A DNA stretch of 62,409 nt, taken from IMG/VR virus record IMGVR_UViG_3300012931_000021, positions 1 to 62,409 of that record; one strand, written 5' to 3'. The translations under genes were made by a program, and so were the position numbers. Below, piece by piece: positions 1 through 62,409 of the stretch. The stretch is from a virus (taxonomy: Duplodnaviria > Caudoviricetes). The number at the start of each line of letters is the position of its first letter. Position 1 is the stretch's first letter. The notes under the pieces were generated by a model, which was not told where the DNA came from, did not search any database, and saw nothing but the letters and a program-made list of their open reading frames with translations.

Positions 1-123
1 AACGTTGACAACTACATACAATCCAGTGAGTACCAAGAAACCACGGCGAAGACACTTCTGGCAGTTCCAGATGGTGAGCAGTGAGGAAACAATGAGAAAG
101 CTGCGAGTCAGAAAAAAAAAAAT
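1..123. repeat. Terminal direct repeat identical to 62287-62409 (circular assembly overlap)
   Basis: Exact 123-bp match between window start and end. Confidence 0.95.
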
Positions 124-154
124 CCTTTCCTATTTAATCACTTCTATCACACAA

Positions 155-220
155 GTCGAAACGTCCATCTCAAACGGACGTATGTCAGACGTGACCTACT
201 GGCACTGAGGAAGACAGGTC
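155..220 (+). ncRNA. Type II hammerhead ribozyme HH1 with pseudoknot
   Basis: GTC-GAAA-CGTCC/GGACG-TA(cut after 182)-TGTCAG/CTGGCA-CTGAGGA-A-GAC; loop I GACCT pairs with the 3' AGGTC. Confidence 0.88.
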
Positions 221-298
221 AAATAAATTTTCGCTGACTGGAATGTTTACCAGTTCAGAAGATTAAAATCTGTTAATCACTTGAAAGGAGCGATTATT

Positions 299-955
299 AT
301 GACAAAGACAATGGGTAAATTCAATGTATCATCAAAGTTCAATACGCAGTTCAATTACGAGGGGTACAGCAAACAGTGTGAAGTAGCATTCAGAGATTAC
401 ATGATATGGTGTGAAAAATCAAAAGCACCCAAAGCTTTACAGGCTGAGTATAACAGGGTTTTAAAAGAAAAGAAAGATGCTAAGACAACCGACATCTTTG
501 TACTGGCAATAACGTCGTTAACAACATTGGAATTCGAAAAAGCTACTGGCAAGAAGATTGATATACCTAAAGCTAAAAAGTTAAAAGAAGTCAAGGAATT
601 CACCGCTCCTGATTTAAACGCCATGATGGCAAATGTTGGTGGTGTTACAGTTGAAATCAATAGACTCGAATGTCAGAACGGACTCAATAATGACGACACA
701 GTTATAATTACAACAGAAGGCAAGAATGCAGTTGAGATTGGTATAGAAGTACACGAAGCATACGAAGCTGGCAAGACATTTGTTATTGATACTATTACAA
801 ATGTACATGATGCAATTGCAGAAGCGGTTACAAAAGAACCAGATTATGAAGCACTTTACAATGAATACAAAGCAGGTGGCAAGGTTGCTGATATCTGCAA
901 GCGTGAAAACATAAGCAAGTCAACATTCTACGCAAAGGTAAAGAAATTTCAATAA
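299..955 (+). CDS. Degenerate GIY-YIG-like N-terminal domain plus C-terminal HTH
   Basis: RBS GAAAGGAG before ATG 299; N-terminus paralogous to 61664 and 4661 (E.xxRDY..W); C-terminal ADICKRENISKSTFY HTH. Confidence 0.6.
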   Translation: MTKTMGKFNVSSKFNTQFNYEGYSKQCEVAFRDYMIWCEKSKAPKALQAEYNRVLKEKKDAKTTDIFVLAITSLTTLEFEKATGKKIDIPKAKKLKEVKEFTAPDLNAMMANVGGVTVEINRLECQNGLNNDDTVIITTEGKNAVEIGIEVHEAYEAGKTFVIDTITNVHDAIAEAVTKEPDYEALYNEYKAGGKVADICKRENISKSTFYAKVKKFQ

Positions 956-1126
956 GTCGAAACGGTGCTGTTATCTAAATGTTATGATTACAACTTGTTC
1001 AGGTCGAGGGTATGAGGCACAAGCTAGAAGCTTGCAGGCAATATTACAGCCATGAAGGTAATCGTAACATTTAGATAACAGCACTGTAATGTGGAGATAG
1101 CCTACCACATCTGAGGATGACAGGCT
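956..1126 (+). ncRNA. Type II hammerhead ribozyme HH2 with greatly extended stem III
   Basis: GTC-GAAA, ~29-bp stem III enclosing ~65 nt, GTA (cut after 1088), ATGTGG/CCACAT, CTGAGGA-T-GAC; pseudoknot AGCCT/AGGCT. Confidence 0.85.
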
Positions 1127-1148
1127 AAATTTGAGAGGAGCGATTACT

Positions 1149-2240
1149 ATGACAAACAATACGAACGTTATCACAATGAACGAAATCGTCAACAGAGTTG
1201 AGAAAGACAGCATTGGCAAGATAGACCTCACAGCAAGTACATTTAGAATGGCTGACAATGGTTTGCTTTGGGTAGGTGGAGAAGATGGTGAGTGTCAGCA
1301 AATGAAACTTAATAGGCATGCAGCTTCACAGATGTTCTCAAAGTTCAATATGCCAGGTAAATATTTCAGCAATTTGCTTCAGGAAGACCCAGAATTGACA
1401 GCTTATCACTTCAATAAGGTAGTTGATAAGACACCACACGAAGACCTGTTTATACGTACCAAAACAGGCATCCATACCGACGTTGATGATGAAGGCAACG
1501 AAGAGACTGAAGATAGTAGCATCCCAGTAATACGTGGAGTCATGAGTGATATGTACGCAGTGCTTGACAACGACATGGTAGTAAGAGGACTGCAGGCAGT
1601 TATAAACAAATTTGGTAATGATTATCAAATAGTGACTCATCATCTTGATGATAGAAGAATGCATATAAGGATATTGTTTCCAACTACAGCAAGACAGTTT
1701 GGATACACAAAGGATAATCTGGGGGATATTCTTCAGGTGGGAATTGACATAGTGAACAGTGAAGTTGGAATCAGCAGCATGAATATAGCAGGACTGGTTT
1801 GGAGACTTATTTGCACGAATGGTTTACGCAGGATGGATAGAGGAGAAACATTCATACAAAGACACATATATCTTGACACTCCGACATTCTATAATCGTAT
1901 TGGACATGCAATGACAAAGGGAATACAATCTGGTATAGATACTATGGTTAACTTTTCAGAAAGCAAAAAGTTTGAACTTATCAGACCAATGCAATCAATG
2001 CAGGTTATAGGCAAGCAGTATGACCTTACCAAGACGATAGTTGAAAGAGCACAGGAAGTTTGGGAACATGATGCTACAGCATATGGTGTAATTAATTCTT
2101 TCACAGCAGCAGCAAGAGGACTGGACAATGAAAGACGCCTTGAACTTGAAAAAGTTTCTGGACGCTTATTAACCCTCAATACTAAGGACTGGCATAGGAT
2201 TGATACATTAGCAGAGGAATATGAAGTTATAGAGGATTGA
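1149..2240 (+). CDS. DUF932-family phage/plasmid protein
   Basis: NSEVG...RLICTNG motif; GAGGAG RBS before ATG 1149. Confidence 0.75.
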   Translation: MTNNTNVITMNEIVNRVEKDSIGKIDLTASTFRMADNGLLWVGGEDGECQQMKLNRHAASQMFSKFNMPGKYFSNLLQEDPELTAYHFNKVVDKTPHEDLFIRTKTGIHTDVDDEGNEETEDSSIPVIRGVMSDMYAVLDNDMVVRGLQAVINKFGNDYQIVTHHLDDRRMHIRILFPTTARQFGYTKDNLGDILQVGIDIVNSEVGISSMNIAGLVWRLICTNGLRRMDRGETFIQRHIYLDTPTFYNRIGHAMTKGIQSGIDTMVNFSESKKFELIRPMQSMQVIGKQYDLTKTIVERAQEVWEHDATAYGVINSFTAAARGLDNERRLELEKVSGRLLTLNTKDWHRIDTLAEEYEVIED

Positions 2241-2361
2241 GAATGCATATAATAGGAGGTCGCTATCTGTGACCTCCTAGAATTGATTTAAGCCAACCAA
2301 AAATTTTGGTCGGAAATATATCTGACCCAGACACAATTGATTGAACAGAGGGGGTTATGTG

Positions 2362-2895
2362 ATGGATGCAAACGAGATAAACAAAATTTTTGAAACAAAT
2401 TTTAATTGGATTCGTTCCGCTGCAGGACATTGGCTTATGAAACTTACAATAGATTGGAATATTCACTTCTTTGACTTTGATGATTTGGTGCAGATTAGCT
2501 CTTATGCAATGTTCAAAGCAATCACAACCTATAAGGATTCGAAAGGAGTTAAGTTACAAACATGGGTACATACTCATATAAACAATGAAATTCTAAGTGA
2601 AGTCAGAAAGTTCAATAAAAACGTTAAAGCAGTTAGCCTCACAACACCTGAAGACGACAGTACAGAATTCGAGTTGATAAGTTATGAAAATGGCTATGAC
2701 CAGATTGAAGATAACATGTTTGCAGGCAATATCAAGAATATACTTACTGAGCGTGAGTATCAAGTGCTTTGGATGTTTGCTGTTGAAGGTATGAGTCAAA
2801 CAGATATCGCACCAACAATAGGAGTCCAACAGCCACAAGTTTACCGCATACTCAAGAATATTAGGAAAAAAGTAGAAGATTATGTTAATGCTTAA
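2362..2895 (+). CDS. Sigma-70 family RNA polymerase sigma factor (SigF/SigG-like)
   Basis: Region 2 DDLVQ..KAITTYKDSKGVKLQTW; region 4 HTH SQTDIAPTIGVQQPQVYRI. Confidence 0.85.
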   Translation: MDANEINKIFETNFNWIRSAAGHWLMKLTIDWNIHFFDFDDLVQISSYAMFKAITTYKDSKGVKLQTWVHTHINNEILSEVRKFNKNVKAVSLTTPEDDSTEFELISYENGYDQIEDNMFAGNIKNILTEREYQVLWMFAVEGMSQTDIAPTIGVQQPQVYRILKNIRKKVEDYVNA

Positions 2896-2922
2896 ACATA
2901 ATATATAGGAGGTGGAGGAGTT

Positions 2923-4581
2923 TTGCCAGCTATAGTACTCATTGAAGACAAGTTTTGTATAGGTGGTCTTGACCAGGATGGTAGGGATGTTGCAAAAAAC
3001 ATCCCTGGGGCTAACTGGAGTAAAAGATTGATGACATACACTTGGCAACCTGAATACAAAACGTACAAAACTATCAAACAGCAATTTCCTGGAATAAGTG
3101 TATCAGATGCTGTACAAAAGTGGGTTGATAAGTTTTTAGCAGCATGTGAAAAATTTGAAACCATGAAATCCGTTGCTGACGTGACACTGCCAGTCGAATT
3201 GGGTAATAAATTGTTTCCATATCAACGCGTTGGCACTAATTTTATGTATAAAGCAAAGCGTGTTATAAATGCTGACGACATGGGACTTGGAAAAACTCTT
3301 CAGGCAATATGTGCTTGCCAAATGACAGGAAGTGACTGCATCTTAGTAGTCACTCTTAACTCATTAAAATTTACATGGGAAGCAGAAATCAAAAAGTGGT
3401 CAGATTACAATGTTACTGTGCTTGATGGTAGCAGGGAGAAAAAGGAAAAAGCTATTAATGGTTTTCAGGGTGGATTCCTGATTGTGAATTATGAGTCATT
3501 TAAGCTGTTTGAGACGCTTTGGGAATGTGAGTGGGATGTGGCTATATTTGACGAAGCACATAGACTTAAAAATCCAAAGGCACAGCATACTATAGCTTGT
3601 AAACACGTTAAATCTAATTGGATGTGGCTTCTTACTGGTACTCCTATGGAAAATGCTCCTGGGGAACTTTGGAGCTTGTTAAACATATTGTTTCCGGAAA
3701 CTTTCAGCAGTTATTGGAGATTTGTTGACCAATATTGTGTGGTAAATGAAATCGAATCAGATGATAAGACTATACGTATACCTGGATGTGCAAGTTATCC
3801 AAAAGAAGTGCATCAACTGCTTAGTCCTATAATGATACGACGTATCAAAACTGATGTTTTAAAGGATTTGCCTGATAAGCTGTATCAAAACATACTTGTG
3901 GAACTTGATGCTGCAGACAGAAAAGCATATCATGATATAATCAAAGAAATGATTGTAGTCTTAGACAATGGTGATGTTGTAGCAACACCTACTGTTATAG
4001 CACAGTATACGCGTTTGAAGCAGGTATGTATTTCGCGCGAATTATTAGGTAGCAATCGTACCAACGTTCATAGTGCCAAACTTGATGCACTGTCAGAATT
4101 AGTGGAATCGGCAATACCATTTCATAAAATGGTCATCTTTACAACACAACTTGAGGCTTTAAAATTGGTTAAGGACAGATTATTTCGAGACCATGGTATA
4201 ATACCCTTGGAGATATCTGGAGATATTACAACGCCAAATAGGCAGCATAACATTGATTTGTTTCATAATGACCCAGAATCTAAAGTATTCGTTATAACTG
4301 TTAAATCTGGTGGAGTAGGGTTAAATCTAACTCCTGCAGATATATGTATCAACCTTGATAAACATCCAAATCCAATGGTAAACTTGCAGGCAGAAGATAG
4401 GCTGCATAGAATAGGTCAAAAGAAAAATGTTACAGTTTATAGCATCATAGCGAAAGATACTCTTGAAGAGTACATTGAAAACATGCTTATGAGGAAAGAA
4501 CAACAATTCAATCACATTGTAAATGGTGAACTTACATTCATTACAAAATATTTAGATACTTTAATGAAGCGTTGGAATTAA
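2923..4581 (+). CDS. SNF2-family helicase
   Basis: ADDMGLGKT, DEAH, LTGTP.EN, GGVGLNL, QAEDRLHRIGQ motifs. Confidence 0.95.
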   Translation: MPAIVLIEDKFCIGGLDQDGRDVAKNIPGANWSKRLMTYTWQPEYKTYKTIKQQFPGISVSDAVQKWVDKFLAACEKFETMKSVADVTLPVELGNKLFPYQRVGTNFMYKAKRVINADDMGLGKTLQAICACQMTGSDCILVVTLNSLKFTWEAEIKKWSDYNVTVLDGSREKKEKAINGFQGGFLIVNYESFKLFETLWECEWDVAIFDEAHRLKNPKAQHTIACKHVKSNWMWLLTGTPMENAPGELWSLLNILFPETFSSYWRFVDQYCVVNEIESDDKTIRIPGCASYPKEVHQLLSPIMIRRIKTDVLKDLPDKLYQNILVELDAADRKAYHDIIKEMIVVLDNGDVVATPTVIAQYTRLKQVCISRELLGSNRTNVHSAKLDALSELVESAIPFHKMVIFTTQLEALKLVKDRLFRDHGIIPLEISGDITTPNRQHNIDLFHNDPESKVFVITVKSGGVGLNLTPADICINLDKHPNPMVNLQAEDRLHRIGQKKNVTVYSIIAKDTLEEYIENMLMRKEQQFNHIVNGELTFITKYLDTLMKRWN

Positions 4582-4660
4582 TTTAACTGTACCAGAGTAT
4601 AATATGACAGAACGCACCAAAAGGTGTGAAACAATCTAATTTTGAAAAGGAGATTTTATT

Positions 4661-5146
4661 ATGGGAGTCAAATTGACTGACAAAAACAAGGACAAAACTG
4701 CACCTGCTGTAACAAAAGCAACAACACCTGCACCATCACCTGCACCTGCACCTGTACCTGCTGGCACACCAGCACCAAAAACTGTTATGGTTGATGGTAA
4801 GAAAATTATTCCTACAAGTGGTGTCTTCATGATATCCAGTCCCAATGGTGTTTTCAAGTATATCGGCACATCAACCAGAATAGAAGTCTGTATCAGGGAC
4901 TATTTCAAATGGCTTGCTGATAATAAACACGGGAGTGTTGAAATGCAGAAAGCATACAAAGAAAACGGAGACAAGCTCAATTGGTCAATACTCAAAACTT
5001 GTGACAAAGCTGAATTCGCAGTTGAGAAAGCAAAAGCTTGCAAGGAACACAATATTGATATCAAAATACCATTTTCAAAAGATGTAATCAAGGCTGCAGA
5101 TATTAACCCTGAGAAGATTGATGAACAGATGAAAGCAGGTAAATAA
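4661..5146 (+). CDS. Degenerate GIY-YIG domain protein with Pro/Ala-rich N-terminal linker
   Basis: SGVFMI...KYIGTS, MQKAYKENG..ILK; PAPAP tract. Confidence 0.65.
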   Translation: MGVKLTDKNKDKTAPAVTKATTPAPSPAPAPVPAGTPAPKTVMVDGKKIIPTSGVFMISSPNGVFKYIGTSTRIEVCIRDYFKWLADNKHGSVEMQKAYKENGDKLNWSILKTCDKAEFAVEKAKACKEHNIDIKIPFSKDVIKAADINPEKIDEQMKAGK

Positions 5147-5162
5147 CATATTTTGAACACTG

Positions 5163-5195
5163 AAAAAGCCAGCCGTATATAGCGGTTGGCTTTTT
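5163..5195 (+). terminator. Intrinsic terminator
   Basis: AAAAAGCCAGCCG/CGGTTGGCTTTTT hairpin followed by T tract. Confidence 0.85.
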
Positions 5196-5213
5196 CTTTA
5201 CACAGAAAGGAGC

Positions 5214-5927
5214 GTGCGTGCAGTGCCAGAAGCAAGTACGAATAAACAGGAAAGACAATCTAGAATATTAGAAACACTTGAAACAATGATTAATGACGAT
5301 AGGACTCAAAAGTCGGAGCGTGACGCTGCCAAGGCGCGTTGGGAACATATCACAGGAGAGAAATGGACAGGTAAGTGCAAGGCAAGCCAACAGAACACAC
5401 GTCAGAGCGGTACGAATTCTAAGAAATCTCAAAGCAGTTCAGGACCTACAGTTGATGAAAAGTTTTGGGAAGATGTCTTTGGAAAAGGTTTTGGTAAAGG
5501 ATTTAATAGTAAGTCCAACGATAATCCTTTTAAGTATGCTTGGGAACAAAGACAGAAACAAAGAGAATATGGACCAACAAGTTGGGATTATTCTTATGAT
5601 TCAAAGGAATATGATGACCCAAGAACACAGTCTAAGAAAACAGGACGTGATTATGACTTCGGGTTTAATCCGTGTACAGATAAGCAATATGATTATCTTG
5701 ATGCTATTTGTAAGTTCTTCAGGTGGAAGCATCCTGAGCATTGTGACATATCATTTGAAGAAGCTAGCTCTTTTCTTAACAAATATAGCAATGTATTTAA
5801 TGCATTTAAACAAGAAGCTAGGAATGTTACACGTCTTAAAGAATTATTCGAAGCTTTTGGCGTAAAATGGGATATGACGAAGCGTACTTGGGAATGGGAG
5901 CATGAGCGGAAAGGAGGAAGATTATGA
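5214..5927 (+). CDS. Hypothetical protein
   Basis: 237-aa ORF with AAGGAG RBS. Confidence 0.7.
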   Translation: MRAVPEASTNKQERQSRILETLETMINDDRTQKSERDAAKARWEHITGEKWTGKCKASQQNTRQSGTNSKKSQSSSGPTVDEKFWEDVFGKGFGKGFNSKSNDNPFKYAWEQRQKQREYGPTSWDYSYDSKEYDDPRTQSKKTGRDYDFGFNPCTDKQYDYLDAICKFFRWKHPEHCDISFEEASSFLNKYSNVFNAFKQEARNVTRLKELFEAFGVKWDMTKRTWEWEHERKGGRL

Positions 5928-6232
5928 AAGAGATTGGATACTATGTTATGAATTGTGTTGCAGGTTTTATTGTCGGTGGTGTAATTGGATTGTTTCTTTT
6001 GTCTATAATTGGCGTTAGTGGATTGTTTGCAAAAGAACTAAATGATGATAATCATTTAACTAATTCACAATTATCTGTAGCATTAAGAGACCTAGCTGAA
6101 TTTGGAATATGCTATGTAAGCAGCGAAGTGCATGCATGGGATATATCTAGAGCTGTACCCATTACAACCAAAATCGTTAAAATTGATAAACACAATACTT
6201 GGAGAATTGAGGAGGTTAAAAACAATGCATAA
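5924..6232 (+). CDS. Hypothetical membrane protein
   Basis: N-terminal hydrophobic helix; ATGA coupling; GGAGG RBS. Confidence 0.7.
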   Translation: MKEIGYYVMNCVAGFIVGGVIGLFLLSIIGVSGLFAKELNDDNHLTNSQLSVALRDLAEFGICYVSSEVHAWDISRAVPITTKIVKIDKHNTWRIEEVKNNA

Positions 6233-7307
6233 TGATTTCACATACTCACAGATTACCTGTTATAAGCGTTGTCCATTAAAATGGTATTTCAAGTATTTTA
6301 AAATGCTTGAACCAAGAACACGAAGCAAGGCATTCGAGATTGGCTCATATGTACATCATTTGTTGGAACAATTTTACATGTTACCACAAGGTAAGGAAAT
6401 GACAGATGTTGAATTGAAAGAAGCAGTATTAAAAGCTTCTACGGATTACTATGATGAAAAGACAAAGGAAATGTTTGAAGATGAAATCAATGGTGTAGCA
6501 GAAATCCGCTGTGATGCTGAAGAGATTGCAATGAGATACATGGATAAGTATATGGTAGACCATGAAAAATATACTCCTCTATGGGTTGAAAAAGAGTTTG
6601 CCATCAAGATAAGGAATCCACAGGGTAAAAAGACCAAAGATATACTACGTGGAAAATTCGATATGGGTGCTGTTGATGAATTTGATACGGCATGGTTATT
6701 TGAACACAAAACAACTGGTATATCTGTTGAAAATCGTCTTGACACTATAGACCTTGATGAACAACTCGACCTGTATCAGATGGTTGCTGATACAGTACCA
6801 GAAATATTGCCTGACTTTGGAGGTATCATTTTCAATATAATGCGTAAGAAACCGCCTACCATTCCTAGGGTGCTTCAGAAGCCAGCAGGGACGTTAAGCA
6901 GGGCTAAGGATATAGATACCACCTACGATATCTATATGGAAACAATCCACAAACATGGGCTTAATCCAGCCGATTATTCAGATATACTTGGAATCCTGAA
7001 GGAAAAAGGAGATACCTTTTATGGCAGAAAACTTGTTCAAAGAAGTCAGGGACGTATAGACAATGTTCGAAGCGGATTATACTATGCTGTAAAGAAAATC
7101 AAGGATAATGTAAAGTTGTTTGAGAAGAAAAATGACATCAATGTGTTTCACAGGACTCCAAATTTCATGTGTAGCAGGGATTGCAGCTATTGTGAACTAT
7201 GTATAATGCAAAGTAAACATTGTGACTGGGAAGGATACGCAATGGCTTCATTCGACATCAGAGAGACATTAAACCCAGAATTATCCAGTGTAGATGTGAT
7301 GGAATGA
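6225..7307 (+). CDS. PD-(D/E)XK exonuclease (Cas4/AddB-like, Cys-ligated)
   Basis: YSQITCYKRCP, LRGKFD...EHKT, C-terminal CxxxCxYCxxC; GGAGG RBS before ATG 6225. Confidence 0.88.
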   Translation: MHNDFTYSQITCYKRCPLKWYFKYFKMLEPRTRSKAFEIGSYVHHLLEQFYMLPQGKEMTDVELKEAVLKASTDYYDEKTKEMFEDEINGVAEIRCDAEEIAMRYMDKYMVDHEKYTPLWVEKEFAIKIRNPQGKKTKDILRGKFDMGAVDEFDTAWLFEHKTTGISVENRLDTIDLDEQLDLYQMVADTVPEILPDFGGIIFNIMRKKPPTIPRVLQKPAGTLSRAKDIDTTYDIYMETIHKHGLNPADYSDILGILKEKGDTFYGRKLVQRSQGRIDNVRSGLYYAVKKIKDNVKLFEKKNDINVFHRTPNFMCSRDCSYCELCIMQSKHCDWEGYAMASFDIRETLNPELSSVDVME

Positions 7308-7334
7308 ACGTTCATAAGTCCATGTATAATATTG

Positions 7335-8260
7335 TGTACCTCATAGAGATGTGTATTTGCTACCTGGTGTTCCTTGTTTATGGCGGTGACGAAAGTTGCC
7401 GCCTTTACATATGGAGAAATATCTCAATTGGTAGAGTACCGCATACAAATTCTGCGGAGGTTTTTGGTTCAAATCCAAGTTTCTCCACCTATTGTTCTAA
7501 GGTATCTCTTATCGGACAGGGGAGTACCCCTGTAGGTAAGATGGAAGAATGTGAGTCTCGACGCAGTACCAGCTAAGAGCCACCACAAGCTGTCACGTGC
7601 TATAGAGGGATGAGTTGCAGCATTGCTAGCAGACAGTGAGCGTAACTGCAATAAATCTTGTCGGTAATGTGCGTATTACTTACGCTGATACTTGATAAGT
7701 ATGGTTACTCAGTGGTTCTTGACTGAGTTATAATATAAGTGTGATAGCTTTTCCATGACTTACCGGATAGACGGTACACAGCCACGAGTGGCTGTGGAAA
7801 CTGTTGTGTAGATGTGAGTTTTCATACTCTATAATGTCTAGAGGCGAGAAAACGAGTCATACAACAGTTTCCAGAGTCACTCAGTGACTCTTAAGCTGGC
7901 ACAGGTCTGGTGTAGTGACATTATAACACCAGACCTGTGCAGCCTTCATTGAAGTGATTTTACCAGCACTCGAACGCATGACGAGTCCAGTTAGCCTGGT
8001 GAGGGATATAACTATCTCAATATAAAACTTGTATGAGAAGGTTAATTTTACGTGGAAAGAACGTGTTGTTCCAACAAACCGTCGAACAGGTGGAAAGCCT
8101 TTAATCTTTTCATTTTGCTGGTCAGCAGTTGTTGATTTCTTTAATAGGTTACGTACGCCAAGAGTCAAAAGCTCAATCAAGAAATCACAAAAGCGAGTAC
8201 GTTGGAAAAAGCTGATATTTATAAAGGCAGGTCGGGTGGAATACTTTACCTGTCTTTGTA
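7335..8260 (+). ncRNA. Candidate large structured non-coding RNA (~0.9 kb)
   Basis: TATAAT at 7325; more than 15 stems including a GAAA tetraloop, G-U pairs and nested multiloops; closing hairpin 8223-8257; no credible ORF; boundaries approximate. Confidence 0.6.
7413..7487 (+). tRNA. tRNA-like element with a non-canonical 9-nt anticodon loop (identity undetermined)
   Basis: Acceptor GGAGAAA/TTTCTCC, D-loop AATTGGTA, stem CCGCA/TGCGG around TACAAATTC, T-arm TTGG-TTCAAAT-CCAA; followed by CCT, not CCA. Confidence 0.75.
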
Positions 8261-8313
8261 ATATAATCTATATATACAGAATTAGCGTGTATGCAGAGAG
8301 GAGGTGAAAAAGA

Positions 8314-9342
8314 GTGAATGATTTTACAAAATTGATGACCAAAAAATCAATTACAGTTGAGGAAACTCCATATTATGTCAAAATTCTTATCTATGCTATG
8401 TCAGGCATTGGAAAAACAGTCCTGGCAGGTTCAGCTCCTGATTTGTTTATATTTACCTGTGAGAATGGCTTATTAAGTCTCAAGAATCCAAATTTGAAGC
8501 ATATTGTCAATCAGAAGGCGAAAACCTTCCCACTAGACAACTTCATAGAAATGAATGCAATGTATGAGTTTTTATACAATCATTGCATTTTGCGTGATAG
8601 GCTTCAAAAGATTCTGAAACAGTACGCAGGTAAAGCAAAGAAGGATGTCCCAAAAGAAGTTGTTGCAAAAGTATCAAAATTGAAGGATGCAATATGGTCT
8701 ATGGAAAAAGGAAATTCACCAAGAAATGGTGAAGAACCTAGACTATACTATTGTGTTGCAATTGATTCTCTTACGGAGCTTCAAAAACGTAGTATGGATA
8801 GAATACTCGATATCAAACATGGTACTGGTATGGTTGATATGAATGATGCTGGAGATATATGTGCTGAAAATGATGAAACACCTGAAGGTGAAGAGAAACA
8901 GCCATTGCCAATAGCAGAAGATGATACTACACTTATCACTGGATTTGCTGATTTCGAGGTACAGGCAGCAACATTACCTGATTATGGCAGCAATACAAAC
9001 CAGATGAGAAAGTTGGTCAGAGCATTCAGAGACCTTCCTATGAACGTTATATTTACGGCGTTGGAAAGGGAAGTGAAAGATGATGTTACTGGAGAAATGT
9101 TTACCAGACCTGCTTTGACTGAAAAACTTGCTGAAGATGTTCTTGGATATGTTGATATAGTAGGATACTATTATTCAAAACTGGTTCAGGTTGAAGGAGA
9201 ACCAGATAGAATTGATAGAGTGCTTCAAGTTCAACCTTTCAAGAATAGGCAAGCTAAGGACAGAAGTGGTATGTTAGGAAATGGTGTTAAAAATCCAACG
9301 TTTACCAGAATCATGAATTTGATAACTGGTATTGAATCATAA
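8314..9342 (+). CDS. AAA_24 / Sak4-like ATPase (recombination)
   Basis: Walker A YAMSGIGKT, AIDSLTELQ, VIFTALE, AKDRSG. Confidence 0.85.
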   Translation: MNDFTKLMTKKSITVEETPYYVKILIYAMSGIGKTVLAGSAPDLFIFTCENGLLSLKNPNLKHIVNQKAKTFPLDNFIEMNAMYEFLYNHCILRDRLQKILKQYAGKAKKDVPKEVVAKVSKLKDAIWSMEKGNSPRNGEEPRLYYCVAIDSLTELQKRSMDRILDIKHGTGMVDMNDAGDICAENDETPEGEEKQPLPIAEDDTTLITGFADFEVQAATLPDYGSNTNQMRKLVRAFRDLPMNVIFTALEREVKDDVTGEMFTRPALTEKLAEDVLGYVDIVGYYYSKLVQVEGEPDRIDRVLQVQPFKNRQAKDRSGMLGNGVKNPTFTRIMNLITGIES

Positions 9343-9395
9343 CAGTAGAAGTATGAAGAATATGAAGCGTATAGCGGAAAGGTAGTGTGCGTATT

Positions 9396-9857
9396 ATGGC
9401 ATTAAAAAAGAAACTTGATTTTACCAATGTAACTGATGGATTTGAACTTCTACCCAAAGGAACATATCCTGTATATGTATTTGAATTACAGGAGAAAACA
9501 GCAACAACAGGTAATGAGATGATTAAGGTCATTTTGAAGGTTGCTGACGGAGAATTCAAGGGAAGGCAGATATGGACGAATCTTGTATTTGTTGAGACTG
9601 CATTGTTCAAAATTCGTGAATTCCTTGTGGCATGTGGAGCGACAGTACCAAAAAAGACTGTAGATATCGATTTCAATAAATGCATAGGAAAGAAAGTAAA
9701 GGTTGAAGTAATTCATAGGACTACTAAGGAAAAGCCGGATGAGCCATTTACTGATGTTAAAAAGTTTCTTCCTTTTGCTGCATCAGATACTAGCAATGGT
9801 ATTCCAGACTCTCCTCCGGATACTAAGGATGAGGATGACGAAGTACCATTCAAATAA
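9396..9857 (+). CDS. DUF669-type single-stranded DNA-binding protein
   Basis: FELLPKGTY, GNEMIK, GRQIW; acidic tail ending DDEVPFK. Confidence 0.8.
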   Translation: MALKKKLDFTNVTDGFELLPKGTYPVYVFELQEKTATTGNEMIKVILKVADGEFKGRQIWTNLVFVETALFKIREFLVACGATVPKKTVDIDFNKCIGKKVKVEVIHRTTKEKPDEPFTDVKKFLPFAASDTSNGIPDSPPDTKDEDDEVPFK

Positions 9858-9877
9858 TCTTTGCTGCACCTGAAGAT

Positions 9878-9906
9878 AACACCCAGATGAAAGTCTGGGT
9901 GTTTTT
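9878..9906 (+). terminator. Intrinsic terminator
   Basis: AACACCCAGA/TCTGGGTGTT hairpin followed by T tract. Confidence 0.85.
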
Positions 9907-9980
9907 GTTGTCTAAAAACCGCATGCAGAAAAGAGCAGAAATTTGCACCGATTCTAATTCACTTATCTTGCATTTGTTTA

Positions 9981-10085
9981 CGGTATGAGAAATTCCACAC
10001 ACAATTGGGTGAAATTTTGCAAAAATTTTAAGATGCCCAAACCAATTTGGGTCGCGGACCCGGACCCGCGAGGATTGTGTGTGGA
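9981..10085. repeat. 105-bp structured element, copy 1 (identical to 36006-36110), flanked by GCAGAAATTWGCA repeats
   Basis: Exact direct repeat; 13-mers at 9935, 10131, 10141 and 10173 (reverse). Confidence 0.92.
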
Positions 10086-10247
10086 ATTTTTCAGAACGTT
10101 GTGAAACCCGAATCCAATGCATCTAGAAATGCAGAAATTTGCAGAAATTAGCACCGATTAGTAAAGAATCACTGCTAATTTCTGCTTAAAACCACACAAG
10201 AATAAACGATTAGCAATTAACCGTATAATAATGATGGAGGTGATAAT

Positions 10248-10622
10248 ATGGCACGTATGAAGATTTTTAGCAGTCTCAAGGATACAAAATACACTATGCT
10301 ACAAAAACTATCGAAGCAGTATGAAGTATCTGACTCAGAGATTATAAGGACAGTAATGGAGCGTGTACTTGGAAACAGAAAGTTTGAAAAGTTGTTGATT
10401 CATGATGTTTACAAAGATTTGGTAAACAATGATAAAGAATTAATCTTAGATGATTCATTGAATGAGGATTTACAGGAATCCTGTTACAACATACCTGAAA
10501 AATGTCCTGAATGTGGAGAAAAGGAGGATATAACTGGCAAAAGTGTGATATCTGTTAATCAGGCTACCAAAACATGGAGTTGTTCAAATTGCTTTTCGTC
10601 AGGATTACTCATAAATGTATGA
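10248..10622 (+). CDS. Putative ribbon-helix-helix protein with C-terminal Zn ribbon
   Basis: RHH-like pattern LSKQYEVSDSEIIRTVME; CPECG...WSCSNC. Confidence 0.55.
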   Translation: MARMKIFSSLKDTKYTMLQKLSKQYEVSDSEIIRTVMERVLGNRKFEKLLIHDVYKDLVNNDKELILDDSLNEDLQESCYNIPEKCPECGEKEDITGKSVISVNQATKTWSCSNCFSSGLLINV

Positions 10623-11050
10623 AAACACATGGTATGGTTGGAACAAGATTATATAAAATTTGGGGACATATGAAAGGACGTTGCAATAATCCAAATGATA
10701 GTTGTTATTATAAATATGGAGCTAGAGGTATTAAGGTATGTGAAGAATGGAATTATTTCTTTGAAGAATTCATGGATTGGGCGTTATCACATGGTTATAG
10801 TGATGAATTATCTATAGACCGTAAAGATAATAACGGTAACTACTGTCCAGAAAATTGCAGATGGGCTACTATTGTAGAACAAAACAACAATCAACGTAGA
10901 ACTATATGGGTTGAAATTGATGGTATAATTGACAATATTTATGGCTGGAGCAAAAGAACTGGTATAGCTCCAGGAGTGTTAAGATGGAGATATCACAATA
11001 AAGGATTGCGTGGAACTAATTTAATAAGACCTCTGTATGAGAGGAAGTGA
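10619..11050 (+). CDS. HNH-type homing endonuclease
   Basis: YGARGIKVCEEW...IDRKDNNGNYCPENCRWAT. Confidence 0.85.
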   Translation: MKTHGMVGTRLYKIWGHMKGRCNNPNDSCYYKYGARGIKVCEEWNYFFEEFMDWALSHGYSDELSIDRKDNNGNYCPENCRWATIVEQNNNQRRTIWVEIDGIIDNIYGWSKRTGIAPGVLRWRYHNKGLRGTNLIRPLYERK

Positions 11051-11057
11051 TATATAA

Positions 11058-13907
11058 TTGGGTAAGAAAGCAGTAAAAGACAAATATATGAATTTTTACA
11101 GCCGATTCTACTCCAAATTACATCCAAACACTGATGGCGAATGCCCTGTAAAAGGATTTTGTCATGATGATAAAACTGATAGTATGAGTATAAATCTACT
11201 CACAGGAAAATGGTATTGTCATGCCTGTGAAATAGGTGGTGATACTATTGAGTTTTACATGAAGTATAAGGAGATAGTAGACGGTGAAATCATAGCGTTT
11301 GCTGATGCAAAAGATATAGCAGAAGCTATGGAGCGCGGTGAGGATGTAGATGAGACCATCATAAAGATGGAAGAACGATTTATAGACTCAGATATGATTG
11401 AACAAAAACATAATGTGTTGATGAATGAAGAACCAGGAAAGGAATATCTCAAATTTTTGACTGAAGAGAGGGGCTTCACTCTTGACACTATAAGACGTTT
11501 TAAGCTGACCTGGGATGCAGATAGGATAGGAATACCTATATACGATAAAGATGGCAACATTGTCAATATACGACGTTACAGCAGGACTGAAACCGGAGCG
11601 AAGAAGATGGTTTCATACAAGACAGGATATGGACGCGCACGGCTATTTCCATATTCTAATCTTCAGGTGGATGCTCCAATAATGTTAAATGAAGGTGAAA
11701 TGGACTGTATATTGGCTAATCAAATGGGTTATAATTCCATATCAGTTACTGGTGGTGCTGGTAGCTGGAGTGACTCATTTACAGAGAAGTTTAGAAACAA
11801 GATAGTTTGGATATGTTATGATGTTGACAAAGCTGGAGTTAATGGTGCTATAAGAGTTGCAAATATATTGTATAGTATTGTTAAAGAAATCAAAATAGTG
11901 CGTCTTCCTATTGATGATATAGAGAATGGTGATTTTACAGATTATGTTATGAAGTTAAATCACACAAAGGAAGATATTGATTCTTTGATTGAAAAGACAC
12001 ATATATTTGAACCAATGAACAGAGATAAGCATAAGGATGATGATGTTCACAAACTGTCATTACACGAAGCGGCACAAAGCCAGTATTATAACAAGAAAAT
12101 TGAAATGAACATAACAGTTGCAGGCAAAGATACCGCTCCATATATGATACCAAAAGTGTTTGAAGTTCATTGTCAGTGCAATAACAAGTCCAAATGTAAT
12201 GTGTGTCCTGTAGGTCTTGAACAAGGACGTTTGAAGGTATCAATACCATCTGATGATATAGTTTTGTTGGAGCTTGCTGATAACAATGTAACTAAAATGA
12301 ATATGACATTAACTGAGTATACTGGTATCAGTGATTGTAATAAGTTTGAAATCAATGTAATCGAAAATGTGAATTTGCAGCATGTGTTATTGATACCAGA
12401 ACTTGATTATGCTAGTGAGTATAGTGAATATGTGTCACGTGAAGCTTATGTTGTTGGTCAGGAAGTCAAAGCTAATCAGGGTTATATCATGGTTGGGACA
12501 ACATTACCACATCCAAAAGACCAACGTGTAACACATTTGATTACTGAGGTTGAACCAACTAAGGATAATGTTGAGAAATTCAAAATGTCACCTGAACTGT
12601 TTGAAAATCTGAAGATATTTCAGGCAGTAGATGGCAAGGTTAATAAGAAGGTGGCAGAAATCCAAGCAGACCTGGCAACAAATGTGACACATATATATGG
12701 TAGGAATGATGTGCTTATGGCTGTAGACCTTGTATACCATAGTGTGCTAGCATTCGAATTTCAAGGTAAGATGGAAAAACGTGGATGGGTTGAAGCTCTC
12801 ATAATGGGAGATACCAGAACTGGAAAGTCTGAGACTGTGCAGCGTATTATTGACCACTATCATGCAGGTGACTTCATATCCGGAGAGAATGTAAGTTTTG
12901 CTGGATTAGTTGGTGGAATTAATACAAGTGGTAGACAATTTATGGTAACATGGGGTAAGATTCCTTTAAATGACCGAAAACTTGTGGCTATAGATGAAGT
13001 ATCAGGTATGACAGTTGACCAGATTGGATTAATGTCTGGGGTGAGGTCTTCAGGTGTAGCTGAGTTGGTAAAGATTCAAACAGATAGAACACATGCACGT
13101 ACTAGATTAATATGGATATCAAATGATAGAGAGGGTAAGGGATTAGGATTTTATCCATATGGCACTAATGCTATTGTGGAACTGATAGGAAAGAATGAAG
13201 ATGTTGCACGTTTTGAATTTGTTGTAACATGTGCTGCAGATGAAGTGCCGATTGAACAGATTAACCGTAAACGTGTTGATATAAAACCAGTAAATCATAT
13301 GTATACAGAAGATTTGTGTCACAATTTAGTCATGTGGGCTTGGAGTAGAAAACCAGAGAACATAAAGTGGGATGAAGATGCTATTGATGCAATATTCAAA
13401 CATTCTAAAGAAATGGGTGATAAATATTCAAGTCGTGTACCATTGGTAGAAGCGGCAAACCAACGTATCAAATTGGCAAGAATGTCAATAGCTATAGCAT
13501 GTAGATTGTTTTCAACTGATAACGGTGAAGATGTTATAGTCAGAAAGGAGCATGCTGACTTTGTGTTTAACTATCTCAATAACATATATTCAAAGCCTTC
13601 ATTGGGTTATGCTGAACTATCATCACAGTATAAACATGAAGAAAAGATGGTTGAAGATGCAAAGCCAAAAATAATAAAATCTCTTGATAGCAACAGAGCT
13701 ATGGCAAATATATTGCTTAGTACTCCTGTTATTAATGCAAGATTGTTGGAGGAATTATTGAATATCAGCAGAGAAGATTCCAAAGCCTGGATGAAGTATT
13801 TTCAACAAAATGGTATGACACGAATGTATGCAAATGGAAATAGCCGTATAACACAAGGTTTTTCTAGAATTCTTAGAGAATGGTTACAGAAAGGTGGTAT
13901 AAATTAA
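11058..13907 (+). CDS. DNA primase (Zn finger + TOPRIM) fused to an MCM-like AAA+ helicase
   Basis: CP..FCHDD..S..WYCHAC; EGEMD and YDVD TOPRIM motifs; GDTRTGKS, SFAGLVGG, WGKIPLND..IDE, ARFE. Confidence 0.88.
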   Translation: MGKKAVKDKYMNFYSRFYSKLHPNTDGECPVKGFCHDDKTDSMSINLLTGKWYCHACEIGGDTIEFYMKYKEIVDGEIIAFADAKDIAEAMERGEDVDETIIKMEERFIDSDMIEQKHNVLMNEEPGKEYLKFLTEERGFTLDTIRRFKLTWDADRIGIPIYDKDGNIVNIRRYSRTETGAKKMVSYKTGYGRARLFPYSNLQVDAPIMLNEGEMDCILANQMGYNSISVTGGAGSWSDSFTEKFRNKIVWICYDVDKAGVNGAIRVANILYSIVKEIKIVRLPIDDIENGDFTDYVMKLNHTKEDIDSLIEKTHIFEPMNRDKHKDDDVHKLSLHEAAQSQYYNKKIEMNITVAGKDTAPYMIPKVFEVHCQCNNKSKCNVCPVGLEQGRLKVSIPSDDIVLLELADNNVTKMNMTLTEYTGISDCNKFEINVIENVNLQHVLLIPELDYASEYSEYVSREAYVVGQEVKANQGYIMVGTTLPHPKDQRVTHLITEVEPTKDNVEKFKMSPELFENLKIFQAVDGKVNKKVAEIQADLATNVTHIYGRNDVLMAVDLVYHSVLAFEFQGKMEKRGWVEALIMGDTRTGKSETVQRIIDHYHAGDFISGENVSFAGLVGGINTSGRQFMVTWGKIPLNDRKLVAIDEVSGMTVDQIGLMSGVRSSGVAELVKIQTDRTHARTRLIWISNDREGKGLGFYPYGTNAIVELIGKNEDVARFEFVVTCAADEVPIEQINRKRVDIKPVNHMYTEDLCHNLVMWAWSRKPENIKWDEDAIDAIFKHSKEMGDKYSSRVPLVEAANQRIKLARMSIAIACRLFSTDNGEDVIVRKEHADFVFNYLNNIYSKPSLGYAELSSQYKHEEKMVEDAKPKIIKSLDSNRAMANILLSTPVINARLLEELLNISREDSKAWMKYFQQNGMTRMYANGNSRITQGFSRILREWLQKGGIN

Positions 13908-14704
13908 TGAATGTATGTATCCTTGGAGCAGGTATGTCAGGTATGGTAGTAGCTAAAGCTTTAGATGATATGGATATTGAGTTTGACATCTATGATAAAT
14001 GTGAAACCAACGTTTCACAACAGAAAGGATTACATTATCTTCACGGAGATATCAACCTGCCATTAAAGCCATTTAAACTCAAAAATTTGGTCATTAGACC
14101 AACTGAAATTGATGTAAGGGATAATGTGCTATACAGTATGAAAGTTTGGGGAAACGCCAATATGTTGAATAACAGCCTAGTCGACCTTCCTGAAGAAATA
14201 AATGTGTATGATTTCAGACATGCTTATGAGATTCTGACTGATTATTACAGCGAACGAGTTATAAAGATGGATATTCAGCGTTCTATGTTATCTGGATTAC
14301 AACATGAATATGACCTTATAATTAGTACAATACCATTGTACGTATTGTTTCCAGAATATCAATGTGAATATGAAACAGTATGGGCTTCTGATGTTCTTCC
14401 ACAGGACGTGGAATTAAAGGACTTCATGGTGATGTATAATATTGTATCTGATGTATCATGGTACAGGTGCTCAAAAGTTTTTGGACAGATAAGTGCTGAG
14501 TATGTAAGCAGACATATAGATGCACATCCTATTAAGAAAATCAAAACTTGTGAGAAAGTAGGTATTGATAGTATGCATCTGATGAGAAATGAACATATAT
14601 TATTAGTGGGTCGTTTTAGTGAATGGAACAGAAAAAGATTAGTTCACGAGATATACAGTATAGTCCAGAAAGGAGTGAAATTATGGCAAAAAACCATGGA
14701 ATGA
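13907..14704 (+). CDS. FAD/NAD(P)-dependent oxidoreductase
   Basis: ILGAGMSG Rossmann motif, GLHYLH, C-terminal GRFSEW. Confidence 0.8.
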   Translation: MNVCILGAGMSGMVVAKALDDMDIEFDIYDKCETNVSQQKGLHYLHGDINLPLKPFKLKNLVIRPTEIDVRDNVLYSMKVWGNANMLNNSLVDLPEEINVYDFRHAYEILTDYYSERVIKMDIQRSMLSGLQHEYDLIISTIPLYVLFPEYQCEYETVWASDVLPQDVELKDFMVMYNIVSDVSWYRCSKVFGQISAEYVSRHIDAHPIKKIKTCEKVGIDSMHLMRNEHILLVGRFSEWNRKRLVHEIYSIVQKGVKLWQKTME

Positions 14705-15108
14705 TTGGTACAAGATTGTATTACTCATGGAAAGGCATGAAAGGACGTTGTAACAATTCAAATCATAGTGATTATCATAATTATGGTGAGCGTGGTATCA
14801 AGGTGTGTGAAGAATGGTATGATTTTATTCCTTTCATGGAATGGGCATTTGCAAATGGTTATAGAGAAGATTTAACACTTGATAGAAAGGATAATAACGG
14901 TAACTACTGTCCAGAAAATTGCAGATGGGCTACACAATTGGAACAAGGTAAAAATAAACGTAATAATGTTTGGATAACAATAGAAGAACAGACTCATACA
15001 CTTGAGGAATGGAGCAAAATTTCAGGCATACGAAAGGCTTTAATTGCAAAAAGATATTATAAACAAGGTAAAATAGGAAATAAATTGATTGAAAAGGTGA
15101 TAATATAA
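14683..15108 (+). CDS. HNH-type homing endonuclease
   Basis: YGERGIKVCEEW...DRKDNNGNYCPENCRWAT; paralogous to 10619. Confidence 0.85.
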   Translation: MAKNHGMIGTRLYYSWKGMKGRCNNSNHSDYHNYGERGIKVCEEWYDFIPFMEWAFANGYREDLTLDRKDNNGNYCPENCRWATQLEQGKNKRNNVWITIEEQTHTLEEWSKISGIRKALIAKRYYKQGKIGNKLIEKVII

Positions 15109-15109
15109 T

Positions 15110-16102
15110 ATGAATATTTATAATCCTGAAAAACCAAAAACATTGGAAGAAATGTGGGATGACCAGTATCAGTTTAACAAATTAATATTACCATGTGACC
15201 CAGTTGATATGACACCTGAACAAATACAATACTATCATGAGAAGTACACACTACTGCTTAATAAGGAATTATATGAAGTGCTTGATGAGACTGAATTCAA
15301 GCCGCATAGAGCAATAAAGGGTAAGATGGTTAGAAGTAACATGGCAGAGGAATTGATGGATGTGTTTAAATATTGGATGTGTCTTTGTCAGGTACATGGA
15401 TTCTCTGCTAGTGACATGATTGAGGAATATCACAGAAAATCAAATGTAGTTAAACAAAGATACTTTCAGGAAAAAGTAATGTCGTTTGATGGAAAGATTG
15501 CTGGTATTGATATAGATGGTATTTTGGGTGATTATCCGCGCTCATTCGTTGAATTCATAAATGAACAATTGGGTACATCATTTGATTATCGTAATATAAG
15601 GTCGTATAATATTGGTGAAGCACTTGGGTTATCACCTGAAGAATCAGCCAGGCTTAAACATCTATATCGTGAAACTGGACAGAAGCGGTTTATACAAGTC
15701 ATTGAGGGAGCTAAACAATTCCTGGATGAACTAAAATACATGGGATATATTGTGGTATTGTTAACCTCAAGACCATATAAGAAGTACAAGCGTATATATG
15801 GTGATACCCAATACTGGTTGGCTGAGAATAAACTACATTATGATGCAATCCTGTGGGATGATATGAAGGGTGAGAGACTCATACAAGAATTTGGAAGGGA
15901 TAGAGTCGAATTTTTTGTTGATGATGTTGCAGAATTTGCAAATGGTATAAGTAAATTTGGTATGAAATGTTATCTTATAAACAGGTCATATAATCTCGAA
16001 GTACCAATAGGAGAAAATGTACGTCGTATGATGTCATTAAAAGATATTCTAACGGATATACAAATGCCATATCCATGGGTGAGGAGATGTGAAAATGAGT
16101 AA
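15110..16102 (+). CDS. All-alpha NTP pyrophosphatase (dimeric dUTPase/MazG-like) fused to a HAD 5'(3')-nucleotidase
   Basis: KELYEVLDE..FKPH..EELMDVFKY; DIDG, LTSRP, FVDD. Confidence 0.82.
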   Translation: MNIYNPEKPKTLEEMWDDQYQFNKLILPCDPVDMTPEQIQYYHEKYTLLLNKELYEVLDETEFKPHRAIKGKMVRSNMAEELMDVFKYWMCLCQVHGFSASDMIEEYHRKSNVVKQRYFQEKVMSFDGKIAGIDIDGILGDYPRSFVEFINEQLGTSFDYRNIRSYNIGEALGLSPEESARLKHLYRETGQKRFIQVIEGAKQFLDELKYMGYIVVLLTSRPYKKYKRIYGDTQYWLAENKLHYDAILWDDMKGERLIQEFGRDRVEFFVDDVAEFANGISKFGMKCYLINRSYNLEVPIGENVRRMMSLKDILTDIQMPYPWVRRCENE

Positions 16103-16694
16103 AACACAGATAGTACACAAAGATTGTGGTAATTCCATTACGCTTGATGCATTACTTGCTGAAGTTTGTCCCCACTGCAACGGAGCGGTTACGGTTGAAA
16201 ACACGGGCTGCATTAACCTCACAGACCCATTTGGTGGTAACGAACAGGCATATTATACATCCAAGTTTTCTGAAGCAGCAGAATCAATCGTGGAGCTTGC
16301 TAGAGGAGTTAAGACTTCAGACTATGGTGAGACTTGGAGACGTCTTGGACTGAAGGGAATATATGTTAAGATATTCATAAAAGAAGGACGTTTGAATGAA
16401 CTTATCTGGAATAAGGATTGTAAAGGTATAGCAAGTAAAAATGAAAGCATTAAAGACACGCTACAGGATATCGCAGCTTATGCTATGTATGGTATAATTG
16501 CACTAGAGGAAGATAATGTATTTGGGGATGAAGCTAGTGCAGAGTATCTCAATACAATGGTTAAAGGGTTGCTTGAAACCATACAGAGAGTAAGAAAATT
16601 TGATGACAAAGAAAGGATGATGAAGGTTGCAGAACAAATTAAGGATACTATTGACGAGAGTCAGAAAAGAATCATTGAGCGGAAAGATTGTTGA
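16095..16694 (+). CDS. DUF1599 / nucleotide modification-associated domain 1 protein with N-terminal Zn ribbon
   Basis: K.SDYG..W, K..RL, ESIKDTLQDIAAYA; HxxC..CxxC. Confidence 0.75.
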   Translation: MSKTQIVHKDCGNSITLDALLAEVCPHCNGAVTVENTGCINLTDPFGGNEQAYYTSKFSEAAESIVELARGVKTSDYGETWRRLGLKGIYVKIFIKEGRLNELIWNKDCKGIASKNESIKDTLQDIAAYAMYGIIALEEDNVFGDEASAEYLNTMVKGLLETIQRVRKFDDKERMMKVAEQIKDTIDESQKRIIERKDC

Positions 16695-17316
16695 GTTATT
16701 GGATACTCCTGACAATGAAACGCTTGAAGTTCATGCACTGTCATGCACATGGGATATTAGAAAACTTGGAACATATCCCGAAGACCTTGGAACATATGAT
16801 GCTATAATTAATACTGCTGGCATAACACTCAATGAATCAGTATTGCAGCATAATTTGCGTAATGCAAGACAGGTGTTTGACGTGAATGTTATAGGAGCAA
16901 TGACATTGACATCAGAATATGCCAAGTCTAGGGCTGAGTTGTCTCCTGGGAACGGTGGACTTATTGTTCACATCGGTAGCACAGGCAGCAGGAAGGTATT
17001 TACCAATTGTAGTGCATATTGTGCAAGTAAAGCTGCACTGGCACATTATATTCAGTGTGCCGGATATGAATTGAAATCACAAAACATTGTCGTATTAGGT
17101 GTGCATCCTGGAAACATAAAAGGAACAAATATGACTAAGAAAGTTCAACTTGACCTGCAGGTAAATAGAGGTATGTCGCAGGATAAGATATCTGAAATTT
17201 ATAAAGATGCTCATGACCCATATGATGTAGCGACATTCATTATTAATCTTTTAAACATGCCACTACTTGACATTTCCGGCGAGAATTTCTATCTCGGACA
17301 ATCTTGGAAAGGATGA
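16627..17316 (+). CDS. Short-chain dehydrogenase/reductase (atypical cofactor loop)
   Basis: INTAG, VNVIG, IGS, YCASK, HPG; TTG start uncertain. Confidence 0.85.
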   Translation: MQNKLRILLTRVRKESLSGKIVELLDTPDNETLEVHALSCTWDIRKLGTYPEDLGTYDAIINTAGITLNESVLQHNLRNARQVFDVNVIGAMTLTSEYAKSRAELSPGNGGLIVHIGSTGSRKVFTNCSAYCASKAALAHYIQCAGYELKSQNIVVLGVHPGNIKGTNMTKKVQLDLQVNRGMSQDKISEIYKDAHDPYDVATFIINLLNMPLLDISGENFYLGQSWKG

Positions 17317-17323
17317 TAACAAC

Positions 17324-18340
17324 ATGAAATTTAACATATTTATCAACAATAAACAATGGGAACAGTTTGATGAAGAGACTATGACAATCTTTAAGGAGGC
17401 TGTATTTCAGCACTATAGAGAAGTTGGATTCCCATATTTTAATCTATCATATAATGAACGTGTGGAAGATTTTGTTCGTGTTGGCAACTTCAATACAGCA
17501 GACATGATTGAAGGTGATAATCAGATAAAACAGGTTATGAGTGGACTTGGGTTTGTAAACCATTATATGCCCCATATGTTTGAAGTCCAAAGTGGAAACT
17601 TTATGACGCCATTGGAAGCATTCATGGATGATAATCTGCTAAGAGAAGCTATTGACAAACGCATACAGTATGGTGATTATATGTCAGATAGCGGTATGCG
17701 TAAAGTGCTTGGATTTGTTCATGGTACTCAAAGAGTCAGTAATTTTAGACCTACAGTTGCCAAGTTTATATATGATAAATATCATTCAGAACATGTTCTT
17801 GACTTTTCTGCTGGATTCGGTGGTAGATTGATGGGTGCAGCCGCTTCAAACGTTAAATATTATGTTGGAATTGAACCATGTGTCAAAACGTATAATGCTT
17901 TGGAGATAATGGCTACAGACCTGCTTCAAATAAGTGATATTGAAGGTATATCACTTATTAGCCAACCATTTGAGGATATTGATATAAACGCAATTGATGC
18001 TGGTATGTATGATACAGCATTCTCATCACCACCATATTACAACACAGAGAAATATAGTGATGAAGACACACAATCATGGGTACGATACAAGTCAGTTTCA
18101 GCATGGGAGGAAGGTTTTCTTAAACCTACAATCTTCAGGTGCTGGGAAGCATTATGTAGTGGTGGTCATTTCATAATAAATGTAGCAAATGTACGTACTC
18201 ATTCAATGCTTGAACAAAACACTATGAGATATGCATTAAAGCAGGGTTTTAAGCATATATGCACATATCAAATGCGTTTATCGAAGTTACATGGTGATGG
18301 TTGGAAAACAGAACCAATATTTGTGTTCATGAAGCCTTAA
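17324..18340 (+). CDS. Amino-DNA methyltransferase (SPPY type)
   Basis: VLDFSAGFGGR motif I followed by FSSPPYY motif IV. Confidence 0.85.
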   Translation: MKFNIFINNKQWEQFDEETMTIFKEAVFQHYREVGFPYFNLSYNERVEDFVRVGNFNTADMIEGDNQIKQVMSGLGFVNHYMPHMFEVQSGNFMTPLEAFMDDNLLREAIDKRIQYGDYMSDSGMRKVLGFVHGTQRVSNFRPTVAKFIYDKYHSEHVLDFSAGFGGRLMGAAASNVKYYVGIEPCVKTYNALEIMATDLLQISDIEGISLISQPFEDIDINAIDAGMYDTAFSSPPYYNTEKYSDEDTQSWVRYKSVSAWEEGFLKPTIFRCWEALCSGGHFIINVANVRTHSMLEQNTMRYALKQGFKHICTYQMRLSKLHGDGWKTEPIFVFMKP

Positions 18341-18522
18341 AATCCAAAATAGGAACAAATAGAGGTATTCAAAATAGGGACAGCAAAGTATATGGCGTAA
18401 CAAAAATAGTTGTTAATTCATCAAAATAAAAAGTCGGTTTTACAGTGTGCTTAATGAGTGAATCGTAGGATTCCTTTTAAGGAAAATAAAGGTAAATATA
18501 GGTGAAGAAAGGTGACAAAATT

Positions 18523-19266
18523 ATGATTGAAGACAGAATTGTACTCGTAGTAGGTACAAATGGGTATGACAACATTGGTGCTGCAGTTGTGCAGAAATTT
18601 AAGACTGAAGGTTGGAAAGTTATCACAGCCGATATGAGGAACGACACAGATGTATTCTTGGATGTTACAAACAAGAAGAATATTGCTGGTGTGTTTGACG
18701 CAATTAAGACCATGTATGGCAGACTTGATGCGGTTTTACCGTGCCATGGTATCAATATCTTGGGTAAAATCGAGGAATACAATGAAAAAGATTGGGATAA
18801 GACGATTGATGTAAATCTCAAGGGATTATTCCTCCTGTTGCAGGCATATGTGCAGATTTTCGACAATGATGGTAAGCGTAAGGTGTTTTTGCCTATAACA
18901 AGTGATACCAGCGAAATTCCAAAGACAAGCACATTTGCATATGGTGCAAGCAAAGCAGGAGCGAATCATTTCTTGAGATGCACGGCGCGTGAACTCAACA
19001 AATACCACAAAGACCCATGGTTGGTCACAGGGCTTGCTATTGGCATGGTTGCAGGCACTCCAATGGATAAGAAAACTATATCAGACCTTATGACGCAGCG
19101 CGATATCACTGAAGAGAAAGCGCGTGGAATGCTCACAGCCAACATACCTATCGGGAGAGGGTTATCAACTGATGAGGTTGCAGACTGGGTTTATTTTGTA
19201 ACTGATAAGGGAGACTATGCTACAGGCAACATTATCAGAATAGACGCGGGCCAGCTAAGTGGGTGA
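18523..19266 (+). CDS. Short-chain dehydrogenase/reductase
   Basis: VVGTNGYDNIG, DVT, VNLKG, YGASK, ATGNIIRIDAG. Confidence 0.9.
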   Translation: MIEDRIVLVVGTNGYDNIGAAVVQKFKTEGWKVITADMRNDTDVFLDVTNKKNIAGVFDAIKTMYGRLDAVLPCHGINILGKIEEYNEKDWDKTIDVNLKGLFLLLQAYVQIFDNDGKRKVFLPITSDTSEIPKTSTFAYGASKAGANHFLRCTARELNKYHKDPWLVTGLAIGMVAGTPMDKKTISDLMTQRDITEEKARGMLTANIPIGRGLSTDEVADWVYFVTDKGDYATGNIIRIDAGQLSG

Positions 19267-19270
19267 TATA

Positions 19271-19825
19271 ATGAATCATCATATGTGTAATACGAAACTT
19301 TATAAAACATGGCAGAAAATGAAAGACAGATGTAAACCTGATTATTTTCAGCATTATCTTTATTACGATAAAGGTGTGAGACTTTATAATGAGTGGCAAA
19401 GTTTTATACCATTTATGGAGTGGGCTTTAGCTAATGGATACAAAGATGGACTTACAATTGATAGAAAGGATAATAATAAAGGATATAATCCAGAGAATTG
19501 CAGGTTTGCAACAAAAATTGAACAAGGTAGAAACAGAGATGCATGTGTTTATTTTGAACATAATGAAGAAAAACATTGTTTAACTGAATGGTGTGAAATC
19601 CTTGGAGTAAGCGTTAGTACTGCATTTAAAAGATATCATAAAGGATGGAATTTTGAAGAGATATTTAGCAAACCAAGAAATACTAATAAAGTTAAATTAC
19701 CACTATCTGAATTAGACAATGTTAAAGAGATGAAAAAGACAATGACATTGGTGCAAATTGCTAAAGTATATAATGTGTGTGACCATTCTGTCAGAATGTT
19801 ATTAAATGGTCATAGAAAACATTAG
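19271..19825 (+). CDS. HNH-type homing endonuclease with C-terminal HTH
   Basis: IDRKDNNKGYNPENCRFAT; LVQIAKVYNV. Confidence 0.82.
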   Translation: MNHHMCNTKLYKTWQKMKDRCKPDYFQHYLYYDKGVRLYNEWQSFIPFMEWALANGYKDGLTIDRKDNNKGYNPENCRFATKIEQGRNRDACVYFEHNEEKHCLTEWCEILGVSVSTAFKRYHKGWNFEEIFSKPRNTNKVKLPLSELDNVKEMKKTMTLVQIAKVYNVCDHSVRMLLNGHRKH

Positions 19826-19902
19826 AGTAATAAAGGTATGACGTGAGGAATTGCGCTATACCTTTTTATGTATAATTAACTATCACAAAATTTATAAGGA
19901 GA

Positions 19903-20697
19903 GTGAATCAGATGGGAAAGAAAGTAGAACCAAAAGTAACGTTGGTAGCATGGACGTCTAACCCTATAAAAGCAATTGCTAGTCAGCTTCTAAACATGCA
20001 GGGAGAAATGCATCATAACTTGGATGAGATTGATGAAGACAGAGCAATATCATTGGTCAGAGACCTTAAGAAGACTGCACTTGCTGGTGGTCTTGAAGTT
20101 ATTGATATGGTATTTCAGATTGAAAATGTACCGCGTGCATTGACTCATCAAATGGTGAGAACCAGAATAGGCGCGACATATCATCAGGAATCATTGAGGT
20201 TTACTACCAAGAAAGATGGATTTGATTATGATATTGGACCGACAATATTGAAGAATGAATATTCAAGTATGTTTTTTGAAAATACAATGGAAGGGCTTGC
20301 TGAATCATATAACAGACTCATTGAAAATGGTGCTTCAACCGAAGATGCACGTGGAGTACTTCCTATTGCTACAATGACTAAGATAGGTGTCAAATACAAT
20401 TTTAAGACACTTGTGCATGCAGCAAATGTACGTCTATGCTATCAATCCCAGGGACATTGGAAAACTGTATTCAATCGTATCAAAGAAGAGGTAGAGACCA
20501 AGATACATCCAGTTCTTGGAGAATTCCTTGTTCCGATATGTGAAGTGTCAGGTAGATGTGAATACAAAGGTATCTTTGACCGGAAATGCCCAAAAGAAGA
20601 TGCTATGATTAAGAAAACATGTGCTGCATGCACACACTTTGCAACATGTGATGATACCTGTGCAGCATTGAAAGCTATGCACAGACTGGAGGATTAA
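19903..20697 (+). CDS. thyX: Divergent FAD-dependent thymidylate synthase (ThyX-like)
   Basis: HQMVRTRIGATYHQESLR (RHR replaced by RTR), EDARGVLP, R.C..SQ. Confidence 0.82.
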   Translation: MNQMGKKVEPKVTLVAWTSNPIKAIASQLLNMQGEMHHNLDEIDEDRAISLVRDLKKTALAGGLEVIDMVFQIENVPRALTHQMVRTRIGATYHQESLRFTTKKDGFDYDIGPTILKNEYSSMFFENTMEGLAESYNRLIENGASTEDARGVLPIATMTKIGVKYNFKTLVHAANVRLCYQSQGHWKTVFNRIKEEVETKIHPVLGEFLVPICEVSGRCEYKGIFDRKCPKEDAMIKKTCAACTHFATCDDTCAALKAMHRLED

Positions 20698-20698
20698 C

Positions 20699-23600
20699 AT
20701 GGCTAGTTCACTTCATACACATAGCACATTCAGCCGTCTAGATGGGTATGGATTACCAGAACAGATTGTTAAACGTGCGCTTGAACTTGGGTTGAAGGGA
20801 GTATGCATAACAGACCATGCATCTACAAGTGCTCATCCTAAACTCGAAATGGCATGTGGTAAGTGGGGTAAGTGCAATGTATGTGGTGAGATTGTTGATA
20901 TGAAGAGTGATGTGCATATGTGTGCTGACCCAACATACCAAACAATAAAACCTTTGTACGGGGTTGAACTATATCTCAATTCAGCCAAAACAAAGAAACA
21001 GAAAAAGAATCACATAACCCTTATAGCTAAAAGTCTTGAAGGGTATAGGAATATTGTTAAGATTGCAAGTATGGCATATCAGGATAACTACTTTTATTAC
21101 TTACCATCAGTGGATATTGAAGACGTCTTTGCAAATAGCAGGGACGTCATTGTCCTCTCCGGATGTATGAATGGTATTGCTTCTGAGCTAATTTCGCAGG
21201 GTAAGCTGGATGAAGCTAGGGAAGCAATCCAGCAGATGGCACAGAACATTGAACATTTCTACGTGGAACTGCAACCATTGGATATACGATATGAAAATGG
21301 TGACTATCATGTTGACAGTGAAATCATTAATCGAGAGCTTATCAAAATTGCACAGGGGTTGAGTCTTCAGGTGGTTGCTACAAATGATGTGCATTACATC
21401 AAAGATGATGAACGCTGGTTACAACATTTCCTTGCTATGGTACATAGAAAGACCAATAGAAGAGATTTTCCAAATGCAATGACTACACGTGGAAGACTTG
21501 CAAACGAAGCAGATTTCAAAGAGTGGCTTAAACCATACAGCAAATATATGGCAAAACAGGCACTGATTAATCAGGATAAGATATGTGACTCTGTGGAAGA
21601 TTTTAAACTACCAAAGGCAGCACCTATGAAATGGAATGATGAATCTGATGAAGAGAGATACAAAATACTTGTTGAGAATGTAAATCAGGGATGGAAGAAA
21701 CGCTGGCAGGGTAAGCAATGTCCTGATAGAAAGAGATATCAGGAACAGGGACAATACGAATTGGAATTAATCAGACAGAAGGGATTTTATGACTATTTCT
21801 TGATTGTTTCTGATATGGTAAAATGGGCAAAAGATAATAACATTCTGGTAGGACCTGCACGTGGAAGTGTCGGAGCGTCAGAAGTATCATGGTTAACTGA
21901 CATAACAGAGATAGACCCAATTCGCTTTAATCTTTTGTTTGAACGATTTCTTGACCCATCACGTTCAGATGCTCCTGATATAGACCTTGATTTTCAGGAT
22001 GATAGACGTGATGAAGTTAAGGATTATATGAAACAAAAATGGGGAGAAAATAAAGTATCAAACGTTGCAGGCTATACAATGTATCATGATAAAGGTTTGC
22101 TGGATGATATTGAACGCTGCTATAATTTTCCTCCAAAGACGTCAGATAGATGGAAAAAACGTCTTATTGAAGAAGGTGGTACAGAGTCACTTGAAGAAAT
22201 ATTATCAACAATTGAAGGTATACCTAGAGGAATGGAACGAATGCTGGGACAATTGCGCGGTTATACTGTTCATGCTGCTGGACTTGTTGTATCATCTGAA
22301 CCATTAAGCGACATAACTACTATCATGGGTGACTCGATAGCTTTGGACAAACGAGATGCTGAATACCTCAATTTGTTGAAAATTGACGTTTTAAGCCTAA
22401 CAACATTGCGTGCCATAGCATTAGCATTGAAGGAAATAAAAATGTCTGTAAATCAATTATACGCACTACCATTAGATATACCAGAAGTGTTCAGAGGTTT
22501 TAAAAAGGGAGATATGCAGGGGATATTCCAATACGCAGGTAGTACAACAAGAAATGTGCTAATCAAAGCTTTGAAGCCATACAATATAGATGATTCTGAT
22601 ATGGACGAATTGTTTTCAGTTGTTACAGATGTTAATACATTGTCAAGACCTGCATCATTAAATAATGGGTCAACCAATAGATACACAAATAATATTGTTG
22701 AAAATATACATCCTATAATTACAATGCATACGCAGGAAACACGCGGTCAAATCATTTACCAGGAACAAATAATGAGAGTCTTGCGTGAAGGTGGACTTGA
22801 TTGGGTTGATGTAGCTGCAGTGCGTAAACTGATGACAAAACATGAAGGCAGGGAAAAGTTGGATGGTATCAAGAAGAGATTCTTTATATTCCTCCAAGAA
22901 ACGTTTAAGAATACACCTGAAGAATGTGAAATAGTATGGAGTAGAATTGGTGATGAAGGTGCGTATGGCTTCAATATAGCGCATTGTGTAGCTTATACAT
23001 TGATTGCATACTATACTATGTGGTTGAAGGTGTTCCATCCGCTTGTTTTCTATTGGTCGAACATGATGATAAATGCAGAGGATGAAGGACTTTTAAGAGA
23101 ATTTGCACAATCAGGTGGTAAGATATTTGAAGTACGGTTTGGAAAGTCAAAGTCTGACTGGTCAATTGATTATGAAAGGAATGGAATACGTGCTGGCTAC
23201 ACTACAATTAAAGGTATAGGTGATAAGACAGCAGAGAAACTCATCAGGTTGCAGGAAGAACACACTAATGCTAATGGTGATATAGATATTGATGTTAGTG
23301 ATTTCCCTGCTAAGGCATTCAATGCGCTTACAGAAATTGGAGCATTTAATGAGGATGATTCTATACACGATTATTTGGGTTTAAATGAGCTCTCATCAAT
23401 GGATACCATAGTATCTGGACGCACCAGAATAATTGACCTGTGTGACCATGATATCGTTACATTGGCAGTTAGGTTAAGCAGTCATAAGGTTAAGTCATTG
23501 AAGGAATATTACAAGAAGAACAATAAGGACTACAGTGAAGTAAGGGATGGTGATAAGGAAAGATATGTTAACATGAAAGTTTATGATGAAACTGGTGAAC

Positions 23601-23770
23601 TTGATGTTACTATATCACGATACAAGATGGATGAACCTGGTTATTATGAGCTTGTTGAAGGATTCAATAGTCAGGATGTTTATGAAATGCTAGTGGAATA
23701 TAACGAAGGAAGAAACAAGGCTTATGTCATGAATATGAATAAGGTGGGAGAAGGTGATATTTGCACATGA
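20699..23770 (+). CDS. dnaE: DnaE-like DNA polymerase III alpha subunit
   Basis: PHP motifs LHTHS.FS..DG, TDH, NDVHY; GPARGS, PDIDLDF, HAAG, LLKID, YGFN.AH. Confidence 0.95.
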   Translation: MASSLHTHSTFSRLDGYGLPEQIVKRALELGLKGVCITDHASTSAHPKLEMACGKWGKCNVCGEIVDMKSDVHMCADPTYQTIKPLYGVELYLNSAKTKKQKKNHITLIAKSLEGYRNIVKIASMAYQDNYFYYLPSVDIEDVFANSRDVIVLSGCMNGIASELISQGKLDEAREAIQQMAQNIEHFYVELQPLDIRYENGDYHVDSEIINRELIKIAQGLSLQVVATNDVHYIKDDERWLQHFLAMVHRKTNRRDFPNAMTTRGRLANEADFKEWLKPYSKYMAKQALINQDKICDSVEDFKLPKAAPMKWNDESDEERYKILVENVNQGWKKRWQGKQCPDRKRYQEQGQYELELIRQKGFYDYFLIVSDMVKWAKDNNILVGPARGSVGASEVSWLTDITEIDPIRFNLLFERFLDPSRSDAPDIDLDFQDDRRDEVKDYMKQKWGENKVSNVAGYTMYHDKGLLDDIERCYNFPPKTSDRWKKRLIEEGGTESLEEILSTIEGIPRGMERMLGQLRGYTVHAAGLVVSSEPLSDITTIMGDSIALDKRDAEYLNLLKIDVLSLTTLRAIALALKEIKMSVNQLYALPLDIPEVFRGFKKGDMQGIFQYAGSTTRNVLIKALKPYNIDDSDMDELFSVVTDVNTLSRPASLNNGSTNRYTNNIVENIHPIITMHTQETRGQIIYQEQIMRVLREGGLDWVDVAAVRKLMTKHEGREKLDGIKKRFFIFLQETFKNTPEECEIVWSRIGDEGAYGFNIAHCVAYTLIAYYTMWLKVFHPLVFYWSNMMINAEDEGLLREFAQSGGKIFEVRFGKSKSDWSIDYERNGIRAGYTTIKGIGDKTAEKLIRLQEEHTNANGDIDIDVSDFPAKAFNALTEIGAFNEDDSIHDYLGLNELSSMDTIVSGRTRIIDLCDHDIVTLAVRLSSHKVKSLKEYYKKNNKDYSEVRDGDKERYVNMKVYDETGELDVTISRYKMDEPGYYELVEGFNSQDVYEMLVEYNEGRNKAYVMNMNKVGEGDICT

Positions 23771-24021
23771 TACCTTACGAAAATAAAATCATATGCTACA
23801 ATTGCATACATTGGGATGGTGACAATCAATATTCTCAGTCTGATGGTAATATTAGCAATGTTTGGGTGAGCATCTGTTCATGTCCTGATAAATGGAGAAT
23901 CAGTGATAAAAACGAAGACCACATCACAGAAGCACAGGATTTTTGTTTGCATTTTGAACCAGTATCAGGTTGGGATGATAATTGGAAAGCAATCTTTGAA
24001 AGGAGGTTGAAACATGAATGA
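23767..24021 (+). CDS. Hypothetical Cys-rich protein
   Basis: CxxCxHW...C...C pattern; ATGA coupling. Confidence 0.6.
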   Translation: MIPYENKIICYNCIHWDGDNQYSQSDGNISNVWVSICSCPDKWRISDKNEDHITEAQDFCLHFEPVSGWDDNWKAIFERRLKHE

Positions 24022-24202
24022 TTTGAATGCTACAAAGAAACCACCATTAGGTATTATACCAAGAGAAAAATGGCTACTTTTACGTTTTGAAGATTTACAA
24101 AGAGCAATAACAGAATATACACAAGCTGGACTTATTGTTAGAATAGAGTGGATTGATGAATACAATAAATTAGCAAAGGAGTTTGCAGAAAATGATAAAT
24201 GA
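24014..24202 (+). CDS. Hypothetical protein
   Basis: GGAGG RBS; KPPLG..P motif. Confidence 0.6.
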   Translation: MNDLNATKKPPLGIIPREKWLLLRFEDLQRAITEYTQAGLIVRIEWIDEYNKLAKEFAENDK

Positions 24203-26489
24203 AAATGCAAAAAAGATACTCGAAAAGCGGTATATAGCTAAGGATGAGAATGGTGTACCTCTTGAGAATATTGATGGTATGTTTCATCGTGTAGCGCATA
24301 ATATAGCAAAAGCTGAAAGTAAAGATAAAGATAAGTGGGAGCAAATATTTTATGATATGATGGTCAATCTTGAATTTCTTCCAAATTCGCCTACACTTAT
24401 GAACGCTGGACGTCCATTAGGACAACTAAGTGGATGTTTTGTGCTGCCAATTGAAGATAATACAGAGAGTATATTTGATGCAATCAAATACAGCGCATTA
24501 GTTCATAAATCTGGTGGTGGCACTGGTTTTAGTTTCTCAAGGTTGCGTCCCAATGGGAGCATAGTCAAGTCAACTGCTGGAGTTGCTTCAGGACCCGTAT
24601 CATTCCTTAAGGTATTCAATGCTGCTACAGAATGTATTAAACAGGGTGGAACAAGACGTGGAGCTAATATGGGTATTCTGCGTGTTGACCATCCTGATAT
24701 ACGCACTTTTATCAATTGTAAGAAAGATAACAAGGAGGTAACCAATTTCAATCTGTCTGTTGGAGTTACTGAGGAATTCATGAATGCAGCACTTCATAAC
24801 GAAACATATGCACTCATTAATCCTGTTAACAAGAAAATTTCTGGATATGAGAATGCAGCAGAAATTTTCCAAATGATTATTGATGGTTCATGGGAAAATG
24901 GAGAACCAGGCATTATATTCCTTGATAGAGTTAACAAAGACAATCCAACACCTGAACTTGGAGAAATAGAGTCAACAAACCCATGTGGTGAACAACCGCT
25001 TCTACCATATGAATCATGCAATCTTGGGTCAATTAATCTTTCTAATTTTGTTACAAAAGACAAGCAAGTAGATTGTAAAAGACTAGCTATAACTGTACAA
25101 AATGCTGTAAGATTTTTAGATAACGTAGTGACTGTAAATAAATTTCCGCTTCAACAGGTAACAGAAATGACGCTAAAGACAAGAAAAATTGGACTTGGAG
25201 TAATGGGATGGGCTGATATGCTCATACAGATGAATATACCATATAATAGTGATAAAGCAATATCTTTAGCAGAAGAAATAATGGAATTCATAAACGAATA
25301 TGCATTGTGTGCATCTTTAGAACTTGCAAAAGAAAAAGGAGCTTACCCTCAATCTAAAAACCATGATGACTATGAGTTCTCACCACGTAACGCAGCACGC
25401 ACAACTATCGCTCCTACAGGTACATTATCAATTATAGCAGACTGTAGCAGTGGTATAGAACCATTGTTTGCTATTGTATATGAACGTAATCAGGCTGATA
25501 TGCGGATGTTAGATGTAAATCCGGAATTTATAAGGATACTTGGAGAGAAGTACACTGTTGAGCCTACAAAAGAGTTGCTGGAGAAAATCCTAAAATCTGG
25601 CACAATCCAAGGTATGGATGAGATACCAAAGGAAGTCCAGGACGTATTTTTAACAGCACATGATATCGCTCCTGAATGGCATATTAAGATGCAGGCAGCA
25701 TTCCAAAGACATGTCAATAATGCAGTATCAAAGACAATCAACTTCAAGCATGATGCTACCAAAGAAGATGTTAAACGTGCATTCATAATGGCTTATACAA
25801 CTGGATGCAAGGGTGTTACTACTTATCGTGATGGTAGCCGTCAAGAACAGGTATTATCTACTGGAGCAAGTTATCAAAAGGACGCGCCAAGACCACTCAA
25901 AGATGTAGTATTTGATGAGGGTGAAATGCGTCAGGAACAGGCAGAATATCTTGAAGAAATGGCAAGGTTGAGTCTTCAGGTGAAACCGCGTCCACGTCCT
26001 AGACCTGACATAACTACTGGGTTTACAGAGAAAGTCAAGATTGGTTGTGGAAATCTTTATATTACTGTAAACTATGATGAACAGGGCATTTGTGAGGTAT
26101 TTACGAACAATGGTAGAGCTGGAGGATGTCCATCACAGAGTGAGGCAGTGTCCAGGCTTGTTAGTTTGGCTTTAAGGACAGGTATTTCCACTGATGCAAT
26201 AATAGAACAACTGAAGGGAATACGTTGTTCATCAACCATAGGGAAGGGTTTAGAATGCCTTTCATGTCCGGATGCAATTGGAAGACTGATTGAGAAGATG
26301 GAAAAAGAAATAGCTGATACTTACGAATTCAAGCCAAATGACTATCATGGTTATGAAAAATCTGAATACGGAAATGACATTTCATATGCTAAAAATATAA
26401 CATCTACCTGTCCAAATTGCAAGAAAACACTTGAACATGAAGGTGGATGTGTAATATGCAGAAATTGCGGTTTCTCACAGTGTAATTAA
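24192..26489 (+). CDS. nrdJ: Class II (B12-dependent) ribonucleotide reductase with C-terminal TSCPD/Zn-ribbon region
   Basis: PNSPTLMNAG, TNPCGEQPL, IAPTGT, SKTIN, TYRDGSR; no beta-subunit gene. Confidence 0.93.
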   Translation: MINENAKKILEKRYIAKDENGVPLENIDGMFHRVAHNIAKAESKDKDKWEQIFYDMMVNLEFLPNSPTLMNAGRPLGQLSGCFVLPIEDNTESIFDAIKYSALVHKSGGGTGFSFSRLRPNGSIVKSTAGVASGPVSFLKVFNAATECIKQGGTRRGANMGILRVDHPDIRTFINCKKDNKEVTNFNLSVGVTEEFMNAALHNETYALINPVNKKISGYENAAEIFQMIIDGSWENGEPGIIFLDRVNKDNPTPELGEIESTNPCGEQPLLPYESCNLGSINLSNFVTKDKQVDCKRLAITVQNAVRFLDNVVTVNKFPLQQVTEMTLKTRKIGLGVMGWADMLIQMNIPYNSDKAISLAEEIMEFINEYALCASLELAKEKGAYPQSKNHDDYEFSPRNAARTTIAPTGTLSIIADCSSGIEPLFAIVYERNQADMRMLDVNPEFIRILGEKYTVEPTKELLEKILKSGTIQGMDEIPKEVQDVFLTAHDIAPEWHIKMQAAFQRHVNNAVSKTINFKHDATKEDVKRAFIMAYTTGCKGVTTYRDGSRQEQVLSTGASYQKDAPRPLKDVVFDEGEMRQEQAEYLEEMARLSLQVKPRPRPRPDITTGFTEKVKIGCGNLYITVNYDEQGICEVFTNNGRAGGCPSQSEAVSRLVSLALRTGISTDAIIEQLKGIRCSSTIGKGLECLSCPDAIGRLIEKMEKEIADTYEFKPNDYHGYEKSEYGNDISYAKNITSTCPNCKKTLEHEGGCVICRNCGFSQCN

Positions 26490-26535
26490 TTTTGGAATGA
26501 ATCAATCATACATATGATATAATAATTCAAGTGAG

Positions 26536-26769
26536 GTGATTAGGATGGATAAGTTAGCTAAGACACAAGAATTCATCAAAAAATATTGTCCATTTCCAAA
26601 TCATTATTGTAATGGAAAACACATACCAAATTGTGTATTAAGAAAGAACATGAGCAAATGGTATGATACGGACAGAACTAGAGACAAAGAACATCCATGT
26701 GAACATTTTGTAAGTGGTAAATGTCGACATTCAATGAGACATTATATAGGGAGGTGGAGTGATGAATGA
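26536..26769 (+). CDS. Hypothetical Cys-rich protein
   Basis: GAGGTG RBS; lies within an operon. Confidence 0.55.
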   Translation: MIRMDKLAKTQEFIKKYCPFPNHYCNGKHIPNCVLRKNMSKWYDTDRTRDKEHPCEHFVSGKCRHSMRHYIGRWSDE

Positions 26770-26983
26770 TTTAACATGCGAACATGCAAAATATTTGTAT
26801 GGAAGCAATCAGGGAGATATAATTTGTACAGCTAATCATGCATCTAATGTTTGTACCTGCCAGCTATGGAGTATAAAACAGGGATGTTATATTATGAAAG
26901 AATCATCGAAATGTGAGAGGAGGAGCAATAGTGAAAGTAGTGGAACAGATATTCATATCAGGAAAAGTACCAGTAGGAAGTGA
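26759..26983 (+). CDS. Hypothetical protein
   Basis: GGAGG RBS; overlaps neighbours. Confidence 0.5.
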   Translation: MMNDLTCEHAKYLYGSNQGDIICTANHASNVCTCQLWSIKQGCYIMKESSKCERRSNSESSGTDIHIRKSTSRK

Positions 26984-27206
26984 TATCGCTGTAGCTATAC
27001 GAGAAGCTATACAACAATATGGTATGCAGGCAGCTAAGGAAATCAGTGCAAAACATGGTGTACATGTTACACCTATGGTTCATTCTGTATCATCTATAGG
27101 TGTTGAAACTGAGCCAAACAGCATTACTCGAAAGATAAATCAAATGTATGTTTTGCTTATAATCGTCGATATGGTTGAAGATGGACAGGCTTTAAATTTT
27201 AACTGA
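26931..27206 (+). CDS. Hypothetical protein
   Basis: GGAGGAG RBS before GTG. Confidence 0.6.
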   Translation: MKVVEQIFISGKVPVGSDIAVAIREAIQQYGMQAAKEISAKHGVHVTPMVHSVSSIGVETEPNSITRKINQMYVLLIIVDMVEDGQALNFN

Positions 27207-27214
27207 AGAGAGGG

Positions 27215-27757
27215 ATGAGAATGAAAAGTAATAAGGTGTTTTTGATATTCGTGATGTTGATGATAATGATTCAAATAATTGCTACGATATTAATGATAAA
27301 AATATCAAATCAACAACCGATAGTGTTACCAACAAATACACCAACTCCTACTTCTACACCAACTCCTACTCCAGTACCTATTGTAGTTGAAATAATGAAA
27401 CCATATGTAGTATCACGCGGTGGCGAAGAACATCCTATAGAAACGTTTATTGGAAAAATAACCATGTACACAGCAGGATACGAATCTACTGGCAAGAGAC
27501 CTAATAATCCATTGTATGGCATTACAGCAAGTGGAAGATATGTTAAAGCAAACCATACAATAGCAATGGATAAAAGGTATCCATTTGGTACATTGGTTGT
27601 TATTGAAGGGTTTGAAGATATCATTTTTGAAGTTGAGGATAGAGGTGGCGCCATTACTGATAATGATATAGATGTCTACATATCCAACAAAGATGAAGCA
27701 ATGGAATGGGGAGTACAACACAAAGAAGTCAAAATATTAAGACTAGGAGAGAAATAA
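27215..27757 (+). CDS. Membrane-anchored 3D-domain cell-wall hydrolase
   Basis: N-terminal TM helix, PT linker, GITASG..IAMD..PFGT..EDRGGAI..DIDVY. Confidence 0.88.
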   Translation: MRMKSNKVFLIFVMLMIMIQIIATILMIKISNQQPIVLPTNTPTPTSTPTPTPVPIVVEIMKPYVVSRGGEEHPIETFIGKITMYTAGYESTGKRPNNPLYGITASGRYVKANHTIAMDKRYPFGTLVVIEGFEDIIFEVEDRGGAITDNDIDVYISNKDEAMEWGVQHKEVKILRLGEK

Positions 27758-27758
27758 T

Positions 27759-28055
27759 ATGAGCAGAGCATATAGTTTTCAAAAGAATACCAAACCACAA
27801 CCAGTAAAGAAATCTATAATTGAAAAATATAACATGAAATTCACTTACTATGATGATGTTAAGGCATTTTTGGAAGGAAAAGATTCTCATAGTTTAAATA
27901 TTGAATGTGGAAACATACCTGATGCATGCGGCATGTTTCATGAAGCTGTAAAGAAGATATATACTAATTATTACATTAGCGATATATCAGTTAGTCCGAT
28001 AATTAAGGAGGTAAAAAGTGATGAGGAAACTTCGGAGGTCAATCCTGAAAGCTAG
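27759..28055 (+). CDS. Hypothetical protein
   Basis: AGGAG RBS; operonic. Confidence 0.6.
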   Translation: MSRAYSFQKNTKPQPVKKSIIEKYNMKFTYYDDVKAFLEGKDSHSLNIECGNIPDACGMFHEAVKKIYTNYYISDISVSPIIKEVKSDEETSEVNPES

Positions 28056-28218
28056 GATAGGAAACAACAATATATCGGAGTCATGGTTCAATCTACAGAT
28101 GAAGCGTTGCGGAGTTGACCTTAAATGGTTGTCTAAAATTAAAAGCCATTGGCATACGATACGTCATACTGGGATGCAGATTGCAAAGTTTTGTAAGGCA
28201 AAGCTTCAAAGGGCATAA
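28018..28218 (+). CDS. Hypothetical basic protein
   Basis: GGAGG RBS; ends at terminator. Confidence 0.6.
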   Translation: MMRKLRRSILKARIGNNNISESWFNLQMKRCGVDLKWLSKIKSHWHTIRHTGMQIAKFCKAKLQRA

Positions 28219-28256
28219 AAAAGCACCATTGTTCATATGAGCAGTGGTGCTTTTTT
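28217..28256. terminator. Bidirectional intrinsic terminator
   Basis: A6-GCACCATTG/CAGTGGTGC-T6 between convergent genes. Confidence 0.9.
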
Positions 28257-28263
28257 ATGCCCT

Positions 28264-28524
28264 TTAGCTAGCTTGTCTTCCTACCCATTCAACAAAGTTG
28301 TTGAGCTCCTTTTCTACACGTTCTGCACAGGCATTCATATCGAGATGTCCAAGCTCTATGGCTTCACGGAACATTACGAATGTGGTGACTACAACACCAC
28401 GCTTGTTATAATACTCATGAACACTTCTACCGTTGCCATTATACTCGTATATAGCCTTTGAACGTTCGTATAGGTGCAGTAGGTTGCTATACTTCCTGAT
28501 AGCGTCTTGTTTAGTCTTAATCAT
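28264..28524 (-). CDS. Hypothetical early protein
   Basis: GAAAGGAG RBS before ATG (MIKTKQ). Confidence 0.7.
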   Translation of the reverse strand: MIKTKQDAIRKYSNLLHLYERSKAIYEYNGNGRSVHEYYNKRGVVVTTFVMFREAIELGHLDMNACAERVEKELNNFVEWVGRQAS

Positions 28525-28573
28525 ACAATCATCTCCTTTCATGGATGAAACGCCATCAATGTGGCGTTTCATG

Positions 28574-28696
28574 TCAAGCACTTTTCAGTTTTGCTCCCAA
28601 TGCCGATTTACTATTTCTTGTAAGTATCTTCCTTAAATTACATTCAATCATCAGTTCTTTAACAATCTTATCGATTTCGCTTTGGTCAAGATTCAT
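28574..28696 (-). CDS. 40-aa hypothetical protein (not in ORF track)
   Basis: AAGGAG RBS; MNLDQSEIDKIVKELM... Confidence 0.55.
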   Translation of the reverse strand: MNLDQSEIDKIVKELMIECNLRKILTRNSKSALGAKLKSA

Positions 28697-28872
28697 TGTT
28701 TGTCACTCCTTTCTATTGGTATAACATTTGATTCTGTCAGAAGTACAAGTGCATTTGTTATCAGTCTATCTGCCATAACTATATGTATTTGTGCTTCATC
28801 TGGATGATTCTTTGCTGTTGCTAAAAGTATCTTTGCGTGACTCAGAGTATCAATTATTTTAGTTCTCTTCAT
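28693..28872 (-). CDS. 59-aa hypothetical protein (not in ORF track)
   Basis: AAGGA RBS; ATGA coupling to the next gene. Confidence 0.6.
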   Translation of the reverse strand: MKRTKIIDTLSHAKILLATAKNHPDEAQIHIVMADRLITNALVLLTESNVIPIERSDKQ

Positions 28873-28887
28873 GTTAAATCATTCCTT

Positions 28888-37910: not shown

Positions 37911-39150
37911 TGCTGAAATTGAAGCATTGTTTTATGACTGGCAGCTTTGGGCAAGAGATAAACAGTTAATACCACAAGGAATATGGCATACATGGCTCAT
38001 CCAGGCTGGACGTGGATGGGGTAAGACAAGGGTTGGAGCTGAGACAGTAAGACAATGGAAATATCAGGGATACAAGAGATTTGCATTGATAGCTGAGACT
38101 CCTGCTGATGCACGGGATGTTATGATTGAAGGTGAGTCTGGAATATTAAACATATCTCCACCATGGGATAAACCAACATATGAGCCGTCAAAAAGACGTC
38201 TAGTTTGGCCAAATGGTGCAATGGCACTCATCTTCTCTGGTGCTAATCCGGAACAGTTAAGAGGTCCTCAACATGAGAAAGCATGGGCTGATGAGATATT
38301 TGCATGGCAGTATCCACAAGAAACATGGGATATGCTGCTATTCGGACTTAGGCTTGGAGATAACCCACAGGTCATTGTTACCTCAACACCTAAGCCTATG
38401 CCGCTTCTGAAAGACCTTCGCGCTGACTCATCTACAGTAGTCACAATAGGTAGCACATATGACAATCGTGCAAACCTAGCAAAGTCATTCATGACAGAGA
38501 TATTAAAGAAATATGAAGGCACTCGACTGGGACGTCAGGAACTGAATGCTGAGATACTTGATGACAATCCAAATGCTTTATGGAGTAGAGCATTGTTGGA
38601 AGAGACAAGAACTATAAAGCCACCAACAATGAAGCGCATAGTTGTAGCAGTTGACCCTGCTACTACCAATACTGAAGCAAGTAACGACACTGGTATCATT
38701 GTAGCAGGTCTTGGAAGTGACAATCATGGATATGTACTTGAAGACTGCACAATTAAAGGCACTCCATCCGCTTGGGCTAGTGCAGCAATTGCAGCTTATC
38801 ATAAGTGGAAGGCAGATAGGATAATTGGTGAGACTAATCAGGGTGGAGATATGGTTGAGAACACTATTCACAGTGTTGATAAGAACATCCCCTACAAGGG
38901 TGTTCATGCTACAAAGGGTAAGTATACTAGAGCTGAGCCAATTAGTGCATTGTATGAACAAAAGAGATGTCATCATGTGGGATGCTTTGGTAGACTTGAA
39001 GACCAACTGTGTGAGTGGGAACAGGGACAAGATTCTCCTGATAGATTAGATGCATGTGTTTGGGCATTCACTGAGTTGATGATAAATACTAAGATAACAT
39101 CAATAGTAGCTCCTGATGATGAGTCAGGTACATCGAAATGGAGGGGTTAG
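37813..39150 (+). CDS. terL: Terminase large subunit
   Basis: AGRGWGKT, LRGPQ..AWADE, STP, VAVDPA, SPDRLDA; TTG start after GGAGG overlaps terS. Confidence 0.93.
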   Translation: MTTCVQNSLSDLTKSLLLLTPEQRNQLLQTLSDAEIEALFYDWQLWARDKQLIPQGIWHTWLIQAGRGWGKTRVGAETVRQWKYQGYKRFALIAETPADARDVMIEGESGILNISPPWDKPTYEPSKRRLVWPNGAMALIFSGANPEQLRGPQHEKAWADEIFAWQYPQETWDMLLFGLRLGDNPQVIVTSTPKPMPLLKDLRADSSTVVTIGSTYDNRANLAKSFMTEILKKYEGTRLGRQELNAEILDDNPNALWSRALLEETRTIKPPTMKRIVVAVDPATTNTEASNDTGIIVAGLGSDNHGYVLEDCTIKGTPSAWASAAIAAYHKWKADRIIGETNQGGDMVENTIHSVDKNIPYKGVHATKGKYTRAEPISALYEQKRCHHVGCFGRLEDQLCEWEQGQDSPDRLDACVWAFTELMINTKITSIVAPDDESGTSKWRG

Positions 39151-39152
39151 AT

Positions 39153-39440
39153 ATGTCTGCTATAGGAAAAGTCAGAGTGTTGGATTTACACTCACAAGAG
39201 GGCAAACATGGTGCGTATGCGATATATTGTCCAGGATGTGAATGTTATCATGCATTTGATGGTAGATGGACATTCAATGGCGATTTCAACAATCCAACAT
39301 TCTCACCATCAATGCTTGTGAATCAACATAAACCAGAATCCAGATGTCATAGTTTCGTAACAGATGGTAAGATACAATTTTTGTCTGACTGTTTTCATAA
39401 GTATGCAGGACAGACACTTGAATTGCAAGAAGTAGATTAA
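39153..39440 (+). CDS. DUF6527-like Zn-binding protein
   Basis: CPGC..H..WTFNGD..PTFSPS..CHSFV.DG.I.FL.DC.H. Confidence 0.7.
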   Translation: MSAIGKVRVLDLHSQEGKHGAYAIYCPGCECYHAFDGRWTFNGDFNNPTFSPSMLVNQHKPESRCHSFVTDGKIQFLSDCFHKYAGQTLELQEVD

Positions 39441-39477
39441 CAATGGCGTTATCTTCAGGTGAAAGGATGTATATAAT

Positions 39478-39894
39478 ATGAAATTAACAAAAGACTACAT
39501 GTTATCAAAGAATTTTTCAACTGCAGAGATAAAGTGTAAGTGTGGTTGCAACACTATTGTGATAGATGAATCAACTGATGTCTTATTACAGAAACTTAGA
39601 GATAAATTAGGTAAGTCAATCATAGTGTCATCAGGATACAGATGTCCTGCTAAAAACAAGGCATGTGGAGGAGCTAAGAGAAGTCAACATATGCTTGGCA
39701 AGGCAAGAGATATCAAAGTATCAGGTCTAACACCATTAGAAGTTGCATATGCTGCAATAGAAATTGGTTTCAAGGGTGTAGGTGTATATACACATAATGA
39801 TAATTACTTTACTCATGTAGATACACGTAAGACAAAAACATATTGGATAGACCAAAAGGATACACACGATATTATCATTGTTAAGAAGCTGTAA
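39478..39894 (+). CDS. Peptidase M15A family peptidoglycan peptidase
   Basis: SGYRCP..N..GGA..SQH..G.A.DI, HVDTR. Confidence 0.88.
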   Translation: MKLTKDYMLSKNFSTAEIKCKCGCNTIVIDESTDVLLQKLRDKLGKSIIVSSGYRCPAKNKACGGAKRSQHMLGKARDIKVSGLTPLEVAYAAIEIGFKGVGVYTHNDNYFTHVDTRKTKTYWIDQKDTHDIIIVKKL

Positions 39895-39921
39895 TAAAAT
39901 AACCAGAAGGGAGATAATTGC

Positions 39922-41703
39922 ATGGGTAAAGTCAATAAGGCAAGAGGAAGTATGAACATGAAGCCTGATGCTGCAGCTATGGGTGAGTTGAATGCCAGGA
40001 TGAATCCACAGACAACTAACATGCCAAACCCTGGTAAAGAACCAACAATGAATCCCTTGACTGGGATAGAAATGAAAGACCCTGCAAGTAGGCTACAGAC
40101 TAACACTGTTACAGACCCACAAGGTCCCAACTCTAACGTAGCATATAATCCTGAAGAACCATATGAGCAAAATATTTTTGTAGAACAGGGTGTTTCCGGC
40201 TTAACAAGATTTGGTGGATTCGTATATGAAGAATGGTTAAAGGAACTACAGGGAAGACGTGGAGCATTGACATATAGGGAAATGCGTGATAATGATGCAA
40301 TTATTGGTGCATTTCTCTATGCTATTGAGATGCTTATAAGACAGGTTAATTGGCGCGTAGAAGCTGCTGGTGAGACTCCTGCTGATATCGAAGCTGGACA
40401 GTTCCTCGAAACCTGCTTAGATGACATGTCTATCTCATGGAATGATACGATATCAGAGATATTGTCATTCTTGCCATTTGGATGGTCAATGATGGAGACC
40501 TGCTATAAGATACGTAAGGGTCCTGACCAGGATAATGGCATAATGCGTAGTAAGTACAATGATGGCAGAATAGGTTGGCGTAAATGGGCTATAAGGGCAC
40601 AGGAGACATTGTGGAGATGGAGATTCGAAGCGGATGGTAGCATATGTGGTATGGAACAAATAGCTCCTCCTGACTATAAGCTCCGTTACATTCCTATTGA
40701 GAAGGCATTATTGTTCAGAACAAAGAGCAACAAGAATAATCCAGAAGGCAGGTCAATACTGCGTAATGCATACCGCTCATGGTACTTCAAGAAGAACATT
40801 GAGGAAATCGAAGCTATTGGTGTTGAGAGAGACCTTGCTGGATTTCCTATAATGTGGATACCACCTGAGATATTCTTACAGGAAACATCTGAGGCACAGG
40901 CAGCATATGCCAAGTATAAGAAGATAGTTACAAACATCAAAAGGGATGAGCAGGAAGGTTTGTTAATGCCACTCATCTATGATGACAAGGGTAATAAAGT
41001 ATATGATATAACAATGTTAGCAAGTGGTTCAACAAGACGTCAGTTTGATACGAATCAAATCATCACAAGATATGACCAGCGTATTGCAATGACAGTAATG
41101 GCAGACTTCCTGATGCTTGGAAATGCTACAACAGGTAGCTATGCACTATCTGTCAACAAGACAAGTTTGTTCCAGACAGCATTATCAACCATACTACAGA
41201 ATATCTGTGATATCATTAACACATATGCAATACCAAGACTATTCAAGCTTAACTCATTCTCTGGACTCACTGATTATCCTAAACTCACACATGATGAGAT
41301 TGAGAAAGCTAACCTTGATGAGCTTGGTAACTTCATTCAGAAAGTAGTTGGTTCTGGAGCTATCACAGTGGATGGAGATACAGACCTTGAGAACTATATT
41401 AGGAATGCAGCACGTTTCCCAAAGAGACCTGACTGGCTTGATACTCCTGATATACCAGTTGATGGTGATGATGAAGAAGGTACAACACAAAGACGCAGAA
41501 GAGGAAAGGCAGATACACATGATGTTGAGTCTGACCAGCCTATAAGTAATAAAGGTGAGAAAACACCACCACCCAGTAGTAAGAAGACACCAGCAGAAGG
41601 TGATATAAAGAAATGCGGTGTGCCAGAAGACGACAGGGCTGTCTTCCTTCAGGCGGTACAGGAACTGCGTGATGCAGTAAAGAAGGATGCTTATAACGAT
41701 TAA
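39922..41703 (+). CDS. Portal protein (DUF935/Mu gp29-like)
   Basis: Follows terminase; YREMR.ND, NPEGRSILR..Y, GSYALS. Confidence 0.85.
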   Translation: MGKVNKARGSMNMKPDAAAMGELNARMNPQTTNMPNPGKEPTMNPLTGIEMKDPASRLQTNTVTDPQGPNSNVAYNPEEPYEQNIFVEQGVSGLTRFGGFVYEEWLKELQGRRGALTYREMRDNDAIIGAFLYAIEMLIRQVNWRVEAAGETPADIEAGQFLETCLDDMSISWNDTISEILSFLPFGWSMMETCYKIRKGPDQDNGIMRSKYNDGRIGWRKWAIRAQETLWRWRFEADGSICGMEQIAPPDYKLRYIPIEKALLFRTKSNKNNPEGRSILRNAYRSWYFKKNIEEIEAIGVERDLAGFPIMWIPPEIFLQETSEAQAAYAKYKKIVTNIKRDEQEGLLMPLIYDDKGNKVYDITMLASGSTRRQFDTNQIITRYDQRIAMTVMADFLMLGNATTGSYALSVNKTSLFQTALSTILQNICDIINTYAIPRLFKLNSFSGLTDYPKLTHDEIEKANLDELGNFIQKVVGSGAITVDGDTDLENYIRNAARFPKRPDWLDTPDIPVDGDDEEGTTQRRRRGKADTHDVESDQPISNKGEKTPPPSSKKTPAEGDIKKCGVPEDDRAVFLQAVQELRDAVKKDAYND

Positions 41704-41904
41704 GCCATAGATGGGAGGGGGTGAGAACAATGGTTATAAAGATGACTAGGACACATACAATGCCGTTTGGTAGCTTTGCAAAAGATGAAGAGTATGATAC
41801 CGACAGAGATAGTGAATTATCTGTTGGACAGGCTTTGACGTTTGTTGCGTGTGGTTCTGCCATTGACGTCACTCCTAAGACAAAGTCAAAGAAGGTGAGT
41901 AAAG

Positions 41905-43680
41905 ATGGGACTGCTTGAAATACTCGATTCTTTTATTGCTAAGGTTGACCCAGAATGGAAGGCAATACACAGAGTAGCGGATAAGTATCTCGACAAAGTA
42001 GCCAGTGCATATGTTGATGGTTTTGAAGCGTTAAGGAATAGTATTGACGTGGATGCACTGGCGAAGGTGGAGGACATCCGACAGATGCCACAACATATCG
42101 CATGGACTTCCTTCAGTAAAAAGATGGATAGTGCTTATTTGTTGGCAGGATTGATTTTAAGCGACGCAGGTTTAGTAGCGGCAAAGTATATGCCGGAGCA
42201 ATTAAAATTGACTGTAACCAAAGCTGCGAAGCTCAAGATACCAAAGGTTGGACTCACTGGAGAGGGATTGAATTTGGAAGGCAGTTTCAACATGAGAAAT
42301 CCAAGAGCAGTCCAATGGTCAGTAGACCATGTAGGTGAGAACATTCGACAAGCTGATGATGCTACAAAGGCTGGAGTTAATGAAATTATCACACATGCGT
42401 TAAACTTTGGTGGTCATCCCAGAGAGACTGCCAGACAGATACGTCAGTATATTGGACTCACAGAGAATCAGATTAAAGGTATATTGAACTATCAGGCTAA
42501 GCTTGACCAGTCAGGACGTTCAAAGGCACGAGTTGATGCAATGGTTGACAGTAAGATACGTCGTAAGGTACGTGAACGTGCCTTAACAATATCAAGGACA
42601 GAGACAATTGCTGCTTCATGTGCAGGCCAGCAGTTACACTGGGAAGACCAACTTGATAAGGGATATCTTAACAAGATAGATACTATGAAGGAATGGATAG
42701 TAACACCTGATGATAGGCTTTGTCCCATATGCAGTGCAATGGCAGGTCAAAAGGTAGATATAGATGCATCCTTTGACTTTGGAAACAAAGCTCCTCCCAG
42801 ACATCCGCGCTGCAGATGTGCAATAGGATTGGTTGAGAGACCTGGACAGGAACTTGAAGCATATGAACAGTCAGCACAGGGACAGGACTGGTCAAAGATT
42901 GATACACTTGCTGGTATACTTCCAACAATCACACAATTACCAGAACTTGTAACTGCTAATGACTATGAAAAGGGATATACTGTAAATGGATATAATTTAA
43001 CTGATTCAGGTATAGCAGATAAATACAACAAGGTGTTCGAAAACATGACACAAGAAGAAAAACAAGCATTTAAGTATTACACTAAGAAAGGAACTTATAG
43101 TAGGATAAACAGATATCTTAGAGGTGAAACGAGTAAAATTGCCAAAGATGATGCAAAAGCATTAAAGCACATGGAAAGTGGTTTTAGCAAGGTAAAAAGT
43201 CAAATGACACAAGATTCAATATTATATCGTGGATTAGAGCCTACAAGCTTTAAAGCAACCTTTGGAGATTCCATATCAGATATCGATGGTATACTTGAAC
43301 GTTTTTCCAAGACAGGCAAGATTGGTATAGACGACTACAAAACGCTTAATCAATCAATAGGAAAGAAAGTAACAGATACAGGATATGGAAGTGCTACATC
43401 CAATAAAAAATATGAAAAACGCAAATTGTATATGGAAATCCTTGTGGATAAAACTGATGATGGAGTATTACCATTACGTAATTTGTCAGAATTTAAACAT
43501 GAGAGTGAAATCCTACTTAATAAGAATTCACAATACGAGATAGTAGGTTTCAAAGAACGTGTCATGAGATATGAACAAATAATGGATAGTAAAGGTAATT
43601 GGGTTAGAAATCCAGACCTTGATAAAAAGCGTGAATTGGTTGTTGTAGTCAAAAAGTTTGCACAATCTATTATTGAATAG
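41905..43680 (+). CDS. MuF minor head protein fused to a VIP2-like ADP-ribosyltransferase
   Basis: ISRTE, KEW..DDR.CP.C, HPRCRC; YT..Y..INRYLR, LYRG, GSATS, ESEILL. Confidence 0.85.
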   Translation: MGLLEILDSFIAKVDPEWKAIHRVADKYLDKVASAYVDGFEALRNSIDVDALAKVEDIRQMPQHIAWTSFSKKMDSAYLLAGLILSDAGLVAAKYMPEQLKLTVTKAAKLKIPKVGLTGEGLNLEGSFNMRNPRAVQWSVDHVGENIRQADDATKAGVNEIITHALNFGGHPRETARQIRQYIGLTENQIKGILNYQAKLDQSGRSKARVDAMVDSKIRRKVRERALTISRTETIAASCAGQQLHWEDQLDKGYLNKIDTMKEWIVTPDDRLCPICSAMAGQKVDIDASFDFGNKAPPRHPRCRCAIGLVERPGQELEAYEQSAQGQDWSKIDTLAGILPTITQLPELVTANDYEKGYTVNGYNLTDSGIADKYNKVFENMTQEEKQAFKYYTKKGTYSRINRYLRGETSKIAKDDAKALKHMESGFSKVKSQMTQDSILYRGLEPTSFKATFGDSISDIDGILERFSKTGKIGIDDYKTLNQSIGKKVTDTGYGSATSNKKYEKRKLYMEILVDKTDDGVLPLRNLSEFKHESEILLNKNSQYEIVGFKERVMRYEQIMDSKGNWVRNPDLDKKRELVVVVKKFAQSIIE

Positions 43681-43683
43681 GAG

Positions 43684-44319
43684 ATGAGTGAGATGCCATA
43701 TGCAGCTAATAGTGATTTACCTGATTCGGTTAAGGGTGCATTGCCTGAGAAGGCACAATCTATTTGGCGTAAGATAGCTAATAGCGCACTAGGAACATAT
43801 GACAAAGAAAGCACGGCATTCGCTACTGCATGGGCTGGACTAAGACGTGCTGGTTGGACAAAGAATAAAGATGGCAGTTGGGTGGAGAAGGCTGTAGAAT
43901 CTTCAGGTGATGCAACATGTGTGACTAAGACATTCTCATTTGAAATAAAGAAGTCTGATATGGAACAACGGTTAGCATTTGGATGGTCAGTCATAAGCCG
44001 TGATGTATTGGGCAATGAAGTGTGGGACTTACAGAATGACAGCATTGACCCAGATGATTTGGAAGCATTAGCGTATAGGTACGCAAGATTTTACAGGGAT
44101 GTTGGGGAATTACACATCAACAGTGGCATGGGAGTGATGGTCGAGTCAGTAGTTACGACATTAGAGAAGCAGCGAATATGGGGTATTCCTGCAGGGTGCA
44201 TGCCAGTAGGCTGGTGGACAGGTTTTTATATCAAGGATGATGAGGTCTGGGAAAAGGTTAAGAATGGTACTTATGGCGCGTTTTCAATTGAAGGAACAGC
44301 AAAGCGTGTTCAAGTATAA
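43684..44319 (+). CDS. ChaB-like domain + XkdF-like prohead protease
   Basis: MPY..NSDLPDSVK.ALP..AQ..W..AWA; DLQND, ELH, FSIEG. Confidence 0.8.
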   Translation: MSEMPYAANSDLPDSVKGALPEKAQSIWRKIANSALGTYDKESTAFATAWAGLRRAGWTKNKDGSWVEKAVESSGDATCVTKTFSFEIKKSDMEQRLAFGWSVISRDVLGNEVWDLQNDSIDPDDLEALAYRYARFYRDVGELHINSGMGVMVESVVTTLEKQRIWGIPAGCMPVGWWTGFYIKDDEVWEKVKNGTYGAFSIEGTAKRVQV

Positions 44320-44351
44320 TAACCACTTAATGTGAAAGGAGGTGAACAAAG

Positions 44352-45575
44352 ATGGGTTTGGATGGTAAAAGAACCAAACTAAAAGCTGCAGACATCAACA
44401 AAGTGGATTTAGTTCCAAATGGTGCACAGCAAGGTTCAAGGATATCTTTGTTTAAGTCAGCAGATGATGGAGACCAGGAAAAAGGCATATTTGCCAAGAT
44501 GGCTGAAGCAATTGCTAAAGCATTGAGTGGTTTCCGCGTAATGCCGATTGATGAAGAAGCAGAAGACTTCAACACAGAAATGGCAGAACAAAGAGTTGAG
44601 AATGCAATGTGTGAAATGTGGGATTACACTCATGCTTTGCGAGAAGCAATCAAGTCAATACTGTGTTCAAAGGAAACTGACAAGGTTGGACTTGTCAGAG
44701 GTAGTATTGACCAGTTTGCAACAGCAATAGAAGCTGCAATACCGAACTGGATGAATGGTGAGAAGGTAGCCAAAGCTGGTAGGAAGATATCAGCAGAGAG
44801 AATGTGCAAATTGAAGGATATGCATAAGGCACTCACTGATTTAATATCAGAAGCTGAAATTGCTGAGAAGGAAGACAACATGGACAAGGGATGTGGAAGT
44901 CAAGTGGCGAAAGCCAATGACGATAATAAGCCTGACAAGGCTGAAAATGGAGAAGGGAGTGACGGAACTATGGCAGAAAACAAAATCAACAAGTCTGCAT
45001 TGCCACAAGATGTACAAGACTACATTACCAGCCTTGAGGCAAAAGTTGCCAAGGCTGCACCTGAAGATGATAAGGGTGACAAGGATGACATTTTCAAAGG
45101 ACTTCCTGAAGTTGTCATTAAGATGCTGAAAGACACTCAGGAGCAAAACAAAGTTATGGTAGAACAGAACAAACAGTTGGCTGGACAGATTGCAAAGATG
45201 GCTGATGATAATCTTACCAAAGATTATGTTGCCAAGGCAGGAGAGTTTGACCAGTTGGGTGTTAAGCCTGAAGAGTTTGGTACAGTACTCAAGAGTATTG
45301 CTACTATCTCTCCGGAATCTTATGCCAAGATTGAATCTGTATTGAAAGCTGCAAACGAAGCTATTGCAAAAGGTGGATTGTTTACAGAATTGGGTACTGG
45401 TTCTACTGGAGCAACTGCAGTCTCTAAAGAGGATGCATGGGCACAGATTGAAACATTGGCAGATGCAAGAGTAACAAAAGGTGAAGACAAAACACAGGCA
45501 CAGGCAATTGAATCAGTAATGAAAACTGCTGAAGGTCGTAGATTGTACGCAATCTATCAGGGACATATCAAATAA
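44352..45575 (+). CDS. Capsid scaffolding protein
   Basis: Helical and acidic; between protease and capsid; KAGRKISA motif. Confidence 0.7.
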   Translation: MGLDGKRTKLKAADINKVDLVPNGAQQGSRISLFKSADDGDQEKGIFAKMAEAIAKALSGFRVMPIDEEAEDFNTEMAEQRVENAMCEMWDYTHALREAIKSILCSKETDKVGLVRGSIDQFATAIEAAIPNWMNGEKVAKAGRKISAERMCKLKDMHKALTDLISEAEIAEKEDNMDKGCGSQVAKANDDNKPDKAENGEGSDGTMAENKINKSALPQDVQDYITSLEAKVAKAAPEDDKGDKDDIFKGLPEVVIKMLKDTQEQNKVMVEQNKQLAGQIAKMADDNLTKDYVAKAGEFDQLGVKPEEFGTVLKSIATISPESYAKIESVLKAANEAIAKGGLFTELGTGSTGATAVSKEDAWAQIETLADARVTKGEDKTQAQAIESVMKTAEGRRLYAIYQGHIK

Positions 45576-45645
45576 TGTAACAAACAAGGAACTACCAAAT
45601 CTAACAAATTGATTATCAATAAATCACTGAAAGGAGTGAATTTCA

Positions 45646-46044
45646 ATGGCTATAGAACTTCAAGGCTTTAAATTCACCGCAATTGCTGGTGAAGCAATGA
45701 CAAACTATCAGTATCACTGGATGAAACTGTCAGCAGATATGACAGTAGTACGTTGTACTGCATTAACAGATATTCCTTGTGGAGTATTGCAGAATAACTG
45801 TGCATCTGGTTTGGCTGCAGAGGTTATGGTTTTCGGTATCACCAAACTCATGATAGGTACTGGTGGAGCAATGACATTCGGAAATCTTGTTGGTACTGAC
45901 GCTAATGGCGAAGGTATCCTGGTTGACCCTGATGGTGCAAATGACTACTATTATTGTGGTCAGATTTGTCTGGGAGCAGGAGCGAGTGAAATCGGTTCAG
46001 CACTCATCAACTGTGCAACACCTGTAATCCAGTCTGGTTCATAA
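45646..46044 (+). CDS. Head decoration/cement protein
   Basis: Small Gly-rich gene before MCP; shares the 30-nt leader AATCACTGAAAGGAGTGAATTTCAATGGCT with MCP. Confidence 0.7.
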   Translation: MAIELQGFKFTAIAGEAMTNYQYHWMKLSADMTVVRCTALTDIPCGVLQNNCASGLAAEVMVFGITKLMIGTGGAMTFGNLVGTDANGEGILVDPDGANDYYYCGQICLGAGASEIGSALINCATPVIQSGS

Positions 46045-46117
46045 GAGCTGACTGACATAACACATATCACAATCATCTGGCAAAATAATTATGAATCACT
46101 GAAAGGAGTGAATTTCA

Positions 46118-47125
46118 ATGGCTGAGAAAAGAACATTTATAGCAAAGGCACAACCAACCGCTTCGAACGTCCATGTTAACGCGCCTTTGACTAACATTTC
46201 TGTAGCATATATTCAGTCTCAGGCTGACTTCATTGCTGATAAGGTATTCCCAATAGTCCCTGTTGACAAACAGACTGACATCTATTGGGTATACACTAAG
46301 AATGACTGGTTCAGGGATGAGGCACAGCAACGTGCGCCTGGTACTGAATCTTCAGGTGGAGGTTACAGCGTAGATTCCACCAACACATACTCTTGTAAGG
46401 TTTATGCGTATCACAAAGATGTCCCTGACCAGGTTAGGTCAAATGCTGATGCAGCATTGGATGTAGACAGAGATGCAACTCTGTTTGTTACCCAAAGGTT
46501 GTTAATCAGGAGAGAAAGAGTTTGGGCAGATGCATACTTTGGTGCATCTAAGGGCTGGAAGGACTATACTGGAGTTGCTGGTGTTCCTGCAGCTAATCAG
46601 TTTAGGCAATGGAGTGATTACACTTCATCTGACCCAGTTGGCGACATCAAGACAGGTAGATTGTATATCAAAGGTATCACTGGATTTAGACCGAACACAT
46701 TAGTCCTCTCTGAGAATGTGTTTGAGACACTCAAAATTCATCCTGATATCATTGATAGGTATAAATACACAAGTTCAAGCGTTATCACAATTGACATGCT
46801 TGCCAAGTTGTTTGAAGTTGACAGGATACTTATTGCTGGTGGTGTTTATTCATCCACTAATGAGGGTGCAGCCACTCCAACATATACTTGGATTATGGAC
46901 AAAGGTGCATTGCTTGTATACAGCGCACCAAACCCTGGTTTACTCACTCCATCTGCAGGTTATACCTTTGCATGGAAAGGTTTGTCTAGTCTTGGATATG
47001 CTACAGCTATCAAGAATTTCAGAATGGAACATCTTGAGAGTGACAGAATTGAAGGACAGGCTGCTTATGACTGTAAGCTGGTTGGTGCTGACCTGGGTGC
47101 GTACTTTGCAACCGCAATAGCATAA
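46118..47125 (+). CDS. Major capsid protein
   Basis: LTNISVAY..FIADKVFP.VPV; size and position. Confidence 0.85.
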   Translation: MAEKRTFIAKAQPTASNVHVNAPLTNISVAYIQSQADFIADKVFPIVPVDKQTDIYWVYTKNDWFRDEAQQRAPGTESSGGGYSVDSTNTYSCKVYAYHKDVPDQVRSNADAALDVDRDATLFVTQRLLIRRERVWADAYFGASKGWKDYTGVAGVPAANQFRQWSDYTSSDPVGDIKTGRLYIKGITGFRPNTLVLSENVFETLKIHPDIIDRYKYTSSSVITIDMLAKLFEVDRILIAGGVYSSTNEGAATPTYTWIMDKGALLVYSAPNPGLLTPSAGYTFAWKGLSSLGYATAIKNFRMEHLESDRIEGQAAYDCKLVGADLGAYFATAIA

Positions 47126-47171
47126 TTGACATAAAGAGAAACAGTCAATTGTATGGAATGGAGGGATTATT

Positions 47172-47429
47172 GTGTATCAGGTAACAAAGAAGTTTGATGA
47201 CTCAGTGTGTACGAGAATCATTGGTGAACTGGTTGATGCAAAGGAATATAAACTGCTTCAAAAACTCATTTCAAACCGTTACTTGACATGGCTTGACCAT
47301 AAAGTTAAGCCTGTCAAGTGTGAGTTGTGTGAACGTCAGTTCGTTAACCAGCAAGCTCTTGAAGCTCACTATCTGTTGTCACATCCTAATGACGTCGAGA
47401 TAACCGACGAAAATAGTGGGAAGGAGTGA
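47172..47429 (+). CDS. Small protein with a C2H2 zinc finger
   Basis: CELCERQFVNQQALEAHYLLSH. Confidence 0.65.
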   Translation: MYQVTKKFDDSVCTRIIGELVDAKEYKLLQKLISNRYLTWLDHKVKPVKCELCERQFVNQQALEAHYLLSHPNDVEITDENSGKE

Positions 47430-47433
47430 GACT

Positions 47434-48204
47434 ATGAATAGATTAACTAAAGGCAAAGCACTGGTTGGTGGTTGGGCTACAGATGGTGGGAGTGTACTAT
47501 ATAACAAAGTTTCTGGTATCATGGAAGAAACAGTTGGTACACTTGCAACTCCGATAACACTTCCAACAAATCCTGGTGCGACAGTCGTACAGAGAATCAC
47601 AAATATACTTCATTCGGCTGGTGCTGGAGATTGCGATGACTTGATAGCGTCATATGAGAAAGTAGCAGTTACTGGAGTTGGTGATGCAGGTCTAACCATA
47701 GTAGGTAATGCACCTAGAGCTTATGTTGGACTAACAGGTGGTGCAAACAACTCTGTAGCTTCAGCAGCTTATGCTTCACAACCTTGGGTAAGTCACGAAG
47801 GTACAGGTGCTATAACGGCTATGTCTGCAGTATCTGCAAAGTGTGATGTTGGTGCAGATGCATTTACTGTAAACACCATCAATGCAGGTCATTTTCATAT
47901 TGAAGGTGCAGCTACTGTAACTGGTCAGTTTGATGGCGTCATGATTGAAGTATATCCTGACGTAACAAGCATGGATTCAGTGTTAGCACTGGCAGTTGAT
48001 ACAGGAGCAGTAACATCATCTATCATAAGAGTGAGTGGAGAATCAACAACCTTCATTGATGTTGCAGCAGCTACAGCAGCAGTGGTGGTAACAGCAGGTA
48101 CTAACATTCATCATGACCCAAATGCAGTCACTAGTGATGCATATATGGTAGTCAAAATTGGTGAAATTGAATATGCCGCTCCATTGTATGTATTACATGC
48201 ATAA
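47434..48204 (+). CDS. Putative virion structural protein (head fibre-like)
   Basis: Ala/Gly/Thr/Val-rich, in the head operon. Confidence 0.55.
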   Translation: MNRLTKGKALVGGWATDGGSVLYNKVSGIMEETVGTLATPITLPTNPGATVVQRITNILHSAGAGDCDDLIASYEKVAVTGVGDAGLTIVGNAPRAYVGLTGGANNSVASAAYASQPWVSHEGTGAITAMSAVSAKCDVGADAFTVNTINAGHFHIEGAATVTGQFDGVMIEVYPDVTSMDSVLALAVDTGAVTSSIIRVSGESTTFIDVAAATAAVVVTAGTNIHHDPNAVTSDAYMVVKIGEIEYAAPLYVLHA

Positions 48205-48232
48205 GAGTCAATTATAGAACGGAGAGATTATA

Positions 48233-48610
48233 ATGAAAGTTAAACTGAGTGAAATAAAGAACATAGTCAAAGCTATACAGAATATAGCATACCAGAAAAT
48301 ACCAGTAAAAATGGCTTTGAAGATTAGTATGTTTGTCAAGGAACTTGGGGCTAAGAATGATGTGTATGAAGATACTAGAATCAAATTATGTCTCATGTAT
48401 TGTGAAAAGGATGCTGAAGAAAAGCCAGTCATTGAAAACAATGTCTATAAAGGATTATCTGACAATGCTGATTTCACAAAAGAATTCGCAGCATTGAATG
48501 AAGAGATTGTAGATATTGAATTTGACGGTATCTCAATTGATACATTGGAAAAAGAAGGTGTGAAACTTTCTGTAGCTGATGTAATGGCTTTAGAATCAAT
48601 TCTCAAATAA
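48233..48610 (+). CDS. Hypothetical protein (possible fibre chaperone)
   Basis: GGAG RBS; followed by a hairpin at 48609-48632. Confidence 0.6.
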   Translation: MKVKLSEIKNIVKAIQNIAYQKIPVKMALKISMFVKELGAKNDVYEDTRIKLCLMYCEKDAEEKPVIENNVYKGLSDNADFTKEFAALNEEIVDIEFDGISIDTLEKEGVKLSVADVMALESILK

Positions 48611-48658
48611 GGGAAGGTGTATGCCTTCCCTTAACAATTAGCTTTAAGGGGTGGTGTA

Positions 48659-48997
48659 ATGTCAACATCAAGTATAAAATCTGTAATACACACATTTGAA
48701 CCACAATCTAGCACAAATGATTATGTTGTATGTGGAGATATAATAGAGAGTAAGGCAGCTTTATTTATGTCATTCACATGTATATATGGAACGGCTGCAA
48801 TGAGAATAAAATTTGAAGGTGCTGATAAAAGTGATTTCTCTGATGCATTTGTGCTTGTAGCAGAAGCTGATAGAGAAAATCAAGTTGGTTCATATGTTAC
48901 AAACCCTGCAGCATATGCATATTACAGATTGATGATAAAAAGTAAAGTACTTAATGTACCAGGTATTGCAACACTATCATATTGTGCAAAGGGATAA
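48659..48997 (+). CDS. Putative structural beta-sandwich protein, paralog 1
   Basis: GA..SDFSD...AYAYYRL motif shared with the next gene. Confidence 0.6.
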   Translation: MSTSSIKSVIHTFEPQSSTNDYVVCGDIIESKAALFMSFTCIYGTAAMRIKFEGADKSDFSDAFVLVAEADRENQVGSYVTNPAAYAYYRLMIKSKVLNVPGIATLSYCAKG

Positions 48998-49019
48998 ATT
49001 ATGAAAGGAGGTGGCTGGT

Positions 49020-49358
49020 ATGTCAACTGTTTCGTTCAAGGTTCAAAAGGTTAATCCAGTAGCACAGGTAAGTACAGCAGCATATGTTGTTTATGCAGGT
49101 TCAGCAATGGATATGATAGATTTTATTACATTGGCATACACTATCAAGGCTGTAACAGAAAGTGTCAAATGGAAAGTATTTGGAGCAAACTTATCTGACT
49201 ATTCTGATGAAGTTGAAGTACAGGCAGAAGCAACAGTACTTGCAGCAGCAGCTAGCTCATATGCAGTGTCGCCAGCACCATATGCTTATTACAGAGTAAA
49301 AATAACCGACGGTTCAGGACATAGCACAGCTACTGTAACTGGAATCGGAAAGAGGTAG
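49020..49358 (+). CDS. Putative structural beta-sandwich protein, paralog 2
   Basis: GA..SDYSD...PYAYYRV. Confidence 0.6.
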   Translation: MSTVSFKVQKVNPVAQVSTAAYVVYAGSAMDMIDFITLAYTIKAVTESVKWKVFGANLSDYSDEVEVQAEATVLAAAASSYAVSPAPYAYYRVKITDGSGHSTATVTGIGKR

Positions 49359-49366
49359 GTGATAAC

Positions 49367-49795
49367 ATGGCTGCAACATATACAAGCACATTGCCTACAG
49401 ACAAGGATAAGGTGAGATTTTTAATTCAGGACACAGTTGTAGCAACAGCTATGTTGCAGGATGAAGAAATCACCGCAATGCTTGGAATATATGGCACATA
49501 CAAGTCAACAGCAGTAGCATGTTGTGAAGTACTCTCTGCAAAGTTTGCTGGTGAAGCTGAGAGTAAGAAAATAGGAAATCTTACGATTGATTTCAGGGAC
49601 AAGGCAACTAAGTATGCAAAACTTGCAATATTGCTAAGGTCTCAAACAATGAAATTCGTTCTACCATATTTGGGTGGTCAAAGTCAAAGTGACAAAGAGA
49701 CAAATCAACTTGATGCGGACAATGTGCAACCTGCATTCAGACGCGGTATCATGAAGCAAAAGACTCCTGACTTAACACCTGAAGATGATGATTAG
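49367..49795 (+). CDS. Head-to-tail adaptor
   Basis: KVRFLIQDT..LQDEEI; position. Confidence 0.75.
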   Translation: MAATYTSTLPTDKDKVRFLIQDTVVATAMLQDEEITAMLGIYGTYKSTAVACCEVLSAKFAGEAESKKIGNLTIDFRDKATKYAKLAILLRSQTMKFVLPYLGGQSQSDKETNQLDADNVQPAFRRGIMKQKTPDLTPEDDD

Positions 49796-49809
49796 GGAGG
49801 GGTGATGAA

Positions 49810-50355
49810 ATGCACCCAGAATTGAAAAAGCTATGTAAGCAAACATTTTTAAGATATGCATACATCACACGTGATGACCATAATGATTACATCTGGTCAA
49901 CCGATGTGTCAAAGCAGCACGTAACCTTAACAGGGACAACAGCAGTGATTCTGTATACTTATATAACTACTGGTACGGTCATAGTAGCTACAACAGATGA
50001 TGTGACGACATACACATTGAATGTTGATTACACTATTGACTATACAACTGGCGAGTTAGCAAGAACGGTTGGTAGCACGATTCCTTCAGGTGCAACAGTG
50101 CATGTGACATATACTTATTCAACTGTGACATCTTATCTGGCAAGGATTGAGAACTATGATAAGTTGATACGTAATGCACAGGGACAAGAAGTTTTGAGCA
50201 CATGTCAGGTATATTGTGACAATGATGTTGTTATTGACCTTCGAGACAAAATAACATCAACAGAATTTGCTGTAACATATCCTGAGATATTGAGGATTGA
50301 TAGAAATCCTGATGAGACTGGTGCTTTAGACCATATTGTCATATATACTAAGTAG
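49810..50355 (+). CDS. Head closure/stopper protein with an inserted beta-rich domain
   Basis: Position; insert paralogous to a domain in 55557-58181. Confidence 0.65.
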   Translation: MHPELKKLCKQTFLRYAYITRDDHNDYIWSTDVSKQHVTLTGTTAVILYTYITTGTVIVATTDDVTTYTLNVDYTIDYTTGELARTVGSTIPSGATVHVTYTYSTVTSYLARIENYDKLIRNAQGQEVLSTCQVYCDNDVVIDLRDKITSTEFAVTYPEILRIDRNPDETGALDHIVIYTK

Positions 50356-50366
50356 GAGGTGATAAT

Positions 50367-50810
50367 ATGGCTAGCAATGATTTCATGGATATCAAAGTAC
50401 AAGGACTTGACCAGGCACGTAATAGACTTGTATACTTCAAAAACAAGTTTCCTCATGAAGTTGCTGCAGCTTTGAAGACAGAAGCTGAACTTACAATGAC
50501 GGAATCAAAGAAAGAAGTTCCTGTCGATACTGGAGCTTTGAGGGATTCAGGTTTTGTTGATGAACCAAAGATATCAGGAGGTGACATATCTGTCAGACTT
50601 GGATATGGTGGAGTGGCTACTAAGGTGAATGAAAAGACTGGTGAAATCACAACAACATATGCAGTAATTGTCCATGAAGATATGAAAGCTCATCATGTAG
50701 TTGGCAAGGCAAAATTTCTTGAAGACCCAATTAAACGTAGACGCGAAAAGATACTTACTAACATTAATCTCCGTGTAAAGCGTGCGTTGGAAAGGAGCAA
50801 ACAGATATGA
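50367..50810 (+). CDS. HK97 gp10-like tail completion protein
   Basis: VPVDTGALRDS, YA..VHE, KAKFLE. Confidence 0.8.
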   Translation: MASNDFMDIKVQGLDQARNRLVYFKNKFPHEVAAALKTEAELTMTESKKEVPVDTGALRDSGFVDEPKISGGDISVRLGYGGVATKVNEKTGEITTTYAVIVHEDMKAHHVVGKAKFLEDPIKRRREKILTNINLRVKRALERSKQI

Positions 50811-51004
50811 AAGTCAAGAACGTTGAAATCCGGATGTGTCCAGACCCAACAAAGACGCGTATGTTCATAAATGATGAAGAAATCGATAACGTCAGAGGGT
50901 TTGAGATAAAAGTCGAGGATGGACAGACGTATCCTACAGGTATCAAGATTGAATTTGAAGCATGCAATATCAAAATGATACCTCTATGGGAGCGAGGAGA
51001 GTGA
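50807..51004 (+). CDS. Hypothetical protein
   Basis: AAGGAG RBS; ATGA coupling. Confidence 0.6.
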   Translation: MKVKNVEIRMCPDPTKTRMFINDEEIDNVRGFEIKVEDGQTYPTGIKIEFEACNIKMIPLWERGE

Positions 51005-51010
51005 TGACAA

Positions 51011-51433
51011 ATGGCATTTGATATAATGGATGACATTAAACCTCTTATATTGACTGCTATAACTGGATTAGCATCAACAGCAGTAGCTGGTGATTTAACT
51101 GCAGATACAAGCAATTGTATAGCAATCACTCATACTGGAGGTTTTAATCCAGAACATACATTTAGTGGTGGTAGCAGTGCTTTACAAAAACCAGCAATCA
51201 TAAAACCTAGTTTTCAGTTGTGCATGCGACATGAGACTGAAAATACAATGCATGACTGGTGGGATAAAATCAAGGGTGCGCTGGATGGTAAGACAAATTA
51301 CACTCCTACTGGTTTATCCAGAACATACCTGATAATTGAACAACAGGGTGATGTTTTGGATGGAGGACGTGATAGCAACAGACGTCATATTCAATATCTA
51401 AACTTTAATACTATGGTAATCAATGCATACTAG
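51011..51433 (+). CDS. Tail terminator
   Basis: PSFQ..R, GRDSNRR..LNF; position. Confidence 0.7.
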   Translation: MAFDIMDDIKPLILTAITGLASTAVAGDLTADTSNCIAITHTGGFNPEHTFSGGSSALQKPAIIKPSFQLCMRHETENTMHDWWDKIKGALDGKTNYTPTGLSRTYLIIEQQGDVLDGGRDSNRRHIQYLNFNTMVINAY

Positions 51434-51447
51434 AAGGAGGTGAGCAT

Positions 51448-52161
51448 ATGGCATTTCAACATGGTAAAGCGGTATTCGTTTTGTTGAATGGATACAATAT
51501 AACAGGTTATTTGAACAAGATTGAAACTCCACTAACTGCTGACACTGCAGAGACATCATGTTTTGGCGTTACTGATAAAACATTCCTACCAGGCTTAAGG
51601 GATGCAACATTATCTGGAGATGGGTTGTATGATGCATCTGCTTCAGCAATAGATGCAATCATGGATGCAATACTTGCAGGAGCAAACAGTGGCAATAATA
51701 TCATGTGGATTCCAGCAGGTAATACTATCGGTAACTACGGTTACGCGATGAACATGATTCAAACATTGTATAGCACGACAGGTACTAAGGATGATGCAGT
51801 TAGAATTGGTATAGCTGGACATTCATCTACCGGACGTGAAAGAGTTAAATTGATACATGCACATGGTTCTGAAGATAGTTCATCTCAGTCAGCAAGTCAG
51901 GACTTATTAGCATCAGGAGCAATAGGTGGTTCAGCGTATATCTTTGCAACTGCAATTACTGGTACATTAGATTGTATTATTCAGCATTCTACAACTGGAG
52001 CGTTTTCTGGTGAAGAAACTACACTTTGTACATTTACACAAAACACAGCAATAGGACATGAGAGGCTTACATTTTCTGGAACTGTAAACAGATATGTAAG
52101 AGCAAAATGGACAATAGGTACAGGACCTGCAGTATTTGCGGTTGCAATCTGCAAGGATTAA
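51448..52161 (+). CDS. Tail tube protein paralog A (with extra C-terminal domain)
   Basis: MAFQHGK..TADTAETS.FG..DKT.LPGL. Confidence 0.7.
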   Translation: MAFQHGKAVFVLLNGYNITGYLNKIETPLTADTAETSCFGVTDKTFLPGLRDATLSGDGLYDASASAIDAIMDAILAGANSGNNIMWIPAGNTIGNYGYAMNMIQTLYSTTGTKDDAVRIGIAGHSSTGRERVKLIHAHGSEDSSSQSASQDLLASGAIGGSAYIFATAITGTLDCIIQHSTTGAFSGEETTLCTFTQNTAIGHERLTFSGTVNRYVRAKWTIGTGPAVFAVAICKD

Positions 52162-52179
52162 TGGAAGGAGTGAGAAATC

Positions 52180-52593
52180 ATGGCATTTGTACATGGTAAA
52201 GGTGTATACTTTGGTGCAGCAGTAGCAGGGGCTGTAGCACCAACAACCAACTTGGCAGCTTACACTAACAAGGTAGATTGGCCAAGAACTGCAGATACCG
52301 CAGAAACATCAGTCTTTGGATTAAGTGATAAGACATATTTACCTGGACTGAAGGGAGCAACTGTATCTGTAGAAGGAGTTTGGGATGCAACTCTTGACGC
52401 TTTTCTTGACCCTAAACTTGGAACTATCATTTCAATATTCTATGCTCCTGCAGGTAGTGGCACTGCTGGTTATTATGCAGATGCAATATTGACATCATAT
52501 GACCCACCTGGTAATATTTCTGATGCTGTCAAATGGTCAGCTTCATTTTTGATTACTGGAGCGGTTACGCGTGCGACGGTAACAGCAGCTTAA
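52180..52593 (+). CDS. Major tail tube protein paralog B
   Basis: MAFVHGK..TADTAETS.FG..DKT.LPGL; ends SASFLITG.V. Confidence 0.75.
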   Translation: MAFVHGKGVYFGAAVAGAVAPTTNLAAYTNKVDWPRTADTAETSVFGLSDKTYLPGLKGATVSVEGVWDATLDAFLDPKLGTIISIFYAPAGSGTAGYYADAILTSYDPPGNISDAVKWSASFLITGAVTRATVTAA

Positions 52594-52744
52594 CTGGTAT
52601 GGTTGTACCTCACAGAATTGATTATGTTCAATTGTTTGTGAGGGGGAAGGGTAACTGCATGTGCTAGGTGGCAGCCATGCTAAACTCAAAATTTTGGCAA
52701 TGTACGGTATGAAGTAAATTAGAGATGTGAAAGGGGAGATTTCA

Positions 52745-53182
52745 ATGTCAATGGCAAAGAGCAATTTTGCTACAAGAGAAAAAATAAAGAATACAAAGTC
52801 AATCGTAGGTGAACCATTCAAGGTAGAAGCATGGGACGCATTCGTAAATATTCGTAAGTGGAATGGAAAACAGCGTGCTATGCTTTTGTTACGCGTTTCT
52901 GAAGTTTATGGTACTGCTAATGATTCTCCTGAAGAAACTCAGGCAGCTAAAAAGAACTATCCTGCTATGAACAAATTGATGGCAGAAGCAATTGCTATAA
53001 GTGTATGTGGTGAAGATGAGACTAATCTATATGATGTAAATAATCCTTCTGATGTTGATGAGATTGAATTGCTTGATGCAGATGTGTTGCAATCACTTTA
53101 CGAAGAGTGTGCAAGCAGGAATGGTTTCCTTGATAAAAAGTTAAAGGATGAAATAAAAAACTTAGAAGCCACCCAGAGCTGA
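52745..53182 (+). CDS. Tail assembly chaperone G (the -1 frameshift product GT extends to 53349)
   Basis: Precedes TMP; slippery A AAA AAC at 53155-53161; -1 frame open to TGA 53349. Confidence 0.85.
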   Translation: MSMAKSNFATREKIKNTKSIVGEPFKVEAWDAFVNIRKWNGKQRAMLLLRVSEVYGTANDSPEETQAAKKNYPAMNKLMAEAIAISVCGEDETNLYDVNNPSDVDEIELLDADVLQSLYEECASRNGFLDKKLKDEIKNLEATQS

Positions 53183-53375
53183 TTTTCTATTTGAGATTGA
53201 CAAGAGAACTGGGTGGCATGACAATGGAAGAAATGCTAGAAAGAATATCCTCAGTTGAACTTACACAATGGTTAGCATTGTATGAACTAGAATCTGAAGA
53301 GTATGAATTCAATAAACAACATCAGGCAATGGTGAAATCCTTCAGGTGAAACGTATATTAGAAGGAGGTGAGCAT

Positions 53376-55193
53376 ATGGCAAGCGGTGGAGATATAACTT
53401 ATGTTATAAACGTAAACGGTTCTGGTGCAGTAAGCGGTATAAACAATGTTGTTAGCTCAATGGATAAGATGCATGCTGCTGGATTAAAACTTGCAAAAGT
53501 TGGCGGTATGATGACTCTTGCCATAACAACACCTATTGTTGCTTTAGGCAAGAAGATGCTTGATATGGCTACTAATGCTGTTGAATCAGAGAATCTTTTT
53601 ACAGTATCAATGGGCAATATGGCAGACGCAGCAAGAAAATGGAGTGAAGACACTAGTAAAGCTTTGGGTTTAAATCAATATGCGCTTAGAAATACTGTAG
53701 GAACATTTAATGTTATGTTCAATTCGATGGGACTTGGCGAAAAAGCAGCTTATCAAATGTCTATAAGTTTATCAACACTTGCACAGGATATGGCATCTTT
53801 TTATAATCTCAGTTCAGAAGAAGCTTTTCAAAAATTACAGGCTGGAATATCTGGAGAAACTGAGCCACTCAAACGTCTGGGCATATTAATCAATGAAACT
53901 ACAGTTAAAACATTTGCACTTTCAAAAGGTTTGATTACAGAAGGTCAGGATATGAGTGAAACTCAGAAAGTTATTGCTCGATATCTATTAATTATGGAAC
54001 AAACTAAGAACGCTCAAGGTGACTTGGCACGTACAATGGATAGTCCGGCTAATATGGCACGTAGACAGCAGGCACGTTTGGAAGAGTTAGCTATTACAAT
54101 GGGACAAAAGTTACTTCCAACTTTTGTAAAAATTATGGAAGCTATAGACGGACTTATAACATGGTTTACAAATCTTGATGATAAAACACAGGAAAATATA
54201 TTAAAATTTGCGGCTTTTGCTGCTGCAGCAGGACCTGTGCTTACTGTAGTTGGTGGTTTGACAACTGGATTTAGTGGATTAGCTGGCGTTCTTAAAGGTA
54301 TACCAGCATTAATAGCAGCATGTGCAACACCTATGGGTGGTTTTGCTCTTGTAGCTGGTGCAGCAGTAATATCTACTGGTATAACAATAGATAATTTTAA
54401 CAAATATAAGAAAAAACAGGAAGATATGGTTGCAGCAGCTAAGTCTAAAGAAGCTGGGACTTCTAATATCTATGACCCAAATCCTATGATACAGGTACAA
54501 AAGCAGATGGAAGCAGGTACTTTTGAAATTAAGCCATTTTCAGGATTTTATGAATCAACTGCAGAACAAACAGAGGCAGCAGAAACAGAGGTCGTAACTG
54601 ATGCTGTGGTTGACCAAACTAGTGCTTATGATGACCTGATTGCGGCATTCAAAGAAGCTGGAACAGTTGGAACCACAACATATAGTGAACTTACTGATTC
54701 AGTTAATACTTTCAAGGATGCAGTAAAACAACAAACAGATGCTTTTGCTGACTTTGGTAGTATGTTCGAAAAGAATGTAATTGAGAGAATGTCACCTGAG
54801 AAAATTATGCGTAGACTTCAAAAATCATTCTCAACAATGAAAAAATGGACTGAATCATTACAAAAACTTCAAGATAGAGGAGTTTCTGAAAGTATTATAG
54901 ATTCACTTCGAGACATGGGAATATCTGGAGCAGGTATAACTACTGGTTTGGCGAAGATGTCTAACGCACAACTCAGTAAGGCACTTGACTACATGGGAGC
55001 TACAAGATATCTTGGTGCTAAACAGGCTTACCAGTCAGTTAAGTTTGAGCATACAGGAAGAATTGAGATATATGGTGTGAATTCAAAAGGTCAATTGGTC
55101 GATAGTGGTGTAATAAACATGTTGTCTCAGGAAGTCAAGTCTGGTTCACAACGATATGTTAATATACCAGGAGCTGCAAAAACATTGAAGTAA
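53376..55193 (+). CDS. Tape measure protein
   Basis: MTLAITTPI, DMASFYN..AF.KLQAGISGETEPLKRLG; TM-like segment. Confidence 0.9.
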   Translation: MASGGDITYVINVNGSGAVSGINNVVSSMDKMHAAGLKLAKVGGMMTLAITTPIVALGKKMLDMATNAVESENLFTVSMGNMADAARKWSEDTSKALGLNQYALRNTVGTFNVMFNSMGLGEKAAYQMSISLSTLAQDMASFYNLSSEEAFQKLQAGISGETEPLKRLGILINETTVKTFALSKGLITEGQDMSETQKVIARYLLIMEQTKNAQGDLARTMDSPANMARRQQARLEELAITMGQKLLPTFVKIMEAIDGLITWFTNLDDKTQENILKFAAFAAAAGPVLTVVGGLTTGFSGLAGVLKGIPALIAACATPMGGFALVAGAAVISTGITIDNFNKYKKKQEDMVAAAKSKEAGTSNIYDPNPMIQVQKQMEAGTFEIKPFSGFYESTAEQTEAAETEVVTDAVVDQTSAYDDLIAAFKEAGTVGTTTYSELTDSVNTFKDAVKQQTDAFADFGSMFEKNVIERMSPEKIMRRLQKSFSTMKKWTESLQKLQDRGVSESIIDSLRDMGISGAGITTGLAKMSNAQLSKALDYMGATRYLGAKQAYQSVKFEHTGRIEIYGVNSKGQLVDSGVINMLSQEVKSGSQRYVNIPGAAKTLK

Positions 55194-55206
55194 AGGAGGT
55201 ATTGAT

Positions 55207-55560
55207 ATGGCAATAACATGGGGTTCAACAGCTTTGAATATAACTGAATATAGTCGTATTGGTGGTGAACTTTATTACAAAGAACATACGCTTATACCTG
55301 ACCCAACATTAGCAAGCACAGTTGCTCAGTCAGTGCTTCAAGGGTTTGGAAGAAATCGAATCAGAGTAACCATAGAGGGATATGGTACAGATACTGAAGT
55401 TGACACATTTAACACAGACAAAAATGCAGCTACATCAAGGACTCTCACTATAGACTTTGATAATAGTTTCGCAGACACAATGATGATTACACGTTTAGAA
55501 ACTAAGCAACAGAAAGGTATTAACCGAACTTGGTATGTAATGGAGTTGATTGAAGTATGA
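55207..55560 (+). CDS. Distal tail protein
   Basis: Position directly after TMP. Confidence 0.6.
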   Translation: MAITWGSTALNITEYSRIGGELYYKEHTLIPDPTLASTVAQSVLQGFGRNRIRVTIEGYGTDTEVDTFNTDKNAATSRTLTIDFDNSFADTMMITRLETKQQKGINRTWYVMELIEV

Positions 55561-58181
55561 GAATAATACCAACAACCGTAAAAACTTTATTAAAAACCCG
55601 TTCTATGATTGGAATAGATGCTCCTCATTGTCAAGTTATTTTTCCAGAAAAAACCGACAGCAGTGAATGGGTTTTGGTAGCACCACAATTAAACAGTCAA
55701 GCTATATCAAAGTTAGTTCAAGCTAATGGTAAACTTTATGGCGTAACGGCTGGCGGTCGATTGTTTGAATGGAATGGTACAGATGCCTGGGTACAGAAAG
55801 CACCGCAATTGGATTCTCAAACTATATACCTAAACTCTGCATGTGTTTTGAATAACAAAATATATGCAGGTACTCAAGGTGGCGGTCGATTGTTTGAATG
55901 GAATGATGTGGATGCCTGGGTACAAAAAGCACCACAATATGCTTCAGAGACTGATATAAGTAGTTTAGCAGTTTTCAATAGTAAAATCTATGCAGGTACT
56001 GGTATTAACGGTAATTTACTTGAATGGAATGATGTGGATGCCTGGGTACAGAAAGCACCACAATTTAGCAGTAATGTTTACATTATGAGTCTAACTGAAT
56101 TTAATGATAAACTTTACGGAACTACATTCAGTTCTACAGTAACCTTACTTGAATGGAATGGTACAGATGCCTGGGTACAGAAAGCTAGTTCTGTTACTGG
56201 TCTAACAGGGTCATATTCATCTTTTGTTTTTAATGGCAAGTTATACAATGGAACTGCCACAGAAGCTAGATTGTTTGAATGGAATGATGTGGATGCCTGG
56301 GTACAAAAAGCACCACAATATGCTTCAGAGGCTTCAATAAATTCTCTTATCGAAATAGAAGATGAAATGTATGCAGGCACAGCTAATAGCGGTTTTTTGT
56401 TAAAATGGAATGGCGTTGATGATTGGACATTAGTAAGTAGTATTACTCCTGTATCACGTTTACAATCCGTAATTGTTTTTAACGGACAAGTATATGGCGG
56501 TACTAATGATGGTCAACTACTTATGTTCATTGACCCTTCGATGTTACAACCGTCTAAAATTAATATATCAAGAGAAGAAGCTGCGAATGCCCAACGTTGT
56601 ACAATATCGTTACCTAATGTTAATCCTGATGATAAAACTGACGCTGGTTATTATTCTCCATATAGAACAGGCACTGATTTTCCTGGTAAGACCGAGAATG
56701 AATGGAAATATCAAATTATTCCCTCAAAGTCTGTAAAAGTAAAAGCTGGTTATGGTGATAATTTAGTAACAGTTTTTACAGGTACTATTGATGATGTTTC
56801 TCATGACATTGAAGCATACAACAGTTTATTAGATTTAGATTGTAGAGATGGTGGTTCTAAGATAGTTGACAAAACAATATCTGCTGTTATTGATGGCATT
56901 ACAGAATATTATATAGATTATCCAATTGATTCTGCTACAACTGCTTCATGGTTAACATCTGATATGTTTGTTGTAATGACAAAAGGTGACAAGATGGTAT
57001 TTACTAGTGACCTTGGAGGACCTGTTACCCTTACACTAACTGCAGCTACATATACTGGGGCAACACTTGCAACTCATCTTGCATCAGTAATGAATGCAAA
57101 TACTACACTTACAGGAACTGGTACAATAACTTTTTCAGTTAGTTATAATTCATCAACACATGAATTTACGATTTCAGCTTCGGGTGCACATACAATAGCA
57201 TTTACATTGTCACAGAGTACAGCAGCAGTTTTATTTGGTATGACTGATAATGTAATTGCAGCCAATTCAATCGTTTCTGTTGAACCCTACACAGCAACAA
57301 TTGAAACAATTGTCAAAGACCTTTGTGTACGTGCTGGATTTGCTGCTGCAAATATTACTATTGAACCAACATATCAATTACTTGATACAACTTTTGAAAG
57401 GATGTCATATGGTGATGCAATTGAACAAATGTGTACATTATCAGGCTTTGAATTTATTATAGACGAGGATGATAAGCCAATATTCAGGTATCCTACAGAT
57501 AGACAACCAGAAGCAACAGATGAAGTAGTAGTTTTAACAGGAACGACAGCAGTATCTCTTGCAAAGTATCCTATTGTAACCGCTTCAATACTTGTTTATT
57601 CTGGGCTTTTAAAAACTGGTACATTGTATTCATCAAGTACTGATTATACTATAGTAGCAGGAACTTCAAGTACTGCTTGGACGATTGCAAGAACGGCTGG
57701 TAGTACGATTCCTTCAGGTGACACAGTTTATGTGACATATGTATATGCAGCGTGGGTATTTAAGGAAGGAGAAGACATTTTTAAATTAAATCTCAAGATT
57801 AGTCAACGTGACCTTTATGGTAAAATCATTGTAGAAGGTGATGATTGCAGTGGTTCATACACAACTACTTCTCCACGTTGGGATACATCAACAATTCCTG
57901 CTGATAAAGTATTGTTCGTACTTGATGAAAATCTCGATACTGATGCAAAATGCCAAGCTATAGCAGATAGACTTGCAACAGATATGTTAGCTCATTATGT
58001 AGAATGTGAGTGGGCTGCAGTAGCTATACCATGGTTGCAGGTTGGAGATTGTGTACAAATAATTGAGAGCTCATCAACAATATCGGAGATATATCGTATC
58101 ACCAATATAGATTATGATTTTGATAGTGAAGGTTTTATAATGACTTTCAAAGCTTATCATTATGGATATACACCAATTTAG
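55557..58181 (+). CDS. Baseplate hub/tail tip protein with inserted beta-propeller and other domains
   Basis: VKAGY..FTG.ID, PWLQVGD hub motifs; six ~43-aa L.EWN..DAWVQKA-type repeats. Confidence 0.75.
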   Translation: MRIIPTTVKTLLKTRSMIGIDAPHCQVIFPEKTDSSEWVLVAPQLNSQAISKLVQANGKLYGVTAGGRLFEWNGTDAWVQKAPQLDSQTIYLNSACVLNNKIYAGTQGGGRLFEWNDVDAWVQKAPQYASETDISSLAVFNSKIYAGTGINGNLLEWNDVDAWVQKAPQFSSNVYIMSLTEFNDKLYGTTFSSTVTLLEWNGTDAWVQKASSVTGLTGSYSSFVFNGKLYNGTATEARLFEWNDVDAWVQKAPQYASEASINSLIEIEDEMYAGTANSGFLLKWNGVDDWTLVSSITPVSRLQSVIVFNGQVYGGTNDGQLLMFIDPSMLQPSKINISREEAANAQRCTISLPNVNPDDKTDAGYYSPYRTGTDFPGKTENEWKYQIIPSKSVKVKAGYGDNLVTVFTGTIDDVSHDIEAYNSLLDLDCRDGGSKIVDKTISAVIDGITEYYIDYPIDSATTASWLTSDMFVVMTKGDKMVFTSDLGGPVTLTLTAATYTGATLATHLASVMNANTTLTGTGTITFSVSYNSSTHEFTISASGAHTIAFTLSQSTAAVLFGMTDNVIAANSIVSVEPYTATIETIVKDLCVRAGFAAANITIEPTYQLLDTTFERMSYGDAIEQMCTLSGFEFIIDEDDKPIFRYPTDRQPEATDEVVVLTGTTAVSLAKYPIVTASILVYSGLLKTGTLYSSSTDYTIVAGTSSTAWTIARTAGSTIPSGDTVYVTYVYAAWVFKEGEDIFKLNLKISQRDLYGKIIVEGDDCSGSYTTTSPRWDTSTIPADKVLFVLDENLDTDAKCQAIADRLATDMLAHYVECEWAAVAIPWLQVGDCVQIIESSSTISEIYRITNIDYDFDSEGFIMTFKAYHYGYTPI

Positions 58182-58192
58182 GAGGTGAGATT

Positions 58193-58888
58193 ATGTCTAG
58201 AGACCTTGCAGGAGAAATACATAAAATGATTACTAAACGTGATTTAAGAAAAGCTGCTTCTGTTGTTTATAATGGTTCTAGTGGAACGTTTATAAACTAT
58301 GCTTCTGTTCATCTTTCTAATCTTGCTTCAGTCGCTATAAATACATCTCTTGTTAGTGATACTGATATAACCGATGATTTAGGGTCAATGGCTGTAAGAT
58401 GGAAGGATATTTTTGCTCAAACTGCAGGCACAGGGGATACTGCAGGAGATATATTTAAACTTCGAGCCCGTGATATAGATGGAACAGCTTGGATTGATTT
58501 TATTACACTAACTGCAGGCAACACTCCAACTTGTGATTTAAGCGATAGTGTTACTAAAAGCAGTGGATATATATATCGTGGAGGTGGAACAGATGTGGCT
58601 GTAGCTGATGGAGGTACTAATCTTTCGACAATAGCTGCAGGTTCTGTTTTAGCAGCTAATTCAATTGATGTTTTGTCAGCTATAACTTCAGACACTGGTG
58701 TTAATTTTTTAATGAACGATACTGGTACTGTTTCATGGAATTCTGCAACAGGTGCAGGTAATGTTGTTTTGGTTACTCCTGCTGCTGCTGATGATGGGAA
58801 ATATCTTAAGTATACTCATGCAACTACTAGCTATTCGTTCGATGCTCCTGCAGGTAGTGGTACTTCATCAATATGGGGAGGGTTGTGA
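58193..58888 (+). CDS. Minor tail/fibre protein
   Basis: DLGS...RW.DI, DVAVADGGT fibre motifs. Confidence 0.65.
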   Translation: MSRDLAGEIHKMITKRDLRKAASVVYNGSSGTFINYASVHLSNLASVAINTSLVSDTDITDDLGSMAVRWKDIFAQTAGTGDTAGDIFKLRARDIDGTAWIDFITLTAGNTPTCDLSDSVTKSSGYIYRGGGTDVAVADGGTNLSTIAAGSVLAANSIDVLSAITSDTGVNFLMNDTGTVSWNSATGAGNVVLVTPAAADDGKYLKYTHATTSYSFDAPAGSGTSSIWGGL

Positions 58889-58889
58889 T

Positions 58890-59204
58890 ATGGCAACAAC
58901 AGATAAAAGATTATGTTCAGGAGTTTTTGGGGCTTCAAATGCTACGTTATATACAGCTCCAGCAACTGCAGGTAACTACGTAATTGTAAAAGCTGTTACT
59001 ATATGTAATAAAACTTCAGCTAGTCATACAGTGACTTTGAAGTTTGATGCAATTGAAGTTGTAGCTACTCATACTATTTTAGGGTACGATACTGTTACTA
59101 TACCGTTTATAGACCAAATTCTTGAAGCTAGTGAGATTATAGAAGGGTCAGCCGATGCTGCTGATTCTATAAATTATTATATTTCAGGAAAGGAGATAAC
59201 CTAA
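58890..59204 (+). CDS. Minor tail protein
   Basis: TLYTAP..IVK..ICN...ISGKE. Confidence 0.65.
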   Translation: MATTDKRLCSGVFGASNATLYTAPATAGNYVIVKAVTICNKTSASHTVTLKFDAIEVVATHTILGYDTVTIPFIDQILEASEIIEGSADAADSINYYISGKEIT

Positions 59205-59205
59205 A

Positions 59206-62409: not shown

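Follow-up and report, generated by a model that had tools for sequence, protein, structure and literature searches.

We propose that an intergenic region of this uncultivated phage encodes a large structured noncoding RNA (ncRNA) on the + strand, co-transcribed with a tRNA-like gene and representing a new class analogous to GOLLD and ROOL. We put the probability of this reading at about 0.6. The large RNA proper occupies positions ~7488-8262 (~775 nt) of the window, by which we mean the whole 62,409-nt stretch of DNA that was analysed, and it has a strongly conserved core at ~7680-8020. Large, highly structured RNAs of unknown function are rare in bacteria and phages. If the proposal is correct, an independent class that shares the genomic setting of GOLLD and ROOL (in phages, immediately behind a tRNA and ~0.8 kb long) would show that this setting has been arrived at repeatedly and is not a coincidence seen twice. 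It would also add a third RNA, unrelated in sequence, with which to study the role of such molecules. The handles for doing so are relatives with and without the cassette, a swappable tRNA module and a sharply delimited conserved core. Should transcription or covariation fail, the region would be merely an unusual palindrome-rich moron.

An inserted cassette and its site

The phage record, which has direct terminal repeats, places the region between a PD-(D/E)XK nuclease gene upstream (6132-7307, + strand; Pfam PF12705, E 4.8e-18) and a Sak4-type AAA_24 gene downstream (8314-9342, + strand; Pfam PF13479, E 6.4e-21). The sequence-only reading had described a single 0.9-kb unit that starts at 7335. 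That description does not hold, as the promoter and the hairpin at 7382-7403 are common to the closest relative (L018), which has 80% amino acid identity in both flanking genes and no insert. Specifically, L018 passes from the leader hairpin to the AAA_24 ribosome-binding site in ~155 nt. On this comparison of sequences, the promoter and hairpin are the conserved leader of the nuclease/AAA_24 intergenic region and not part of the insert; the hairpin is placed outside the element because it also occurs in a relative with none of the inserted sequence 3' of it.

The leader begins with a promoter-like -10 motif, ATGTATAAT (7322-7330, + strand, with TATAAT at 7325-7330), which lies 5' of the whole unit and would serve as its promoter. 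This 9-mer is present in 7 copies in the window (6 on the + strand) versus 2.1 expected, a number reached in 1 of 100 shuffles, and CCATGTATAAT is kept in L018. The leader hairpin, GGCGGTGAC-GAAA-GTTGCCGCC (7382-7403, + strand), has 9 bp and a GAAA loop, with a folding z-score of -4.3 on the + strand versus -3.1 on the - strand. Its counterpart at the same place in L018 is GGCGGCA...TGCCGCC, where the U.G and G.U pairs of the window are replaced by C-G and A-U.

Behind this leader lies an inserted cassette of ~870 nt on the + strand (7404-8275, boundaries +/- 10 nt) comprising the tRNA-like gene, the large RNA, a terminator and a TATAAT box. The insert is absent from all 13 related junction rows examined, in which the gap measures 155-331 nt (11 rows) or 635 nt (the other 2). 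Likewise, no tRNA was found in any of 16 related loci, and none of the 11 related loci scanned gave an Rfam match. Another relative carries an HNH-like gene at the same intergenic site, which marks this site as an insertion hot spot, and the earlier placement of the element inside the recombination module is thus true of its position only. Positions 7413-8262 are probably an accessory cassette in this hot spot, made up of a non-canonical tRNA followed by the structured ncRNA. Relatives of this phage therefore exist naturally both with and without the cassette.

Diverged copies occur at the same place in contigs from four other metagenomes, although the contigs of one run do not necessarily come from one phage strain. 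Across these contigs the core (7681-8017) is 98-99% identical, compared with 80-86% for the flanking genes. One run (X5) has 2 differences in 152 nt over 7866-8017 and another (X8) has 2 in 122 nt over 7681-7802, whereas the flanking coding sequences differ at 81 positions plus 14 gaps in 515-522 nt, at 34 of 175 and at 35 of 203. The non-coding leader at 7331-7380 has 8 substitutions and 8 indels listed in X5 and a third run, X3. Identity varies in a mosaic fashion along the cassette itself, rising from 85-89% at either end to 98-99% in the core. In an X3 contig, 170 other letters replace 7462-7542, so that hairpin A of the large RNA (described below) appears to be replaced in this relative. 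The tRNA module is swapped between relatives, with contig alignments that break off at 7458 and 7481.

No homologue was found by blastn among 50,697 phage records (at both E <= 1e-5 and E <= 1) or 72,556 plasmids, and exact and degenerate pattern searches of viral contigs and genome contigs gave no match. Against 53 related loci, blastn and nhmmer returned flank matches to L018 only, and the whole records of five relatives gave only chance matches of 13-20 nt. In these phage, plasmid and contig searches, homologues were thus not found beyond this phage group. The nuclease gave only 2 distant matches among genome contigs (23-27% identity), and the best terminase matches are 54% identical and come from phages of unrelated hosts, so neither provides a host clue. 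No RNA runs are listed with this stretch.

The tRNA-like gene at the 5' end of the cassette (7413-7487, + strand) matches the Rfam tRNA model (RF00005) with 52.6 bits and E 1.9e-08, well above the gathering score of 29, and covers model positions 1-71. Its anticodon loop is the 9-nt UACAAAUUC rather than a canonical 7-nt loop with U33. No tRNA gene is called here by ARAGORN at default settings, and relaxed settings give either 'Leu(caa) with a 2-nt intron' or 'Phe(aaa)'. The tRNA-like domain that had been read as one part of the large RNA is therefore present, but it is a separate module that relatives exchange. As in phage tRNA islands with co-transcribed stable RNAs, a same-strand tRNA lies directly upstream, probably on one shared transcript, and the tRNA module varies between relatives. 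The arrangement differs from such islands in the 9-nt anticodon loop, in being uncalled by default ARAGORN and in the size of the partner RNA, which far exceeds that of the usual small stable RNAs. A literature search on expanded anticodon loops in phages found nothing that matches this element.

Gene content and known RNA families

The claim that ~1 kb lacks a credible gene was borne out. The region 7308-8313 is rich in stop codons in all six frames, with 10-21 stops of all three kinds in each frame of 7300-8320, and the longest open reading frames (ORFs) are 90, 92 and 99 aa. These ORFs are the one observation in favour of a decayed or unusually coded protein gene, which we regard as exceedingly unlikely. 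None of the four ORFs tested has a Pfam or PHROGs match better than E 0.07, all five ORF translations looked up are absent as exact entries from a 15-billion-protein collection, and no homologues were returned for the 99-aa - strand ORF in a homologue search or for the 92-aa + strand ORF in a full HMMER scan. Recoding was considered and rejected, since each of the three stop codons recurs often in all frames and no reassignment would open one. Furthermore, relatives carry frameshifting indels, such as the 1-nt deletion at 8064 in X3 that falls within the 92-aa ORF.

The large RNA also lacks a match among known RNA families. A permissive cmscan of 1.1 kb assigns no Rfam family to 7488-8262, GOLLD and ROOL included, and the suggestion of novelty stands on this comparison. 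Its 11 matches are the tRNA, 6S-Flavo and sub-threshold miRNA-type or other hairpins. GOLLD (RF02032; gathering score 150 bits) has no match at E <= 10 in either the 1.1 kb or the whole record, where 5 candidates were scored. ROOL (RF03087; gathering score 99.1 bits) likewise has no match at E <= 10; the dedicated ROOL search is weak alone, as its control genomes gave no match either, and the cmscan is also negative. Group I and II introns, RNase P, tmRNA, OLE, HEARO and small ribozymes gave no match at E <= 10, and ARAGORN called no tmRNA at default or relaxed settings.

The 6S-Flavo match deserves separate mention. Positions 8015-8123 align end to end with the 108-nt model (RF01685), and the match, a long hairpin with internal loops, reaches 35.1 bits versus a gathering score of 85 (E 0.0028 in the 1.1-kb search). 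It is not reported when the whole window is searched against Rfam. The window has strong GGAGG ribosome-binding sites, which we take to argue against a Bacteroidota host. We treat the match as a chance resemblance.

In their genomic context, GOLLD and ROOL are the obvious points of comparison. Both are described (Kretsch et al., bioRxiv 10.1101/2024.12.08.627333; Weinberg et al. 2017, PMC5737381) as phage-borne RNAs of 580-800 nt found beside tRNAs. GOLLD is ~800 nt long, resides in phages and prophages, typically next to or downstream of tRNA genes, is less conserved in its 5' part than further 3', and has an unknown function; ROOL is an ornate RNA with a mean length of 581 nt, occurs in phages and prophages, often near tRNAs, and has no known protein partner. 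Both were recently shown to assemble into cages made of RNA only (Kretsch et al.). The candidate RNA shares the GOLLD context, being in a phage, ~775 nt long and directly downstream of a tRNA, although context alone does not confer membership. It has no homology to GOLLD detectable by covariance model, and its conserved part is central (~7680-8020), whereas that of GOLLD is the 3' half. In contrast to ROOL, it consists largely of long, nearly perfect hairpins. A search of the literature on new phage large-RNA classes gave no match, although the motif could be among the candidates listed in PMC10690425 and PMC5737381; PMC10690425 reports candidates that average 67 nt.

Folding and domain architecture

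The candidate RNA is predicted to fold with exceptional stability. Positions 7488-8262 have a minimum free energy (MFE) of -272.7 kcal/mol on the + strand and a z-score of -8.3 against 30 shuffles, versus a range of -2.1 to +2.3 for 11 control windows of the same size elsewhere in the phage. The folding comparison that had been proposed as a check thus came out clearly in favour of structure. The description of the region as almost entirely base-paired was apt in that the folding is exceptional, but the minimum-energy fold contains 262 pairs, which corresponds to 68% of the 775 nt. Most stems are perfect Watson-Crick inverted repeats. A predicted helix (7495-7505 / 8197-8207) with pair probabilities of 0.85-0.94 closes the whole.

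The opposite strand also folds well, which speaks against the RNA reading. Its z-score is -6.8 for 7488-8262 (30 shuffles), and over 7335-8260 it even exceeds the + strand (-7.3 versus -5.9; 20 shuffles each). Together with the many perfect palindromic stems (15, 9, 9 and 9 bp) and a site between the nuclease, Sak4-type and primase-helicase genes, this would fit a DNA-level element, namely clustered inverted repeats that function in the double- or single-stranded DNA itself. Such a cluster might have come in with the tRNA and might be an accessory origin, a loading site for primase or recombination proteins, or a set of hairpin promoters. Nevertheless, we find this very unlikely. The MFE fold has 33 G.U pairs on the + strand versus 14 on the - strand and 0 versus 4 A.C 1x1 mismatches, and all 11 sub-regions have a lower z-score on the + strand. 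The transcription signals are on the + strand, namely the enriched -10 motif and the sole terminator-like site in 7000-8600, and relatives replicate without the cassette, so it is not the essential origin.

Read as an RNA, the region resolves into a series of domains on the + strand, and every sequence element listed in the sequence-only reading was located where it had been described. Hairpin A (7508-7540, within the hairpin region 7507-7541) has 13 bp and an AGUA loop, with pair probabilities of 0.94-0.99 and z -4.9. The multi-branched domain B (7541-7756) includes robust hairpins at 7671-7685 and 7707-7728, whereas its overall topology is uncertain, with z only -1.6 and alternative folds within 8 kcal/mol. 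Hairpins C (7761-7776) and D (7778-7795) together give z -5.4 (7761-7795). Hairpin E (7796-7872) is a rod of ~28 bp with the apical loop UAAUGUC and z -7.1, and domain F (7873-7961; z -7.9) contains a perfect 15-bp stem (7899-7913 / 7926-7940) that belongs to the helix run at 7777-7940. Domain G (7962-8122) has a long hairpin at 8033-8113, a less certain fold (z -2.2) and a variable stretch at 8063-8072. Domain H (8125-8194) has pair probabilities of 0.83-0.96 and z -3.0 on the + strand versus -1.4 on the - strand. The pair GAGAAGGTTAA/TTAATCTTTTC is also present.

A proposed multiloop fared less well. The segments TCGGTAA (7661-7667) and TTACCGG (7760-7766) are present and enclose the GCGTA/TACGC, ATACTT/AAGTAT and ACTCAGT/ACTGAGT hairpins, but forcing this helix costs 7.8 kcal/mol relative to the free fold. 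Forcing TTACCAG (7960-7966) to pair with CTGGTGA (7996-8002) costs 2.3 kcal/mol. Because of these costs, the predicted fold of domains B and G is tentative.

The unit ends in a terminal hairpin with a T-rich tail (8219-8261, + strand) that resembles an intrinsic terminator, with z -6.7 on the + strand versus -3.2 on the - strand. It has a G+C-containing hairpin (stem 8233-8252) followed by the tail TCTTTGTAAT, and is the one such site in 7000-8600, versus 0.6 expected. At the 3' end of the insert a TATAAT box (8262-8267, + strand), read from the sequence and not called by the consensus scan, could restart transcription of the AAA_24 operon.

The same features might instead be several small elements that share a transcript but are independent of each other, and not one large RNA. 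They could include small RNAs, hairpins for processing or for RNase III in the trailer of the tRNA, and a long leader or attenuator that acts in cis, ends in a terminator and gates read-through into the AAA_24/SSB/primase operon directly 3' of the cassette. The strongest signals are indeed local (z -4.9 to -7.9 for A, C/D, E, F and the terminator, versus domains B and G, which fold little better than shuffles); the long-range helices lack support from variation and have alternatives within 0.1-8 kcal/mol; and the unit lies immediately 5' of that operon and ends in a terminator and then TATAAT. We nonetheless consider this arrangement unlikely. Relatives express the same operon without the cassette, which is thus not needed for its regulation, and the conserved core of ~340 contiguous nucleotides includes loops and linkers and exceeds what isolated processing hairpins would need. 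The probability of the closing helix likewise argues for a single body.

Variation among relatives and a possible mode of action

The limited comparative data favour RNA-level selection on the + strand. They consist of 14 listed substitutions and 2 listed indels, from totals of 292 differences and 37 indels, and 40 of the 292 differences are listed overall. All six listed substitutions in helices with pair probabilities >= 0.88 keep a standard + strand pair. In X3, domain F has a compensatory change from G-C to A-U (7910 G>A with 7929 C>U), while in hairpin E a G.U pair becomes A-U (7808 G>A) and a U-A pair becomes U.G (7866 A>G). Changes of C>U at 7930 and 7935 give G.U in domain F, as does 7929 C>U alone in X5. 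Four of these five substitution events would give A.C on the - strand, which weighs further against a DNA-level role. Other changes fall in loops (7676, 7679, a deletion at 7680, 7785 and 7825) or a linker (8021). Among these, the loop at 7676-7680 changes from UUACU to GUAA in X3 and X5, and 7785 C>U in the loop of hairpin D is seen in 3 runs. Four listed changes at 8063-8072 break predicted pairs, in a helix of low confidence (probability 0.27-0.60). We estimate the chance that all four informative events would keep pairing, with transitions only, at ~0.06. The earlier argument from G-U pairs for RNA-level selection therefore gains compensatory and G.U-preserving changes, but few of the differences are listed.

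It is appropriate to ask whether near identity of the core reflects selection at all, as recent exchange of segments between related phages could also produce it. In that case the cassette might be a recently spread selfish or neutral non-coding element, such as a moron or the remnant of a mobile element, whose structure is useless to the phage and whose conservation is only apparent. The identity mosaic, the swapped tRNA module and the homing-endonuclease-like gene at the same site in another relative are compatible with such an origin. However, a neutral sequence would not fold 8 standard deviations better than shuffles, nor would neutrality confine stem substitutions to those that preserve pairs. 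There is no transposase, integrase or repeat boundary to be seen, and at its two ends the cassette is about as diverged as the flanking genes, an indication that it has resided here for a long time. We assign this explanation a very low probability.

We therefore return to a large tRNA-linked RNA. Transcription would start from the conserved ATGTATAAT promoter and traverse the leader hairpin. Excision of the tRNA by RNase P and a nuclease that processes tRNA 3' ends would leave the large RNA with a 5' end near 7488, while its 3' end would be the terminator-like hairpin. The RNA would fold as a closed multi-domain body, joined by the closing helix, in which the core (hairpins C to F) scarcely varies in sequence. 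During infection we envisage a trans-acting role for this stable RNA body, comparable to GOLLD and ROOL, which are also linked to tRNAs.

Self-association via the apical loops of hairpins E and F is a possible extension of this scheme. Positions 7830-7838 and 7917-7925, on these two loops, are perfectly complementary over 9 nt, although ~1 such pair would be expected by chance in 775 nt by our estimate. A kissing-loop test on the MFE loops was not significant, with the observed value reached by 1784 of 2000 shuffles, and the MFE structure used there sequesters some of loop F in a weak helix of 3 bp. A bolder version, which we consider quite unlikely, makes this RNA the founding member of a third class of giant phage RNAs linked to tRNAs, with no sequence relationship to GOLLD or ROOL. 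Its nearly invariant C-F core would self-assemble from RNA alone through the loops of E (7832-7838) and F (7917-7923), and the upstream tRNA module, also in the form with the 9-nt anticodon loop, would be a covalently delivered cargo or partner. The assembly would aid the phage in translation or in evasion of host defences that target tRNA or RNA.

A sliding scan of the phage also drew attention to two other gene-poor, strongly folding stretches, 28101-28900 and 29601-30100. These correspond to a cluster of small - strand genes with a bidirectional terminator and not to RNAs.

An insert between the nuclease and AAA_24 genes

A stretch of 1,006 bases without a credible gene separates the PD-(D/E)XK nuclease gene (end 7307) from the gene for an AAA_24 (Sak4-type) protein (start 8314). 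Between 7300 and 8320, each of the six frames contains 10-21 stops, and because all three stop kinds occur in every frame, no stop-codon reassignment opens one. The longest ORFs are 90, 92 and 99 aa. Four ORFs of the stretch match nothing in Pfam or PHROGs better than E 0.07, five translations are absent from a 15-billion-protein collection, and no homologues were found for the 99-aa (- strand) and 92-aa (+ strand) ORFs. These results confirm the view of the sequence-only reading that there is no credible gene here, and we consider a decayed gene to be highly improbable.

Relatives of the nuclease were gathered from 14 viral-contig loci, 38 metagenome-contig loci and two loci from genomes. The closest, L018, has 80% protein identity in both flanking genes and carries the same promoter motif and leader hairpin, followed within ~155 nt by the AAA_24 ribosome-binding site. 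Its homology to the window ends near 7404-7412 and restarts near 8276. Among the 13 junction rows compared, with both flanking genes at 36% identity or more, the gap between the two genes is 155-331 nt in 11 and 635 nt in the other two (L007 and L023). In related loci, searches found no tRNA gene (0 of 16), no Rfam match (0 of 11) and no similarity to the insert, and neither 50,697 phage records nor 72,556 plasmids yielded anything similar. The stretch from about 7404 to 8275 is an insert relative to the related loci. In L007, the 635-nt gap is filled by a 147-aa ORF (5246-5689 of that locus) that is HNH-like, of the homing-endonuclease type, as judged by eye, so this intergenic site is an insertion hot spot in the phage group.

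The hairpin at 7382-7403 had been counted as part of the element, but it lies outside, because L018, which lacks the insert, has this leader hairpin too and homology stops past it. The two wobble pairs of the window's copy are Watson-Crick pairs in L018.

Folding and the pattern of substitutions

The helices named by the sequence-only reading are all found where it had placed them, and the proposal of extensive structure is supported by comparison with shuffled sequences. The candidate large RNA (7488-8262) gives z -8.3 (+ strand) and -6.8 (- strand) versus -2.1 to +2.3 in 11 equally long control windows from other parts of the phage, and the longer region 7335-8260 gives -318.2 kcal/mol (z -5.9) on the + strand and -268.1 kcal/mol (z -7.3) on the - strand. 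In all 11 sub-regions z is lower on the + strand, whose fold contains 262 pairs, 33 of them G.U, and lacks single A.C mismatches; the - strand fold has 234 pairs, 14 G.U and four A.C mismatches. Set beside these strand differences, a cluster of palindromes acting at the DNA level, for instance as an accessory origin or a loading site, seems distinctly unlikely.

The robust elements are hairpin A (7508-7540), the hairpins at 7671-7685 and 7707-7728, C and D (7761-7795), E (7796-7872), the 15-bp stem of F (7873-7961), domain H (8125-8194) and the terminal hairpin. Domains B (7541-7756, z -1.6) and G (7962-8122, z -2.2), which are branched, are weak. For two of the helices proposed earlier, the sequences are present but compete among alternative folds within 0.1-8 kcal/mol. 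We regard a series of separate small elements, or a leader that acts in cis, as rather unlikely.

A sliding scan of the first 38.5 kb in 200-nt windows ranks 7701-7900 third and 7801-8000 fifth of 386, and the top two windows, with others similarly strong, are accounted for by terminators or by a gene cluster on the - strand. A perfect 9-nt complementarity (7830-7838 with 7917-7925) falls on the apical loops of E and F and might hypothetically serve self-association. Chance alone would give about one such pair, and a loop-only test is not significant.

Of the 292 substitutions and 37 indels in related contigs, 40 and 12, respectively, are available, and 14 of these substitutions and two of these indels fall in the RNA. 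When these are placed on the predicted + strand fold, all six of the 14 substitutions that lie in robust helices (pair probability of at least 0.88) keep a standard pair. In run X3, 7910 G>A together with 7929 C>U turns G-C into A-U, and in X5 the change at 7929 alone gives G.U; 7930 C>U and 7935 C>U each yield G.U, 7866 A>G yields U.G, and 7808 G>A turns G.U into A-U. Read on the - strand, four of five of the same events would make A.C. Five changes fall in loops, namely 7676, 7679 and a deletion at 7680 (together UUACU to GUAA), 7785 (loop D) and 7825 (an internal loop), and one in a linker (8021). Those at 8063, 8064 (a deletion), 8066 and 8072 lie close together in a hairpin predicted with low confidence, whose pairs they break. 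The six stem changes are without exception transitions. Beyond the robust stems, transitions account for four of the eight substitutions (loops and linker: T>G, C>A, T>A, C>T and T>C; weak hairpin: G>A, T>A and C>A). Under a transitions-only null, the chance for the four informative events is estimated at ~0.06 in this small, incomplete sample. Small as it is, the sample suggests the pattern expected of an RNA read from the + strand.

A constant core behind a variable tRNA

A k-mer index places the stretch, wholly or in part, in 12 runs from 10 studies, with no RNA runs listed among them. Runs X1 and X2 contain the whole stretch and may be its source, and 10-30% of its words occur in metagenomes from landfill, groundwater and freshwater. 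Contigs from four runs (X3, X5, X6 and X8) were compared over 6900-8700 at a likeness of at least 80%, and their identity to the window varies in mosaic fashion. One X3 contig (1,197 nt) spans 7583-8654, so that in this run, too, the RNA region and the AAA_24 gene are contiguous; the 31-mer share of 0.30 for run X3 corresponds to an estimated ~96% identity across the insert.

Within the core (~7680-8020), X5 shows two differences in 152 nt (7866-8017) and X8 two in 122 nt (7681-7802). The nuclease gene has 81 differences and 14 gaps in 515-522 nt (X3, X5), and the AAA_24 gene has 34 differences in 175 nt (X5), 35 with two gaps in 203 nt (X6) and 14 with two gaps in 101 nt (X8). The outer parts of the RNA in X5 have 26 differences and seven gaps in 216 nt (5' part, 7480-7695) and 29 differences and eight gaps in 309 nt (3' part, 8088-8396), and the non-coding leader (7331-7380) has at least eight substitutions and at least eight indels. 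These counts indicate that the core is far more constant than the adjacent genes and the adjacent non-coding DNA. A neutral cassette that was recently exchanged is, in our estimation, a poor prospect.

In the tRNA-like gene at 7413-7487 the anticodon loop is 9 nt long (UACAAAUUC), the D stem has a U.U at its base, and CCA is not encoded. ARAGORN misses this gene by default and in relaxed modes calls it 'Leu(caa) with a 2-nt intron' or 'Phe(aaa)'. Its product could read frameshifts or odd codons, act as an anticodon-nuclease decoy or be a mere processing handle. This module is variable, since contigs of relatives compared over 7458-7543 carry a different one ahead of the same large RNA: the loop in X8, upstream of 7458, is an ordinary one of 7 nt, CUUGCAC (anticodon UGC), X6 has another T-arm ahead of 7481, and in X3 170 letters replace 7462-7542.

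A candidate tRNA-linked phage RNA and its genome

We believe, with a probability of about 60%, that 7413-8262 is an accessory cassette in which a non-canonical tRNA and a ~775-nt structured RNA fused behind it form one transcript. Transcription would start at the leader promoter, where ATGTATAAT (7322-7330) is probably the phage's main -10 motif. Matches to this 9-mer number seven in the window versus 2.1 expected, six on the + strand (7322, 7199, 14432, 19868, 30528 and 37443) and one on the - strand (16252); several are directly upstream of genes, and L018 retains the motif. Host tRNA-processing enzymes would then cut out the tRNA, thereby fixing the 5' terminus of the large RNA. Termination is predicted at 8261, and the hairpin at 8233-8252 (+ strand), with its T-rich tail, is the sole terminator-like site in 7000-8600; TATAAT (8262-8267) and the AAA_24 ribosome-binding site follow it. 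The large RNA would fold into a closed multi-domain body with a core constrained in sequence, and may act in trans during infection.

By behaviour, the closest known RNAs are GOLLD and ROOL, which are likewise large, structured, phage-borne and next to tRNAs. These phage and prophage RNAs are of still unknown function (bioRxiv 10.1101/2024.12.08.627333; PMC5737381) and form RNA-only cages (bioRxiv 10.1101/2024.12.08.627333). The candidate matches neither family, dedicated searches with both models giving nothing at E <= 10. The only Rfam family above threshold in the whole window is tRNA (7413-7487, 52.6 bits), so that the large RNA region matches none, in line with the sequence-only reading, and a permissive scan of 7250-8350 adds just hairpin matches below threshold, led by 6S-Flavo at 8015-8123, which aligns end to end at 35.1 bits versus a gathering score of 85 (E 0.0028 in a 1.1-kb search). 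A 6S mimic that sequesters RNA polymerase is an attractive idea given the phage's sigma factor, but this score is far below the family cut-off. No description of a matching element was found in the portions of the literature covered. Giant tRNA-linked phage RNAs are a known kind, and the candidate would be a new class of that kind because no described family matches it.

The window, a virus record of 62,409 bp, looks complete and has direct terminal repeats; sequence searches found no cultured relative or host. Nearly all genes lie on the + strand, and besides the nuclease and AAA_24 genes they include those for a sigma factor, an SNF2 helicase, a DUF669 protein, a primase/MCM-type helicase, a DnaE-type polymerase, ribonucleotide reductase, ThyX, terminase and portal. 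The stretches 2341-2895, 15110-17316 and 20699-26489 code for the phage's own sigma factor, the DnaE-type polymerase, a class II-like ribonucleotide reductase and a nucleotide-metabolism or modification block (a MazG/NT5C fusion, DUF1599, two short-chain dehydrogenases and ThyX). A Mu F type head-morphogenesis protein (41905-43680) has a C-terminal ADP-ribosyltransferase domain (PF03496, E 1.7e-23) and is possibly a virion-delivered modifying enzyme. Finally, a cluster of small genes at ~28264-30332 (region 28203-30430) runs on the - strand, the rest of the genome being on the + strand, and has at its boundary a long hairpin that forms a bidirectional terminator (28203-28268, sliding-scan z -9.2). 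Nearby lie GGGACTAnAGTCCCATTTTT-type repeats (29705-29731, 30375-30401 and 30398-30424) and a 48-nt repeat (29662-29709 and 30354-30401), which are probably operators of a regulatory switch.

Follow-up and report, generated by a model that had tools for sequence, protein, structure and literature searches.

Most of the genes lying between primase and DNA polymerase in this phage form a widespread and conserved viral module around an atypical ThyX-like protein, unstudied as far as the literature searched. The window, that is, the whole stretch of 62,409 nucleotides that was analysed, carries a version of this block, whose product would be either thymidylate made by an unusual route or a modified DNA base. 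We tentatively favor, with a probability of roughly 0.45, a variant module for thymidylate supply in which the delivery of electrons or of the one-carbon unit is altered.

The module is bordered upstream by a primase-helicase gene (11058..13907; Pfam CHC2 zinc finger, Toprim and MCM-like P-loop), which also directly precedes the flavoprotein gene in related loci, and downstream by a DnaE-type DNA polymerase III alpha gene (20699..23770; Pfam PHP, NTPase, finger and HhH). All of the genes that a first-pass annotation had named between these borders were recovered, the nine open reading frames there lying, like their neighbors, on the + strand. They begin with a 265-aa flavoprotein (FADox; 13907..14704; phrog_8720 1e-24) and end with the Cys4-type ThyX-like gene (19903..20697, likely start 19912; Pfam Thy1 7e-32). 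Between these are a MazG/dUTPase_2-NT5C fusion (15110..16102; Pfam NT5C 1.2e-7, MazG 9e-5), a DUF1599 gene (16089..16694; Pfam 7e-10), the FabG-like SDR1 (16627..17316; Pfam adh_short 5e-23), a DNA amino-methyltransferase-like gene (17324..18340), and the complete, FabG-like SDR2 (18502..19266; Pfam adh_short 2e-26, adh_short_C2 1.5e-27). Two HNH homing-endonuclease genes within the block (14623..15108, phrog_3377 3e-53; 19259..19825, phrog_3377 5e-47) were absent from the first-pass annotation; both are mobile insertions outside the pathway, and copies occur at differing positions in two relatives (L002 and L003).

The AF2 model of the ThyX-like protein (pLDDT 92) had only ThyX or PolB structures as its top Foldseek matches, with E values of 1e-12 to 1e-13 and TM scores of 0.6-0.78 against canonical ThyX, and the protein scored 79.4 with the ThyX equivalog model TIGR02170, under the cut-off of 87.9. 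In an alignment in which the Thermotoga maritima residue numbering was anchored by the H53A and Y91F mutant chains, His53 corresponds to Leu60, His59 to Val66 and His79 to Thr87 (RTR), and Ser88 and Arg90 (S97, R99) and E-x-A-R147 (EDAR150) are retained. The alignment therefore bears out the earlier observations that RTR stands in place of RHR, that the upstream GHxSxxEH histidines are missing, and that the catalytic serine and the EDAR motif are kept. Equivalents of T. maritima Q75, R78, R80, S88, R90, R147 and R174 vary little or not at all (n = 51 family members); to judge from these sequences, all dUMP-contacting residues are kept across the clade. The replacements are likewise clade-wide: His53 to Leu or Ile, His59 to variable residues, His79 to Thr or Gln, and His178 to Gln or Arg. 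This mapping agrees with a remodelling of the folate/NADPH-binding pocket of canonical ThyX throughout the clade. The Foldseek matches include dedicated mutant structures of T. maritima His53 with folate; of the 82 viral loci, 81 have Leu or Ile in place of this folate-stacking residue.

The clade also has four invariant cysteines (C179, C213, C219 and C229), one of them two residues past the nucleotide-binding Arg177, followed in the C-terminal tail by a further CxxC...C...C, as well as an invariant Asp148 that is valine in T. maritima. The phage proteins share the fold and nucleotide-binding residues of canonical ThyX/FDTS (T. maritima TM0449, M. tuberculosis, C. glutamicum; Thy1), but differ in their lack of its histidines, in the four cysteines, in the C-terminal extension and in Asp148. 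In a tree rooted on canonical ThyX, a jumbo-phage member (L075) that combines the canonical histidines with the four cysteines branches at the base of the clade, which suggests that the cysteines are compatible with canonical chemistry.

This Cys4 ThyX-like clade is large and almost phage-only, with at least 519 viral stretches, and a search of 185,579 species genomes gave 11 loci, most of them canonical ThyX. The block of ThyX-like and FADox genes was found again in hundreds of phages, and the repetition of its gene order in dozens of divergent viral contigs places the arrangement beyond chance. Of the 32 ThyX-anchored loci covered for 8 kb or more on either side, 31 had FADox; of the 51 FADox-anchored loci extending at least 9 kb downstream, 46 had the ThyX-like gene and all had DnaE. 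The pairing spans ThyX identities down to ~30% and hosts from low-GC to actinobacterial. The gene-neighborhood survey that had been suggested as a check has accordingly returned a conserved, phage-specific block around the atypical ThyX, adjoining a dedicated DnaE. The same block is carried by the cultured actinophages SirHarley (Mycobacterium) and Dryad (Streptomyces), with the annotated order oxidoreductase, deoxyribonucleotidase/phosphatase, (methyltransferase), FabG-like, DnaE-like Pol III, ThyX-like. Their FADox, NT5C, SDR, DnaE and Cys4 ThyX are homologous to ours and in the same order, but the hosts are high-GC, there is a single SDR, the MazG half is missing, the ThyX-like protein has ~367 aa, and SirHarley has a small Methyltransf_11 gene in the block. 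In the cultured-phage collection, tblastn record counts (compared as counts, not record by record) were equal for FADox and the ThyX-like protein: 36 in Microbacterium, 32 in Mycobacterium and 9 in Streptomyces phages. The literature searched yielded annotation of the actinophage block but no study of it, and neither a study of nor biochemical data on any module member.

The modelled fold identifies FADox as a probable flavoprotein. Pfam gave only NAD_binding_8, weakly and under its threshold (E 0.0014); the N-terminus has a GxGxxG motif, and the AF2 model (pLDDT 94.5) shows a two-domain UGM/GR2-type fold. The best structural matches were UDP-galactopyranose mutases (Z 15.1, 13.8 and 13.4; for the top match, rmsd 4.0 over 259 residues), followed by PPO, group A monooxygenases and DAAO (Z 12-13.4). 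Because other GR2-fold flavoenzymes lie within 2 Z units, the match speaks for the fold of a flavoprotein but not for mutase activity. FADox is also shorter than the mutases (265 versus 360-470 aa) and lacks their helical substrate domain, although its C-terminal 'GR..W' stretch is presumably similar to the UGM flavin motif. At E<=1e-30 the family comprises 742 cluster representatives, of which the top 150 all measure 243-343 aa, and the viral share in its Atlas clusters is 95-98%. FADox cannot be an obligatory electron donor, because phages of the PB1 and XcP1 types carry the Cys4 ThyX but no FADox.

The fusion protein joins an all-alpha NTP pyrophosphatase (MazG/dUTPase_2-like, residues ~5-150) to a HAD 5'-deoxyribonucleotidase (NT5C, residues ~130-295); its MazG half is confined to a close clade (L002-L008), and distant modules have the NT5C half only. 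The occurrence of the deoxyribonucleotidase in 44 of 51 modules is awkward for dTMP supply and suits depletion of canonical nucleotides. The DUF1599 protein, whose Pfam name is 'Nucleotide modification associated domain 1', has a Cys-rich N-terminal segment, and a divergent homolog of ~150 aa, confirmed by hhalign (97.2%, E 3.7e-11), occurs in 42 of the 52 loci with both FADox and the ThyX-like gene. For the fusion and the DUF1599 protein, Pfam and the related loci agree with the first-pass annotation. That annotation had also seen a distinctive variant in the two SDRs and had counted the methyltransferase as part of the pathway; neither proposal held. By their sequences, SDR1 and SDR2 are paralogs that arose by local duplication; other modules carry one SDR or, in about half of the cases, none. 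SDR2 shares aligned residues with the lone SDR found in distant modules and in SirHarley; SDR1, whose gene has 68 nt in common with that for DUF1599, has an intact Ser-Tyr-Lys triad and a degenerate glycine-rich cofactor loop (TRVRKESLSG). The methyltransferase-like gene has no Pfam match; its product, with FxGxG and SPPY motifs, is 39% identical to that of a Vibrio phage gene bearing the annotation N-4 cytosine-specific DNA methylase, and looks like a DNA N4C/N6A-type amino-methylase. Since it occurs in none of 82 related loci, including two relatives with ~70% identical ThyX, it would be an insertion between SDR1 and SDR2, outside the module.

ThyA (PF00303) was absent from this genome and from all 41 related genomes, 40 of which have a single Thy1-family match, a combination that fits plain thymidylate synthesis. 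The block may represent one version of a phage-specific deoxypyrimidine module that travels with the phage DnaE polymerase. Its central ThyX-fold enzyme would still bind a (deoxy)uridylate-type nucleotide and, as the searches turned up no second gene of the thymidylate synthase families, most likely continues to supply the phage with dTMP by methylating dUMP. The difference would lie in the source of its reducing equivalents, and perhaps of the one-carbon unit: instead of oxidizing NADPH directly, the enzyme would be supplied via a putative Cys4 metal site and FADox, and the FabG-like SDR(s) would act as accessory NAD(P)H enzymes. The MazG-NT5C fusion and the DUF1599 protein may shape the dNTP/dNMP pool, and the DNA methylase-like and HNH genes would be unrelated to this function. 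Thymidylate kinase (PF02223) was detected in one of the 41 relatives and in none of a set of five records, this genome included, and no kinase was seen among the 49 window ORFs scanned; without a phage dNMP kinase, the product would have to suit host kinases, as dTMP does. The window also encodes, as context, a ribonucleotide reductase large chain with a TSCPD domain (24183..26489; Pfam), probably of class II; phage ribonucleotide reductase commonly accompanies thymidylate synthase.

Against the favored reading speak the TIGR02170 score under the cut-off and the loss of histidines at the folate/NADPH face, which would be explained equally well by a changed one-carbon donor or by a changed product. 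The latter underlies a reading that we consider rather unlikely: pre-replicative base modification, in which the Cys4 ThyX-like enzyme would add a non-methyl group at C5 of dUMP or dCMP (hydroxymethyl, for instance, if water trapped the exocyclic methylene), this group would be oxidized or reduced by FADox and the SDR(s), MazG-NT5C would destroy the competing canonical dNTP/dNMP, and DnaE would incorporate the new nucleotide. Phages T4 (hmC) and SPO1/phi-e (hmU) achieve pre-replicative replacement through ThyA-family enzymes and their own dNMP kinase, and their combination of dNTPase/dNMPase, thymidylate-synthase homolog and own polymerase matches the module here, except that the latter has a ThyX-family enzyme and no kinase. 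The intact nucleotide pocket beside a remodelled folate/NADPH face would be consistent with such replacement, as would an NTP pyrophosphatase fused to a deoxyribonucleotidase, which would carry dNTP down to nucleoside, the DUF1599 protein of most modules, the tight linkage to redox enzymes and a dedicated polymerase, and a small-molecule-type SAM methyltransferase (Methyltransf_11) in 10 module loci and SirHarley. However, the near-absence of phage dNMP kinases argues against it, as does the lack of SDRs in about half of the modules, and in PB1-type phages the same ThyX class is accompanied only by a HAD phosphatase. Moreover, neither the 49 window ORFs that were scanned nor the genes recurring in the modules of 160 loci included a glycosyltransferase, 5-hmdU DNA kinase, aGPT-Pplase-like protein or aminotransferase. 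The literature searched also mentions no unusual bases for any cultured carrier, which weighs lightly in the same direction. In phages M6, ViI and PaMx11, thymidine hypermodification starts with a ThyA-family dUMP hydroxymethylase and then acts on DNA via 5-hmdU DNA kinase and aGPT-Pplase transferases, as described in the relevant part of Lee et al. (NAR 2021/2022, PMC8989533). These are also phage pathways at pyrimidine C5, with an FAD-dependent enzyme in PaMx11 (gp47; same part of PMC8989533), but our phage has no ThyA-family gene, and such a kinase or transferase was not found in the ORFs scanned. Of the base-hypermodification pathway proposed in the first-pass annotation, the conserved module with its recurrent order stands, whereas the modification itself is weighed against by the missing ThyA, kinase and transferase; nothing found here shows the non-folate donor or the non-methyl C5 product. 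PolB (PDB 4p5a/4p5b), among the top fold matches of our protein, illustrates a ThyX-fold enzyme recruited outside bulk dTMP supply, being a paralog that methylates UMP/dUMP in polyoxin biosynthesis according to a passage of PMC5954106; unlike the phage module it belongs to a Streptomyces antibiotic gene cluster, and that passage mentions no Cys4 site or flavoprotein partner.

With dTMP still the product, the MazG-HAD protein, SDR(s) and FADox might instead process a pterin or flavin used by the ThyX-like enzyme, for instance a host pterin triphosphate that is dephosphorylated and reduced to become a one-carbon carrier or reductant. The clade-wide loss of the folate-stacking His53 would fit this role, and pterin tailoring in the folate and biopterin pathways follows a logic of pyrophosphatase, phosphatase and SDR reductases. 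We nevertheless regard it as improbable: the phosphatase is of the deoxyribonucleotidase family NT5C, the MazG half is restricted to the close clade, the SDR profile best matches generic FabG-type reductases with no pterin reductase among the 60 matches listed, and neither GTP cyclohydrolase nor any other pterin gene turned up. It is also very unlikely that the genes share no pathway and are independent nucleotide-housekeeping or auxiliary genes, together since phage replication and nucleotide genes cluster. Conservation around the block is equally high for AAA_24, PD-(D/E)XK, SNF2 and the primase-helicase, and the variable content of the module, about half of the versions lacking SDRs and most lacking the MazG half, would also be consistent with loose association; yet FADox and the Cys4 ThyX co-occur in nearly all well-covered loci across diverse identities and hosts, and both families are almost restricted to viruses.

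A large clade of ThyX proteins that lack the active-site histidines and carry four invariant cysteines has, relative to the literature searched, not been described. We found no description of this Cys-bearing, His-less clade (hereafter Cys4 ThyX), of the associated flavoprotein family FADox or of the gene module that contains both, only genome announcements listing annotations. The clade includes the ThyX-like protein of the window (19903-20697, + strand; Pfam Thy1), which scored 111.2 bits on Pfam PF02511 (Thy1; cut-off 24.8) and 79.4 bits, below the cut-off of 87.9, on TIGR02170, the NCBIfam equivalog model for ThyX. Its AF2 model (pLDDT 92) had as top Foldseek matches exclusively ThyX or PolB, the ThyX paralogue of polyoxin biosynthesis (PMC5954106).

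The active site was compared by alignment to the ThyX proteins of C. glutamicum and T. maritima, with residue numbering fixed by the H53A and Y91F mutant chains of the T. maritima enzyme in the alignment. Five T. maritima residues are replaced (His53 by Leu60, His59 by Val66, His79 by Thr87, Tyr91 by Phe100 and His178 by Gln181), and eight are kept (Glu58 as E65, Gln75 as Q83, Arg78 as R86, Arg80 as R88, Ser88 as S97, Arg90 as R99, Arg147 as R150 and Arg174 as R177). His53 is the folate-stacking histidine; among 51 aligned family members this position holds Leu in 48 and Ile in three. In place of the ThyX signature RHR(x)7-8S the protein has RTR followed by S97, with both arginines and the Ser/Arg pair retained, and the middle residue of R-x-R varies across the 51 members (T 31, H 9, Q 6, N 3, Y 1, G 1). 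The alignments thus bear out the motifs noted in the first-pass annotation, namely RTR for RHR, loss of the upstream histidines, and retention of the serine and of EDAR. The residues predicted to bind dUMP (Q83, R86, R88, S97, R99, R150 and R177) are invariant or present in 50/51 members. Asp148, two residues before the equivalent of Arg147 and Val in T. maritima ThyX, is invariant (51/51) and could bear on base specificity. Cys179, Cys219 and Cys229 each occur in 50/51 members and Cys213 in 48/51, and the close subclade that includes the window's protein has an additional CxxC...C...C tail. The cysteines are candidate ligands of zinc or of an iron-sulfur cluster.

A word-indexed search with the ThyX-like protein returned 79 relatives, and a pattern scan of IMG/VR detected 519 or more viral stretches. 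A scan of this kind across one genome per species (185,579 species) yielded just 11 loci, mostly on MAG contigs, seven of which were canonical ThyX. The four cysteines are complete in 81 of 82 viral loci, the 82nd running off its contig, and the His53 equivalent is absent, with Leu or Ile instead, in 81/82. The lone exception is L075, a ThyX locus (10001-10615) on a 193-kb IMG/VR contig of a jumbo phage, which combines canonical histidines with the four cysteines, scores 266 bits on Thy1 and appears to branch basally within the clade in a FastTree phylogeny with an assumed root on canonical sequences. L075 was also the sole carrier of a thymidylate kinase match among 41 related genomes, and that match has one in-frame TAG. 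Cultured members of the clade include phages PB1, XcP1, SirHarley (Mycobacterium) and Dryad (Streptomyces).

In the window, the gene block is bordered upstream by a primase-helicase (11058-13907; Pfam) and downstream by a DnaE-type polymerase (20699-23770; Pfam), all genes lying on the + strand. Between them are FADox (13907-14704), an HNH homing-endonuclease gene (14623-15108; phrog_3377), a MazG/dUTPase_2-NT5C fusion of NTP pyrophosphatase and HAD 5'-deoxyribonucleotidase (15110-16102; Pfam), a DUF1599 gene (16089-16694; Pfam), the short-chain dehydrogenase SDR1 (16627-17316; adh_short), a methyltransferase-like gene (17324-18340), SDR2 (18502-19266; adh_short), a second HNH gene (19259-19825; phrog_3377) and the ThyX-like gene. 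All genes named in the first-pass list were present, and the two HNH genes were missing from it. HNH homing-endonuclease genes of a single type are scattered across the replication region as four or more paralogues (10574-11050, 14623-15108, 19259-19825 and 36304-36615), three matching phrog_3377 and that at 10574-11050 assigned by eye from its translation; copies located elsewhere in two relatives (L002 and L003) indicate that these genes are actively mobile. Megablast of the block against cultured phages gave no match, and the window has no close relative among 50,697 cultured-phage records.

The first-pass annotation had proposed a hypermodification pathway around the atypical ThyX and suggested a gene-neighbourhood survey, and our survey of 82 ThyX-anchored and 80 FADox-anchored loci revealed that the block recurs as a conserved module. 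The seven closest loci have primase-helicase, FADox, MazG-NT5C, DUF1599 and one or more SDRs, followed by the ThyX-like gene and DnaE, with HNH genes variably present; SDR1 and DUF1599 are in swapped order in two of them (L004 and L007), and another (L008) has a single SDR, no detected DUF1599 and DnaE ahead of the ThyX-like gene. Family profiles placed FADox in 64 of the 82 ThyX-anchored loci. In the 32 of these flanked on each side by 8 kb or more, FADox and DnaE were each found in 31, SDR in 14 and NT5C in at least 18, the latter a lower bound because it was sought with a single sequence. FADox-anchored loci were gathered with a narrowed FADox alignment, the full alignment being too little conserved, and among the 51 of 80 that extend 9 kb or more downstream, DnaE was present in 51, the ThyX-like gene in 46, NT5C in 44 and SDR in 25. 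A divergent DUF1599 homologue of about 150 amino acids (hhalign probability 97.2%, E 3.7e-11) is encoded in 42 of the 52 loci having both anchors, which makes DUF1599 near-core as well. Among the recurrent gene clusters annotated in 160 loci, no version of the module with an aminotransferase and a kinase turned up. The MazG half of the fusion was confined to the close clade. Nmad domains were reportedly named in a 2013 paper.

Homologous blocks were also found in cultured phages. SirHarley has, in order, genes for an oxidoreductase, a deoxyribonucleotidase, a methyltransferase (Methyltransf_11), a hypothetical protein, a FabG-like protein, Pol III alpha, a second hypothetical protein and the ThyX-like protein; in Dryad the order is oxidoreductase, phosphatase, hypothetical genes, DnaE, more genes and ThyX-like. 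FADox homologues occurred in 98 cultured-phage records, exclusively of actinophages. Other cultured carriers of the full module are the Mycobacterium smegmatis phages PBI1 and Gumball and the Microbacterium foliorum phage Krampus. FADox is absent from XcP1 and PB1, which both encode ThyX, a HAD_PNKP phosphatase protein, an exonuclease and a polymerase, to which XcP1 adds a FabG-like SDR. The phosphatase genes of PB1 (gp59, 8111-9151 of its locus) and XcP1 (gp48, 7771-8838) adjoin Cys4 ThyX and are annotated 'polynucleotide kinase/phosphorylase'; Pfam detects only an N-terminal HAD_PNKP phosphatase domain, the C-terminal half of about 200 amino acids having no match, which leaves the kinase annotation provisional.

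FADox (265 aa, GxGxxG at its start) was modelled by AF2 with pLDDT 94.5. The best structural matches of the model were UDP-galactopyranose mutases (Z 15.1, 13.8 and 13.4), in agreement with Foldseek, followed at Z 12-13.4 by protoporphyrinogen oxidase, group A monooxygenases and D-amino-acid oxidase. These matches indicate that FADox is, as modelled, a two-domain GR2-type flavoprotein without the helical domain of the mutase. UDP-galactopyranose mutase has three domains, including a helical substrate domain, whereas FADox has no Pfam GLF match and its model consists of flavin and beta-sheet domains alone. A thioredoxin-reductase-like assignment was rejected since the conserved redox cysteine pair is missing, as was an MnmC/DAAO-like one, DAAO-type matches being no better than those to many other flavoenzymes. 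The FADox profile matched PDB sequences only over a 30-residue dinucleotide-binding motif. At E<=1e-30 the family comprises 742 cluster representatives; its atlas clusters are 95-98% viral. Of 2310 matches, the best 150 were all 243-343 aa long with a single matched stretch, and no fusion was found among these 150. Complex prediction for the ThyX-like protein with FADox scored 0.00, a value that counts neither way.

The first-pass annotation had included the methyltransferase-like gene in the pathway, a membership that the survey contradicts: the gene was found in 0/82 related loci, and its product resembles a DNA methylase. It shares 39% identity with a Vibrio phage gene product annotated as N4-cytosine DNA methylase, has FxGxG and SPPY motifs in translation, and is taken to be a putative inserted DNA methylase. 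PDB sequence searches with this protein, MazG-NT5C and DUF1599 yielded nothing useful. SDR1 and SDR2 both retain the adh_short match and the Ser-Tyr-Lys triad. The cofactor loop TGxxxGxG is variant in SDR2 (GTNGYDNIG) and degenerate in SDR1 (TRVRKESLSG), so that this classical SDR feature is present only in part in SDR1. Diagnostic residues are common to SDR1, SDR2 and the lone SDR found in SirHarley and in distant modules. N-terminal truncation of SDR1 was considered and rejected, as the alignment has the first strand present and the glycine loop alone degenerate. The apparent start of SDR1 is a TTG within the end of the DUF1599 gene, in another frame (68-nt overlap, 16627-16694); without so early a start the conserved first strand would be lost from the SDR.

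The module may represent a variant thymidylate-supply system in which electron or one-carbon delivery is altered; this is the reading we favor, tentatively, at a probability of roughly 45%. Ordinary thymidylate synthesis is favored because the ThyA family (PF00303) was not found in the window's own genome or in any of 41 related genomes (20 at >=90% completeness, four cultured), 40 of which have a single Thy1 match. It is also favored because thymidylate kinase (PF02223) was not found in the window's genome and occurred in 1/41 relatives, because dCMP deaminase and DHFR were not found in the window's genome, and because scans of 49 window ORFs turned up no kinase, glycosyltransferase or aminotransferase. 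The coexistence of the cysteines with a canonical site in L075 points the same way. A C5 modification other than methyl is the next most probable reading; a different chemistry would be consistent with the loss of all folate/NADPH-face histidines across the clade, the new and invariant Asp148, the near-core deoxyribonucleotidase and DUF1599, and redox partners without assigned role. Slightly less probable is the fuller proposal that Cys4 ThyX and FADox form a new two-component flavin/metal-cluster system, spread over hundreds of phages with cultured actinophages among them, which would place a non-methyl group pre-replicatively at C5 of deoxypyrimidine nucleotides, with SDR and Methyltransf_11 as interchangeable tailoring enzymes and an undescribed DNA base as the outcome.

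Comparison with known phage systems bears on these possibilities. Thymidine hypermodification based on 5-hmdU, as described in PMC8989533, involves a ThyA-family dUMP hydroxymethylase, a 5-hmdU DNA kinase and an aGPT-Pplase transferase, in contrast to the present case, where the ThyA-family enzyme was not found (PF00303). General Pfam and PHROGs scans of 49 window ORFs, a set made up of the longer ones, showed neither a 5-hmdU DNA kinase nor an aGPT-Pplase transferase. Pre-replicative base replacement of the T4/SPO1 type uses an enzyme that removes the competing canonical dNTP or dNMP together with a phage dNMP kinase. MazG-NT5C is a candidate for the former activity here, whereas a phage dNMP kinase, searched as PF02223, was not found in the window's genome. 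Cofactor tailoring as the role of the module is improbable; the SDR profile gave generic FabG-type matches in the PDB, with no pterin reductase among the 60 matches listed. It is very improbable that the genes share no joint pathway; they recur together around both anchors.

ThyX has been studied extensively as a drug target and serves as a model of flavin-relay methylation, and the Cys4 clade would reveal either a new product or a new electron or carbon feed to ThyX chemistry. The flavoprotein that is the near-obligate partner of this clade belongs to a phage-only family without assigned function. If the product were dTMP, a two-component form of thymidylate synthesis would be defined; if it were a new base, a ThyX-based route would stand beside the ThyA-based routes of phage DNA modification, with bearing on restriction evasion and sequencing artefacts. 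The presence of the module in phages of Mycobacterium smegmatis, Streptomyces, Gordonia and Microbacterium that are easy to grow makes the question directly testable.

The window, a viral contig of 62,409 bp from IMG/VR, has direct terminal repeats, a GC content of about 37% and nearly all genes on the + strand; CheckV nevertheless estimated its completeness at 74%, and tRNA genes were looked for and none found. GC and AT skew are reversed only in 28000-30000, a region that holds a few minus-strand ORFs (28264-28581 and 29166-29618) without family match. One ORF (32555-33169) fuses DUF4326 and YAcAr/SLOG domains (Pfam, 1.6e-25 and 4.3e-15), a nucleotide-processing-type fold. The phage has its own gene for a sigma-70-like factor at 2341-2895, and a ribonucleotide reductase carrying a TSCPD domain is encoded at 24183-26489.
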